Positions 1 to 64,000 of a stretch of 64,000 nucleotides of DNA are shown here, in pieces; positions within the stretch are counted from its first letter, which is position 1; the number at the start of each line of letters is the position of its first letter. A model generated the notes under the pieces. It did no database searches. It was given only the letters and a program-made list of their open reading frames with translations, and was not told the DNA's origin. The DNA comes from Corallochytrium limacisporum Hawaii (lineage: Eukaryota; Protista; Pluriformea), in contig PDIP01000063.1 of assembly GCA_002811645.1 (NCBI GenBank), positions 135,431-199,430 of the forward strand, given 5' to 3'. The position numbers and the translations under genes were made by a program.

Positions 1-1431
1 CATCCAGCCAGCGTAAGCCACGGCCGCATGCTGCTGCGGATGGTGACTGCCAGAGTCCTGCTGCTGGTGTGGTGCACCTGATGCGCCAGCCATTTGGCCG
101 GAGGTGTGCTGTTGTTGAGATGGATGCTGAGGATGTTGCTGTTGCGACGGATGCTGAGGATGTTGTTGCTGCTGTTGTTGATGACGATGATGCTCATGAT
201 GTTGGAGATGTTGATGAGAGGGATGATGATGTTGTTGCTGGTGGGGAGTGCCCTGCTTCAACGCCCCTTCAGAGGCTGCCTGCGCCTGCGGTGGTGGAGG
301 GTAGATGGATGGATTTGAGTGTCCGTGAACGCTGGTCAGGGAACTGACCAGCGCTAGCATGTCGTCTCCACCTTCGTCGTATGGATTGGACCAAATGCTC
401 GAGCCTGACTGGGCCGGTCCGGCACGGCTGCCCGGAGTGCCGTAAGCGGCGCCGGAGTGGCTGGTTTCCAGCTGGTCCAAGGATCCAAGTCGGTGAGATG
501 TCAGCGACGTCTGTGTGGAGGCACGCAGATCGGACGCGCTCTGCACGCCACTAATGGACGAAACAAAACTCGTGGTGGCAGACAGATCCATGGACCCGTG
601 GTGGTCGGTAGAGCGCACAGAGTGCATTGAACCGCGCATCTGCTCCGCACTCGCCGCTCCAGACAAGAGGCTTCCAACAGACTCGGCCGCGCCGAACTGT
701 GGGACGCGACCGGTGCTGCTTCGCTGGCTTGAAGAGCTGGCGCGGCGAATATCACTTGCAGTTGGGGCCGGCGCGGCAGTGGCTGCGGCTCCTGACCATT
801 CCATCTGAGGCAGATCAGTCCCTTCCATCGATGGACGGTGCGGTGTAATGGATGCACGACGCTGCGGACTGATGTGCTCTGGAGCAGGGGGTCTGGTTGC
901 CTGCCCGGCTTCGGAACTATAAGAAACTGAGGAGCTCGGATCGCTATGACGGGACACTTTCATGTTCGCCGCCGCTCCCTGAGCAGCCCACTGGCCAGCG
1001 TACATGGGATCCACGTTGGCCGGAGGGTCATTCATTGGACGAACGGGGCTGCTATTACTCTCTTCCATCTGCATAGCGGCAGCCGATGACGTTGCGCCGA
1101 CATCCTCGTAATTGAGGACTCCAGTCCGGCACAGGGCCTCTGCAGCATCAAGGTCAATGCCGGAGCCTCCAGCACTTGTGAACTCACTGCCCAAGATTCG
1201 GGCCAACTCTTCTTGACGGCGTTGCTGTAGTTTAATCTTCTCTGAAAATCGCCGGGGATTGTCCGGAGGACGTCGTCCCTTTCGCACTGCCTTCGGCTTC
1301 TCGCCTACGACAGCTCGATGGAGTCTGTTTTCCAATTCATTGATAAATTCTTGCGCACTCTGATTGGATTTGTCCTTGGGCTTGTCACCCGAAGCGCTTC
1401 CTCGCGATGTACCCTTACCCCGTCTTCCCAT
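1..1431 (-). CDS. CRTC/TORC-like CREB-regulated transcription coactivator, partial (3' end beyond left edge)
   Basis: Not in the ORF track because it has no stop in the window. Manual translation gives a stop-free frame from ATG 1431 (alternative in-frame ATG 1494) to position 1: MGRRGKGTSRG...PPDNPRRFSEKIKLQQRRQEELARIL..., then a Ser-rich region with RRAS sites and a Q/H-rich tract. NPRRFSEKIKLQQRRQEE (nt ~1207-1260) resembles the TORC_N motif NPRKFSEKIALQKQRQAEE. Confidence 0.7.
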   Translation of the reverse strand, partial: MGRRGKGTSRGSASGDKPKDKSNQSAQEFINELENRLHRAVVGEKPKAVRKGRRPPDNPRRFSEKIKLQQRRQEELARILGSEFTSAGGSGIDLDAAEALCRTGVLNYEDVGATSSAAAMQMEESNSSPVRPMNDPPANVDPMYAGQWAAQGAAANMKVSRHSDPSSSVSYSSEAGQATRPPAPEHISPQRRASITPHRPSMEGTDLPQMEWSGAAATAAPAPTASDIRRASSSSQRSSTGRVPQFGAAESVGSLLSGAASAEQMRGSMHSVRSTDHHGSMDLSATTSFVSSISGVQSASDLRASTQTSLTSHRLGSLDQLETSHSGAAYGTPGSRAGPAQSGSSIWSNPYDEGGDDMLALVSSLTSVHGHSNPSIYPPPPQAQAASEGALKQGTPHQQQHHHPSHQHLQHHEHHRHQQQQQQHPQHPSQQQHPQHPSQQQHTSGQMAGASGAPHQQQDSGSHHPQQHAAVAYAGWM

Positions 1432-2043
1432 AATCTTGGGAGAGGAGAATTCTAGTCTGTATCGATGACGGTCCACGCTTGCATACACGTCCATTCAACT
1501 TGTCTGTAATTGGTCTCCTTGAACGTAAACCAAGTGCTCTGTAGATATGGCTTGGATAAGGATCACGAGCTATGGTTCATTAATCGCCCTGGGGTTTCTT
1601 CTTTAGCTTTGGATACGGAATGTCCTTCCATATGGTTTTACATGAAATTGATCATGCGAGTCTGATATAGGACACCGTGTGATTCCTCAAATACCACAGA
1701 AACGAGTTCGAAAGAAAACCGCTATACAATGTTACGTCAGGGTCTAACGGCGAACGGTTTCCCATCGCGCAGAAAGGTTACTCGGTTCCAAAGCACCCAT
1801 CTCGAAGGTGAAGACGGGATAAGCACCGCAGCAACCCACGCAAACCCAGAACAGCGCTAGGAAAGAAGAACAGACGGGGGAAAGGGGTCATATCGGTTTC
1901 AAAATCAAATACACAAACAGCTCCAACCTCTGCACAAACTCCAGCGAGCAGCAGGGCGCAGCACACAGGCCCTCCCATATTATTGGTTGCGGATCAGAGG
2001 AGAAGGGAGCCGCGGGGGGGGGGAAGGAGAAAGGGAGAGGGGA

Positions 2044-2593
2044 NNNNNNNNNNNNNNNNNNNNNNNNNNNNNNNNNNNNNNNNNNNNNNNNNNNNNNNNN
2101 NNNNNNNNNNNNNNNNNNNNNNNNNNNNNNNNNNNNNNNNNNNNNNNNNNNNNNNNNNNNNNNNNNNNNNNNNNNNNNNNNNNNNNNNNNNNNNNNNNNN
2201 NNNNNNNNNNNNNNNNNNNNNNNNNNNNNNNNNNNNNNNNNNNNNNNNNNNNNNNNNNNNNNNNNNNNNNNNNNNNNNNNNNNNNNNNNNNNNNNNNNNN
2301 NNNNNNNNNNNNNNNNNNNNNNNNNNNNNNNNNNNNNNNNNNNNNNNNNNNNNNNNNNNNNNNNNNNNNNNNNNNNNNNNNNNNNNNNNNNNNNNNNNNN
2401 NNNNNNNNNNNNNNNNNNNNNNNNNNNNNNNNNNNNNNNNNNNNNNNNNNNNNNNNNNNNNNNNNNNNNNNNNNNNNNNNNNNNNNNNNNNNNNNNNNNN
2501 NNNNNNNNNNNNNNNNNNNNNNNNNNNNNNNNNNNNNNNNNNNNNNNNNNNNNNNNNNNNNNNNNNNNNNNNNNNNNNNNNNNNNNNNNNNNN
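2044..2593. other. Assembly gap (N run) flanked by G-rich polypurine tracts
   Basis: Ns in sequence, with G-runs on both sides. Confidence 0.99.
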
Positions 2594-5500
2594 GGGAAAG
2601 AGGGGGATTGGGAGGGGAGGGGAGGGGGGGGGCCTTGAACAGCATTACTTCCTTTTAGAGTTTATAGGGGGACTCTCTCCCTTTCAACATCGAGAGCATG
2701 ATCTTTCCCCCCCCCTCCGTTCCCGCAGGGGAGAGAGGGTGGCGGGGGACCCTTCACCTTCCCCCCTGAGCCTCTGCAGGTTCCCAACTCGACCAACCAG
2801 CGATCCAAGCTTTCCATCTCCATCCTTGCTCTGTCAGCCGAGGAGAAAGTAACTCGCTATGTTGTGTAAGATTATGTAAATGCATGGCCTGAGGAATGAT
2901 TTGGAGTGAGGGACACAAAGAAGTATTTTTTAACCGCGGGGGGCTGATGCCGAATGGTTGAGAGGGACGTGCAAAATCATAACGAGGCGCAAGCACTGGG
3001 TGAAGTATTCAAGACCACTATTAGCAGAAGAACGCTTTCTCGGCAGAGAGGGAAAGGGGAAAAGGGCCTCGCTCCAGACCAACCAATGACAGGCCAGCCT
3101 TTTCAAGACAGCTTTTAGAAAAGGGCATGAAATGAATGCATTCTCTCCCCCCGTTCTCTCAGGAGAGCGGTGATCCCGCACAAAGAAAAAACCTCTCGTA
3201 CGTTCTGCTTCGTCTTCTCCCAACTCCCATGAGATCGTATGATATATAGCGCCTGTGGATGCTCTAAGAATGCATCAATCATTTCAGCTGGATAGTAATA
3301 TACACACAGCTTCACTATCGTCCCAGTGCGTTTTATATGTGTGTCGTTTATCAGAAAGAGACAACCTTCAGGTACACAGGAACAGAGGCGATGGGCTCGC
3401 CTGACAAACACGTCCTTGAGAGCCTTTCGCGATTTCTCGTAACCTTGACGTGCAAATGAGGATCGAGCACCATAGAATCACAAAGAAAGGGAGAGTTGCT
3501 GTCGTTCTCTGGTTGCTGACCGTCGAATAGTGCGGGGTATTGATGCTTTTGCCGATGGTATCGAGAAATAAATAGGAAACCCCTCCAATCAAAACCCCCA
3601 GAAACCCACCAACGAGGAGACAAGAAAAAGCGGCAAACGACAGCAATCGAAGTGGGAAGACGAGCTGAAGGGAAAAGAGGGGGGGGGAACCCCTTTGTTG
3701 CATCCAACAAACACAGACAGGGACAGTGAGGAAGGTAAGGTCCAGTATATGGGGAATAAGTATGTGCTTCGGTTAACTTTGAAACCCAAAGCCGCTGGTG
3801 AGGCCAAAGGCTATATGGTGTTGGCGGAAAATGTCGTGTTTTGAAGTTGGTGTCTGTGTGTGGTTGTTGATGTTAGACGATGTCGTTTTTTGTCGATTGT
3901 CACATATGTGTCCCTCCTCACGGCACCACCATCATCGAGAGTCTTTTACAGGCCTTTAGATTTGGTTTGGGTTTGGGTTTTGTTGGCCAGGGTGGAGGCG
4001 TAAATCATATGACCTGATACGTGAGCCGTGGAAACGTCGCCGTCTGCTATACATTGTATATAATCGGATATGTCGTACGCGAGGGCGAAATGAAACAGAC
4101 AAATCCAACAAATAACCCTGATACCCAAACCATCATCATCATGCACCAACGAGAAGAATCGCATTGCGCAGGGGAATAAAATCACTATGTATTGACATGC
4201 AAGCACTATCACTACTACTACTTCACACTTACGACCATGTCGGTGTAATTTCAAACGAACACATTCCAGGGAGTATGGGCCCGGAGGCAACACACAAAGA
4301 AGTTGGACGACTCACTTCCGTCGTACGTCGGTGTACCGTTATTTTCACTTCGGCTCGCTCGCTCTCCGCGTTTCTGGCCGAACCCTTTCACCTCGCTGTG
4401 AACAGAGAGTTTCCCCTCTCTCTCTCTCCCTCTCTCTCCCCCTTCCTCATCCACTTGCCTCTCTCCGACAGGGGTCTCCACTACCAACTCCCATCCAAAG
4501 ACGAGCCAACAACGAAGAGAGTTGGGGGACAACGACATGTAGCAGCATAGCGGGGAGGTGGGGATGAGACGAGGAGAAGGACAGAGGAGAGAAGCAGAAC
4601 CACGCAACGCATCCGACCGAAACACAGAACCTGTCATTGCCTTGTAGGAACTAGTCGCGGATGCCTAGCACTCTCGAACTTCTCGTACATGGTAGGTGGA
4701 TGACTGTGCCTCGAGAGGCTCTCGTTAATTTATTCGGCTTGCGAAGATGAAGTCAGGGTCGGACGTTTCTTCTGCCGTTGTGCGGGTGTGGGCGAAGTTT
4801 GCAGCGTGCCGTATGTTTACTCGGCAGGAGTTTCTCCTTAATCCTCGGGTACTTGAAATGCCACGGCCGCCCAAAAATGGGCAGCGACGTGACCGTGGGT
4901 GGGAGTAATACCTGCGATTATATGCGCAAGTGTGTTGACGGTGCACACTCTACTCAGGTTACAGAAGCGAAAATTTTTGTCGTGAGCTCGGGAGCTGTTT
5001 TCGGAGAAAAATGTAATACCAGGGCCCCACGATTTCGTTTGCGGTTCTCACCGAACCCCAAGAGCATCCTATGATTCAGCCCTCTGCGCAATTTTTCTTC
5101 AACTTTGGCAGCCTAGCAGCCTTTGTCCGCCTCAAGACGGCATAAAAAAAGGGAGCGCACACCTCACCTACCAACCTCAAGTAATTCACACATTGAACAG
5201 GACCAAACTTAGATAGCGCAGAAAGGCAGATCATCTGCAGAAACAGAGGCGCAGAGCAGACGCGATAAGTAGCACCCAATCAGCACACCAAGCCGCCCAC
5301 GTCACAATCAGTCAAAGAAGTGTAACTGGCAGCCGAAGTGCTGAAAAAGATAGAACGGTCCAGCACATGTTCATGCCGAGTGTGGGGACGATCGATCGAG
5401 GGGAGGAAAATGTGTAAAGCGAGGACCATGTAAAATCCTACAAAATCAATGGAGCGGAAATCACTCAAAAAATGATAATTGAACACCCAATCTCGTCCTT

Positions 5501-8500
5501 CAGCGAGAAAACTTGGTGAAATTCCAGGGTTTGTTAAGTATGGAATGTATTGTCGATCTTCATGGCAATGACAGAATGTACATATGCACGGCATCTTCAT
5601 CTGAGAAACCAGACGCATCACTGCTTGTTACCGGCAGGTCGCACAACTAATTGTTCTGCTGGGATGGATCGCGCAGATGAGTTGTGTGTGTCGCTGATGA
5701 CGACGACGATGATGAACACACACAGAGACACACACCCCTTCCAATGACCTTCGTTTTAGGGATTGGACACTCCCGTAAATTCACGCACACGTCCTTTTTG
5801 GATGGACGCACCAATAATTGACCAAATATATTCCATGCACTCTAGCTACGACAAAGGGAGAGAATTTGTAAACGCTTCCAACGTTGTCTCGCGCGTTGGC
5901 GCCCTAATTCATGGCTGATTCTTCCCGTGTACTTTCTATGGGAACTGGCGGGGGCCGTTGGACTACAAGCCGAGCCACCTGCCGTCGGCTGACCAAGAAA
6001 GAGAGAAGGGTTCTTCCATGGACTAGACTGACACACGTAACTGCGTCCACTCCCTACTCTCTAATATCTATAGCTGTGTGTTTCTTGGCTTTGGTTCGTT
6101 CCGTCTTCGAGATTCATCGCTACGTCCTCGGACACCGTTTACCCTCAGGGTCAGGGAGATCAAGGGACCCGTCAAGTCCCAGAGACCAAAACGGAAGAGG
6201 GACCACACACGCTGTGTGCCTTGAGCGATGCAAACCCTCTCGCGAATTGCAAAATTTTCCACTGTACACTTCAGATTAAAAATAGAACAGTCGGCTTAAG
6301 CTACAGCACTGGTTCAGGTGGTGTGATTCTTCTTGGTTTCGACCGAGAGCGCTGTTGGAGTTGGAGTGTGGAGAGCATGGTGGTGGTCCTGTCCCTGACG
6401 GCGACAGGATTCGGAGTTTAAAGGAGAGAACGACGAAACCATGCAGCATGCTCACCGATTCTGTATACTCAGTAGCTGAGCAGCAAGACTCAGGGAGAAG
6501 ACACCTGATGGGTCATGTTCCCTTCGTCGTCTGGGCCTCATCAGAGAGTGGCTACGTAGGTGTGCGTGTGCTCTTGCTGGGGCCGGATCACGGCACTCGA
6601 TGTTTCTGGTCTCTTGGAACCGCATGAGTTTCCTACACACGTCCGACGCAGACAAGCACTCCAGCGGCAACCGGCATCGCGCAGTAATAAACAACTAAAC
6701 TACCGATACATCTGTCTCTTCGTCAGAATATCAATATATCTTTCTACTGACTAGATAGAGGACTCGAAACCAATACACATCATCATCTATCATCACCATC
6801 AATACACAGTATTGTACTAATAGCAGTGTTAATAACTAAATAATACTACTCGAAGACTGTACGAGGGGGGGCACAGCAACCAAACAAAGTCACTGCACGC
6901 CCTTGCAAGCAACTGGAGTCACTCCGGGGATGGTTGGACACCATCACCGCCGCCTGCGATGCCTCCAACAGCGGCGGGGGTGGAGCAGAACTCGTAGAGA
7001 GTGTCAAGGTATGACAGACAGTTCAGTTGCAACGTTACCACTCCCTTTCTCATTATTATCATTGTGTGTTTGGTAGAGGCGGACGGCATTCAACTTTTGG
7101 ATTCTTCTGTTCCCCACAGCCGTATACCTGCGGTGACCAACGCATGACACACTGCTCAGCTCAGGTGAGTTGCGTACCGCAAACACATTTCTCTCTTCAT
7201 CTTCCTTGTCTATAGACAGTCTCCCTAAGAGAGACAGTGGGAATCGCATCCGAGGAACAGGGAGCGACAGAAAACAGAAACTGGTTGAAGACGAAAAGGG
7301 AGGAAGGAATGAATTAGGGGAAAAAACCAGAACACAGATAACCGGTTCTGATTGAGTACGCACTCTTATAGCCACAAACAGCGTCTTTAGACCCAAACAG
7401 AAAGGCTTACGAGAAAGAAATGGAACAATGGAAAAGTAGAGAAGTTCTGATAAGTGGGGCCACCGATGACAGGGGCCATTTATTCCTTTGTTTCAAATCA
7501 CGATCAATCCAGGCAGCCGCTGAACACATTTTCACACACACACCCAGCAACAGTGACGGAACAATCCACGGCTACAAGTCTATCGATTTCGGCTCGGCAC
7601 CCCCCCCCCACGAACAAAATATCTTGCGAGCTCAGAAATTGAGATCATGTATATGTATTATAATAGTAGGATGGAGTTAGAGCAGGAATACCTCATTATC
7701 TGTTGCTTTACAATTCATTGATAAATCGCGAATTCACTCTCCAGGATTCACTGTGGAACACAGTCGCACAGTGTCTCGCGCCAATTTCGTCCCGGAGTGA
7801 ATGAATAGCGCCAAAAGCCTGCCCTGTTGGAAAGTATTTCGTGTGTGTGTTCTGAAAACGCGAAGTCTGAAGTGTGAAGAGCGCCTGGGCAAATCGGCAA
7901 CAACAGTTGATGGACCCAGAGCGGGATCGATCAGCAGCCGCAGAGCATGGTCTGTTGCTTCCCGAACGGATATATATGGATGTAAAAACGACCGGTGCTT
8001 TCTGCATACTCTCAAGACAAGCATGTCATATCCGACTCGCTGTTAGATGAACTATGCTGTGTTTAGCAATCTTTCTCAGTCTCTCTTACTCTCCCGGTCG
8101 TGTTCAAAATCGCAACAGACACAGCCATGAGTGAGAGAAACCGGTGGACTGCAATACCTTCATATTGCTGTGTCCTTTTCCTTCGTTGCTTCGCTCGTTT
8201 TGTGATCGGTAGTTCACAGTACGATGAGAGACTCAAATGAACAAGCGCACGCGGGTTGAATATATCAAGAAAATCGCCATACAAGACAACAACAACTCCC
8301 GCGGGCACAAAAAATTCTGGTTCACGTTTGTGTAGATGGATCCCGTATCAGCTCTCACCTCCCAAATTCACTACTGAAAGCTCTCTCTCTCCACCACGCC
8401 TCGACTCTTGTCCTTACCGTTTCCAGTCGCTTCTCCCGCGAGAACTCTCCGTACTTCGTGGATGGGGTCCTTGTGGGGCACTCTCTGAAAGGGCGCGACT

Positions 8501-11500
8501 GGTGTCTCTGCTCATTCTCCAATGGATTCGTGCTCTTGGGTAGTTAATTCATATGACCGCTTGACCAAAACAAGAAATAGAGATGTTTCTTAAAGACAGT
8601 TTCTTGATACCTTTGGTCCTGCTCCGATGCTGCGCGACGTTCTAGGATACTAGGTACGCGTGGGGGAACAGAGAGCGGCAAATGGCCCAATACAACACGC
8701 AGGTAGAAGAAAGAGAGGAAGAGGAGGGGAGGGGGTCAGGCGCCTCCGCCTACGCACACAAACCAAGAAACCCTAGTACACCTTTACATATATATGAATG
8801 TGGTCCACCATGTGGCGAGATGGGAAGGAAAGAAAGATGATCTCGTACAGGAGCGCAGAGGTGGAGCGATGCGATTGTGTTGTGCGGGTGGGGAAACCAC
8901 CACGTCGGTACCTGTTGGCGGTTACAGAACAGCAGAGAAAGTGGCCGGGTAAATACCGCCTTGTGGATCGTTTCCTGCTGCTGCCCGAGAACATTCACAT
9001 CCAATAGCTCCAACCTGGAATTTGGGTCATTACTGGTGCGTGTCACTCTCGAGCATCACTATTCAACCTCATGTGCACGGTGCACGCTTCGCGAAGTTGG
9101 AAGTTCTTGCTCCTGATTCCGATGCCGGCTGTATGACCACGGTGATACCCTCTCCCCTCTAGGACCACAGCAAACGCTAAACCAGTTGGAGAACTGGCTG
9201 AACCCGGACAATGGACATGTCCGGTGAGATTTCTAATCTGCCACTAAGCCCTCGCGAGGTATAGTACAATATGTAGTACTACTATCCATTTTCCGCCTGT
9301 GTTTGTTAGTGTTTGTTACAACAATACGCTATCAATCTTAGATTTCACAACGTGAAGCTTAGATGTTCTCACAGACTGAAAATAGACAATGATAAAATCA
9401 GAGGAATGGAACGATTCTGTGATCATAGTCAAAAATGTTGATGCTTTACTTGACGTCGCTTCAGTGCGAAATACTCAAGGCAAAGGAATAGTCGTGAGGA
9501 GGAGGCAGCAACTGCACACAGTTGGCCTTGTGATCTTGCTCGCTTCTAATTGGATCGAATTTCACTTTGTGCCATACTTAAGAGACAGTAGCAGCGAAAC
9601 CTGGTGGCTCATGGCCCCGCTAATATTGCTCTCGCTTGCAAGAAATTGAAAAGCACTCTGCGAAATGTCTACGAATTGGGTACTTACCCTGACGTACACC
9701 TCTCCCACCCACGCACCACAAAAACAAAACAAAACCCACCGCAAAAACCCCTAAGCATCCGTCAAACACACGGTTTCGTCTGCGTCGATTTGAGTGCTTG
9801 CCGTATGACATCAGGCCGATCGCACCAATGTTTTACTTTGAAACTGGCAGTTCATTGAATATGCACAGCTTTGGAGCAGAGAGGTCTCTTTGTGCAGAAA
9901 TGACGAACAACGGGCTCTGTGGGTGCGCGCCATCACTAGCGCCGTCCTCGCCTACTAAACCTCGTTTCCAACAGACGTAGGTGACACTTCCTAGTCTCCT
10001 CAATCTGGTTTTATTCGAATCGAGGGGCAGTCTGATGTAAAACTGTTTTTGCGGAGCCCCCCGCCTACGATCGTGAATCTGGCCAGTAAAAATAAGTGCT
10101 TGGGTGTGGGATCTCTATGACAGAAATAAACCCCCCTCCTTGGATTTTCTACTAGTAATGGTACACCGTGGAAGGTTATCGACCACATTGACTCGTTGCC
10201 GTCATTCGCGCACATTTCATGCCTGAGTCCAAGACTGAAAATTTACAGATCTTCAAGAAAGCTTGCGTCTGGAGAAGATATAGTGAATAGTAGGAGAGCA
10301 GCTCCAGCAACATTTTTCTTCCTCTTATTTTGCTTTTTCGTCGCGCGTACCCAATGATTTGCATCGCTGTGGTTGACATGTATTCAGGGGTATGGCAGAG
10401 GCAGCCACTTCCGGGTCCGGCTCCGAACAAGCAAATTGGAACACTTGTTTGAATCTCTATTCGCTGTAATGACAAGGGATGTTGTCGTCATCTTTCGTTC
10501 CTTCTGTCCGCGCGAGGAAATTGTCTCAAATCCGTTTGGGACACACTGCCTGCCGAGCGGTGTCAATGATGGGTCTTGCAGTAAGGAACTAGTCCACTTG
10601 CTGAGCTCTCACTCTCCCCCGGGTCACAAAGCCAAAATGACACAGTAGGAATGATTGAAAATGTGTGCACACACTCATCGTGTCCTTTCTGTCCCTGCTT
10701 TTCTCATTCGCTTTAGAACGTGTTGATATCATAAAATTGCTGCGGCGCCGCGCAAACCTTCGCTGACATGGTTTCACACCTGTATCTGCGTTGAAGACGA
10801 CAACTGGTGCGATGGAATGGACCTTGTCGCTCTTCGAGAAGTTTGTCTGCTGACAATTGCGCATGCCCGGAGCCAAGGGATCAGGTTAGTGGATATGAGA
10901 ATGCTGGAGACGGCATGTATGCTGTAGATGGTGGGAGACGATGATGCTGATGATGGATGACGAAGGGGACTTATGAGCTGCCCGCCGCTCGATCATCCAT
11001 TCATGATCCTGCCGAGCTAGCATCTTTGGATCTTGTTTTGTGCACACACTGGGACAGACGGACAAAGGAAAGCAAAACGACGATCGAAGATTGTCCATTT
11101 ACATTTGTGCGTGCCGATATAAAGTTCTCGTACTCTATCTAAGAACAGCCTTTCCGGTCAACCAGTGTACCTTTATTGGAAACCTGATCCGGGAGTGCAG
11201 TAATGAAGACTAATATTCAAGAGAGACTTCGATGCACCTGCCCACTTGTATGTATGTCGTTTCCTTCGCACGAAATTCGAATCACTACGAAGCAAAGTGC
11301 ATGACCAAGCATACATTTCAAAATAAATAAAGGGTGCGGGGGCGAGTGTGCCGCTATCTTCGGGTTTTCCGTGCTGAGGTATTGGATGATGTTAGCACAA
11401 AATCCACCCTCTCAGAGGATGAGGATGTTCCGAAACTGGCGCTGATTGGAAAGGTCACCGCTGGAGGTGGTAAAGAACCAGAAACAAAACAAGAAGAAAC

Positions 11501-11628
11501 AATGACGAAGGCCGCGGCTCCAACCAAAAACGGGAACTGAACCGTTGAGAGAATGCGAAGTCGGAGAACTTGACCTTCCCGTTGATCTGGCGCAACCCCC
11601 GACACGGGACTGAAAAGGGTCTAAGGCT

Positions 11629-11886
11629 ACTCTCAAAATTGCACGACACTCCACACTCGGTCGAAACACTCCGCTAAAACTTGCAAGACAACACTCACAT
11701 TGAGCCGGTGCAGAAATCATGTCCACACCTAAACCATTGGCGTGCACAAACTTGCGGGACGAAGACATTCAAAAGCGAACGACGCTGCATTCTCCTTGCC
11801 TGTCGGAGATTTACGTTATATAACACTCGACAGCACACACTCAAAAGGAATCCAATGCACTCTCAAAATTGAACGACAAAACACTC
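11629..11886 (+). repeat. 20-bp imperfect direct repeat plus a cluster of 7 ACACTC hexamers
   Basis: ACTCTCAAAATTG(C/A)ACGACA at 11629-11648 and 11859-11878. ACACTC at 11646, 11653, 11666, 11691, 11823, 11837 and 11881. Confidence 0.85.
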
Positions 11887-12344
11887 TCTAGCCGGAGACT
11901 TTTAAATGCAGTCGACCCACCTCATTGTAACTGGTAGAAGTTGAACGCTTTAAAACTGGGGAGCAGAAACACAGTGACCGAGCGAAAACAAAGTTTATCG
12001 AAGCACACTACAATGCAAACTCGGGCCGGTCGAACACAACATTAAATAACACCAGCTCTGCGCACGTTCTAAACCTGATAGTCAAAGCACGCCTGCCAGC
12101 GGACGAACATTCAGAGCGGCCGAGTACAACTTCAAAAAAAAAGGTGGACGACACAATGGGAATCAATTCGGAGCCACCATTGTTTGCATCATTGTCTCCC
12201 ATCACTTGTCGGCCCCGACAGTCCAGGCCATAACGAGAATGTTTCGGATCAAAACGCTTTTTATGGCCAAGAAGGATAATGTTTAAGGAGTTGGAGTGAT
12301 TTGTGACTTACAGTACTAACAAAGGCAACGAGAGTACGAGAAAC

Positions 12345-12370
<26 letters not shown>
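12345..12370. repeat. (AT)13 microsatellite
   Basis: Direct reading. Confidence 0.95.
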
Positions 12371-12378
<8 letters not shown>

Positions 12379-15300
12379 TTGTGTGTGCCTGGGAGTTTTG
12401 TGTATTGACTGATGTTGCAGAGATGTGTTTCGACATTGGAAATGCGGGACCATGGGGTAAAACACACAACCCACTCACTTTCAAACACGCATCATGCAAT
12501 TTTTTTCTTCACAAATATGGAGCACCGAAGCTCACCAGCTGTGTGACCTTGGGGCGCTCTGGTGCCTGTGCGGTGGGGCAACGGAATTTGCATGATACAT
12601 GCACATCCTGGCGGTTCGCCGGGCGAAGTGCAGGTAACGCAGCGACTTGACCCGGCAGCTCCACTTTCTAAACTTGCGGGTAGTTGAAACGTTAGACACC
12701 CGTGATGTCTTGTGACACAATACACACCACAGAACCACTGGCATGGTACTCCTCTCGCACTCTCTCACAAGGATGTCTCCATCCCTGACCTGGCTCGGGC
12801 TGGTATGCGCAACCACAAGTAGTACAAGTTCAACCCTAGCCTGGGTTGTTATCCTCCTTCCATCTCCGTCAAGTTGTTCTTCATGATGATGTGGTCTTTC
12901 TTCAATCGAAATGTTTGTACCATATGGAACACCGTTTGGATGCTCTAGCTAGATGTTGCGCGAGAGCAAACCTTGTTTCCTCGCATAGAGCTAAGAAAGG
13001 ACGCCGGTTGAGGGGTCCCCAGACATGAAACGACAAAGAAACTAGTGAGAGAAGCGCGATGCGTTGATGGTAGTACCTTCCTTTTCCATGTCCCCATTCC
13101 GATCATTTTCGTCCTGCTACACCTTCCCTTCCTCGTGCAAATTTGGCTTAAGGAAGTACCGCCAGAAAAGTAGTAGCAACACAGGTCTCCGCTTGTGTAC
13201 GAGCACTCTGCGGCGGCGTTATCTCACACTGGACCGTGCGCACTTCTCACCCTATGGAATCGTCAGTTGTGAACATACAACAGACTTTTAAGGAGAGCGT
13301 GCAGCTTGCTGTGGGGTGGGTCCACAGAAATTTGACACAAACGCCCAGGGGGGGGACAGCGGCTGTGGGCCGGAGAAGAGTTCGTGGGTTTGGTAGCACC
13401 GTATCAAGCGGTGTTGAATACTCGCTGGATGCGAAAGAAGAAAACAGCACAACATGAAAAGCACGATCGAAAGATGACAGGTAGAGTGGAAACGAGAACA
13501 CACCGCACACGCAAAACACGCAACACACGCAAAACACACACTCGACATTTGCTCACTTGGGTCTCTGTGCGAGTGTGCTCATGTAATGTGTGTGTATATA
13601 AGTTTTATCAGCTTCCACTGAAATGGCACAAGAACTTTACTTCATCGTAGGCCACATAGAGCATCATCGGTTCTAGGTTATAGGATGCGCTCTTCTGCTC
13701 GACATCCACCACTAATACCAATCCCGTGATGGTTTAAGGACTAAGGGCAAAGCCTGTACAATACTCCAACTTGGTGGTGACCATTGGTATGATCCTCGTC
13801 AACGTCGCTGTACATCATGGTGTTATTGTTGTCGTGGATATATGATACAGTCTCTTCTTGGGTCATTCCAATGATCACAAATATTGATGGTATCCCCCGC
13901 TCGCCTCAGTTTCCTGGCGTGCAGGTAATGGAGCATATTGTTTTATGACCCTGTTCCGCGCTTTTCCACACACAGCCACCAAATTGCTAGGCTGATTCTT
14001 ATTGATGAGTTCTTGCTGTGTGTAAATAGGGGGGTGCCCTGTCTCACTGGCACACTGTTTGTAATTCTCATATGGCGGTGGCAAGGTGGTGGCAGGCGGG
14101 GGATACCACAGAGCCCCACCCGTTCAGTGGCAACAATTGGTAGTAGAGAGGGGCTCGAAGCTGGCCGGGCGCGGGAGGGGATCCCATGGAGTATTCTTTC
14201 CCCGGGGAGTTGGTAGGGTCGCGTGCTGTCCAATTGGTTGTTTTGTTGTCTCGCAACGACGACCAAACAAAGACGAAGTTGTCTTCCTTGTCCTTCTCAA
14301 CAGAAAATTATCAGTTTCATCTGCAACATGCAGGGGACCGTGGATGTCCACAGTGATTCCGCAGGTTATGATCACTGGTTGTAATCATCATCGATGGCAT
14401 CGGGCGTTGATGCAACAAAGGAAGACCAAAACAAAAGTGATTTCCCCGGTTCCGTGTGGACAGCCTTCTCAATTACAGTGCCTCATCGGCATCATTCTCA
14501 TCATCAACGATAACATAAACAAAAATAATAGAACTACATATCCGTGTGTTCGTATTGCAGTTGATCTTGCTCGAGGATTTCCGCCGACTCCAACTCCTGA
14601 AACTCTCACTCAGCCTTGGGTGGCACATGGCGTGACCTGAGAAACAAGTACACAGTGCGAAAGATACCGCGGCAAGTGGAGCATTCAAGATCAGAAGAAC
14701 CTAGAGTGTCCCACATCATCACGGCCTCTCATCTATGCTTGGCGATGCGGGGACAAGAAGCTTGTGCAGCGCCATCAAATCCCCCATCTAAGCCAGCATG
14801 GCACGACCACTACAGTGGAATTCTCAACAGCGTTGAGATCATTCAAAACTACACATGCGGGGACTGCAACCATATCCTTGATGGTTGGTGGTACGAGTTA
14901 TAGGCCGCAACCCGACAATTCTTGGTGATCATTGCAGGAGGGCCATGTCGCAGTGGAGCCTGGGAGTCAAACACTACTCCCATAGGATAGTTCAAACTGA
15001 AAAGACGTCCGAATCAATGAGTCTTGGCATGGTGGCTTGGCATGCATAATTTTACCCTATTTCCCAAACAGAGAGACTGAGGATTGTTTTGCGGGCTGTC
15101 TGGCAAAAAGAAGACCGCCTGGGCCAATCCCTCACTCCGCCCAAAAAGGGCGCGCAGAAAATTATCAATCCATAAACAATCAAAAAATTGATTCAATATA
15201 TTTTAGAGATACGGATGTTTCTGACGCGTCGGTTTTGGTAGTGAATATACTGAAAGGGTTCGTACGACATTAGAGCCGGAATAGGCAGCGCTACCATTTT

Positions 15301-16196
15301 GAGAATCGGACGGCCATTTTCTCAGAAGGGGGCCCATCTGAACCAGGGGAAGTCAGTGATGCATGGGGGCCTAATTTATGGAATTGAAACAAAGATCTTC
15401 CATCGGTACAGTGGCCTCCAAACTCAGAAGTGAATTCCCAAAGGTGCCCGGACTGCGCGCGATTGCGTCCCCGTACCACCCATCAACTACCCCGCTGCCT
15501 CCTTCACCCATTGTGTAGTGCACAGCCATGCTTTACGGCTTGTGCATGCCCCCATGGTGAGTGAGACGTGCATACGAGATCGTGATCCTACGGTTTATGT
15601 ATATAAACTCTTATTTGCCGGTATGTACTGTTGTTTTGCCGGTATGTCGCTCAGCAGCAGACCGTACTCGGCTAGGATATCGTCCGTTTGACTGGGCTCC
15701 CTGCTGCCCACACAGTGGAAGACACATAAGCATCCGCCCCGTACACCCCCAAGAAGGGAGTGGGGGCCATGTGACTTACGTCGGGAAGACGGCAGTTTCC
15801 TCCCCCTACGGGAGCAGAACCTCTTTTTCCACGAAAAGCAAGTCCACAGGCGCTGACACGCACCAAAGACTCACCAAGTGTCGCACTTCGCATAGCAAAT
15901 CCATAAGAACAGCTCAGTCCCACTGTGGCGGGTTTTGAGGTCCGCCATTTGTCTAACCGCGCCAGAGGAGGGGCCCCGGTTTGCTGACCCCTCAGCTGCA
16001 TTATTCTGACCTCCAAGTGGTTACCGTCTCCCTTGACATTGAGCTGACGTAAAGGCTAGAGTTGACTTTATTCAAGATATTTGAGACAAACCACTGATGA
16101 TGGTTTGAAACATCAGTCGAAGTTTCGATTCTCAGGCCACTGAAATCGAGCCGGATAGCTGGGCCTCTTGGACAACTGATAATAGTCAAGAATACC

Positions 16197-19100
16197 ATGC
16201 CGCCTCAAGGATCTGTAGCATTGAGCGGGACAGTGGAGGGTGCCCACAGCGAGGTTGCGCTAAAGTACTGGAAGGAAAAGTTGGCAGATGTAGCCTACTT
16301 GCAGCTGCCGTCGGATTATCCCCGGCCCACACAGGACCAAATCGTCGAGGCCAGTGAGAGCCATGCTCCAAGCGATGACGTCTGCAAGAAGCTGCTCAAG
16401 TACGCGCTCATGCGGGACTTAAAGCCATTCACGGTATGCATGTCAGCTTTTCTAGTGCTGTTGCACAAATACACTCGAGAAGAAGACATTGTTGTGGGTT
16501 CTTCTGCATCCAACTTCAACCCTCTCCTGATCCGCATGGCGGTCAAGGATGCCAGCCCTCTCAGCGAGATCCTAGCTTCGGTTGCACAGATCGAGCAAGA
16601 AGCTTATGACAATGATGTGCCATTTGACATCCTTGTCAAGGAGTTGACTGTTGGTGATGGCTCACAGAATTTATCGGGACTTTTCCAGGCCCGCTTTTTT
16701 AACGTGACAGATGTCAGCCAAGAGACTCTCGACATTGCAAACGCCTCTTGGACTATATATGTCGAGCAAATGAGCGATAGTAAGCGTCTGCTACCACTGA
16801 ACTTTAAAGTTATCTACAACAGTCTACTTTTTGCTAGGGAGCGCATGACTGAGGTGTTGAAGCAGTTGGAGATGGTAATCGATGCCATCGTAAGCGACAA
16901 CGAAGGCAAGGTTCTCGTTCAGGACGTCTGCATTAGAACAGATGAAAGTAGGGCCTATCTGCCGGACCCTTCCGGCAATCTATCGGACTTCTTCCAAGGA
17001 AGCATTTCTGAAATTATGCACCGTAACGCGGAATTGTATCCCGACCGGGCGTGCGTCGTGGAGAACGACAAATCATGGGACTACGCTCACATGGACGCTG
17101 AGAGCAATCGATTAGCCAACTATCTGCTTTCCAAGGGTGTACAGAAGGAGGACGTGGTGGCCCTGTATGCCCACCGCAGTGCTGCAATTGTCATTGGTAT
17201 CATGGGTATACTAAAGGCTGGTTGTACTTTCACCGTAATCGATCCGCAGTACCCTACTGAGCGCCAGACTATTTATCTGTCTGTGGCTAAGCCCCGTGTT
17301 ATAATTGAGATATCTCGAGCCGGTCGCATCAGTCAGGAGGTAAAGGACTACATCGTAAAGGAACTCAATGTCGTGGCCCACCTCGAGAGCCTCCACCCAG
17401 ATCAGATCATTGATGAGGAGTTGAAAGCCTGTCCCACTACTTACCCAAACGTCGTGGTTGGCCCTAACAACATTGGCACTCTCTCTTTCACATCGGGTTC
17501 CACAGGTATTCCAAAGGGTGTGCGTGGTCGTCATATTTCTCTGACCCACTTCTACCCTTGGATGTCTGAAGAGTTTGGAATCGGCAAAAACGATCGCTTT
17601 ACCATGCTCAGTGGAATTGCTCACGATCCCATTCAACGTGATGTGTTCACTCCTTTGTTTTTTGGTGCTTCCATTCACATTCCGGAATTTGAGGACATAA
17701 TGACCCCGGGTCGTCTGGCCAAGTGGATGCAGGAAAGCGGCTCCACGGTCACACATTTAACCCCCGCCATGGGTCAGCTGCTAACCGCCAACGCCACGGA
17801 GCAGATGCCCGCTCTCAAGAACGCCTTTTTCGTGGGTGACGTGCTAACCAAACGGGATACTCAGAAATTGCAGTCTCTAGCTCCCAATGTTACGGTGATC
17901 AATATGTACGGTACTACCGAGACCCAGCGTGCGGTGAGCTACTACAAGGTGACTCCCGATGCTCCCATTGATTTTTACAAGGACATCATCCCGGCTGGAC
18001 GTGGAATGAAGGACGTGCAGATTCTGGTTCTTTCGGACAACAAGATGCTGACAGGTGTTGGTGAATTGGGAGAGTTGTACACCCGATCACCGCATTTGAG
18101 TGCGGGATACCTCCGCCTGCCTGATGCCACGGCAGAGAAGTTCTTGCCGAACCCTTTCAAGTCGCTTCCAGAAGGTGGCGATCAGATGATGGACCGACTG
18201 TATCGCACCGGTGATTTGGGACGCTACATGGCGGATGGTTCTGTGGAGTGCATTGGTCGTGCTGACTTCCAGGTGAAGATCCGTGGCTTCCGTATTGAAC
18301 TGGGTGAAATTGACACGTATTTAACCCAGCACCCAGATGTGAGCGAAAATGTAACTCTCGTCCGTCGTGATGCTAACGAGGAGAAGATGATTGTTAGCTA
18401 TATCGTACCTGCACGTGAAGACTGGGATGAGGTCAGCGTGCGAGACTGGCTCAAGTCCAAACTCCCCGCCTATGCAGTGCCAACAATTATCGCACCACTG
18501 AGCCGGATGCCTCTGACTCCAAATGGTAAAATCGATCGCGCTAAATTGCCCTTCCCTGAGGCTGCGATGGCTGCTTTAGCCTCTCAGTCCCAAGCAGGCC
18601 CCAGTGAGGACATGACCCCGATGCAGCGCAAGATCCACGAAGTCTGGGTCAATGTCCTAAAGCGCCCCGTACGTCTCACGGACAACTTCTTTGACATCGG
18701 TGGCCATTCTATCCTTGCTACACAGCTGACCTTCCAGCTGCGTACCATATTGCGATCTGAAATGCCCCTCAACCTGCTATACTCCTTCCCCACTATCGAA
18801 GGATTGGCTGCAGAAATAGAGAAGAGCAGCAACGATCCTGAGGCTCTTGTCTTTAAGTCATCTCGGGATAATACGGAGTCCGTATCTATGGCCGATGAGG
18901 TTAAAGAACTAGTGGATGATGAGATCAAGGGTAATCCAGAAGGTGCCTTCAAAGCAGAACCCAATGGCATTTTCCTCACCGGTGCTACTGGTTTCCTGGG
19001 TGCGTTCATGCTGAACATGCTCCTGAAGGCCCATCCCAATACCACTGTCTTTTGTCTAGTCCGCGCAAAGAACAAACAGGCTGGCTTCGACCGTCTAAGT

Positions 19101-20141
19101 AAGAACTTGAAGGCACATCTACAATGGGAAGATTCCTTTTCTGATCGCTTGTCAGCTGTGATTGGGAACCTTACCTCTCCCTTGCTTGGTCTGGAGGAAT
19201 CAGAATTTAACGCTCTTGCGGAGAAGTGCGACGTGGTCATCCATAACGGTGCCATGGTCCACTGGGTCTATCCCTACTCCAAGCTTAAGCCCATGAACGT
19301 AGTAGGTACTAGGGAGGCTCTGCGCCTTGCTGCGCGTCACCATACTAAGCCCTTCCACTTTATTAGTTCAACGTCTGTCCTCGATGCTCCCAAGTATATG
19401 CAGATGACCGAAGGAGTGCTGGAGAGCACAAATCTGGTTCCTAGTGAGGACCTCACCGTAGGCTACGGTCAAAGCAAGTGGATTGCCGAGGCAATCACAC
19501 TGGAGGCCAACCGCCGTGGCATCCCCAGCACTATTTTCCGCCCTGGCTACATCGTCGGACACTCAAAGACTGGCGTAATGAATCTGGACGACTTCCTTGT
19601 GCGCCTGCTAAAGGGTTGCCTGCAGCTTGGAAAGGCACCTATCATGGAGAACACTGTCAACATGTGCCCTGTCGACTACATTTCCGCGGCCATTGTCGAG
19701 GCCACCAAACACGCCGACGCCTTGGGCAAGGCTTACCATATGGCCAACCCCAATGCATTCCGCTTTAACGACTATTTCCAATGCCTGAACAAATATGGAT
19801 ACGATGTGAAACATGTCGAATATCGTGAATGGCGTGATGAACTCTTCAAGGTCACAACTAGTGCAGATGATCACGTCCTATACCCGTTGTTGCATTTTGT
19901 CTTGGACGATTTGCCGAACAAATCAAAGTCGCCCAAGCTGGATACAACGAATATGGATGCACTCGTACGGAAGGGTAACATTGAATGCCCCGCAATGGAA
20001 AACATGTTAGGTATCTATCTAGCATATTTCGTGGCAATTGGATATATGCCCCAGCCTACTAATGCGGATGCGAAGAGCTTGCCTGAGCTTGATATCCCCG
20101 CTGACGTTGTTGCAGTGCAGCGCAGTGATCGTAAGTTGTGA
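16197..20141 (+). CDS. LYS2: L-2-aminoadipate reductase (NRPS-like: truncated C/ADA, A, PCP and thioester reductase domains)
   Basis: 1314 aa. A-domain motifs TLSFTSGSTGIPKGV, NMYGTTE, YRTGDLGRY, QVKIRGFRIELGEI; Lys2-typical SGIAHDPIQRD; PCP motif FFDIGGHSILA; reductase motifs FLTGATGFLG and GYGQSKW. Confidence 0.95.
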   Translation: MPPQGSVALSGTVEGAHSEVALKYWKEKLADVAYLQLPSDYPRPTQDQIVEASESHAPSDDVCKKLLKYALMRDLKPFTVCMSAFLVLLHKYTREEDIVVGSSASNFNPLLIRMAVKDASPLSEILASVAQIEQEAYDNDVPFDILVKELTVGDGSQNLSGLFQARFFNVTDVSQETLDIANASWTIYVEQMSDSKRLLPLNFKVIYNSLLFARERMTEVLKQLEMVIDAIVSDNEGKVLVQDVCIRTDESRAYLPDPSGNLSDFFQGSISEIMHRNAELYPDRACVVENDKSWDYAHMDAESNRLANYLLSKGVQKEDVVALYAHRSAAIVIGIMGILKAGCTFTVIDPQYPTERQTIYLSVAKPRVIIEISRAGRISQEVKDYIVKELNVVAHLESLHPDQIIDEELKACPTTYPNVVVGPNNIGTLSFTSGSTGIPKGVRGRHISLTHFYPWMSEEFGIGKNDRFTMLSGIAHDPIQRDVFTPLFFGASIHIPEFEDIMTPGRLAKWMQESGSTVTHLTPAMGQLLTANATEQMPALKNAFFVGDVLTKRDTQKLQSLAPNVTVINMYGTTETQRAVSYYKVTPDAPIDFYKDIIPAGRGMKDVQILVLSDNKMLTGVGELGELYTRSPHLSAGYLRLPDATAEKFLPNPFKSLPEGGDQMMDRLYRTGDLGRYMADGSVECIGRADFQVKIRGFRIELGEIDTYLTQHPDVSENVTLVRRDANEEKMIVSYIVPAREDWDEVSVRDWLKSKLPAYAVPTIIAPLSRMPLTPNGKIDRAKLPFPEAAMAALASQSQAGPSEDMTPMQRKIHEVWVNVLKRPVRLTDNFFDIGGHSILATQLTFQLRTILRSEMPLNLLYSFPTIEGLAAEIEKSSNDPEALVFKSSRDNTESVSMADEVKELVDDEIKGNPEGAFKAEPNGIFLTGATGFLGAFMLNMLLKAHPNTTVFCLVRAKNKQAGFDRLSKNLKAHLQWEDSFSDRLSAVIGNLTSPLLGLEESEFNALAEKCDVVIHNGAMVHWVYPYSKLKPMNVVGTREALRLAARHHTKPFHFISSTSVLDAPKYMQMTEGVLESTNLVPSEDLTVGYGQSKWIAEAITLEANRRGIPSTIFRPGYIVGHSKTGVMNLDDFLVRLLKGCLQLGKAPIMENTVNMCPVDYISAAIVEATKHADALGKAYHMANPNAFRFNDYFQCLNKYGYDVKHVEYREWRDELFKVTTSADDHVLYPLLHFVLDDLPNKSKSPKLDTTNMDALVRKGNIECPAMENMLGIYLAYFVAIGYMPQPTNADAKSLPELDIPADVVAVQRSDRKL

Positions 20142-20275
20142 TTGACACGTCTACTTCATTATTCAATTCAAGAGAACCCTGGCTGCGTGAATTGAATTTG
20201 CTAAATTTGCAGTTTATTTTATCCAATTCGGCGAAATAGAAAATACATTCGAGGAATATTCGTGTATATTGCTAC

Positions 20276-22243
20276 CTATTTTGATTGGTGGGAGTTGATT
20301 GTTTCCATTACTTTCGTTAGTGAATCCCGGCTCTTCATGAGATACAAGTAGTCGTGATGATCTGAAGGGGTTACCTTCAACATTTCCTTGAGAAGTAAAA
20401 TATAACGGGGTAATCGTTGAATGGGCGACAACATGTAAGCTGCCATATTCAGATTCTCAGCCCTAGGATCTGAATCACATTTCTGCATAATGTCCCGGAA
20501 TTTACTGTTATCTTTTGCCAGTTTTCCGAGTAAATTCATTGCAGTTTGATAATCCCTGGTGTACTGCTGATACACAGACCCGTACTCCTCCACCTGCACC
20601 AGTAGTATGTCCCCCAGCATAGTATCCTCGGAGTAGCTCTCAATCTTCCGCTTAAGCTGCTGGAGAATGTTGAGGTGGATATCCAACAGTAAGGCTAGCG
20701 AAGTGGGAAAGAGAACCTTCCGTTCGTCCTTCTTCAGGGCCTTCTTTTCCTTCTTAAGGGGCGGGTAGTACACCTCGTAAACAATTTTCATGTCCGTTAC
20801 AAATCGGTCTTCCGTCTCACGCAGTTCTTGGGTGATGAGGAAGCGTTTGAGGACCTGGTTCTTGGTCAGTTTGCCAGGTAAGGCCAGATCCATATCAGCA
20901 CCCAGTTTGGCACAGTCAAACTCATTGACGCGCACCTTGCCGTCTCCCTTCCGCAATTCATCGAAGACGGCGTAGGGGTCGTCAGGCGTTTGAGGTTCAA
21001 CGGACCCGAAGAGCTCATCAGCGGACTTCACTGGCGCGGTAGCTGCTCGATTGCGCTGCTGAGGATGCTGCGTCTGGGGCATGGTACCCTTTGGCCCAGT
21101 AAACACAGCGGGCACCCCGCCATTGAGCGCCGTCGAATTCGACCCGAGCAACTGATCGAGTGTCTCAAACCCATCATCGCCCATTCCGTAGATGTCTGTG
21201 GCCGTAGCCTTCTTGTAGTTTACTATCTCTCCGTTCACTGGGTCTATGTGGCGCGTGCGTGCGATTTCGCTGCGGTGCCTACGCACTGCAGCGCTGGTTT
21301 TGCTTGAGGCCCGGCGGTAGTTAGTGCTGCCGCTGCCAGAGGCAGTACTTCTACCCGAGGCGTGCTCCGTAGTCGGAGCTCGCGGTGTCATGCTCTTGTT
21401 AGCATCCAACGGCAGTGGAGCAATCACTCCGGCGTTTGTTGTCGAGTTAACAGGTCGGCGCTCTGGAGAGTTCTCTTGAGCGTACAGCACATGCCATCGT
21501 TTGTCCCGCATTTGCGCGAAGGAATATTCGCCACTGCCACTTGCCGCTGCTGAGGATGCTCCTGCCGCACTGACATCATGTGACGTACCTCTCACTCCGG
21601 GTTGCCTTGCACTGTAACGTTGCGAAATTTTTTGTTTCCAAGTGCGGTCTTCCGCCTGCAGAAGACTGCGCACCTGATCACTCTGCTGTAGACCACGGGC
21701 AATGATTTCGTCCACATGTGTGCGACGCTCACGTTCCCCAATTTCCGCTTCCTGGGCTCGTTGCAGTCGCATAGCGTAGTCATAGTCCTCAGTTTCCTGC
21801 CACGCCCTGATGTCGCCGACGGATAGTTTGGAAGTGCGGTGAACCAATTCATCCGCAGTAGTGATGACTGCATTACTAGATTTTCCATGTGTATCAACCT
21901 CGTCGAATTTATCGTAATCTTCTCCCCAGCTAGTGGTTGAGGTTGAGCGGAGCCGTCGCAGAATCATATTATTGTTTGGACCGTTTGCAGTTCCGGGCTC
22001 GGGAGCACTAGCTTGCCCCAAAGCGCTGTCGAAATCATCGTCACAGAACTCATCCGAATCAGCTCTTGCAAGCGGTGGCGGGGCGGTAGTTCCACCTGCA
22101 GCATGTGCCGCGTGTCCATTCGCAGGCACTGAATGTGTGGCCGCAAAAATAGTCCTCGTTGAAGGTGGCCTGGGTGGAATTGGAGGTGGTGCCTTACCCC
22201 TGATCTCAGGTGGCAATGGGTGCTTTCGTTGCGTGCTTGTCAT
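20276..22243 (-). CDS. Rho guanine nucleotide exchange factor (C-terminal DH domain, no PH), Pro-rich N-terminus
   Basis: DH motifs QELRETEDRFVTDM and YMLSPIQRLPRYILLLKEMLKVTPSDHHDY; the protein ends right after the DH domain. N-terminal KAPPPIPPRPP. Confidence 0.85.
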   Translation of the reverse strand: MTSTQRKHPLPPEIRGKAPPPIPPRPPSTRTIFAATHSVPANGHAAHAAGGTTAPPPLARADSDEFCDDDFDSALGQASAPEPGTANGPNNNMILRRLRSTSTTSWGEDYDKFDEVDTHGKSSNAVITTADELVHRTSKLSVGDIRAWQETEDYDYAMRLQRAQEAEIGERERRTHVDEIIARGLQQSDQVRSLLQAEDRTWKQKISQRYSARQPGVRGTSHDVSAAGASSAAASGSGEYSFAQMRDKRWHVLYAQENSPERRPVNSTTNAGVIAPLPLDANKSMTPRAPTTEHASGRSTASGSGSTNYRRASSKTSAAVRRHRSEIARTRHIDPVNGEIVNYKKATATDIYGMGDDGFETLDQLLGSNSTALNGGVPAVFTGPKGTMPQTQHPQQRNRAATAPVKSADELFGSVEPQTPDDPYAVFDELRKGDGKVRVNEFDCAKLGADMDLALPGKLTKNQVLKRFLITQELRETEDRFVTDMKIVYEVYYPPLKKEKKALKKDERKVLFPTSLALLLDIHLNILQQLKRKIESYSEDTMLGDILLVQVEEYGSVYQQYTRDYQTAMNLLGKLAKDNSKFRDIMQKCDSDPRAENLNMAAYMLSPIQRLPRYILLLKEMLKVTPSDHHDYLYLMKSRDSLTKVMETINSHQSK

Positions 22244-23219
22244 AGTCCCTTGCTTTCTCAGATTCAGAATTGTAAGTGTCTAGGGAACTATCTGAAGTAT
22301 TTCTCAAGCCATCACTTCCCGTGCGTCTACCCTGAATAGAACCGAACCTGGTACTATCCTCTAGATTAACCCTAAATGTGAAGAAGACCGTTACTGCATT
22401 GCCACTTCGACTCTATGTCTAGGATCGTGAACGACCCTCAAGAAAATACCTACACAATAGTCGCAGGTACTTACACCCTCCGACCCTCCCGGTTCCTACA
22501 TCACTGCCCCGGCCGCTTGTCAATTGTGCCCCTCGTCGGCTGTTTTGTTAAAAGCCAGTGACGAAGTGGTTTTTGCTCCATTCCCCCAGGGAGGGGCTTG
22601 GAGTTGGGGAACAAATCCGCCCGGAATCTAACGAGTGGTATGGTATGCCAAAGGAGCACACCATCCCCCTCCCTTCCTTCCCCCTGCTCCTGATCGTTCG
22701 AGAGAAGACAGTGTTTGCTTTTGTTCCTTCGCATCTCCCACTTCCTCCCAATTGCACATTTCATCCGTTCGCACACCCAACTTCCGATCGGCCCGCACTC
22801 CCTCACTGGTCACCAATTTTAGAAGAGAATGAGTAGGTACGTGGGCAAGGTGTGCAGTTGGTAGTGCGGGAGAGTTTGTAATTGGCTTAGAACTTCTCTA
22901 ATACTTGTTGGAAAGGCGTGCGATCCATTTGTCTCTGGGTGTCCATGCTCTCTGTGGTAAGTGGAGCATATAAATACCCGGCACCGCGAAGAGACATTTC
23001 ATGTGCGCAGCCATCACCAACAGGCTCGGCACAGGTAGGAAAACGACGATAGAGAAGTGGGAGAGGTACCAAAGGGGAATCCAGGGGAGATGAAGAAAAC
23101 GGCAACAGAACCCCACGGGGATGGCCCGCCGAGGAGAGGGAGTGTATGAACCTGTCGGAAGGACGCAATGGATATGAATAACTATGAAGGGAGTTCACTA
23201 GTTGGGTCGTGACCGCTCT

Positions 23220-23244
23220 CCCCCCCCCCCCCCCCGGGGGGGGG
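23220..23244. repeat. C16-G9 dyad tract
   Basis: Direct reading; followed by a GA-rich tract at ~23340-23390. Confidence 0.9.
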
Positions 23245-23656
23245 TCGGAGAGAGAATACGGTTCACGCCTGGAGACACACAGAACATGGCCAGAAATGAG
23301 GGAAATCGTAAAGATGAGTGGCCGAAGCAGAGTGAAGGAGGGAGACAGAGAGAGCCTCCGAGAGAGAGAGAGAAAGAGAGAGAGAGGGAGCGAACGCTTA
23401 GTGGCAAAAATTCGAATGCTGAGAAGTGGAGAGAAACGAAGGAGGCTGCACGCGATTCAAGGGAGATCTCGAAGCACTGTGAACAGCAATTAGGCCACTC
23501 GGATTCATTTCGTACCAGTATTTTCCAGAGATGGACATGCAGTGGCCAAAAAGGACGAGCCACCAACCATGTAATTCGACCAAGGAAGACTGGGATAGGC
23601 TGAAATTATGACATGTGTATATACTGCCTTTGGATTTATAGTGGTCTGCGTACGGT

Positions 23657-24565
23657 CTAGCTCCGCAATAGCCCTGCCTTGTCGGGATCCCGAGCCAGGA
23701 ACAGGCAACGGGCCCGTACATCAGACTTGCCGTAGATTTCGATGAGATCTCTGATGTCCCTGACCTTCTTGGGAGCGGAGTCAATAGCGGCGACCAGGAT
23801 CTCATCATGTTCGCTCTGCCAGGGTTTCTGTCCGCGGGTCCCGACCCCATGGCCAAGGTAGTGATAAGCATCAGACAAGTCTCCAGTCATCACATACAAG
23901 GCATAAATGACGGCTGCCGGGTCTACATTTTTCGCATTAGCTGTGTTCATGATGGATTCGACACCGACACGGATTGTGTTATGGCCGTCTGAGCCAGTTG
24001 GCAAGTTAATGGCTTTGGCGAGGGCACTTCGCTCGCCACCGTGTACCTTGGCCATACGTGCAAGCTCTTCAGCGTCTTCACTCTGTACCTTTGCTACAGT
24101 CTCACCTCCAGCAGGCGGCAGCGACAGTCTTGAACGCTTGGGCTGGTTATCCTTTTCGAGGATGCTCATGCGCTTCTTGCTAGGGGTGTTGACGATGGGT
24201 CCCTCGTCTTGCGCAGATGTCTGATCTTCTTCATCCTCATCTACTTCTTCGATCTCCTTTCGAAGACTATACTTCTTAGCCCTATTGTTCGGTTTCATTA
24301 GTTCATATGCACGACGCGATGGCCGCTTCTTCTTCTTGATTGCGTCGTAAATGTACTCAAATGCAACAGCACCAGTCTCTACCTTTGCCTCATTCCGATG
24401 AGCAAGCTCGATCACATTATTCCCATGGTCTTTGACAAGCTTGCCACCATGAACCTGAAGCAATTCCTTGATCTTACTACGTTCTGCTCTCTGTTTCTCT
24501 GGTTCAGCACGTAGTGGCACCCGGAACGCCATTGGCTGACCGTTTATCATGAAAAGTGTATCCAT
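23657..24565 (-). CDS. RAP1: Telomeric RAP1 / TERF2IP homolog (BRCT + RCT domains, no Myb)
   Basis: Likely start ATG 24565 (MDTLFMINGQPMAF, purine at -3). The N-terminus resembles the RAP1 BRCT (LF...MxF...LLQVHGG...YIYDAI...AYEL). The C-terminus resembles the RCT (VIYALYVMTGDL..A..YL...WQSEHDEIL...LIEIYGKSDVRARCLFL). Confidence 0.8.
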   Translation of the reverse strand: MDTLFMINGQPMAFRVPLRAEPEKQRAERSKIKELLQVHGGKLVKDHGNNVIELAHRNEAKVETGAVAFEYIYDAIKKKKRPSRRAYELMKPNNRAKKYSLRKEIEEVDEDEEDQTSAQDEGPIVNTPSKKRMSILEKDNQPKRSRLSLPPAGGETVAKVQSEDAEELARMAKVHGGERSALAKAINLPTGSDGHNTIRVGVESIMNTANAKNVDPAAVIYALYVMTGDLSDAYHYLGHGVGTRGQKPWQSEHDEILVAAIDSAPKKVRDIRDLIEIYGKSDVRARCLFLARDPDKAGLLRS

Positions 24566-25260
24566 TGTGAGCAATTTGGTATTGAGAACTGCTGATCCTG
24601 TACGTACCAATCCTGCATACAATGTCGAAAAGTAAGAGGACAGAACCCTGATCGAATGGCACCAGCCCATTGCACTTAAATATGTTCCTCCTCGACGCCT
24701 GGCCAGCTCGTCGCCACATACACAAACCACGTACTTTACGAGGCCAAGGATGAAACTTAGCACCCAAAAAAGGGCGCGAAGGAGGGGGAGGGGGGATGAT
24801 ATCGGAAACCACGCAGGGGCAGACGCACTCCCGCTCGCTCTCAACTTGTTTCCAAACGAGAGGGTCGCAGTTTGAAAGTGGCGGGAAGTATTTGAGGGCG
24901 ACGGGAAGAAATCGAAGAGAGAGAGAACCTATGCGCAGATCCGTTTGGCTGTGTGTGTCTCCGCGCACACAGATGGACGGGTGTGAGGTGGGTTCCTGAT
25001 GCTTTAGGTGTTCGCCCTCCCCTATGAAACGGTGAGGTTTTCAGGTGGGACTACTTGAGGTTCACGGTATCAGGGAAACTTAGGCGGGATTACCTGTACC
25101 AGATACGGTGCGTAAAGGCGTGGTCATGTACATAGATACCTCAGTCATACAAGGGATAGGTGAAAATTAGGAACTAGATACACGATGAAATCAACGTAAT
25201 GTAGCATTAAGGTCAAGCAAGACTTGAGCAGTATTCGCCCGCAAATACAGACATTGAAAT

Positions 25261-28200
25261 ATGAGAGGAATCCACTCCTATCCGCACTGCGAGCTTCTGC
25301 GGGAGTTTGGAGTCTTCCAGGGCGGCGGACGTAATGGAGTTCGGACCTATGATGCAAAAGGAAATGTTAGGGTTGCATTTGATCTCGACTTACGGTCGTA
25401 TATCTTGGATATTAGGGGTGCCACATCCAGTACTTCGTATTTTGGCTTACCCAAGTCAAGAAGCCAATCGTTGAACGTGAAGGCCCCGCTGCTGTATATT
25501 ATTCTCACACCAGGACCAGCAGGATCAGCCCCAATGTTTGCACTCCATCTGGAGATGTATCTGGCGCGGGGTCAAAGAGTCAAGGTATCCGTTAGTAACT
25601 TGTTTCGCACTCTGCGCGTCACCCCTTCCTTTGCAGAGTTCCCGTACTCTGGCCCAATGGGAGAATGGATTTTCTTTGCCATTTCATTACCAGACCTTGT
25701 ACAGCAGTATTTCCCTGGAGGGCAGTACCAGAGCCTGCGAAGTATCCGCCTGAATTGTAATTGCCTAGTCCGCAGTATCTACACAAGTCATGTCTCATAC
25801 ACTCTGCGGAACCTGCCAAAGGAATCGTGTTTACCAGTGTCTTACCTGGATCACAACGACGTACCTATGGTCTACCTTCCAGACAGGTTGGAAATGGATC
25901 TGGAAGAAGGTGTGGAGGAGGGTCTCGTCATTGACGAAAACATAGAGAATGCTGACGACACAGCCACGGCTTCGATGTTCGATGGGCAGTCAGAGATTAG
26001 ACCACAGAACTCTCCTCGGGTGATGGCGCACTCAGTCAACAGTGCCAACCCTGCCATAGGCACCACAAGAGATGTTTCCGTTGTGTCGGCCTCTACCTTG
26101 CCGCAGGTAGGAATATCTGGGTCGCGAGAGGTCCGTCGGGCAACCAACACAGGGCACAGGCGAAGCCCATTAAAGGAACGCGTGAACAACATGGGAAACC
26201 AATCCACGCCGCTGAACAAGAACAACTCTAAACAGCAAGCAGATGTTGCCGGTAGTGTCCGCAAGCAAACATTTCAGGGGCCCAATATCCTCCGACTCTG
26301 TAACGCCTTTGGCGTCAGCCACACTAGCCGCCCGGCGGCGTCTTTGGTCATTGCTCCGGGTAACGATTCCGTGGCATATGTATCCGAGAATGTAGTTGTT
26401 ATCTCTAAAATTCATACTGACTTTCTGCGGGGTCAGGCAGGGATTCTCAAGCAGAGGTTTCTGCAGGGACATCGTGACACGGTAACGGCCTTCTGCAGCA
26501 ATTCCAGGGCGAATCTTTGGGCAACTGCGTGCGGCAATGCTTCTGTTGCCAAACGCATGGAACCGTCTTCAAAAATGGAAACAAAGGGGATGGAAACGAC
26601 AAAAATTGTGAGGGTGTCAGTATGGGACGATGTTGAGATAGGGCAGCGCAGGCTAAGCTCCTGGGTTATGGATGGTTGGCGATGTGTGACGAATCTTGAA
26701 TTTGCCTTCGACGGCACACTACTGCATATCGTAGGCCAAGATTCCCGTGGTGGCGATGCTTACGAAGTCTGGGAACTCAGCAATGTCCGGAAAAAGATTG
26801 TTTTTGCCATGGCCAAGGCCACCAGTAGCCCAAGTGGCTCAGCACTTATTGATGGGGGGTCTCTGCGCTGCCTCAAAGCATTTCCGGGAGACCGCACCCG
26901 TTCACTGAGCTGTGGAACGCACTCCATCAAACGTTGGCGCATCCGCACTGGACCCTACAACGTTCCACCAAGCCACTCGTCGTCAAGTTCGGGTGTCAAT
27001 GCTCTAGTTAAACAGTCCACTGTGCTCAACGATTTGCGCAGCTACGCAGTGAGCATACCGAAACACATGAACACTTGGAAATTTGTAGATATAGCCTTCC
27101 CTGATGTCACAGAAGAGAGCAACAAGGATAGCTCGGCCTCAGTCAACAGGACCGGTGTGCCGTCACGTGCTTTGGTGAGCTGCGAGAACGGCTGTGTGGT
27201 GGTAGTGTCACTCGCATCATTGGTTGCGGAGTTCGTAGTGCACCTTCACAACCTCGGACGGGATGGTACCGTGGTCTTCAGTCCTACCCGCACTAAATGT
27301 ACCATTAACTCCATAGCCATCCGTGGACCCTATACCATCACAGGGGCAGAAGACGGGCTACTGCGCATTTGGGACACTCAATCCTTGCTCAAAACTGTCG
27401 GACCGGATAGAAGTACCCCTGTTAACCTGGAAGGGGGTCACGAAGAGAGTCGTGTTGGGTCAGCCGAGAACAGCACCTCTGCTGAATTGCTTTTCGAGGC
27501 CGAACACGAGGCCGAGGTCAGTAGTGTACAGCCTCTACTAGCGGTGGACGTGGACAGGTCCCAAGCTGTAGACGCGAATATTGATGCTCCTGCTGTGGTC
27601 CTCACCAAGAGCGGAAATTTGGGCGTGCTAGAATTGAGTCAACCAGCGTATCTGCTGGCCATGACTTCACCTGCAGGAGTGATCCGACAGATCCTCCCGC
27701 TCCCAAAGCGGACGAAGCTGGCTGTGCTGGATGCCACTTACAAGGTGGCTCTTTGGGATATGGTGGAAAATCGACAAAGCGTAGAATTGCTACCGCCCAC
27801 GGTACACAGTTTAGACACTAGAAGAGCCGAAGTGGACCCTGTCACCGCGCTAGGTTCGGACACTGACGAATCACTCCTCTTTGTGGGCCATCGGAGTGGA
27901 CGTTTGCGCATCTTTGACATGTACACGACATCTATGCTCAATGACTTCGTCGTACGGGAGGCTACGGACCTGGACACCGCTTTTTCTTTCGCCACGGCCA
28001 TTACTTCCATCGCTGCCCATCCGCAGACCGACTGTGTCTATGTGGCCTGTGCTAATGGCAGCATTAGCCTCCACCTGGCCTCCCGCGATTACGAACAGAT
28101 TGACATGATCTACGATGCGCTGCAGGGCCAGGACCTCCATATCACAGTCCCTCATCCATCGCAGTGGCCGACGTTTATGATGGTCCCAGACAATGTTATG

Positions 28201-31200
28201 GCCAGGACAGAGCCGACCACGGGCTATTGTCCGCTACTGTACGTGAACGCAGCAGGTACTGGCATCTGTGTGTGTGATTCCTTGCGTCTGAAACTGAAAG
28301 CAGTGCTGGAATGGCAGAATACGGCCCGGATCCTTGGTTTCAAGGTCGCCAGTGCACCGGAAGGCAGTCCTCCGGCCATACTTCGATCACAGCGACTGAT
28401 GAACTACACTGGAGCCGAAGATGACGACGAAGGTTTAGAGGATGCTCGAATGACAACTGAAGGGCCAATTTTGGTGGTTCATTTGGCTGATCGTCGCTTC
28501 CATATCATTTCAATGGACCTGGATCAGCACGGCGCTGCCGGCGGTGGCCGAATCATTGCGCCCGAGACCCGCTTACTCTCCAGCATCTACGATCCGAGCC
28601 TATCCCTTCGCAGCCACTTCGATGTCTTCAACCACTGCGGGATGACCTTTATTGTTGCGACCATGACTAGCGGTGCCATCAGAGTCTGGTGGGCCGGGCG
28701 TGACGACGCCCTCCCACAGACTTTGTTCGCACACAGCCGCTCTTTTACTTCTTCTGCGCCTAGCGGCGAGCTTGTTAGTTCTCCTTGCGTGAGCATGTTT
28801 CGCGATCCAGAGACCGGAGCGACACGCTTGGTGACCGGACTGCATTCAATGTTCGTATGGCATCTCGCGGACGTGAGTACGGAAGTGGAGAAACATTTGG
28901 ATGGGGGAGACACCGATGATACCTCCCAGGTGTCAGGTCTCGACGTGACCGCGGAACGCAGCGTGCTTGGAGCTGATAAATCGGTGGCGGAGCTGGCCAC
29001 CCTGCGCGTTTTGGGCTCTGCCGAAGCCTTGCCCTCCAAGCAGCGCCAGACATACAAGGCGGTGGCCTCGGCGAGGCAGTACCATCCAGATGAGTTTAAG
29101 GCTGGCGACATTGCGGATGATGAGGGTGCGTTCCCATCGGATAGAATCGCGGTCGACCGTGACTGCATGCATGACTTGCGCGAACTGAGAAGTTTAGTGG
29201 CCGATTTACCCCTGGCGGACGAACGCTCTACGCGCTTTCGGAGCAGGGGTGAATCCAAAGTTCGCAACTCAGGAAATGCAGCCGATCGCAAACCCATCCT
29301 ACATGGTGTTGAAATGGAGAAGGACCGTGCCTGGAATGATGGCCAGGTCGCCAGTATAGGAGTGATGGTGGCCTCAGGCCAGCTGGGTAGGAACATCCGT
29401 GGCTTTCCCGCACCCATGCACTGTTGGAATCAGTCTACTGGTCTCTTTGCCTACGCCAGCGGCAGTCAGTGCGTGGTGGAGGACCTGACAAGTCGGCATC
29501 AGACCATCGTCAATGACCATACTGTACCGATCAACAATCTAGTGGCCTCCTCGTGTGGACAGTACATGGCCACTGCCTCCCCACAGACCAATCAGAGCAG
29601 CTGTCAGGTGCGGGTCTATCGCAGTGCGGATATGCGATGCTTGCACTCCTTTGTATACCACCGTAATTACGTGTCATGCATGGCCTTCAGCAATCCCATG
29701 AAGAAACAGCTGCAGAATCAGCGTCAGGGAACCGGCAGAGACGAAGACTATACTGACGATGACGAGCACTTTCGTAGTGGTGGTGATGAGCTTGACGCCG
29801 AAGTGCGCCATATCATGGCCAGGCACCGCAACAATGCCGAAAGAACGCGCCAACACCCGGCCGCTTGCATTCAACAACAGTATTTGGTCACTTTCGGTGA
29901 CCTAGAGGAGCCGCTGCTGTCCCTTTGGCGTATTTTTGAAGGCGACGATAATGAGTCAACCGAGCTGCTAGATCCTGCCATCTTGCACGTACAAAAGCAG
30001 GCAGAAGGCAGCTCTACAGGTGGACACTTGTGCTCGGTCATGCTTAAGTCTGACGACGCCATCTCCGCAGTCGCATGGCATCCTATCCGTGGCAATGACT
30101 TTGTCTCCTGCAGCAGCAAAGGAGTAACATTGTGGACCTTCAACGCACCCGACTTGCACTACCGCGAGAATCTGCAGCAAGAACCCAGGAAAGCTCTGCA
30201 TGACCCTGTGACATTGAAAAGAGTGTGGACCTTGGCGAGCCAATCTCAGTCCTTGCCCTGCCTCCCCACTTCGCTTCGCTACCTGGATCCAGCTGGTGTA
30301 TTTCTTGTCGTTGGTGGCAGCGATGGCTGTCTCCACGTTTACGACTCTCTGCTGCAAGAGCAACGAATTGGTCGCCACGATGAGGACCTACCAGACGAAG
30401 GCCAATCAGACGCCCCAGAGCCCTACACAACTGACCTAGACAACGATGTATTGATGCCTGTCAAAATCGCTACGTATTCTGTGGAGGAGAGTGCAGTGCG
30501 CATGATTCTGTGCGCCACTCTGCCGATGTGTGCGTCCGATGGCGATTCGCAGGTGACGCGTGATTCTACGCATCCTTCTTTTGCAGTGGTGACGGCTGGT
30601 GATGATACGCGCGTTCACCGCTGGCTGCTAGAAGGTATCCACTCCCTCAGGCGCTCTGTCGCAACTACACTCGGCCGGTTCGAGGCTGAGCATGGGCTGC
30701 CAGACCCAGACACATCGCTGCACCAGGTTCTGGCTCCAACCGCTTATAATGTCAGCGCCTTGTTGTCCTTTGGAGAATTGCAACTCGACGGTGCAGTGTC
30801 GCATGGAGACCAAGATGACGTATCCTTCCTATCAGTCATCGGCACTGATCGGGGCAGTCTCTGGTACGTACACTGGGAAGAGAATGAAATGGCGAGGCTA
30901 GTTAGCTCACACCAAGGGCCGATCCTCGATTGTACCGTAATGGAGACCGATGGACCGGGTGTGGGCTTTGCGGCCTCTGCCGGAGAGGATGGCACTGTAC
31001 GTCTTTGGGATCTATCCACCCTAGACCAGACCCTCATGTTTGAGGTCAAGGGTTATGCTGCCACTGCCATTGCAATCGCACCACCGGTGACTCGTGGGGC
31101 CGGTCTTCGTCAGCTTTCGGCTGGCTACAGTGATGGGTCAGTGCGGATCATTGATATGACACGCACCCAGCTCTTCGCCCGACTGCACCCGTTCCCGATT

Positions 31201-31995
31201 TTGGAATCTCCGCTGGAAGAACATTCCCTCGACCAGCGCTCCAACGCTGTTACTGCTCTTCACTATGTCGGCAACGGGCAAACACTAATTGCAGGCAGCA
31301 AGAGCGGCCATTTGGCCGTGATAAGTGCCACTTCTGGCATCACTCTCTCCCTGCTGTCTGATCACGCCGGCAGCCCCATCACTTCCCTGGCGGGCGCAAA
31401 GTACGTGCCGCCCTCAAAAAGTCTCGGTGTCAGTCGCCACAGGACTAGAGACGAGGGTGCAACGTCTGGCCTACCTCAGGATCTCTGGACTGCGGCGTCC
31501 CAGGATCGTCGTGTCAGTGTCTGGCAGCCTGTGAGCGGAGACATGGGCACTCATGAAAAGGAACACACGAATACTGAACCGTTCATTTTAAGCCATTGGT
31601 TCAGTTTCCCCGGATTGCCTAAGGACGAGGCAAGGGGCATCCCCTCTCTTGTCGCCCTGCCTGCCGATCGACCCGGGCACCTACTCTTCACTGGTTCCAC
31701 AACAGCAGTCGAAGCCACAGAGTACGCTATTGCCACCCAGCAGCGCATTCGCACCCATGAATTGACGCATCGTGCACAGTGCTGGGACTTCCATGCCGTT
31801 CCAGCCGGCGAGAGGGACTCAACAGTTGTTTTAGGAGCCACAGATCGCGCAGTGTCATCTATGAGTCTGCGCACTGGCGAACGTCGGGACTTTTTGGCAC
31901 ACTGTACCGCCGTGGCCTCGGTCTGTGTATACGACGAAGGACGGAAGGCTTTGAGTGCTGGCGCCGACGGCATTAAGGTGTGGTCTCTGACTTGA
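25261..31995 (+). CDS. WDR90: WD repeat-containing protein 90 (POC16; CFAP20/DUF667-like N-terminal domain + WD40 repeats)
   Basis: 2244 aa. N-terminus IRGATSSTSYFGLPKSRSQSLNV...LYI...FALHLE...VSVSNLFR..R.T....FP matches WDR90. Many WD repeats (ITGAEDGLLRIWD, SAGEDGTVRLWD, GYSDGSVRI, ASQDRRVSVW). Confidence 0.85.
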   Translation: MRGIHSYPHCELLREFGVFQGGGRNGVRTYDAKGNVRVAFDLDLRSYILDIRGATSSTSYFGLPKSRSQSLNVKAPLLYIILTPGPAGSAPMFALHLEMYLARGQRVKVSVSNLFRTLRVTPSFAEFPYSGPMGEWIFFAISLPDLVQQYFPGGQYQSLRSIRLNCNCLVRSIYTSHVSYTLRNLPKESCLPVSYLDHNDVPMVYLPDRLEMDLEEGVEEGLVIDENIENADDTATASMFDGQSEIRPQNSPRVMAHSVNSANPAIGTTRDVSVVSASTLPQVGISGSREVRRATNTGHRRSPLKERVNNMGNQSTPLNKNNSKQQADVAGSVRKQTFQGPNILRLCNAFGVSHTSRPAASLVIAPGNDSVAYVSENVVVISKIHTDFLRGQAGILKQRFLQGHRDTVTAFCSNSRANLWATACGNASVAKRMEPSSKMETKGMETTKIVRVSVWDDVEIGQRRLSSWVMDGWRCVTNLEFAFDGTLLHIVGQDSRGGDAYEVWELSNVRKKIVFAMAKATSSPSGSALIDGGSLRCLKAFPGDRTRSLSCGTHSIKRWRIRTGPYNVPPSHSSSSSGVNALVKQSTVLNDLRSYAVSIPKHMNTWKFVDIAFPDVTEESNKDSSASVNRTGVPSRALVSCENGCVVVVSLASLVAEFVVHLHNLGRDGTVVFSPTRTKCTINSIAIRGPYTITGAEDGLLRIWDTQSLLKTVGPDRSTPVNLEGGHEESRVGSAENSTSAELLFEAEHEAEVSSVQPLLAVDVDRSQAVDANIDAPAVVLTKSGNLGVLELSQPAYLLAMTSPAGVIRQILPLPKRTKLAVLDATYKVALWDMVENRQSVELLPPTVHSLDTRRAEVDPVTALGSDTDESLLFVGHRSGRLRIFDMYTTSMLNDFVVREATDLDTAFSFATAITSIAAHPQTDCVYVACANGSISLHLASRDYEQIDMIYDALQGQDLHITVPHPSQWPTFMMVPDNVMARTEPTTGYCPLLYVNAAGTGICVCDSLRLKLKAVLEWQNTARILGFKVASAPEGSPPAILRSQRLMNYTGAEDDDEGLEDARMTTEGPILVVHLADRRFHIISMDLDQHGAAGGGRIIAPETRLLSSIYDPSLSLRSHFDVFNHCGMTFIVATMTSGAIRVWWAGRDDALPQTLFAHSRSFTSSAPSGELVSSPCVSMFRDPETGATRLVTGLHSMFVWHLADVSTEVEKHLDGGDTDDTSQVSGLDVTAERSVLGADKSVAELATLRVLGSAEALPSKQRQTYKAVASARQYHPDEFKAGDIADDEGAFPSDRIAVDRDCMHDLRELRSLVADLPLADERSTRFRSRGESKVRNSGNAADRKPILHGVEMEKDRAWNDGQVASIGVMVASGQLGRNIRGFPAPMHCWNQSTGLFAYASGSQCVVEDLTSRHQTIVNDHTVPINNLVASSCGQYMATASPQTNQSSCQVRVYRSADMRCLHSFVYHRNYVSCMAFSNPMKKQLQNQRQGTGRDEDYTDDDEHFRSGGDELDAEVRHIMARHRNNAERTRQHPAACIQQQYLVTFGDLEEPLLSLWRIFEGDDNESTELLDPAILHVQKQAEGSSTGGHLCSVMLKSDDAISAVAWHPIRGNDFVSCSSKGVTLWTFNAPDLHYRENLQQEPRKALHDPVTLKRVWTLASQSQSLPCLPTSLRYLDPAGVFLVVGGSDGCLHVYDSLLQEQRIGRHDEDLPDEGQSDAPEPYTTDLDNDVLMPVKIATYSVEESAVRMILCATLPMCASDGDSQVTRDSTHPSFAVVTAGDDTRVHRWLLEGIHSLRRSVATTLGRFEAEHGLPDPDTSLHQVLAPTAYNVSALLSFGELQLDGAVSHGDQDDVSFLSVIGTDRGSLWYVHWEENEMARLVSSHQGPILDCTVMETDGPGVGFAASAGEDGTVRLWDLSTLDQTLMFEVKGYAATAIAIAPPVTRGAGLRQLSAGYSDGSVRIIDMTRTQLFARLHPFPILESPLEEHSLDQRSNAVTALHYVGNGQTLIAGSKSGHLAVISATSGITLSLLSDHAGSPITSLAGAKYVPPSKSLGVSRHRTRDEGATSGLPQDLWTAASQDRRVSVWQPVSGDMGTHEKEHTNTEPFILSHWFSFPGLPKDEARGIPSLVALPADRPGHLLFTGSTTAVEATEYAIATQQRIRTHELTHRAQCWDFHAVPAGERDSTVVLGATDRAVSSMSLRTGERRDFLAHCTAVASVCVYDEGRKALSAGADGIKVWSLT

Positions 31996-32180
31996 AACAA
32001 CAACTTCGCCTGCCCTCTCTCCATGATTTCTTACAACTATGAATCGGTCAAACTATAGATTAGAGCTATATTTATATGTTCACAAGAAACCACCCGGTTG
32101 CAAGTGTGCCCGAACGTTGTACGATTCTCTGTGAAAATATGGTTGGTGAAACAAGGTATCAATAGTGCCTTCCGTGACCC

Positions 32181-33239
32181 TCAGGCGGATGAGTCGATGA
32201 GCTTGATTATGTTGGATACCAGTTCCTGAGGTTTCTGCTCCTGCAAGAAATGACCCGCTCCCTTGACGGTGACCTGCTTGGCATGAGGAAATAGCTTTAC
32301 AAACTCTGGACCCAGGGCAGAAGTCATCGGATCCTTGTCGCTGAACATGACGAGAACGGGCTTTCGGTACTGCTTCTGTTTGAACCAATTCTTAGCCTTG
32401 GACGTGTACGCAAACATTTCAAAATTCTTGCTCAATGGAACCATTTCTGGCAGGCGCACGACGCCAGCCTTATGAGCCCAAGTCGGGAACGGAGCGTCAT
32501 AAGCGTACATTTCATCTGCGTCCAACGATGGCACCGCCAACTTCATCAACCGACCGACAGGCAACTGCCGGCGCAGGGTACCGGCAGTAGACCGCCAGGT
32601 AAGGAAGGCGAGAACGTTGAAGAGTGGAAGCTGCATTGGTGGCAGAGCGGTGTTCATAATGACCAGGCGGCTAATGCGGGAATCTAGTTCAGGAACAATG
32701 GAGAGACCAAAGATACCACCCCAGTCCTGCACGACAAGGGTCACGTTCTTGAGATCATTTGCCTCAAACACGTCCTTCAACACATCCATCATGAGTCTCG
32801 GGCTGTAAGACTTCTCGTCTACCAATTTGTCGCTCTTTCCAAAGCCAATCATGTCGGGAGCGATAACGCGATAGCGCTGGGCTAGACCGGGGATCATCTT
32901 GCGGTAGAGGTAACTCCACGTTGGCTCACCATGCAGAAGTACGACCGTCTCCTTCGCATTGCGGGGCCCCTCGTCCACATAGTGCACCCGCAGGCCCTGG
33001 TAGTGGATGAAGTTGGGACGAAACCGGTAGTCCTTTAGATTGAGAAAGCTCGCAGCAGGGCTGGCAATAGCGTATGGGGTGGTGTCCTCGACCAGTGAAG
33101 GTACGAGGCTCCAGCAAAACTCAAAGATCTGGCGAAGGAACCACAGGTAGCCCGCAAACAGGGCCACTACAGCGGCAATGGCTAGACGTACGTACTGTCT
33201 GACCCCGCCGCGGCGCCTCTGGACTGATGAAGAAGGCAT
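32181..33239 (-). CDS. Haloalkane dehalogenase (alpha/beta hydrolase, HLD-I type) with N-terminal signal anchor
   Basis: HYVDEGP, LLHGEPTWSYLYRKMIP, APDMIGFGKSDK, nucleophile elbow VQDWGG, AFLTW, FSDKDP and GAGHFLQE. Hydrophobic segment at about aa 19-34 after an Arg cluster. Confidence 0.88.
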   Translation of the reverse strand: MPSSSVQRRRGGVRQYVRLAIAAVVALFAGYLWFLRQIFEFCWSLVPSLVEDTTPYAIASPAASFLNLKDYRFRPNFIHYQGLRVHYVDEGPRNAKETVVLLHGEPTWSYLYRKMIPGLAQRYRVIAPDMIGFGKSDKLVDEKSYSPRLMMDVLKDVFEANDLKNVTLVVQDWGGIFGLSIVPELDSRISRLVIMNTALPPMQLPLFNVLAFLTWRSTAGTLRRQLPVGRLMKLAVPSLDADEMYAYDAPFPTWAHKAGVVRLPEMVPLSKNFEMFAYTSKAKNWFKQKQYRKPVLVMFSDKDPMTSALGPEFVKLFPHAKQVTVKGAGHFLQEQKPQELVSNIIKLIDSSA

Positions 33240-34306
33240 TGCGTGAGTGATTCGAATTGTGTGTGACTGAACCCAAAGATCAAACCTTTCGATGCCACGT
33301 TTGCTACTGTCTTTGCAACTCTGGTGCCAACATTATCTCCAAAAGTACCTAATCTGCTGACCGGTCACGTCTCACATATCTCTTGAATCCTGCGCTGACT
33401 CAGAATTCGACAACTGCACTACATATGGATTGCTGCGTCCGAGATCCTCTGACCCGCGCCCTTGCCCTACTGGGCCACTGACGTTCCAAAACTCTTGCGC
33501 AGTGCAAGAACAAACCAAACGGTGTAGGGAGGGCCCCTTGTTCCTCGCGACCACCAGCGACCCATCCCAGCGCATCTTGCGCAACTATCAGCGAACCGCG
33601 AAGCAAACCCATTGGGGGTTCATAACGGGCGTACTGAAGTTTGGACGTTTCTATTTGTGGATGGGTACTGTTTACGCGTGTGTTTGCACCGCGGTGTTCT
33701 CCCCCCTCTCCTGTCCACTACTGCGTGCTTAGTGCCTGACGGACGGTTGGGACGTCTCGGCGTGTTCAATGGCATGACAGTGGTCGCCATGTAAGTCTCT
33801 TATTCAAATTATTCCTTGTTCTTATAATTTACGTCTCAAGAAACTTTTCGATGTGGATGAAAGGCATCCGGTGATCTTTTGATTTTGACTAAAGTTTCGA
33901 ACCTTTCAGTGGAGGACATCTGCCGGTAGTGCTCTTCCAGGTTTTCTGCCCAAAACGTCATCCCGGCCAATTGTCATCAGCAATGGGGAGGAAGTAAACA
34001 GTTGGTTCTCCCACTTCCCACACCCACAATCGCTGGGAACCCGCACCCCTCTCTCCACAAAAACAAATGGAATGTATTAGTCATACGTTTACTACCGTGG
34101 TGTGCAATCCTACCACAGATCAATGGAAATATCATACAGGGGTTGGTCAATGTATATTATGCGTGAGGTTGGAGGGTCCAGGGACCAAGTGATTTTGTGG
34201 CAGTGCGTTGGGAGATGGGTGCACACCCCGGCCGATCTGCATAGAATCTGATGCCGCGGCTGGATATGATGCCGTGCGTCGGTTCCCTGAAGAGGCCACG
34301 ATCGAC

Positions 34307-35605
34307 TTATTGCACGGTTGGGGCCATCGACTCCTCTTTCCTTTCCAGCCAGGGGTCTTCTGCCTTTGCGTTGGTTTTCCTTGACTTCCCTCTGACTGCT
34401 GCAGTCCTCTCCGTAGTATCATGGGCTCGCTTTGTGGAGGTGCGGTAGTGACCACTTAGCCGTTGTTGCTGTTGTTCATTCTTCGTTGACTGGTCAACCA
34501 TGGACTTTGGGGACTGTTTCTTCCTCTGTCTCTTTTTTGCCCCGGTTGTATTCCTGATCTTGTGCGCTATCTTCTCGTCTCCGTCGCCAGCGGCAGCTTT
34601 GACACGCTCTTTGAACATGCCCAACTCTCCACAAAAAAGAATCGTATGTGCCCATCCAGCATGCTCCCCATGCAGATCGGTAAAGCGCCCACAGATGGCG
34701 TTGTATACCCGTGGGGTCAGAGTTCTCGCCTGGCCTAGGTCCTGCAAGTCTTTCTTGTCTATGAGGTAGTAGTTTCGGGCAAACCGCCAAACATGAACAT
34801 CAATAGGTACTGCAGAAGTCTTGTCTAGTGACATGAGACAGATACAGTCCGCCACTTTTGCACCGATGCCATGCAGTTGCATGAGATGGTCCTTGGCCTC
34901 TCCATGAGTCATTTCGTCTCGAAGAGAGTAAAGCCAAGGAATCCCACCGCGCTCGTTCAGCTGCCTTGCTGACTGGACAATAAATTTCGCACGATACCCA
35001 AAGCCCAAATCACGTAGTCGTTGCTCTATGTCATCTCCAGTGAGCTGTGTAATCTTCGGGAAAGCATACCACTCTTGCCCGTCGGATGCATCCGTGCCTA
35101 TCAGATCCCCATACTCTTTGCAAAGTTTTGTTACCATGTCAGAGATACGAGCAATATTATTGTTGGATGAGCAAATGAAGGAGAAAAGACACTCCAGAGG
35201 GTCCTGTCGTAGTACCCGAGTTCCTGGGAAGACCAGACCCAAGACTTTAAACCGCGGATCGACCAGCGACCATTGCGCATACAAGGGCTGTAATTGAGTG
35301 TCCAATTGAAAGTAGTCTCTAAGCAGAGATTCAGTGGACAGGGACTCCCTACCAAATTCTGGGGAGCAGCTATTTGATTTGTTCTTGATCTTGCGGCGAC
35401 CGCATTCCCAAAAGAAAATGCCTTCCTCGTCCTCCCGAAGCTTTATTAAGCGGTCTTCGATCACTCCTGTGTAGACGGCGTCACCGTTGGTCAATCCTTT
35501 TTGAACTTTCCACCGAAACGCCTGCCCACAGAGCAGTGTGGTGTTTAATCTAAGTTCACATGGTTTGACCTCTGTCAGTCTACGCCAACATGCCGCGGCT
35601 GGCAT
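34307..35605 (-). CDS. OGG1: 8-oxoguanine DNA glycosylase / AP lyase
   Basis: LRLNTTLLCGQAFRW, RQDPLECLFSFICSSNNNIARI, GFGYRAK, HhH-GPD motif GIGAKVADCICL...VPIDVHVW and GWAH. First ATG is 35605. Confidence 0.95.
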   Translation of the reverse strand: MPAAACWRRLTEVKPCELRLNTTLLCGQAFRWKVQKGLTNGDAVYTGVIEDRLIKLREDEEGIFFWECGRRKIKNKSNSCSPEFGRESLSTESLLRDYFQLDTQLQPLYAQWSLVDPRFKVLGLVFPGTRVLRQDPLECLFSFICSSNNNIARISDMVTKLCKEYGDLIGTDASDGQEWYAFPKITQLTGDDIEQRLRDLGFGYRAKFIVQSARQLNERGGIPWLYSLRDEMTHGEAKDHLMQLHGIGAKVADCICLMSLDKTSAVPIDVHVWRFARNYYLIDKKDLQDLGQARTLTPRVYNAICGRFTDLHGEHAGWAHTILFCGELGMFKERVKAAAGDGDEKIAHKIRNTTGAKKRQRKKQSPKSMVDQSTKNEQQQQRLSGHYRTSTKRAHDTTERTAAVRGKSRKTNAKAEDPWLERKEESMAPTVQ

Positions 35606-36604
35606 TATCTTACTCGAAGCCAAGCGTTTATCTATCTACCTCAGTTTGTCAACATGTCAACCACATTTCCTGTGTGATACTCACAATATCAAACAGGGAA
35701 GTTTCAAGAAATCGCGGTTATCTGATACAGTACAGACAATTCTTGCCATTAGAAATGAGCACAGAGTTGATCAACAGTCCTTCTTATGTATACCTGTGCA
35801 GGCAGTTGAACGAGAGGATCTCCGGTGGTCACCAGCCACCTCCGTGCTCTAGAGAGTCACCGATCAAAACACAGAATCCGTTTCGCTCTCCTTAAAAATA
35901 GGCCCCCGTTTAACAAATGAATACCACCGTGGTATCAAAGACTCCTCCCAATGCGCATAAAATTTTCTTTACCACCGTTCCCGCTTCTGCTGGTCCTGGC
36001 GGCAGAGCTAAAGCCTTCACTTTACCTCACTATCATTGCCTGACTGGTCACGGTCCAAATTTTTCCTCTTCGGTATTGAATTTCTTATCCATTTCTGCAA
36101 AACGTAATCACAGCAGCATCCCTTGTCAGCAATCCCAGACGGAGGTATAGGGGTTTGGGCTCGGTTGCTGCGTTGTCCAGGAGAACTCTCACGAAGCAAA
36201 CGCAAACTTATCGCATACAGCAGCATTACGACAATTCTGTGGATGAGACACATCGATGGTAGGTTTTGTGTGGTTCCACGGCGAATGAATTCCAGCTTTC
36301 GTGTGGGAAGTAACCGGAGCGGTGCCCCCGACGGCGGGGATGTTGTTCCCTATAATGAATATACTAGGTGGGTCTTTGAGTGTGAAACATCCCTTGGCAG
36401 TTTTCTCTTTCACTCACCGTTGCGGGATGTGTTGGGTCCACGAGTTTTTATTAAGTTCAGGGGAAACAATAAAGCGAGAGTTGTGTATTGGCGGGGAGAT
36501 TCAGAGTGAGTGATCAATGGTCGTATCATCTCGCCATCTCAAAGCAGTTCATGTTCGGCCCCGGTTGGTAGTGGTCAGCTTCTCACCGTTCAGGATGTTC
36601 CCTT

Positions 36605-37363
36605 TCATGCCATCTTCTTCTTCAGGAAGGCTATGGCCATTTCCATAGCCTCCTTCACTGCCGTGGCCGTCTCCGCGTCAGAGACATCTCCGCGAATAAC
36701 CCAGCCGTGGTTTTGATTAGGGAAAGTCTTGACCTCACAATCAAAACCCTTGTCCTTGACAGCCTGGATGGCAGCCCCTCCTTCCTTGACCTCATCAGAT
36801 TCCTGCTTTGAACAGAGCAGAAGCATATCGCATCCAGCACGCTTTGCAACGCTCATTAGGGTACCCGGAGTAGGTGCAAGGCCTTCCACCTGCAGACTCG
36901 GGTGGCAGCCTACACCGCAGGTCAGGCGATTGTACTCAGACTCCCGGAACACAACCCATGCACCATAGCAATACCCAATTGAAGCCACCTTCTCCACGCC
37001 CTTGCTGTTCAGGTGATCGTGAACCAGGTCCAAGTCCTTCTTAATCTTCTCAAAGTCGCAATAGGAACCGATCCACTTGTACATTTCCGGACTTCCGTGT
37101 GCAATTCCAGTTTTCTCAAAGCCATCACCACGCAGGAAATCGGGAAGAATCACGCGGAAACCCTCTTCCGCGAGCTGGTCACAGATGAAGCGAACCCGGC
37201 CAGCTTCGAAGCCGTAGATATCATACACAACAATCACGGCATTTTTGCCTTCGCCAATCTCGTAGATTGGCAGATCTCCTATTGTGGACTCGGTACCACG
37301 GGGCTTGTGGGTGGCAGCGAGAGCAGGCTCAGATCCGGGAGGGCAGCACTTGGATTGAGTCAT
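36605..37363 (-). CDS. Dienelactone hydrolase family protein (CMBL/AIM2-like)
   Basis: YDIYG, DQLAEEGF...PDF, nucleophile GYCYGA, HPS and catalytic NHGW. Confidence 0.88.
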   Translation of the reverse strand: MTQSKCCPPGSEPALAATHKPRGTESTIGDLPIYEIGEGKNAVIVVYDIYGFEAGRVRFICDQLAEEGFRVILPDFLRGDGFEKTGIAHGSPEMYKWIGSYCDFEKIKKDLDLVHDHLNSKGVEKVASIGYCYGAWVVFRESEYNRLTCGVGCHPSLQVEGLAPTPGTLMSVAKRAGCDMLLLCSKQESDEVKEGGAAIQAVKDKGFDCEVKTFPNQNHGWVIRGDVSDAETATAVKEAMEMAIAFLKKKMA

Positions 37364-38539
37364 TGTGGAAATAAGTGTTTAACAGTACGCTCTATGTGTT
37401 GTGTACTGCTTTGACACTTCCAGAGTTGTGGGAGTGGTCGGGTTTGATTCGTTCAAGTAGTTGTCGGATCACAGCGTTGTCAGCAAATTATTCTACCAAC
37501 GGCATGACATGTCTTGCAGGGTGTGAGACCGCACATCAAGCTGCCTTTCAACTCCTACTATCCGGTCGAAACTTTCGAATGATGGAGCAGGTTGTCCACC
37601 GCCTGGAGTGCGTTTGGCCCGGCCCGGCCCCCAACCCCCTACTTCCCCGTGCCCGTCCTGGGCAGGGGAATGACTCCGTTAATAATATTCAGCGAGTGGG
37701 ATTGAGGGGAAATCGAGAGCAATTAGTGTGTGTCATCTGAGCCTTTGTGTTGTGTAATGCATGGCGTTCGTGTCTTGTGACCTATCTGTGGCTTGGCCTT
37801 GGTGGTGGTGACCGTACAGCCTGCCCACAATTTTTGTTCAATTTCTTCCTGGTCTTAATACCCCGGTAGGCATCGACCGCGCCCTCCTTGGGCTGTTTGT
37901 ACCTCTGCGCTTTCCCATTTTTTTTTCTCTGTGGTGGTCATGAGGGTGATTTCTTCACCCTCCGCTGCGGGAATCCAGAACCCCGATGATATTTCTACGG
38001 AAAAGCCAAAGTTGCCCCGTTCTTCACAACACTGTCGGTGGAGCCGCGACTGATCGCAGGGCCTCCAAAAGGGCTGTGGATAATACCGGCCGTGTACCTG
38101 TGCCCAGTCATCTACCACCTTTTTCCTACCACTTCTTTTCTCTTCCTCCACCAAAGAAGTCGGCTCTGGCGATCGTGTGCCAGAATCGCTCAAAGATGTG
38201 AGGTAGAGAACGGGGGCCTATTTTACCCGCATGTCCCGCACCTGAGACGGGTGGCGACTGTGGGAGGCGAGGTGTCAGCCGTGCACTTCCAAATCGCCAG
38301 GAATTTGCAGACAGACCGTTGGAGCTCAACTGGTTCCCTGACGTTCTGGTTTGTTGACTGGTGCCGTACATGGTGGAGCTATTCAACCAATACCATCATT
38401 AAGCTTGCAATTATGTTCTATGAGAGGCAGCGTCATGTTCACAGGGCTCTGCAGTGGGTTAGGTTAACAGTGATTCGTATGCATCTGACTATGTGAAGCA
38501 ATACGAAGTAAGGGCGAACGCAAGGTTAGGAAGAAAAGA

Positions 38540-39004
38540 ATGTCAGACACTGGGGACAGTGGAACTGGCGAAAAAGGGCCGAAGAAGCCTCGTACTTACA
38601 TCGCGGGCGTGAAGCCCAAGGAGGGCGAGGAGGCACCCGATCTCTGGGAACTGGTGCAAGAACGTGTCCAGTTTTATAGCGACTATCTCTTCCGCGGACA
38701 GGTGCCAGAAGAGGAGCGCCTTCTCAAGGCCGGACTGGCCAATGAAGCTGATGAATCACGGGAGCGCAGACGGAAGGCTTTTGTGCGCTGCCTTCCGGAA
38801 CGGGAGATCTATGAAGAGTGTATGAAGAGTAGCTTCTTTCTACCGGTCTGTCTAGAGGAGGGTCGGGCATTGCAGCATTGCTTTGCGAAGGCAAAGAAAG
38901 ACCTGTACGAAAAGGCTGCGCGGGAGCATCCATTAAATTGGGACATGGAGGAACTAAAAAGGCAGCAACAAGAGCAGAAAGAAACACAGGAGACCAAGGA
39001 CTGA
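38540..39004 (+). CDS. Twin CX9C (CHCH/CMC1-like) mitochondrial intermembrane-space protein
   Basis: C-LPEREIYEE-C-MKSSFFLPV-C-LEEGRALQH-C fits CX9C-X9-CX9C and is preceded by RRKA. Confidence 0.7.
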   Translation: MSDTGDSGTGEKGPKKPRTYIAGVKPKEGEEAPDLWELVQERVQFYSDYLFRGQVPEEERLLKAGLANEADESRERRRKAFVRCLPEREIYEECMKSSFFLPVCLEEGRALQHCFAKAKKDLYEKAAREHPLNWDMEELKRQQQEQKETQETKD

Positions 39005-39188
39005 CATGAAATATCTCTTTCGATCACATCAGCAATCTTATCACTTTAAAGAAATGTAAATGAATACGTATGTACATAGCTAGAACTCGGAAGGATTGGA
39101 AAGATCTATGGAGCAAGTCTCCTTTCCTTTTTCTTTAACAATATGAAACACTATATGATGAGCGGTCGGGGCGCAATCATTTTGACCC

Positions 39189-39974
39189 TTACTGTCCAAG
39201 CTCAGCATTCGTTGGGGTCACATTCACACCACGGCCGGCCGCCGTTGCCGCTGCCCTTGACCGACCGCGACCGCCACGAGTTCCCCTACCTCGCCCACCA
39301 CCGCGCTTCCTTCCGGTGGATCCAGTTGCTGGCGTCGACGCCGTTGACGACCCGCGCTTGCGCCGACCACCCCTGCTGCCTGGACCTCGCACCGCGCTTC
39401 CGCGCTTGCGCTTCTTCGGCGTGGTCTCGTCGACATCATCATCATCGTCGTCTCCATCCTCCTCATCGTCATCGTCATCGTCTCCGTCTCCGCCCTTAGC
39501 GTGACGACGAATGCGCTTGTGGATCAGTTTCTTCTCTCTCCGCACATCCACAATCTTTTGCTTCATATGCCAGATCTCCTCCAAGAGGCATTGATTCTGG
39601 CGTTTCTGTACTTCAACCAAGCATTCCAACTCTGCCACGTCCGCAGCAGAGACAGGTACGGTAGGGTCCGGGAAAACCGGTTTGAAGGAGGCCATGTGTG
39701 CTTCTTCATCGGGAGTAAGGTCAGGCAGGCCTTCGTCTGGGAGCCTCATAACCCCTGGTTCATGAGGTTCTGCTGGTACTGATGCTAGTGCTGCCAATGA
39801 TACTGACCCTTTGCTGTCAAATCCGGGGGGCAGTTGATTGGCCGCCTCGAAATGGACAGCCGGCTGCTGTGCCAATCCAAAGTCTGGTGGCTGGGCCGTG
39901 CTATACCGTCCCATCGGTTGCTGTCCGTACGCGGAGTAGACCGGAGGTGGATACGCTGATTGGCCAGTGGACAT
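39189..39974 (-). CDS. Nuclear protein with INO80E/TFPT/TBRG1-like coiled coil, acidic tract and Arg/Gly-rich basic tail
   Basis: Coiled coil QNQCLLEEIWHMKQKIVDVRREKKLIHKRI, poly-Asp run, NLS PKKRKR and RGRG/RGG repeats. The family call is tentative. Confidence 0.6.
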   Translation of the reverse strand: MSTGQSAYPPPVYSAYGQQPMGRYSTAQPPDFGLAQQPAVHFEAANQLPPGFDSKGSVSLAALASVPAEPHEPGVMRLPDEGLPDLTPDEEAHMASFKPVFPDPTVPVSAADVAELECLVEVQKRQNQCLLEEIWHMKQKIVDVRREKKLIHKRIRRHAKGGDGDDDDDDEEDGDDDDDDVDETTPKKRKRGSAVRGPGSRGGRRKRGSSTASTPATGSTGRKRGGGRGRGTRGGRGRSRAAATAAGRGVNVTPTNAELGQ

Positions 39975-41014
39975 GTTACTTGTTTCAATATCGACCTACT
40001 TCACCCTCTTTTGCTGTATGTTTTGCTAAACTTATATAGTTCGATGACCTTCAAGTTCCCCTTTGCAGCATTGTTTCTTACAAACCTATCACTTCTCGCT
40101 AACGAACAGGCAATGGGAGACTAGCCTAGAGAACTTGTCACTTTCACAATTTATTTTTTCTTTGGTAGCTGAGTCATTTCATCATACAGATCAAGTAGCA
40201 CACCATAAAGAAACCGGGAAATAATTACCGGCCAATGCCTACTGAGACCCGTTCGGTCAAGGAAAACCAAAGCAAACGAACGCACAGCGCACCACCCCAT
40301 ACATGTACCAGTGCAGCATCTCCTTCCTCCCCCCCCCCCCAGCGGGGGGCCCGCCCGGCCCCCTCGCAAACGTTAAGCAATGGTTCAGTTTAACCCGCGC
40401 CGGTCCCAAGTTCCCCTTTTCGCCGCTGGAGGGTTGAAAAGCGGCAGGCCAGAACAAGGAAAAGCCCCCGAGGGTGGGTGGGGACATTCGGCAAAAAGTT
40501 GCCCTAGCCGCGCCTCTGTTGTTACATTCTCTCGCCCGCTTCAAAATTGCGCTTCCTGACCATTTTGAATTTGGTCCGTCATTGGCCGTAGCGAAGTTCG
40601 CGGGGCAGGGGTGGGTCGGATAGTAGTGTTTTCACGCCCAGAGTTGAGCTGTGGGAGGGTCTCCGTGCCCGTCGAGACGGGGGCGCTGTAGAGTGAGTTG
40701 GCATTTTGTTCAAACGTTTCAATGCATTGGTCTCGTACTCCAGGTTGATAGTCCCACAGGGTATTTGGTCTTGGCATTCTTTTGCTATTGTGATCATTGA
40801 GGCAACACCCCAGTCAAAATTGTGCACTCAGTGCGACTGTGAAGAAACAGTATTCATGCGTAGTGAAGAACAGGGGAGAATACTACATCATTGCCACAAT
40901 GTAAGTGCTCGCGGAAGGCCTTAGAATTTACTATCAACTGCACAATTCCGTTTGAAAACGAAGGATCGTAGTCACACAGTATAGAATAATAACTATTTAT
41001 TTTTACCAGACACG

Positions 41015-41980
41015 ATGGCAGCGCCCCAGACAATGGTGACGCGGTCACTGACACAGAAATTCCTACAACGCCGAAAGATCCTCGGTGGCAACCGTCGAAA
41101 GGGTGGATTCGCGCGCAATCACTCCGACGTGTCTGAATCTGCCGGTCTAGTCATGAATGAAGACATTGGATCAGGATCGGGAGGAAGACATACCGCAGCC
41201 TTGCCCCCGGAGTGGTACGATGCCATGGAAGAAGTGAACTACCAAATGGACAACATTCGCAAGGACATGAGCGTCCTCAGCGACCTCTTTGAACGGCACG
41301 CAAGCCGGCCAGATTTCGATGATAATCAACGAGAGGGACAGGAAATTGAGATCCGTACACGTGAAGTGACAAATGCGTTCCACCAGCTCCAGCGAGTGAT
41401 TGACTCTATCGGCCGTGGGCGGGTGTGGAGTGAGGAAGAAACAAAGGTGTTGGCGAACATGAAGCAAGGCCTTGCTTCGAATCTGAAATCTCTTTCCATG
41501 GAATTCAGGCAGAGCCAGACGGCTTACCTTCGGGCGCTACGGACCCGGGAGGAGCAGAACAGACAATTCTTTGGTGGTGCTGAAGACCTCCTAGCAGAGT
41601 CGGAGCTTGGAGGGAAGGCCGGCGGTCCCGCAGCAGCCATTCAGTACGATAAAGGGTTTACCGAGCAGCAGCTACAGCAATTGATCGAGAATAGCGAACA
41701 GATCAGTACCCGCGACATGGAGATTACTCAGGTGGCACGGAGTATCAATGAATTGGCAGAGATTTTCAGGGATATTAACCAAATGGTCGTGGAGCAGGGC
41801 ACGGTACTAGACCGGATCGACTACAACCTCGAGCATGTCAGTCAGCATGTGGGGGATGCGGTAGTACAACTGGAAAAAGCAGAGAACTATCAGAAGAAAG
41901 CCGCCAAGAAATTTGTTATATTGGCGTTGATTTTGGCGATTCTGATCGTTCTGTTCCTTATCTTGGCAGCCGCGAAATAG
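41015..41980 (+). CDS. STX16: Syntaxin-16 / Tlg2 (Qa-SNARE)
   Basis: N-peptide MVTRSLTQKFL, LPPEW, RPDFDD, SNARE motif SINELAEIFRDINQMVVEQGTVLDRIDYN and a C-terminal TM helix. Confidence 0.93.
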   Translation: MAAPQTMVTRSLTQKFLQRRKILGGNRRKGGFARNHSDVSESAGLVMNEDIGSGSGGRHTAALPPEWYDAMEEVNYQMDNIRKDMSVLSDLFERHASRPDFDDNQREGQEIEIRTREVTNAFHQLQRVIDSIGRGRVWSEEETKVLANMKQGLASNLKSLSMEFRQSQTAYLRALRTREEQNRQFFGGAEDLLAESELGGKAGGPAAAIQYDKGFTEQQLQQLIENSEQISTRDMEITQVARSINELAEIFRDINQMVVEQGTVLDRIDYNLEHVSQHVGDAVVQLEKAENYQKKAAKKFVILALILAILIVLFLILAAAK

Positions 41981-42149
41981 TACATGACTTACTGCAAGGA
42001 ACGTAGCAACTGGCTCAACACATTCTCTTAGCGTCATCATAATCATTTGTTGGAAGATCACAGTACAATATGCTAGTATTTCTTTTTGGGGTTGTAAAAC
42101 CCCTGGATATGTTCTCAATTCTTTATATGCTTTGTTCCAAACGAGTCAG

Positions 42150-44090
42150 TCATTCTCGCTTCTGCCGCTTAGCTTTCCGTTCCTCCGCCTCCTGCCTTAC
42201 CTTCTCAATCATCTGCGGATCATGAGAATAACGGCATTGGTCTTCAGGCTCTTCGCAGTTGCCAAAGGCATACGCCCGGCAGGGCAGGCGCCGTGTCTTC
42301 TCCAATGGACGCCGGTCCTTGCGCTTGGGATGAGTGTTATTCAATCGGCTTTGCTTACCGTTCACCTGGACCTGCTCTGATGATCCACCAACATCAACAC
42401 CGAAGGAAGATTGTTGCGTCACCTTGGCCTTATTCAGAGGACCCCAGTTGGCTGGCAGTTCAGGGAAACGTACCAGGCCCTGTTGTCGCAGTGGTGGTGG
42501 ACCCTGTGGGTGTTCCGTGAAATCCACGTCCTTGACCATACCCGCCGCCTTCAACTCATTTACTCGGTCCAAAATTCGCGCACTGACTTCATTCTCGCGA
42601 GCTTTGTGATTGTCAGGATATTCCTTTTTAAGCCATTCAGCCATGACAAGGAAAACAAATTCAGGCGGTGCGTCTGTTTTGAGAGCGTCCCTGTTCGCAT
42701 GACTGCCACTAACACGGTATCCGGCATTGAGCAAGGCACTGCGGAACAAAGTGAGACCTGGAGCCGATACACGCATGACTGCACTGACACCTGGAATTGT
42801 GTAGTAGAATGGGATATCAGGGAGTTCCTCTGCTGCCACGGAGAGGAAGCCAATCATGCGCTGAGCAGTCGCAAAGCTACTGTAGGTCTTGATCCCTTTC
42901 TTGTTTTTTGCATCCCCTGTAGTGTCCGCCTCCTCTACCCTCTTCTTTGCTTCCTCCTCCACACGATTTATCCTGGCAATTACCCTACGCACAAATTCCA
43001 CGTCATGGATCGGCCGGTTCCAGACCGGCCCATACTGCCGACTCTGACTTCCACACACATTACACGATGAGGGATCAAACGTCAGACTCGCAGGTACTGC
43101 CCGACTACCTTCCTTTCCATTGTGCCACTCTCCGAGCGGCATCTCGCGCAGGCTCTCACACCCTTTGCACCGCGCCACGTTGCTCAAGCGCACAATGCTC
43201 TCCTTCACCTGTTTCTTGCCCGTGTACACTCGGACAAAGACTCGGATGTAGAAATCGATGCTCAGGCTGACCAACGGTTCAATATATTTACCATGGCGAG
43301 CAGCTGCGGTGTTGAGAGACTGTAGGAGGATCCGCACAGCGAATTCATGAGTGTTTTTACCGCGAATCGATGTTGCGCCATATTTTGCGTAGCAAGTCTC
43401 CGGGTAGGCTCCGCCTAGAACAGCCAAATCAGTGGCAGTCACGGCCATTAGTCCACCGTTATGGACGCATTGGAAGGCACTGTCGAGGAATGGATGTGGG
43501 GATCCGTACGGATCGAGGTCAACGACGTCGAAGCGGTCCTCCCAATTCTGGCTGTCCGCTGCACCATACATCAGAGATATGGCGTTCGCGTGGCTGCTCC
43601 TGACACTGTCCTGCACTCCGTTCTTTTCAATATTGGTTTGAATGAGATCTGCTGCCTCTTTTACCATGTCATTCGCGACTATGGAAAGGCCTTCACTGCC
43701 TTCCGGTGCTTCAACCTCCTTCGCGTACCTTACCGCCCGCAGGCCCGTCGCGCTCAGCGCTTCGAGGACTGTCATGCGTCCCAGGACTTCCCGTTTCGGT
43801 TTATATGTCGAGCACAGAAACTCAGAAATAATATTACAACTCAAATCTCTGTTGAAGACTTGTGCAGGGTTGTAGAAGACTTCATTTTTGTTCAGGAAGC
43901 GGATCGAGGCCTTGCCTTCGTTGATGATGCGGTATTTACCCTCATCGTCCTGATCCGTTGCGGTTCCGCTCATTGTGGAGTATACTCTCTTGTGATATTG
44001 GTATCGATTTGGTACTTGCGGTCGCGTGCAAACCATGTATCTACCTAAGGAATTGCTACGCAGAGCCAGTACGCGAAGTCTGGTCGCCAT
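42150..44090 (-). CDS. TRM1: tRNA (guanine26-N2)-dimethyltransferase with C-terminal CCCH zinc finger
   Basis: VFYNPAQVFNRDLS, LEALSATGLRAVRY, FDVVDLDPYGS, SIDFYIRVFV, C-terminal C-x7-C-x6-C-x3-H, and an Arg-rich presequence-like N-terminus. Confidence 0.95.
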   Translation of the reverse strand: MATRLRVLALRSNSLGRYMVCTRPQVPNRYQYHKRVYSTMSGTATDQDDEGKYRIINEGKASIRFLNKNEVFYNPAQVFNRDLSCNIISEFLCSTYKPKREVLGRMTVLEALSATGLRAVRYAKEVEAPEGSEGLSIVANDMVKEAADLIQTNIEKNGVQDSVRSSHANAISLMYGAADSQNWEDRFDVVDLDPYGSPHPFLDSAFQCVHNGGLMAVTATDLAVLGGAYPETCYAKYGATSIRGKNTHEFAVRILLQSLNTAAARHGKYIEPLVSLSIDFYIRVFVRVYTGKKQVKESIVRLSNVARCKGCESLREMPLGEWHNGKEGSRAVPASLTFDPSSCNVCGSQSRQYGPVWNRPIHDVEFVRRVIARINRVEEEAKKRVEEADTTGDAKNKKGIKTYSSFATAQRMIGFLSVAAEELPDIPFYYTIPGVSAVMRVSAPGLTLFRSALLNAGYRVSGSHANRDALKTDAPPEFVFLVMAEWLKKEYPDNHKARENEVSARILDRVNELKAAGMVKDVDFTEHPQGPPPLRQQGLVRFPELPANWGPLNKAKVTQQSSFGVDVGGSSEQVQVNGKQSRLNNTHPKRKDRRPLEKTRRLPCRAYAFGNCEEPEDQCRYSHDPQMIEKVRQEAEERKAKRQKRE

Positions 44091-44572
44091 TAAGACATTA
44101 CCGAACCAACCCTATGTTAGCATCGCCAATGCCGCAGCTGTTGCACTTTCGTTTTTTGTCTCTCGTTTGCAAGAGAATCAGTTCCATTGAAGCACGCCTT
44201 GATTTTCTTCTGTCGGAATACCATCGTGTACCTTCACAACGAGGATGATCTCAACCAACCCGAGGCATCCAAAACCCATGCACAACGAGTGCTGTGAAAG
44301 CAGCGGGTCGGAAAGCGGGAGAGCCCTGCAAACCCCCACCCACGAGGAGGAGGGGAGCCCCGCGTTGGGGGGGGGGGAAGTGTGGAGACGAGCTAAGCAA
44401 GCCGAATGAAAATGGGAACCCCAACGCCGCTCAATTCAGGAGCCCTCACTGACAGGGGAGCCGGCCCGATGACCATGAAAACGGTGGCTTCATTTCGGTT
44501 TCGATTTGTCTATTTCTTGTTGGATTTCATATGCCAATGATTGGTCTTTTGGTTGGGCAGGACGGTGCCTGT

Positions 44573-45769
44573 TTATTTCGAAGTCTGGCTCCTGCTCTCC
44601 ACACTGGCGGCCTGTGGTACTTGTCCTACGCTGCTGCTGTTTTCCGGACTCTGCACCGTCTCCTGTCCCGGCCGATAGTTAAACACAATTTGTTTGATTA
44701 TGTGATTGCTCAGGCCCGAAATGGCATCAACGGAGATCTTCTGCGCGTCAGCAACCACCCGGGCCATCTGATCCGCGTCCTTGCGCTTGCCGTCGGGCAT
44801 GAAGTAGCCCACCCGACCCATGGCCTGCATTTTGCTATGCAACTGCTCCATCTTGGTGGCGACGTCACGCGTCTGTCCAACCAGATACTCATTGTTGGCA
44901 AGCAGAGATGTGGTCTGTAGACTACTTACCCAGTACTTGACCCATAGTGCATCGAAAAGGGCCTTATCCATTGAAGAGATGAAGTAACTCACCTCCAGCT
45001 GATAGTATTGATTTGCATGAACACCAAAGTCCTCAACCTTCTCGATGGGTATGTTGCGTGTTGTGGACAGCGCACTGCCACCACCGCTAATACCTGAGCC
45101 GGTGGCTCCACTGCGGGTCCCACTGTCCTTACCGACCGCTCCACCCTTGGCACCACTGTCGTCAACTCCGCCAGAGCCGGAGGGTGGCTTGTGGCCCTCA
45201 GGATAGGTTCGAAACGCGCCCAGTTCTACCTTTCCTGCCATTTGCGTCCGCACAGGATCAATCACGACCGCCACATACGGATCTTCGTGCTCCTGGTGCA
45301 GACGCTGCGTACTGACGTCAATACCGGAGAGCCAGCAGCCGTAGCCGGGGTGGGAATGGTACCAACCGATCATCGACTCTGGTCGGTTCACACGCTTGAT
45401 CAAGTCCATATAGCCGACCATGAATTCGTAGCCCTCGTCATGAGCATTAACACGTGTTTCTGTACCCTCAACTGGGATTGGGAACGCGTCCATAACTACC
45501 ATGGTATCACCAGTCACCTTACCTTGCATGATTCCCATGACCTCAATGTCTCCCCCAGACTTCGCGTGAGTTACCATCTTCACCAATGCCACACTGCTAA
45601 TCTTTACCTTTTTGAAGTGGTGCGGATCCTGCAACCAGGGTGCGCTGGTTTTGCTTTGTCGGTCCTGCTCTTCATCAAAGGCATAGATCTGATCCATGGC
45701 TGCCATGTCCTCCATCTGTTGAACGTCGTTGGCCATTTCCCAGTTCTTTTTAGCCATATCAGAGTCCAT
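44573..45769 (-). CDS. COPS5: COP9 signalosome subunit 5 (JAMM metalloprotease)
   Basis: EVMG, PVEGTETRVNA, GWYHSHPGYGCWLSGIDV and KVEDFGVHANQYY. Confidence 0.96.
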   Translation of the reverse strand: MDSDMAKKNWEMANDVQQMEDMAAMDQIYAFDEEQDRQSKTSAPWLQDPHHFKKVKISSVALVKMVTHAKSGGDIEVMGIMQGKVTGDTMVVMDAFPIPVEGTETRVNAHDEGYEFMVGYMDLIKRVNRPESMIGWYHSHPGYGCWLSGIDVSTQRLHQEHEDPYVAVVIDPVRTQMAGKVELGAFRTYPEGHKPPSGSGGVDDSGAKGGAVGKDSGTRSGATGSGISGGGSALSTTRNIPIEKVEDFGVHANQYYQLEVSYFISSMDKALFDALWVKYWVSSLQTTSLLANNEYLVGQTRDVATKMEQLHSKMQAMGRVGYFMPDGKRKDADQMARVVADAQKISVDAISGLSNHIIKQIVFNYRPGQETVQSPENSSSVGQVPQAASVESRSQTSK

Positions 45770-46609
45770 GGTTGCTGGGTGGTTTAATGCTTGCGAGCTT
45801 CAGTGAGTTTCTTTCGTCAAAACGTACCTTTCTGTTCAAAATCCTTACCTGTGGCAGTTGCTCAGTCCATGGTTTTCTCCTTAACCTAGTTGAAGCCAGC
45901 TCAACTGAAGTTTCCTTTCAATTTTGATCTCGGTCCAATCCTCTACAGGTTTATGAATCTGGTCTGCGCAATATCGCCCGAAATACCAACCCCGCAGCAT
46001 CATACAGGAATTCCAAGTCTTCCCTTCTCCCTTGCCCTTTAACAGAAATCATTGATGCCACTTCAGCAACGTTGACAATGATGAAGCACGGGAACAGCAA
46101 GACGAGATCGAACTTTGCAATCGAAGAACGCTGGTATTGGAAAAAGGCCAAACACTGCCTCGCACCCCACCTTCCCGGTCCCCCCCCCCTCCCCCCGGGG
46201 GAGGATGGTCCGAACGCAGCAGCCACCAGCTACCACCACCCAGCAGTCGGGGTGGGCACACAAGAACGGGCAAAAACTGGCCCCCCCCTCGCGGGCATTG
46301 CGGCCCCGTGGGCACCTCTCCAAGTCCCAACCAAACGGAGAATTTGGCCCCACAACAGTCAGATTGTGTTGTCCATTACCAGACCTCTATTCTGTCAATG
46401 TCCTTTCGCTGTATCAACAATCATGATGATGGCTATGTATAAAATGCTGCCCTCTAGCGAAGAAGATCGAGCTTGCTTCTCTGTAGGGAATCTCGCTCAG
46501 AGTACCGTATCGGATCAGCCATGACGTCTTGAAACTAGGTATTGACGACCTTATAGTATTTCTTTAAAGCAGGGTTCAATGAGCCTCTAGTGTAACATAT
46601 AGAGCATAA

Positions 46610-49528
46610 ATGCTGGGGCGCAGCAGATCGGCAACCGGCCTGCTGGCTCGGGTGTTGCAGTCTCGGGCGATCCACATAGCCCGGAACCGCAAGCCGATGG
46701 GAAAGATGGCCGAAAACTACAGCCACGCTGAGGTCGAAGCGAATTGGCAGGAGATTTGGCGTCAGAGAGCCACAGAACGTCAGCAATCTAACGCATTGGA
46801 ACGCCCCAAACCCGACCACTATGTTCTGACCATGTTTCCCTATCCCTCTGGATCGCTTCACATGGGCCACGTCCGGGTCTATACAATTGGAGACGTGGTC
46901 GCTCGTATGAAGCGCATGCGAGGGCATGATATTGTGCATCCGATTGGTTGGGATGCATTCGGCCTCCCTGCAGAAAACGCTGCCATCGAGCGAGGGGTTC
47001 CCGCCAAGGAGTGGACGAATCAAAACATTGCCCAGATGAAGACGCAGTTCGAGAGGCTGGGCATTTCGTTTGATTGGCACCGCGAGTTTGCGACCTGCCA
47101 TCCGGATTACTACAAATGGACGCAATGGATTTTCTTGGAACTGTTCAAGACAGGACAGGCGTACCGGGCAGGAGGTATGGTGAATTGGGATCCCGTAGAT
47201 GAGACGGTGCTGGCCAATGAACAGGTGGATGCTGAGGGCAGGTCCTGGCGTTCCGGCGCGGTAGTTGAGCGTGTGCTACGGGAACAGTGGTATTTCCGTA
47301 TCACCGATTACGCAGATGAATTATTGGGACATTTAGAAGGATTAGACTGGCCAGAGACCATAAAAACACTGCAGCGACAGTGGATCGGCAAATCAGAGGG
47401 TGCATCGATTAGGTTTACGATCGTGAGCGCTGATCGTCAGGACCAGCAGCAGGAGGTTGAAGTCTTTACAACCCGACCGGACACGCTCTTCGGTGTCAGT
47501 TACCTGGCCATGGCCAAGGATCACGATGTCATACAGCAACTGGCACCAACCTTTGAGGCACCTGATGATTTTGGTGGGTCCTCATCGTCCACAGTCAATA
47601 ATTTCCACAAAGACCCCTCCGCGGGCTATTGCGTGACACCTCTGCGGGCAATCCACCCGCTCACCGGCGCTGAGATCCCGGTTTATGTCGCAGACTACGT
47701 GATTGCGGACTACGGCACCGGAGCACTGATGGGAGTCCCTGCCCATGACCAGCGGGATTTTGCCTTTGCTTCTCACCACGGTCTGCCCATTACATCTGTC
47801 GTAAATGCGGAAGGGACACGTGAGTACAGTGCTCACATGGAGCTCAAGGCCGCATACACTGGCCATGGGACGCTGACCAACTGTCCACCAGGCTTTGCAC
47901 ACCTCAACGGCGAGCCGAGTTTCGAGGGAGGACATGCGATCGTCGCTGAGCTCGAAAACAAGGAGAAGGGCGAGGGTAAAACACAATACCGTCTGCGCGA
48001 CTGGCTGGTCAGTCGGCAGCGCTACTGGGGCGCTCCGATCCCAGTGGTGTATTGCGAATCCAATTGTGGGATCCAGCCTGTGCCCGTGGAAGACTTGCCA
48101 GTCATGCTTCCGCAGTTGTCCAAAGAGGAGCTAAAGAACCCGAAGGGAAGCCCGCTGAGCCGGGCAGAGGCATGGCGCCGGGAGGCGAACTGTCCGAAAT
48201 GTGGTGGTCCCGCACTGCGCGAGACAGACTCAATGGATACTTTCGTCGACAGTTCTTGGTACTTCCTGCGCTACCTGGATCCGCGCAATGCCGATACGTT
48301 TGTGGGCACGGACGTTATGCCAGACATCCCCAGGGATGGCCACCGGGCTTTGGTTGACGTGTATGTGGGGGGCAAGGAGCATGCCGTACTCCATCTGCTC
48401 TACGCGCGCTTCATCACGAAAGCGTTGCGTGACATGGGCCATGTGCCTTATGACGAACCGTTTCAGCGTCTAATTGCGCAGGGCATGGTCCTAGGAAAAA
48501 CTTTCCGCATCGAATCGAGTCAAAAGCCTGTACCTAGTGGCGAGGTTGAGTACGTGGCTCCGTCTACTGGCGGTGATGGCAAGGGCTTCTACCGTCACAT
48601 TAGCACCGGCGCCATCTGCACCGCCACACACGAAAAGATGAGCAAATCAAAGCTCAACGGCGTGGACCCGAACGACGTGATTAGTCGATACGGTGCCGAT
48701 ACTGCGCGTCTCTTCACGCTTTTCTCTGCGCCACCTGCGGATGAGCTTTCATGGGACGATCAGGCGGTGGTTGGTGTACATCGATGGTTGCACAGATTCT
48801 GGAAACTCTGCTATGAGTACTGCAGCGTGCACAGTCACGCACAGGAGGGCATTGATTCCGCGGCATGGGCCTCATCCAACGGGGGTAGGCACCTTCTCAA
48901 ATTGCGGAATCACCTCATTGATGATGTAGAACAGAGCCTCGTCCATACCGAAGCCTTCAACAATGCAGTGCCGGCCCTGATGAAGTTCACAAACGGTTTG
49001 AAGGAGCCTGCGATCCTGGACGGGGACAAGCAGAGCCTGGACTACGGGATAGCCCTAACCACCGCAGCGCAGCTGCTCAGCATCCTCGCACCGCATGTCG
49101 GCTGTGAGCTGCACGGTCAGCTGGTAGACTCCCATACAGGACTAAGCACGGAGTTAATGCGGTTGGGCATGATCCCAAAGAAGACATGCTCCGAAGCCAT
49201 AGACTATGCGCCATGGCCGCGACAGTATGCCGACCTCCACTCCCTGCGGGAGGGATCCCAGGTGGCGTTTCGGAGCAGTGCAGACCATGACCATGACGAG
49301 GAGCAGATCACACTCGTCGTACAGATCAACGGAAAAACCCGGGCCACGACTCAAATCCCTGTCAGGCAGAAAGGCGTCGAGGACGCGTTGCGTGACTTGG
49401 CCCTGGCGCTACCAGATGTCCAACGGCATATTCCGAATCGTCAGGATATCATTAAGACAATCGTCCCTAAGCAGGGCACCCTGATTAATCTGGTGATTGC
49501 AAAACCGAACAAGAACAAGAGAGCGTAG
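46610..49528 (+). CDS. LARS2: Leucyl-tRNA synthetase, mitochondrial (bacterial-type)
   Basis: MFPYPSGSLHMGH, GWDAFGLPAENAA, LRDWLVSRQRYWG, MDTFVDSSWY and KMSKS, with an Arg-rich presequence. Confidence 0.95.
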   Translation: MLGRSRSATGLLARVLQSRAIHIARNRKPMGKMAENYSHAEVEANWQEIWRQRATERQQSNALERPKPDHYVLTMFPYPSGSLHMGHVRVYTIGDVVARMKRMRGHDIVHPIGWDAFGLPAENAAIERGVPAKEWTNQNIAQMKTQFERLGISFDWHREFATCHPDYYKWTQWIFLELFKTGQAYRAGGMVNWDPVDETVLANEQVDAEGRSWRSGAVVERVLREQWYFRITDYADELLGHLEGLDWPETIKTLQRQWIGKSEGASIRFTIVSADRQDQQQEVEVFTTRPDTLFGVSYLAMAKDHDVIQQLAPTFEAPDDFGGSSSSTVNNFHKDPSAGYCVTPLRAIHPLTGAEIPVYVADYVIADYGTGALMGVPAHDQRDFAFASHHGLPITSVVNAEGTREYSAHMELKAAYTGHGTLTNCPPGFAHLNGEPSFEGGHAIVAELENKEKGEGKTQYRLRDWLVSRQRYWGAPIPVVYCESNCGIQPVPVEDLPVMLPQLSKEELKNPKGSPLSRAEAWRREANCPKCGGPALRETDSMDTFVDSSWYFLRYLDPRNADTFVGTDVMPDIPRDGHRALVDVYVGGKEHAVLHLLYARFITKALRDMGHVPYDEPFQRLIAQGMVLGKTFRIESSQKPVPSGEVEYVAPSTGGDGKGFYRHISTGAICTATHEKMSKSKLNGVDPNDVISRYGADTARLFTLFSAPPADELSWDDQAVVGVHRWLHRFWKLCYEYCSVHSHAQEGIDSAAWASSNGGRHLLKLRNHLIDDVEQSLVHTEAFNNAVPALMKFTNGLKEPAILDGDKQSLDYGIALTTAAQLLSILAPHVGCELHGQLVDSHTGLSTELMRLGMIPKKTCSEAIDYAPWPRQYADLHSLREGSQVAFRSSADHDHDEEQITLVVQINGKTRATTQIPVRQKGVEDALRDLALALPDVQRHIPNRQDIIKTIVPKQGTLINLVIAKPNKNKRA

Positions 49529-49578
49529 TTGCTCTAAGCTATTGTACAATAGACGCATATCTTAGTTCGACTATGCCA

Positions 49579-51300
49579 TCATGACTTCTTCGTCGCGCAT
49601 TGTTTCTCAGAGAACTTCTTGTACGCGTCCTTAACTAGACCCATGTCCGATTCGGCCGCTTTGGTAAGCAAGCTGCTGCCTTCCATCGCGGTCGTTCCTC
49701 TGTACTGTTCCAATAGCTTCAGTGTCTCAGTGGTCATGTACATATACGAGCTGACGGTCCTTTTGACCACCGATTCCCAGCTGCCTCTTTCAGCATCTCT
49801 ACTGTCCACACCAGCATTGATCCACGTCACAAGCAGGATTCTGAGCTGCCGCACGACGTGTATCAAGAGCCTCGTGAACGGTTTGCCGCCCTGGTTTGCT
49901 AGGAAGCTGTCCCGCGCTTGGTGCCAATCATTCATGGTAATTCCTTCAAGGGCGGGGCCGCAACAATGTGGGATCTTCTCCCCTGTTTCTGTCCGAGCCA
50001 TCAGGATGTGTGACAACAAGTGGTGGGAGTGACTCAGCAGTTCGCTGACCGTTACAACCTCATCCTCAATCAGGCGAGAGCTGATAGGACAAAACTTTTG
50101 GAGGAAGACGAAGGCTTCACTGCTGTGACGAATACCCCTCGCCATGGTCGATGCATCGATAAGGTCCGTCTCGGGCGCGAGGCGCACACAGTGCTTACTA
50201 TGTGGCGCGTTAAAGGCCAGTCCTTGGTCGGAGAAAGTCTTAACGTCGAAACCGAGATCCAGCATTAGCATCCAGCCGGCGTACTGTAAGGTGCCGTGTT
50301 CTATGCGAACAAAGCGGAGGAAACGCAAGGCGCCCACGGCCAGCTCAGTGGCGAACCTACCCAGAATGAATTCGCTCTGAGCGGAGCCGAGGGACAGAAC
50401 ACTGAGCTGGAAAGTGCGTTGCATAAACCAAAGAAGGGCGTTACAGCTTGCCTGGCGCAACGTACCTCTATCCCACGTCCGACGTCCCTGGCTACGGCGG
50501 TTGAGCGCGACGTAGGCGTAATCAATACCTGTCCAATCACTAGTATTGGAATGGGTCTGGAATTCCTTGGCGGCCGACGAGGAGAGGTTAGTGAACAGCC
50601 GCTGCCAGAGCGCAACGTTTTGATTGTAGGTTACAGAGCTCCAGGCTTTGGCGATCGCATCGATGCGCCGTTGAGTTTTGACGTCTGATACCTCCGACCC
50701 TTGCCCACATATGTTACGAAGCGCCTCTAATGTGGCCTCCAATGGTTGAACAAAACGACAACCAAGAATTTGGATCAAGCAGTCTTCGAGATCGGTTTTG
50801 TCTTGAGAGCATTCAGCAATCTTGTCTGTCATCTGCTTAATTCGTTCTTTGTCCTTTTCCTCACTTACCTTACCGCGCAGCTTGACAATTTCACATTGCA
50901 GGATTTCATCCCAACGCGGATCGGTATCCGTTGAAAAGACAGTGAAAGAAGGGAAAATTCCGGCTTCGAACTCGGCATGTATTTCTTTAGTCTTCCCTGA
51001 ACCGATTGATTTGAAAGCTACATCTTCTATGGGTGGTTCCGGTCGATATTGTTCTACGTCTGTCCCTGCGGCCACCGAGCTTCTTGTGGGCGCAGCGTGG
51101 TCATGGTATGGTAACACGAAAGATGGCATTGTGGCATGATAATATCGTTCGTAGGAGTGATTCACCTTACGCTCACGCTCCTTTAGGATACGATCCCATA
51201 CAGTGCCGACTGTATTGCATGCTTCACCAAGCTTTCTCCGTTTGGTTGTAAGCGGTTCGGCCACGATTTCCCCTGTACATCTGCTATTGTCCTGCCACAT
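49579..51300 (-). CDS. Hypothetical protein (573 aa, likely helical, KRRK NLS-like motif)
   Basis: Long ORF that fills the space between neighbouring genes; no family recognised. Confidence 0.75.
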   Translation of the reverse strand: MWQDNSRCTGEIVAEPLTTKRRKLGEACNTVGTVWDRILKERERKVNHSYERYYHATMPSFVLPYHDHAAPTRSSVAAGTDVEQYRPEPPIEDVAFKSIGSGKTKEIHAEFEAGIFPSFTVFSTDTDPRWDEILQCEIVKLRGKVSEEKDKERIKQMTDKIAECSQDKTDLEDCLIQILGCRFVQPLEATLEALRNICGQGSEVSDVKTQRRIDAIAKAWSSVTYNQNVALWQRLFTNLSSSAAKEFQTHSNTSDWTGIDYAYVALNRRSQGRRTWDRGTLRQASCNALLWFMQRTFQLSVLSLGSAQSEFILGRFATELAVGALRFLRFVRIEHGTLQYAGWMLMLDLGFDVKTFSDQGLAFNAPHSKHCVRLAPETDLIDASTMARGIRHSSEAFVFLQKFCPISSRLIEDEVVTVSELLSHSHHLLSHILMARTETGEKIPHCCGPALEGITMNDWHQARDSFLANQGGKPFTRLLIHVVRQLRILLVTWINAGVDSRDAERGSWESVVKRTVSSYMYMTTETLKLLEQYRGTTAMEGSSLLTKAAESDMGLVKDAYKKFSEKQCATKKS

Positions 51301-51658
51301 TTCAATTTTTACCCAATTTTCTTTAACTATGATACCCTACAGACTGTTAAACATGTCAAGACAGGGTTTCAAAGAGATTCGAATAGCTGTCCTGCGGTCA
51401 ACTCGAGGGAGCAGAACATCAGTACCCCGCGTCAAAGAACCACGGCCTAGTAGGACTGAGAGACCCACCGCGACCTTCTAAATTCTTCGCGCCTTCCTGG
51501 GCCATGCCACTGGGAGGGGCGGGGTAGAAAGGCACTTGAGAGAGGCACAGACGCAGAAGAGTTCAGCATGGACAAGCCATACCCCCTTCTGCTTCAACAA
51601 TTCATCAAAGCATTGTATTGGAGTTGCGTTTAGGGAAACAGAGTCTTTTGAATTAAGT

Positions 51659-53374
51659 TTATGCAGCTAATGCTTCCCCGCGGTGCATGGCCTGATGTTT
51701 TGCGGTGGCCTCAGCCAGGGTTTCACCGTCCTCAACGGCCGTGGTGCGTAGGTCACTACCCACATAGCACAGAGCACTCTTCGCTCGATCTGCGGCCACG
51801 AGCTTCGTGCCATCATGAGACCACTGCAGACGGTTTGCTTGAAGCAATTTGCCATCGTCAAAGAGAGGCAGTTCAACGCTGGTAGCGCCGCTGGATTTCC
51901 AGAAGTATACGCAGTTGCCACCCGTTACCACCGCCAGCGAGGTGAGCGGTTGCAGTCTGGTACTGGGGGTGGCCTTGCCCCCTATCTCCACTCCTTCTGA
52001 CACAGACTGGGACGGTGGCAAAGGTGACCAGGCAACAGCACGAACGCTCTGCTTCAGTTTCATCAACGCACACAGCGACAGGGTCTTCAAGTTCCAGATC
52101 CAAACACAAAGCGGGAAGCGCTGTTCTACAGTGGCCAAGTACTCACCAGCTGGGTCAAAGGCCACTACGCTGGCGCCCATGGTCGGCAACGGTTCGGTTT
52201 CGTCTGCATCGAACATAGCGGAAAAGCCAAACGTCGCATAGCCGCCGCCGAGAGAAGTGTGACGGTTCGTGTCACGCCCACAGTCGACAGCGAACAGACC
52301 GTCGTCAGTCTGGGAGCTACTGCCACCACTCTTTCTGCTGGCCGACGCAACAGACCGTTGAGCAGCACGGGCTGCAGCGGACTTGCTGTGCTTCGGCACG
52401 ACATCTTGTTCGTCACCAACGCCAATACCGGGCTGCTTAGCCTTGAGATTAAACGGCAGTGGCTGGATCTGGAAACTCCGATAGCCTTCACTGGGGTGCT
52501 CAACTTCAGCATAGACGATGCACGAGGGATCAGTGATGGGCGTCTCGTGCTGCAGGGCAGCAATAGGTTGGAAAGTTAGAGCATTGATCAAGTGTACTTC
52601 GCCATTGAACATGCCAGCAGCGAAAAAGGAGCCCAAACGCGGGCTCCAGCTCAGAGTGCGTGCGCCCAGAGCGTTTGTATAAGGCTGCAGACGCAGCACC
52701 TCCGTACCGTCCAGGGCGTACACGAGAACCGTCGTCTCCAAGTTCGTGTCCCGTACTGCAATGTGAGCGTCATCTGGGGACCAAGAAATAGCTTCACAAT
52801 CTGTAGTTCCCAGGTCAATGTTAATCCGAATGCGCCAATTAGATGTAGTAATGATACTCAAGCTGTCACGGCATTCGTTGCGTTCGGCGACTGCGACCAG
52901 TGCACCTGAGGGGCTCCACGCGAGGCAGCGCTTTGGCGACTTGATGCTCGCCATGTGGTGTACACTCCGTGAGGTCAGACTCCAGACTGTGAGTTTTAAG
53001 TTGAAGTCCGATGCAGTCAGGACATGCCGCGAATCCGGCGCAAAACATGCCCAGCTGAGGCCGGCCGCTCCCTGGTCAATCTTGCAGCTCCATTCCTTCT
53101 TGTCCTCGTCCAGAATAGTCTTCGGCCTGCCAGAGACCCCAAAAACCACAACTACAGACCGCTTGACAATACTGCACATGATAAGACCTGAATCACAGCT
53201 CCATTCCACCGCATCGACAACGTCTGGACATTCAAAATTGTGTACTGGGGGTGACTCCGGATCGTCTACTGAGCGAATCATTACCCGAAAGAGTTTCACA
53301 CTGGCCAAGTACTTGCCGTTGGGACTGAATGAAAACAGTCCCTGGCTGTGTCTAAAGGGACCACAAAGTTCCAT
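51659..53374 (-). CDS. WRAP73: WD repeat protein WRAP73/WDR8
   Basis: FSPNGKYLA, WSCKIDQGAAGL..ACFAPDSRHVLTASDFNLKLTVWSL, AERNECRD, Y..ALGARTLSWSP and P..VWIW. Confidence 0.9.
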   Translation of the reverse strand: MELCGPFRHSQGLFSFSPNGKYLASVKLFRVMIRSVDDPESPPVHNFECPDVVDAVEWSCDSGLIMCSIVKRSVVVVFGVSGRPKTILDEDKKEWSCKIDQGAAGLSWACFAPDSRHVLTASDFNLKLTVWSLTSRSVHHMASIKSPKRCLAWSPSGALVAVAERNECRDSLSIITTSNWRIRINIDLGTTDCEAISWSPDDAHIAVRDTNLETTVLVYALDGTEVLRLQPYTNALGARTLSWSPRLGSFFAAGMFNGEVHLINALTFQPIAALQHETPITDPSCIVYAEVEHPSEGYRSFQIQPLPFNLKAKQPGIGVGDEQDVVPKHSKSAAARAAQRSVASASRKSGGSSSQTDDGLFAVDCGRDTNRHTSLGGGYATFGFSAMFDADETEPLPTMGASVVAFDPAGEYLATVEQRFPLCVWIWNLKTLSLCALMKLKQSVRAVAWSPLPPSQSVSEGVEIGGKATPSTRLQPLTSLAVVTGGNCVYFWKSSGATSVELPLFDDGKLLQANRLQWSHDGTKLVAADRAKSALCYVGSDLRTTAVEDGETLAEATAKHQAMHRGEALAA

Positions 53375-54687
53375 ATTTCTGTCTGTGTGTCTGCCGCTTC
53401 TGTTTCTTTACCTCCCTGATTTCTGAGGACGATTCCGAGCTGTGATCCCTTAAGCGAACTCCTTGTTGAAGCACGTGTATTCCACTGCTACCCAAATACG
53501 TCAAAATCTCAGCGTTCTTCTAGGCGCATTCCAAAGATCCACTGCAACAAAAAACCAAAGGCATCCGAGCTCCCATGACAAGAAGTTTGGACCACTGGTT
53601 CCGTACGTGGTCTCATCTGGCAAAGGTCTCATCGGCTCCTGTAGTGCGCACCAGAAAGGCCGCTCACCTGCGGCCGAAGGGGGTCCCTACGGGCCCTCTC
53701 CCCTTCCCGCCAAAAATCATTGGCTCCTTGACTCGGGAACAGCCCCCAATCATGACAAACTGACCCCTTTCTTGAGAGGTCTTAAATACATTCCGGAGTC
53801 TATTTTATTCCCCTTTCCTTTCGCCGATCTACCGGGTGACCTCGATTGGCGACACAAGGGAGGCGCGGAGAGCCCCTTGGTAGGCGTTTGGGCGTTCTGT
53901 TCCCGGGTGCAAATACTATTTATAGCAACACTTATCAATACATTCACTATAGAAATATCCCGGTGACGTGGATTGGAGAGGTGTGACACCGCGTGGAAGT
54001 TGAAATTAGCGCACGTACCTCAGTGTTTAGCTTGCCCCGGTCGACTGCAACCTTTCCTTTGCGGAACATTCGGTGCGTTCAGTATCGCACAGTCCCACTG
54101 AAATTCTCGAACCTGTCTCCCTGTCGCTTGCCCTCCCTCTCCGAACCGCCGGCAGAAGGGGGCCCCCTCACTTTTTGTTCCACCGAAATCCCGGGCCTCA
54201 CCTTCCTCCCCGGTACTTAACGAAGCGGTACTTCTCTGTGTGGCCCCTCGAGAGAGAAGGGAGCGGAGGGGTGGGGACCGGAGAGACGGAAAGTGTCAGG
54301 CCAACGAAAATGAAAGAGTCGCTGCCGCGTCCACAGTCGCGCCTTCCGCCAAAAAGAAACGGTGAAAAGTGAGAGCGCGTAGGCCAGAGAACCACTCCCC
54401 TCCCCCCCCCCACCGGTATTGACACCCTCCACTTCCCGGTGCTAAAATGTATGACTCGTCGCGATAGTGAATGAACCGCGACCATTTTTGGTGAGGAACG
54501 GCTCTCATTCTTTCTTCGTCAGAAGGACACAATCACCGTGTGGAGGAGGGCACACAGCAGGGGAAGGCGGAGGACGGAGGTGGCAGACTGAAGCAGTGAG
54601 GAGCGGTAAGCAGGGTCAGTCGGGTGTCATCGGGGACGGGGAGCATAGAGCCGGCAGTTTGCACCGGTCTCAAACCAACCCTTCCCC

Positions 54688-54919
54688 NNNNNNNNNNNNN
54701 NNNNNNNNNNNNNNNNNNNNNNNNNNNNNNNNNNNNNNNNNNNNNNNNNNNNNNNNNNNNNNNNNNNNNNNNNNNNNNNNNNNNNNNNNNNNNNNNNNNN
54801 NNNNNNNNNNNNNNNNNNNNNNNNNNNNNNNNNNNNNNNNNNNNNNNNNNNNNNNNNNNNNNNNNNNNNNNNNNNNNNNNNNNNNNNNNNNNNNNNNNNN
54901 NNNNNNNNNNNNNNNNNNN
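54688..54919. other. Assembly gap flanked by C-rich tracts
   Basis: Ns in sequence. Confidence 0.99.
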
Positions 54920-55498
54920 CACCCTTCTTCCCCCCTCCTGGTCTGCCGAGGGGCTGCAACCCTGTGCAGCCAGTGGCCAAATTGAGGGCCCGGGGAAGCC
55001 GGGAATTAGTGAGAGGCAGCGGGCATTGTGATACGGCAGGGCACGGGGAGACGATTTGGATTTGGTGTTCGAAGAACTTACGGCGCACCACGTTCGGACG
55101 CGGTATGCAGGATGTGTTGTAGGAATTCTTTGTCTGCTTTTGTTATGATAAAGAGACACAGATGATGTGTAATACAGCTGTATACGTGGGATTACTACGC
55201 ATGATCATACGGTTCAGTGGCAGCAGTAAACTTGGAGGAACTAGAGGGGTACACAAGAAGGTACAATAAAGTAACATCAAAAACTTGTTTGTCAAGATGG
55301 TTTAGACTATGGCCGTACTGCTGGACAGGGTGACCTCATCTAGTATCTCTAAAGCGAACCGGTTAGGACAGGACTATCAGAGTTCGGTCACTGTAAATGT
55401 CCTGTGTAGTCATTGCACTATAACCAAACAAGTTTCGATTTATCAAGATACACGGATCTGACAGAGACATCTGAGAAGGAGAAATCTAGACAGACGCA

Positions 55499-57046
55499 AT
55501 GAGCATGTTCCGGCCCCTCCCCGGGCCAACAGCCACAATTGGCTCGGTGATATTTACCGGAGTTGTTGCGCTCGAATGGACAATTCTCTTCATCACCGTC
55601 CGTCCACCCCGCAACCAGAAAGCTATGACAGTGATATATTGGATCATTGGCTACATTCACAGCGAACTGCACGTTTTCGTGATTCCGCTCAAGCTGATCA
55701 CTCTCTTTATTGGCCTTGGTCTGGGCGTAGCAGGAGCGTCCAAGGTCGGATGGATAGCGTCATGGCTTCAAGTCGCGTCGATCCTGACGTCCGTCGGTCT
55801 TTGGCTTCAAGGACTGCGTGCCCACCGCGCGGCTGCCAGACTTGCGGACACAATGTCCGAACACTACGACCTGGACATCCCCAGGACACCTTGGGAGAAT
55901 ATCAAGCAATGGTTTAAATTCCCTGTACCAAACCGCAAGCCGCACCTTAAGCGTCACCGTGACATCATCTACCTAACCCAGAAGGAGCTAGAGGAGCACG
56001 AACACAAGCCACTGAAGGCCTTCCAACTTGATCTATTCCACCTTCGCGACGGAGAAGTGAGCCAGTACACACGATCTAGCCCGGTGCAGACCACTGCAGG
56101 TCAACAGACGCACGGTAAAGGTCGACCCATCCTCATGTTCATTCACGGAGGGGCCTGGATCAGTGGCACCAAGGACTTCCACTCCCTTCCCCATCTCTAT
56201 TCCATGGCAGAGGAAGGATGGCTGGTAGCAACTGTGAACTATCGTCTTGCACCCAAGTACAAGTATCCAGCGCACCTGATTGACTGCAAGCGTGCTCTGC
56301 GTTGGATCAAGGAACATGCGCGCGAATACGGGGGCGATCCGGACTTTATCTGCGTCTCAGGTGGCTCCGCGGGCGGCCACCTGGCGTCGATGATGGCTGT
56401 AAGTGCTAACGACCCCGCATATCAACCCGGTTTTGAGAATGTGGACACCACCGTGCGTGCGTGTGTGGCTTGGTACCCAGTCATGGACGTGACCCATTCG
56501 TTGCCTGAGCTCTGGCCCACAGATATCAGTCGCTTCTGGTCCAAGGTGGTTATGGGCAAGGATCCCAAAAACGACCACGAAGCCTTCGTCCGTGCAAGTC
56601 CTCGTCATTTACTACATCCAGACGTTCCGCCCATGCTGGTGCTGGCGGGTGACAATGACAACTTGGTGCCGGTCGAGCACTTGCGAGAGTTCGTTGGCGC
56701 GTACAATGGCATTGCACGCCAGCCGTTGCTTTACTACGAACTTGAGGGTGCACATCACGCTTGGGACGCCTTAGACGGCCCTCGGACATTCTACTCGAAT
56801 CTGGTTGTGGCCGGGTTCTTGCGAACGATCCACATGGCCTATATCAGTCAGTCGATCACGGATCCAAACTCTCTGGCTGGTGTTCCGCGGTACCGCAGAG
56901 AGAGCAACCGCAGGCACAGTGAGCTCGAAAAAGGCGAACAGGATGACGATTTGGGCGAGCCCTCGAATTCGAAGAAGAGGCTCAGTGATGGCGCTGAATG
57001 GGATACTATTGCAGAGAATGATGAGGACAAGGCTTTGCTTTCATAA
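55499..57046 (+). CDS. HSL-family alpha/beta hydrolase (carboxylesterase/lipase) with N-terminal membrane segments
   Basis: IHGGAW, NYRLAP, YGGDPDFI.VSGGSAGGHLA, GDNDNLVP and GAHHAWD; hydrophobic region over about aa 10-105. Confidence 0.9.
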   Translation: MSMFRPLPGPTATIGSVIFTGVVALEWTILFITVRPPRNQKAMTVIYWIIGYIHSELHVFVIPLKLITLFIGLGLGVAGASKVGWIASWLQVASILTSVGLWLQGLRAHRAAARLADTMSEHYDLDIPRTPWENIKQWFKFPVPNRKPHLKRHRDIIYLTQKELEEHEHKPLKAFQLDLFHLRDGEVSQYTRSSPVQTTAGQQTHGKGRPILMFIHGGAWISGTKDFHSLPHLYSMAEEGWLVATVNYRLAPKYKYPAHLIDCKRALRWIKEHAREYGGDPDFICVSGGSAGGHLASMMAVSANDPAYQPGFENVDTTVRACVAWYPVMDVTHSLPELWPTDISRFWSKVVMGKDPKNDHEAFVRASPRHLLHPDVPPMLVLAGDNDNLVPVEHLREFVGAYNGIARQPLLYYELEGAHHAWDALDGPRTFYSNLVVAGFLRTIHMAYISQSITDPNSLAGVPRYRRESNRRHSELEKGEQDDDLGEPSNSKKRLSDGAEWDTIAENDEDKALLS

Positions 57047-57338
57047 ACGGGTGTGTTGCTGCAAAAACTTACCACTTCATAAAGTCATGACTAAAGTGTT
57101 TTTTCCCATTTCATTTGGAAAATAGTGTTCATAGAACCACAGGACTTGAGGAGCATTCGACAATCATCCTTTCACACCAGGATATGATAAACACAGGTAG
57201 AAAGATTTGTAATAGGAGCGGAATGTTTGATGTGCTTTGACTTCGCTTGCATGATAAATCGTGTACAAACCTTGGGCTGTGTCTCACGTCACATGAGCAC
57301 AGCCGGCATTCTTTTGTCTTCCGTTCCGACAATGACCA

Positions 57339-58406
57339 TTATTCATCGAAGACCAACGACTTTCTCCGCGGGATGGCAAGTTCATACTTGTCCTTGTGCT
57401 CATTGTAGAGGTCCCGGAGAGCGTTCATGTAAGTCTCTTGCAGTTCTGTAATCTCCGCCTGGGTGGGATCCAGTACCCGCTGCACCTTGATCGGCTTACC
57501 TACTACCACATGCACCGGACGGCGGTGTGGCAGTAGGCCATAACTGTACTGAAAAATGCCTCTACCCTTGATCAATGGCATGCTGACACTCATGGAATTC
57601 AGTGCCCGCCGCTGGAACTGGCGGAGCATCGACCCCTGCGGATTTGGCACCTGATCCCAAAGATCGTTCTCACCGAAGCCAAATACTGGCACTAGCGATG
57701 CACCAGTGATCAGTGCCATTTTGATGAACCCACGACGCCGCTTCAGGGTCAGTGCATAGGATCCCGGATGAGCCTCCAGTGCCTCGTTCGCGCCCCCGAC
57801 AACGATTAGAGCCGACCGCCCAGGCGGTCCTAGAAGCATGTTGCACAGGCTTTCCTTGCCGACGTGTGCCATGCCCAATCCCATAATGTACTCGCGGATT
57901 AGCGGAGTATTAAAGTTAACGCTAAGGGTACAGGGGCTGATCTCCAGTCCGGGATATACCTCGGAAATATTGTTTGCTTCGGTGCCGAAGTTGATAAAGG
58001 CGCCGACGCCGATCACGCCGTGGGGATGGTACGCGAAGAGATAGTTACCCCTGGGATCGAGTTCGGCTGTCTTGTGTAGGTGAACAGGAAAGTAGTCGCG
58101 CATCCACCGGTGCATAGGAAGCCGACGGAGGAAGTCACGGCGACGTCCGATACCATTCTGAGGAGTGTCACTGTCCGCGAAATAGAACCATAGCAAGTAC
58201 GGGATCATGACGGGTTGCAAATATTCGTTGAACAAAGAATAGATTACAATGACGTAGCAAATAAGGGGGAACATTATGAACCAGAGCACACCAAGTGTCT
58301 GCAGGCGGCGTTCCAGGGGCAGATTCAGCGGTGCAAATTCGACTGGAACTTTGAATGTCTTTGATCCCTTAGCAGGGGCAGCTTCTTGCTTACCCTTACC
58401 CGACAT
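57339..58406 (-). CDS. DGAT2: Diacylglycerol O-acyltransferase 2 / MOGAT family
   Basis: FAPLNLPLERRLQT, DYFP, YHPHG, VVGGANEAL, RRGFIKMAL..GASLVPVFGFGEND and VVGKPI. Confidence 0.92.
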   Translation of the reverse strand: MSGKGKQEAAPAKGSKTFKVPVEFAPLNLPLERRLQTLGVLWFIMFPLICYVIVIYSLFNEYLQPVMIPYLLWFYFADSDTPQNGIGRRRDFLRRLPMHRWMRDYFPVHLHKTAELDPRGNYLFAYHPHGVIGVGAFINFGTEANNISEVYPGLEISPCTLSVNFNTPLIREYIMGLGMAHVGKESLCNMLLGPPGRSALIVVGGANEALEAHPGSYALTLKRRRGFIKMALITGASLVPVFGFGENDLWDQVPNPQGSMLRQFQRRALNSMSVSMPLIKGRGIFQYSYGLLPHRRPVHVVVGKPIKVQRVLDPTQAEITELQETYMNALRDLYNEHKDKYELAIPRRKSLVFDE

Positions 58407-59088
58407 GGTTTTCTGATTTGCTAAATAAGCTTTCTGTGCTGCTATTGTTTGGTAGATTAACGGCCAGTTCTAGCTTGCTGACAGTGTCCCGAAAGAGTAT
58501 CACCCAGAAAGTTGCATTCGGACAAACCCTTTCCTGCCGTTTCGAGATGTTTCCGGCTAGAGCAAAGCACGGTTACGTCAGAGACACGTTCCTTTTTCAG
58601 TCTTCAACTGAGTGACCAGAACGTTTATCAGCTCATTAATGAGAAACCCGTGCATAGAGGTGCTGTTCCTGGCCGACGATTCCAATATCTTTCCAAATCA
58701 GCCAGTGTCACTGAGTTGTCTATGAGTAACTATGCGCGTAGGACAATGACTGCTGTCACAAAGGAACCTCAAATACCAAACGATTCCAAGATCGGTGGAG
58801 ACTTAAACAAAAGGTAGCAACGAAGGAATTCAATTTAAAGACTGTTTAAAAACATTGGGTTGTTCGGCCCGCGTGTGTTGGGTCTGTGCACGTTCAGCCC
58901 GAACGCACACCACACCATAAAATGTTGGTCGCCCCGTGTCCAGTCAGTCACTCGGTACAGTCGGGTCCATTGTGTACGGGCCTGCAAAGTCTGAACGGTT
59001 CCGAGCGGGTTCTTTTCTCCCGCTGCGCAGTTGGTAACAGTTGTGTTGCGTTTAACGCTGCTCCCCCTCCCCTTTTGCCCACACACAC

Positions 59089-61362
59089 ACAACAGTGAGA
59101 GGCGGCGGGTGTGTGTGTGTGTGTGTGTGTGTTGTGCGCGTGAGAGAAGGGAGGCGCTAATCTACCACACTCGGCAGGCAAGCAAGCACTCCAACGGAGC
59201 GGGGCCGAGCGTTGAGTCGTTCAGTCGTTTCGTCGTCCTTTTCCGTGGTGTGATCGTTCAAAACCCAATAAAAAAATACCAAGGTCAAAATCAAAAACTC
59301 GCCCCCCCCCGGGGGGCCGGGGGGGGGGGGGGGGGGGGTGTCGGGCAGCGATGGCGAGCCCCCATTACCCCCCACTCCCTGACCTCCTCGGTTGCCCACC
59401 AGCGAGGGACAAGAACACTACTTTAGCAGCCGAGTCGTGTGTACACACCCACACCCACAACAACAGCAGCACACACCCCCCCTCCCCCGCGGGGGGGGGA
59501 CCCGACCGGAGCTAAAATTTTCCCCCTTAAAAGCTTGGTACATTTTCGCCCACGGTTGCCAAGAACAAGAATAAGAAATCGGGGAAAATTCCACTGCCTG
59601 ACACCGGGGGAGGGGTTCGGGCCAGTGTTTAGATTGAATAGATTTCCGATACCCGACGATTGATGATGACTCTTTGTTCATCATCGGGGGCTGCATGGCA
59701 AGTTTTGTTTTGTGTTGTGTTTGCACCGTTACGTAGGTGTTGTTGTGCATGGCCCCGGGCGGGTGCTCAAAGAAGGGTACCATGTTGGTATGACCTTGAG
59801 TGCCTTTACGTGATGGAAATGCCTCCCACTCTATCTATCGCCTTTCTTGCCCTGCATCGTTCACCTCGCCGATAAAAAAAATGCCTTGCCTTCATCACCG
59901 GGGGCACAGAGAGAGAGAGTGTGTGAGAGAGAGAGGTACGAGGACGAGGGTGTGTGTGTGTGTGTCTGTTCTGTCTCTCTCTCTTTCTTTTTTTGTTTTC
60001 CTTTATGGCTCTCTGTGTGTGTCGGAGTGTATTACGGCGGATATTAGCCATCGATGCTCGTTTGGGGCCAGGGAACCCTTTGTTTTTTTTCCTCTTCTTT
60101 TGTGTTCTTTTGGAGACTTGCTTTGCAACACGCACACACCCACCCCAGGCTTTTCTGTGGTGGGGTGGGAGCCCTTTGGAGGGGTTTTCCTCTCTCTCTC
60201 TCTCTCTTTTTTTCTTTTTCTAGTGTCTTCCGGTTTTTTTTTTCTTTTATAATTGTTAGAAAAAGGGAGTCCCGTCCGTACTGTCCCGTGCGTCCATGCG
60301 TTTGGTTCGTTGCACGCAGTACGGAGACACGCCCCCCCCCCCCCCCCCTCCCTTCCCCTCCCTTCCTTTCCTTAGCGTGTTCAGAGGGGGGAAAATGTTA
60401 ATTGTTTCACAACAGCAAATGAGACGGGGTCTGCCATCAGGAGAGTAGGCAAAGACTAAAACTCAACTCTCGCCCCGGGGGGAGGGGGGGGGGAGGTTGA
60501 CGGGACACCCGGACGGATGATCGAACGGGAGTCCTTATTCAAGCAAGTCTCTCTCTGTGTGTGTGTGTGTCTGTTTAGCTGGTCACAGGGCAGTAGTAGA
60601 CACATCGGGAAAACAAGACAAAATGAAAAAAGAAATAGAGGGAAGAAACGGTGGAGGGAAATGTCAAAATTTAAGAACAAGAATACCAAACTTAAGCACG
60701 TTCACTATGGGGACCAAGAAATCCCAACCTCGCACATTCTTTCTTTTTTCCTGTCCTCCACCCACCCCCCCCCCTCCTCCTCCTACTTTTTTCATTGCTC
60801 TCCGTGTTTGGCCCGTGTTTCCCCTTTGGGGAGACCCGGCAAGGGGGTTGGGGGGACTAGGAGAAGGGGTAGACCGGGGAGGAGGAGGGAGGGGAACGGT
60901 TGCTTTGTTTACCCACAGTGAGCGTACCCGCGAGTGCCGGACGGCAGGGAGGGGTGGTAGAACGGGCGGGGTTGGGGGGGGGGGGGGGGGGGTTTTTTTT
61001 TTTTTTTTTNNNNNNNNNNNNNNNNNNNNNNNNNNNNNNNNNNNNNNNNNNNNNNNNNNNNNNNNNNNNNNNNNNNNNNNNNNNNNNNNNNNNNNNNNNN
61101 NNNNNNNNNNNNNNNNNNNNNNNNNNNNNNNNNNNNNNNNNNNNNNNNNNNNNNNNNNNNNNNNNNNNNNNNNNNNNNNNNNNNNNNNNNNNNNNNNNNN
61201 NNNNNNNNNNNGGGGGGGTTAGGTTTTTTCTTTTTCTTTTTCACGGTGTTTTTTTCTTATAATTCGTGCCCAGCGACCGGGACGAGTAGTGGGGCTTTGG
61301 GGCTCAGGGAGAGGGAGAGAGAGAGCGAGAGAGCGAGAGAGCGAGAGAGCGAGAGAGCGAGA
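59089..61362. repeat. Low-complexity non-coding region: (GT)12 at 59109, G/C homopolymers, GA/CT/T tracts, about five GAGAGAGC units near 61320; includes gap 61010-61211
   Basis: Direct reading. Confidence 0.85.
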
Positions 61363-61631
61363 TGAACGGAGTAAACAGGGGCGTGGTAGGGGTGATGATG
61401 ATGTGTGTGTGCAACGGGCGAGAACGGGACGCGGACGATGGAGACAAGGAACAATCACTATGATTAGATTACATATTGTGATTTATTTGTAGACGGTTAT
61501 AAATCCATATTAAATCCATAAGATTCGTAGACCGGTGTTGCATGCACGTTGACTATGTTTGATTAATGGGCGAAATCGACCAATCTCCGCATTCACACTG
61601 TTCAGGCAGGGGGGGGGTGTTGACGGATCTG

Positions 61632-62477
61632 CTACGCTTTCAATGCCTGCGCATGGTGTTTGACGTGATCTGGGATGAACGTGGCAATAAAATAGTAGCT
61701 GTGATCGTAGCCGTCCTGCATGCGTAGCACCAGGGGAACATTGGCCTCTTTGCAAGCATTCTGGAAGTTCTCAGGCAACAGCTGCTTTTGAATGTAGAAG
61801 TTATCTGCCGTGCCCTGATCGATCAAAATAGACAAAGAGGGACCGTCATAGCTCTTCACCAGCTCAGTAGCATCATACTGCTTCCATGCTTCCTTGTCTT
61901 CGTCCCCAAGATATCCACTGAATGCCTTCTGGCCCCACGGACAATTGATAGGGTTGCAGATTGGACTGAATGCGCTGACAAATTTATACATACCGGGATT
62001 CTTCAGGGCAATGGTGAGAGCTCCGTGTCCACCCATGGAGTGTCCTGTGATGGAGATCCGTTCACCATCGATAGGCAGGCTAGCATTGACCAGCTCTGGG
62101 AGCTCCCTGGTGATGTAGTCGTACATGTTGTAGTTCTTCTTCCACGGCTCCTCCGTGGCGTTGAGATAGAAGCCGGCACCGCTGCCAAAATCATAGGCTT
62201 CGTGCTCTCCGGGCAGATCGGTGCCACGAGGGCTGGTGTCGGGCACGATCAAGGCAATACCCTCCTCACTGGCATACTTCTGAGCGCCACCCTTGGTTAT
62301 GAAGTTCTGATCCGTGCAGGTGAGGCCCGAGAGATAATAGATGGCCGGCACTTTACCGGACTCGGCTGCTGGAGGCAGATGTACACTAAAGACCATCTCA
62401 CAGTCGAGGACGGTAGATTTGTGCTTGAACTGCTTGGTGTAGCCACCGAAGGCTTTGACGGAACTGACTTCCTCCAT
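61632..62477 (-). CDS. ESD: S-formylglutathione hydrolase (esterase D)
   Basis: [37 protein letters not shown] and GYDHSYYFI. Confidence 0.97.
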
Positions 62478-63126
62478 TTTGCTTCGGTATGAATTCTTTC
62501 TATTGAACCTAGAGTTCCTTTGTTATGTGTGCCGGTTCGCACTGGGCTTCGATTGTGTGTCGATGGCACTCGGTTTGAAATAGACCGGGGTAGCCATACA
62601 ATGGATACATAAGACAGCAAGTACGAAACAATGCCATTTGAATCGAGAATGTCTGCCGCGTTATGTAACACACGCTGTGCCGGTGGTGGTGTGTCTCCTC
62701 CGCATCCAGCTCCGATGATTTGGCATTGTCCGCCTTTCGCCACCAGCTCCGAAGTCAAAGGGAACAAAGACAAAACACCGGCCCGAAGAAAAAGACCCGG
62801 GGAAAGGGGGGCGGGGGACGATAAAGAAATTGGTCGTAATTCGCTTTAATTTCAGTCATATTTTTTAAAGATGGTGTGGATATTGTAACTTGCCCCAGTG
62901 TTAGTGGGTGCTCTTATGGTGGGTGTTTGGTTATGGTTGTTGAAGAAAGGGCTGAGCAACGGGGGTCGCTCCAGAGTGATGTAACGACACCAAGGCGGGG
63001 CACATCTCATGGTTCTTTTTTCTTTTTTCTGTTTGGGTCTTTGTGGGTGCGTGTGGTTGTGATGAAATGAGGGAATAGAAGGTGGATGGTGGTTGATGAT
63101 GATGGAGTTGTTTGGCGTGCTGTTCT

Positions 63127-64000
63127 CTACACTTTCAGATGCTGACGGGCCGAACCCCAGGCACGGTGGTCACGCAGGTATTGGTTCAAGGCGCGGACCC
63201 ACTGATTGCGCTCTTTGTTACTGGAAGCGCTGAAGTAAACCTCACGGTCTGCATTCTTCAGGTCACGGAGCACAAACGAGTACATGCGGGCGCACTCTCC
63301 GCTCTTGCATTTGTGCACACTGTCCGTGGCAATGGACATGCCGTCGAAGATGGAATCATGCGTTTCAAAGTGGAATGCATTGCTCGGACCCTGGTGTTCC
63401 ACAGGGGACACGGTTAGACCGTTCTGACGGTCCAGTCGTGCGTTCATGATAGCCCAGATCTGGCGACCGTCCTCGACATGCATGTCGAGGTAGCCATCGA
63501 TGACGGACTGGTCTTTATCCAGATTGCCCTCAACAACGGTTCCGAGCTTCATGCGACATTCTCCGGTAATGATACCACGATGTTTCCATTCCTTGACAGA
63601 GATAAGGCACTGGGCCTGGTGACCGTTGCCGTGTAGATAATGTCCGAGCATGTCACGCACGCTAACATCCTTTTCGGCAATCTTAATGCTGCCCCGTGGA
63701 AGGGCGGGTACGGACGGAGGCGCGTTCTTGTAGTCAGCATCACCGTCGTGAGCGTGGTGAGACGTATCACGCAAAGGCTGCACAGGGGCAGGCTCCAGCA
63801 GGTGGATCACGAAGGAAAAGCGGGAGGTTGGTTTAACTCCAGAGAATTCCAGTTCTTCCGGTAGAACAATCTCCGTAATTCCGTTGACGTTGGAGAAAAC
63901 GTTGCGAGAGTAGGCCTGTGTGCGCTTGGTCACGGTCGTGGCGCTATTCTCGGGATCCTCTTCCATGGCATCATAGCAGCATAACTCAACAAACAATTCA
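63127..64000 (-). CDS. Anillin/rhotekin-like protein, partial (C2-like anillin-homology region + C-terminal PH domain); 5' end beyond window
   Basis: Frame is open to the right edge. The PH C-terminus ECARMYSF...FSASSNKERNQWVRALNQYLRDHRAW resembles anillin (CARRNTF...SADTKEERDLW..KLNQVL.DIRLW). Confidence 0.65.
   Translation of the reverse strand, partial: ELFVELCCYDAMEEDPENSATTVTKRTQAYSRNVFSNVNGITEIVLPEELEFSGVKPTSRFSFVIHLLEPAPVQPLRDTSHHAHDGDADYKNAPPSVPALPRGSIKIAEKDVSVRDMLGHYLHGNGHQAQCLISVKEWKHRGIITGECRMKLGTVVEGNLDKDQSVIDGYLDMHVEDGRQIWAIMNARLDRQNGLTVSPVEHQGPSNAFHFETHDSIFDGMSIATDSVHKCKSGECARMYSFVLRDLKNADREVYFSASSNKERNQWVRALNQYLRDHRAWGSARQHLKV

What the first reader, a model, noticed from the sequence alone, without database searches (positions are those of the whole stretch)
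1..1431. Hidden CRTC/TORC-like CREB coactivator in an apparently non-animal genome
Seen: a stop-free minus-strand ORF of at least 477 codons, missed by the ORF track, contains NPRRFSEKIKLQQRRQEE at aa 58-75. It continues into Ser-rich disordered sequence with basophilic kinase sites (RRASI, RRASSSS) and a Q/H-rich tract. Known: the CREB-bZIP-binding TORC_N helix of animal CRTCs reads NPRKFSEKIALQKQRQAEE (CRTC2), about 13 of 18 residues identical by eye, and CRTCs are controlled by SIK/AMPK phosphorylation and calcineurin. Inference: LYS2 and the intronless neighbours argue for a unicellular host, so a CREB-CRTC signalling module would predate animals. The motif also sits behind a basic 57-aa extension.
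Basis: partly seen in the sequence, partly recalled or inferred. Interest (0 to 1): 0.8.

Follow-up and report, generated by a model that had tools for sequence, protein, structure and literature searches.

The report
CRTC-like CREB-binding helix in Corallochytrium
A single-celled relative of animals expresses a mostly disordered protein whose N-terminal helix closely resembles the part of animal CRTC coactivators that clamps onto the transcription factor CREB, and the same genome has a matching CREB, so this gene-switch pair may be older than animals, though the match is short and unproven.

Summary
Observation confirmed. Window 1431..1 (-) is a stop-free ORF that ends 36 nt past the window edge (488 aa; gene model 509 aa). 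Residues 58-75 match the start of the animal CRTC CREB-binding domain in 13 of 18 positions.

The genome is Corallochytrium limacisporum, a unicellular holozoan. The gene is real: an unspliced ~2.2 kb transcript-like contig, and 4 synonymous to 1 non-synonymous strain differences.

For the CRTC reading:
- The Pfam TORC_N hit is below threshold (20.4 bits, cut-off 25; 18 of 63 positions) but is the only candidate in the 24 Mb genome.
- CRTC2 is the top PDB match, improving from E 0.03 to 7e-4 with a two-sequence profile.
- A marine-metagenome relative conserves an ~80-aa block around the motif.
- AlphaFold predicts a helix at residues 59-85, which equals CRTC2 19-45.
- The DNA-contact pair and leading Phe (R60, R61, F62) are kept.
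- The genome encodes a KID-less CREB-class bZIP that keeps the Arg314 equivalent.

Against it: no TORC_M or TORC_C, no canonical SIK/AMPK, 14-3-3 or calcineurin motifs, and no bridging homologues.

Verdict: partly supported. It is probably (~0.55) a divergent CRTC-type CREB-binding coactivator, with SIK/calcineurin control unsupported.

The parts
1..1494 (-). Coding sequence of the CRTC-like protein. The ATG at 1431 gives 488 aa and the ATG at 1494 gives the 509-aa model P0001. The last 11 codons and the stop lie 36 nt beyond the window's left edge.
   Evidence: strain differences 4 synonymous: 1 non-synonymous, no indels in the CDS
1..1625 (-). Part of the unspliced ~2.2 kb transcript that lies in the window. 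The whole transcript is L001 911-3125, i.e. window -589 to 1625, with a 3'UTR of about 554 nt outside the window.
   Evidence: one 2218-nt contig with no joints; flanks L001 1-450 and 3151-4500 uncovered
1117..1356 (-). Conserved N-terminal block (aa 26-105), shared at 58% identity with the marine metagenome protein P0002.
1306..1371 (-). Predicted helix 1 (aa 21-42), conserved in P0002 and absent from animal CRTCs.
1264..1299 (-). Basic patch KPKAVRKGRRPP (aa 45-56). VRKGRRPP is invariant in P0002. Possibly an NLS or extra DNA contacts (inference).
1207..1260 (-). TORC_N-like motif NPRRFSEKIKLQQRRQEE (aa 58-75). R60, R61 and F62 align with CRTC2 R20, K21 and F22.
   Evidence: PMC13571231
1177..1257 (-). 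Predicted amphipathic helix 2 (aa 59-85), equal to CRTC2 19-45 at an ungapped +40 offset. Hydrophobic stripe F62, I66, L76, L80, F84.
847..861 (-). RRASI, a PKA-type basophilic site (aa 191-195).
727..747 (-). RRASSSS, a PKA-type basophilic site (aa 229-235).
469..495 (-). HRLGSLDQL (aa 313-321), the only partial AMPK-family-like site (R at -3, L at +1 and +4). It loosely resembles the CRTC GGSLPDL variant site. P about 0.05 against shuffles.
   Evidence: PMC5325614
337..381 (-). Acidic-hydrophobic patch YDEGGDDMLALVSSL (aa 351-365), a candidate activation motif (inference).
28..243 (-). Q/H-rich low-complexity tail (aa ~397-468), a candidate glutamine-rich activation region (inference).

Best explanation
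The gene encodes a nuclear, largely disordered transcriptional coactivator of Corallochytrium limacisporum. Its N-terminal module is helix 1, a basic patch, then a 27-residue amphipathic helix (aa 59-85), and this module is a divergent CRTC-type CREB-binding domain. Proposed mechanism: the helix lies along the leucine zipper of the KID-less CREB-class bZIP Clim_evm26s147, whose Arg314 equivalent is retained. R60 and R61 (plus perhaps the preceding basic patch) touch the CRE DNA backbone. The acidic-hydrophobic patch and Q/H-rich tail recruit the transcription machinery. The Ser-rich middle, with RRxS sites, is the likely regulatory region, controlled by PKA-type or other basophilic kinases and not by the animal SIK/14-3-3/calcineurin circuit. 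Shown here: the gene, its transcript, sequence constraint, motif specificity, the predicted helix, and the existence of the CREB partner. Inferred: homology with CRTC, CREB/DNA binding, coactivation and phospho-regulation.
For: TORC_N is the only Pfam family hit (E 8.7e-4), and this locus is the only TORC_N candidate in the genome (23.7 bits, E 0.0019). The top three PDB matches are all CRTC2 CBD chains (E 0.03). A profile built with the metagenomic homologue improves this to E 7e-4, with the next non-CRTC chain at 0.066. P0002 alone also picks TORC_N (E 0.037) and ranks CRTC2 first in the PDB (E 0.1). The motif is the best-conserved part of an ~80-aa block shared with P0002. AF2 predicts a helix at aa 59-85 in two independent runs. 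That equals CRTC2 19-45, the reported functional helix, with R20/K21 as DNA contacts and the helix running from F22 to M45 (PMC13571231). The hydrophobic stripe is continuous. The module is N-terminal and followed by a long disordered region, as in CRTCs (PMC5325614). The CREB-class bZIP has CREB1 as best PDB hit at E 8e-12 against ATF2 at 1e-4. It is 65% identical over the bZIP to a bZIP+pKID CREB and keeps R314, the CRTC-recruiting residue (PMC11773003). CREB is reported in non-animal holozoans without a KID (PMC4736632). The gene is expressed and constrained. The empirical null gave one loose chance match in 596 Gb.
Against: The match is below Pfam's gathering score and covers only 18 of 63 profile positions. 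Beyond CRTC2 residue ~37 there is no detectable sequence similarity. No TORC_M or TORC_C exists. There are no canonical SIK/AMPK, RxxSxP, PxIxIT or LxVP motifs. No intermediate homologues were found in 1.84e9 representatives at E<=0.001, or by word search at E<=10. The protein atlas gave nothing. The motif was spotted by eye in a very large scan, so a look-elsewhere penalty applies. The extra N-terminal helix and basic patch have no CRTC counterpart. No binding evidence of any kind exists.
Confidence: 0.55

Rival explanations
1. This is a lineage-restricted disordered protein, found in Corallochytrium and one marine-metagenome relative, whose conserved basic-patch-plus-helix block does something else, such as nuclear import, nucleic-acid binding or another protein partner. 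It resembles the first ~18 residues of the CRTC CBD by chance or by convergence of a short charged helix.
For: The hit is sub-threshold (20.4 against 25 bits) and covers 29% of TORC_N. There is no TORC_M or TORC_C and no CRTC regulatory motifs. No bridging homologues were found. P0002 alone gives only E 0.037 (Pfam) and E 0.1 (PDB), with Nup62 at 0.13. Helix 1 and the basic patch are absent from CRTCs. K/E/Q/R-rich helices are common.
Against: The most specific part, N-P-R-basic-F-S/A-E-K-I-x-L-Q-x-x-R-Q, is not low-complexity (HMMER bias 0.0-0.2). It is unique in the genome. In its strict form it never occurs in 596 Gb of prokaryotic DNA. It sits at the N-terminus of a helix whose predicted length matches the CRTC2 helix. 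It occurs in the lineage closest to animals, in a genome with a CREB that keeps R314.
Confidence: 0.38
2. This is a true full-length CRTC orthologue regulated as in animals: SIK/AMPK phosphorylation, 14-3-3 retention and calcineurin release.
For: A 14-3-3 gene and at least 9 KA1-domain (MARK/AMPK-related) kinases exist in the genome. One partial site, HRLGSLDQL, is present. The middle region is Ser-rich.
Against: No TORC_M or TORC_C. There are zero full AMPK-family consensus sites, zero RxxS/TxP, zero PxIxIT and zero LxVP. 14-3-3 and AMPK-related kinases are generic to eukaryotes and so uninformative. Nothing outside the N-terminal block is conserved with P0002.
Confidence: 0.05
3. This is not a real gene, or it is animal DNA contaminating the assembly.
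For: None beyond the fact that the ORF runs off the window and is compositionally biased.
Against: The transcript-like contigs are sharply bounded and come from two studies. Strain differences are 4:1 synonymous to non-synonymous, with indels confined to the UTR. The block is conserved in P0002. The gene lies on a 265-kb contig beside LYS2-type and other intron-poor genes. An EukProt gene model exists. The genome-wide TORC_N, TORC_M and TORC_C pattern is unlike any animal.
Confidence: 0.02

Closest known systems
Animal CRTC/TORC coactivators (CRTC1-3, Drosophila CRTC, C. elegans CRTC-1); Pfam TORC_N PF12884; structures 4HTM, 5ZK1, 5ZKO
   Same: The N-terminal motif N-P-R-basic-F-S-E-K-I-x-L-Q-x-x-R-Q has 13 of 18 identities with CRTC2. 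The basic pair and Phe are at the positions that contact DNA and start the CREB-binding helix. The predicted helix has the same length and register (aa 59-85 = CRTC2 19-45). A long Ser-rich disordered region follows, then an acidic and Q-rich C-terminal part. A CREB-class bZIP partner with the Arg314 equivalent is in the same genome.
   Different: The match is below Pfam's gathering score. Only the first ~20 residues of the CBD are similar. The motif is preceded by a conserved extra helix and basic patch (57 to 78 aa) instead of sitting at the extreme N-terminus. There is no TORC_M (no S171- or S275-type SIK/14-3-3 sites, no calcineurin docking) and no TORC_C activation domain. The basophilic sites are PKA-type RRxS. 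The protein is shorter (488-509 aa) and comes from a unicellular non-animal.
GOS marine metagenome protein P0002 (231-aa fragment, unnamed)
   Same: It is the only detectable homologue: 58-63% identity over the ~80-aa helix 1, basic patch and helix 2 block, with the CRTC-like motif almost invariant.
   Different: Nothing is shared outside the block. The contig is ~42% GC and its organism is unknown. It is N-terminally truncated, and its protein ends about 140 aa after the motif.
CREB/CBP (KID-KIX) activation route
   Same: Both routes are ways of giving CREB an activation function. CBP/p300 with KIX is reported in unicellular holozoans (PMC5560861).
   Different: The Corallochytrium CREB (164 aa) has no pKID, so the KID-KIX route is not evident. 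A bZIP-binding coactivator would be an alternative route.

Membership tests
CRTC/TORC (Pfam TORC_N/TORC_M/TORC_C) | TORC_N (CREB-binding domain) profile match above the curated gathering score | tested here: not met
   20.4 bits (protein) and 23.7 bits (six-frame) against a cut-off of 25; profile positions 1-18 of 63 only. The hit is specific (sole family hit, sole genomic candidate) but sub-threshold.
CRTC/TORC | N-terminal helix with the basic DNA-contact pair followed by Phe (CRTC2 R20, K21, F22-M45) | tested here: met
   R60, R61 and F62 align without gaps. AF2 predicts a helix at aa 59-85 in two runs. The hydrophobic stripe is F62/I66/L76/L80/F84. Reference residues come from PMC13571231.
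CRTC/TORC | Central regulatory domain (TORC_M) with SIK/AMPK-family sites that double as 14-3-3 sites (LxBS/TxSxxxL; RxxS/TxP) | tested here: not met
   No TORC_M in the genome. There are 0 full AMPK-family consensus sites and 0 RxxS/TxP; only one partial site, HRLGSLDQL. Motif definitions come from PMC5325614.
CRTC/TORC | Calcineurin docking motif (PxIxIT or LxVP type) | tested here: not met
   0 PxIxIT and 0 LxVP matches.
CRTC/TORC | C-terminal transactivation domain (TORC_C) | tested here: not met
   No TORC_C hit at E<=10 in the protein or the genome. The transcript has no further exons. An acidic-hydrophobic patch and a Q/H tail exist, but their function is only inferred.
CRTC/TORC | A CREB-family bZIP partner with the CRTC-recruiting arginine (human R314) | tested here: met
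   Clim_evm26s147 has CREB1 as best PDB hit (E 8e-12), and CLEDRV aligns to CLENRV. It is 65% identical to a bZIP+pKID CREB. The role of R314 is from PMC11773003.
CRTC/TORC | Physical binding to the CREB bZIP on CRE DNA, and coactivation | not testable with these tools
   The structure tool folds single chains only. No experimental data are available.

The most novel reading that the evidence does not exclude
The CREB-CRTC partnership arose before animals, in the holozoan stem. Its ancestral form was a minimal coactivator: a bZIP- and DNA-clamping N-terminal helix fused to a disordered activation tail. That coactivator supplied the activation function to a KID-less CREB and was controlled through PKA-type RRxS sites. 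The SIK/14-3-3/calcineurin switch (TORC_M), the TORC_C activation domain and the CREB KID would then be later animal additions.
Probability: 0.3. Interest if true: 0.7.

Novelty: new variant of a known kind. Interest (0 to 1): 0.55.

Why it matters
CRTCs are treated as animal coactivators that couple cAMP, calcium and energy signals to CREB. I found no paper in the searchable library that reports one outside animals. CREB without a KID domain is already known in unicellular holozoans, which leaves open how such a CREB activates transcription. A CRTC-type helix in Corallochytrium would supply a candidate answer. It would add CREB-CRTC to the list of animal regulatory modules that predate multicellularity, and it would suggest an order of assembly: the binding helix first, the kinase/14-3-3/calcineurin switch later. 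The idea is directly testable with short recombinant fragments.

Tried and rejected
1. Word-index protein searches on the N-terminal region (E<=0.01) and on the block alone (E<=10) returned only the protein itself. No profile-profile (hhalign) test against a metazoan CRTC alignment could therefore be run.
2. The protein atlas gave no usable hit, on aa 1-130 or on aa 50-100 with named clusters only.
3. The metagenome scan with the A1 alignment and a second scan with a degenerate DNA motif both returned nothing. The second scan should have recovered the GOS contig, so that collection does not hold it and the blanks mean little.
4. TORC_M, TORC_C and pKID genome scans gave none, or only a 20.5-bit fragment in a 24-aa frame.
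5. I considered a hidden 3' exon carrying TORC_C. I rejected it because the transcript contig has no joints and ends about 554 nt after the stop.
6. P0003 and P0004 from the exhaustive search match aa 79-116 in 7-8 repeated stretches of long proteins. I treated them as repeat or low-complexity hits and did not pursue them.
7. The one prokaryotic motif hit (L016, a gut-derived Bacteroidales MAG) was checked only over 52 codons, to decide whether it was host DNA. It reads NPRQFAEKIILQ with no CRTC continuation, so I judged it a chance bacterial match and not human, and did not use it further.
8. A GGS stretch after the helix (aa 88-90) resembles the CRTC site I GGSLPNV. I rejected it because it is not conserved in P0002.
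9. CRE palindromes in the window: 1 found, 1.1 expected.
10. A SIK-specific search was not done, because no SIK-specific family model or referenced query was available.

Full report
THE OBSERVATION. Translating window 1-1431 on the minus strand gives 477 stop-free codons starting MGRRGK. I fetched the neighbouring DNA of the same 265-kb contig and joined it in a script. The frame closes 36 nt beyond the window edge, giving 488 aa. An in-frame ATG 21 codons upstream (window 1494) gives 509 aa, and that is exactly the database gene model P0001, whose source is EukProt. The ORF list omits ORFs that run off the source, which is why the ORF track missed it. NPRRFSEKIKLQQRRQEE is at aa 58-75, window 1207-1260. 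RRASI, RRASSSS, the Ser-rich middle and the Q/H tail are all as described.

THE ORGANISM. The assembly is 24.1 Mb in 286 contigs. Earlier notes of this scan call it Corallochytrium limacisporum. I checked this in two ways. The published Corallochytrium assembly is 24.1 Mb (PMC5560861). The source's own name for a gene of this genome is Clim_evm26s147. The window also carries a single-ORF LYS2-type alpha-aminoadipate reductase (16197-20141) and several long uninterrupted eukaryotic genes, including RhoGEF, TRM1 and LeuRS. The host is therefore a unicellular holozoan and not an animal.

IS IT A REAL GENE? Contigs of two small public runs from two studies cover only L001 911-3125, which is window -589 to 1625. 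One contig of 2218 nt has no joints, and the flanks (L001 1-450 and 3151-4500) are empty. The runs are only guessed to be RNA, but sharply bounded coverage with empty flanks is what an mRNA gives and what genomic DNA does not. The second run is a different strain or allele. In the CDS it has 4 synonymous changes, 1 non-synonymous change (S444P, in the Q/H tail) and no indels. In the 554-nt 3'UTR it has 3 substitutions and 4 indels. The gene is thus expressed, unspliced and under coding constraint, and it has no hidden 3' exon.

HOW SPECIFIC IS THE CRTC RESEMBLANCE? Pfam gives one family only, TORC_N, at E 8.7e-4 and 20.4 bits. That is below the gathering score of 25, and it covers profile positions 1-18 of 63. 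A six-frame scan of the whole genome with TORC_N finds this locus as the only candidate (23.7 bits, E 0.0019). TORC_M and TORC_C find nothing. Against all PDB sequences, the three best matches are the three CRTC2 CREB-binding-domain chains (5ZK1_C, 4HTM_A, 5ZKO_G; E 0.03), aligned without gaps with 13 of 18 identities. As an empirical null, I scanned 596 Gb of bacterial and archaeal genomes with a degenerate DNA pattern for N-P-R-x-F-[SA]-E-K-I-x-L-Q. It hit once, at NPRQFAEKIILQ in a Bacteroidales MAG, with no basic residue at position 4 and no CRTC-like continuation. I looked at that contig only far enough to decide that it is a bacterial chance match and not host DNA.

RELATIVES. An exhaustive HMMER search of 1.84e9 representatives with aa 1-130 found one real relative, P0002. 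It is a 231-aa N-terminally truncated protein on a 1.3-kb Global Ocean Sampling contig (E 1e-14). The two proteins share an ~80-aa block at 58% identity (ORF aa 26-105) and nothing else. Within the block, the stretch VRKGRRPP-x-NPRRF-x-EKIKLQQ-x-RQE-x-LA-x-IL-x-SEF is almost invariant. P0002 on its own also picks TORC_N (15.2 bits, E 0.037) and ranks CRTC2 first in the PDB, but not significantly (E 0.1, with Nup62 at 0.13). A profile of both sequences raises the CRTC2 match to E 7e-4 (22.6 bits), with the best non-CRTC chain at 0.066. The improvement is modest and in the direction expected for true remote homology. No bridging sequences were found. Because the large searches cannot list matches of about 20 bits, this is no evidence of absence in other holozoans. 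It also meant that I could not obtain animal CRTC sequences by reference, so a profile-profile comparison could not be run.

STRUCTURE. AlphaFold2 on the two-sequence alignment (mean pLDDT 67, up to 87 in the helix) predicts helix 1 (aa 21-42), an unstructured basic linker, helix 2 (aa 59-85) and a short helix 3. The single-sequence full-length model reproduces helix 2 (aa 59-86) and gives no confident structure after about aa 160. With the ungapped +40 offset, aa 59-85 equals CRTC2 19-45. A 2026 paper that summarises the 5ZKO structure states that CRTC2 Arg20 and Lys21 contact DNA, that Phe22-Met45 form the helix binding the CREB bZIP, and that alanine scanning maps function to residues 19-45 (PMC13571231). 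Here the corresponding residues are R60, R61 and F62. The helix has a continuous hydrophobic stripe: F62, I66, L76, L80, F84. From my own memory of the CRTC2 sequence beyond residue 39, which no tool output confirms, L80 and F84 would fall on F40 and M44.

THE PARTNER. The genome has at least 7 bZIP genes above the Pfam threshold. One of them, Clim_evm26s147 (164 aa), has CREB1 as its best PDB match (E 8e-12, against ATF-2 at 1e-4). It carries the CREB signature KKKEYVKCLE-D-RV, which retains the arginine equivalent to human R314. The R314A mutation abolishes CRTC recruitment (PMC11773003). Its closest non-self relative in 5.8e9 proteins carries bZIP plus pKID and is 65% identical over the bZIP. 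The Corallochytrium protein has no pKID, in line with the literature on KID-less CREB in unicellular holozoans (PMC4736632; PMC5560861). A second, weaker CREB-like bZIP exists at L006.

WHAT IS NOT THERE. The features that make animal CRTCs signal-regulated are absent. There is no TORC_M and no full AMPK-family consensus site. There is no RxxS/TxP 14-3-3 site and no PxIxIT or LxVP calcineurin site (motif definitions from PMC5325614). The only partial site is HRLGSLDQL (aa 313-321). RRxS (PKA-type) is enriched at 3 against 0.37 expected, and one copy lies inside the motif itself as RRFS. A 14-3-3 gene and at least nine KA1-domain kinases exist, but these are generic eukaryotic components. A SIK-specific search was not possible with the tools.

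INTERPRETATION. The most likely reading (about 0.55) is a divergent CRTC-type CREB-binding coactivator: the helix clamps the CREB zipper and the DNA, and the acidic-hydrophobic patch (aa 351-365) and Q/H tail activate transcription. Regulation, if any, would run through RRxS sites and not through the SIK/14-3-3/calcineurin switch. The main rival (about 0.38) is a lineage-restricted disordered protein whose conserved helix resembles the CBD start by chance or convergence. A full animal-style CRTC (about 0.05) and an artefact or contaminant (about 0.02) are unlikely. Because three defining features were tested and not met (TORC_N above threshold, TORC_M, TORC_C), I do not file it as a family member in the Pfam sense. 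I describe it as a CRTC-like CBD-bearing protein that probably works like the CBD end of a CRTC.

NOVELTY. Searches of the paper library found no report of CRTC/TORC outside animals, and the two main holozoan gene-content papers do not mention it. If the reading is true, this extends CREB-CRTC to the holozoan stem and suggests that the binding helix predates the regulatory switch.

LIMITS. Everything on function is inferred. The homology claim rests on about 20 residues plus context: lineage, partner, position in the protein, helix length and conservation.

Noticed in passing
L006 (G000:C261:183861-187010), open frame 1387-2154 (-): A second CREB-like bZIP (CREB1 is the best PDB hit, E 1e-5). 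It has a poly-Q/poly-P N-terminal region and an RRSIS site about 25 aa upstream of the basic region, and it also keeps an Arg at the R314-equivalent position (VERRV). It could be an alternative partner.
   Followed up: partly
G000 genome-wide; L017-L020: At least nine genes with a KA1 domain (MARK/AMPK-related kinase type) in a 24 Mb genome. This looks like a sizeable expansion for a unicellular organism.
   Followed up: no
window 2001-4000: GC drops to 36.6% against about 50% elsewhere, just upstream of the gene, with overlapping open frames on both strands at 1980-2852. No tandem repeats were found. Its nature was not determined.
   Followed up: partly
window 25261-31995 (+): An uninterrupted 2244-aa ORF, not examined.
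   Followed up: no
window 49579-51300 (-): A 573-aa ORF with no Pfam family at E<=1e-5.
   Followed up: no
L014 (G000:C111:226752-226796 +): The only pKID-like match in the genome: 20.5 bits (cut-off 25), in a 24-aa open frame. Probably noise, but it could be a small exon.
   Followed up: no
L001 911-3125: Run X2 differs from the assembly by 8 substitutions and 4 small indels over 2.2 kb, so a second strain or allele of the organism exists in public data.
   Followed up: partly
L016 6582-6617 (-), Bacteroidales MAG contig CAAGNU010000034.1: A chance occurrence of NPRQFAEKIILQ in a bacterial frame. It was the only hit of the degenerate motif in 596 Gb of prokaryotic genomes.
   Followed up: yes
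Metagenome-contig collection: The GOS contig that encodes P0002 fits the DNA pattern searched but was not returned. That collection therefore does not contain (or withholds) the record that the look-up of encoding contigs served.
   Followed up: no
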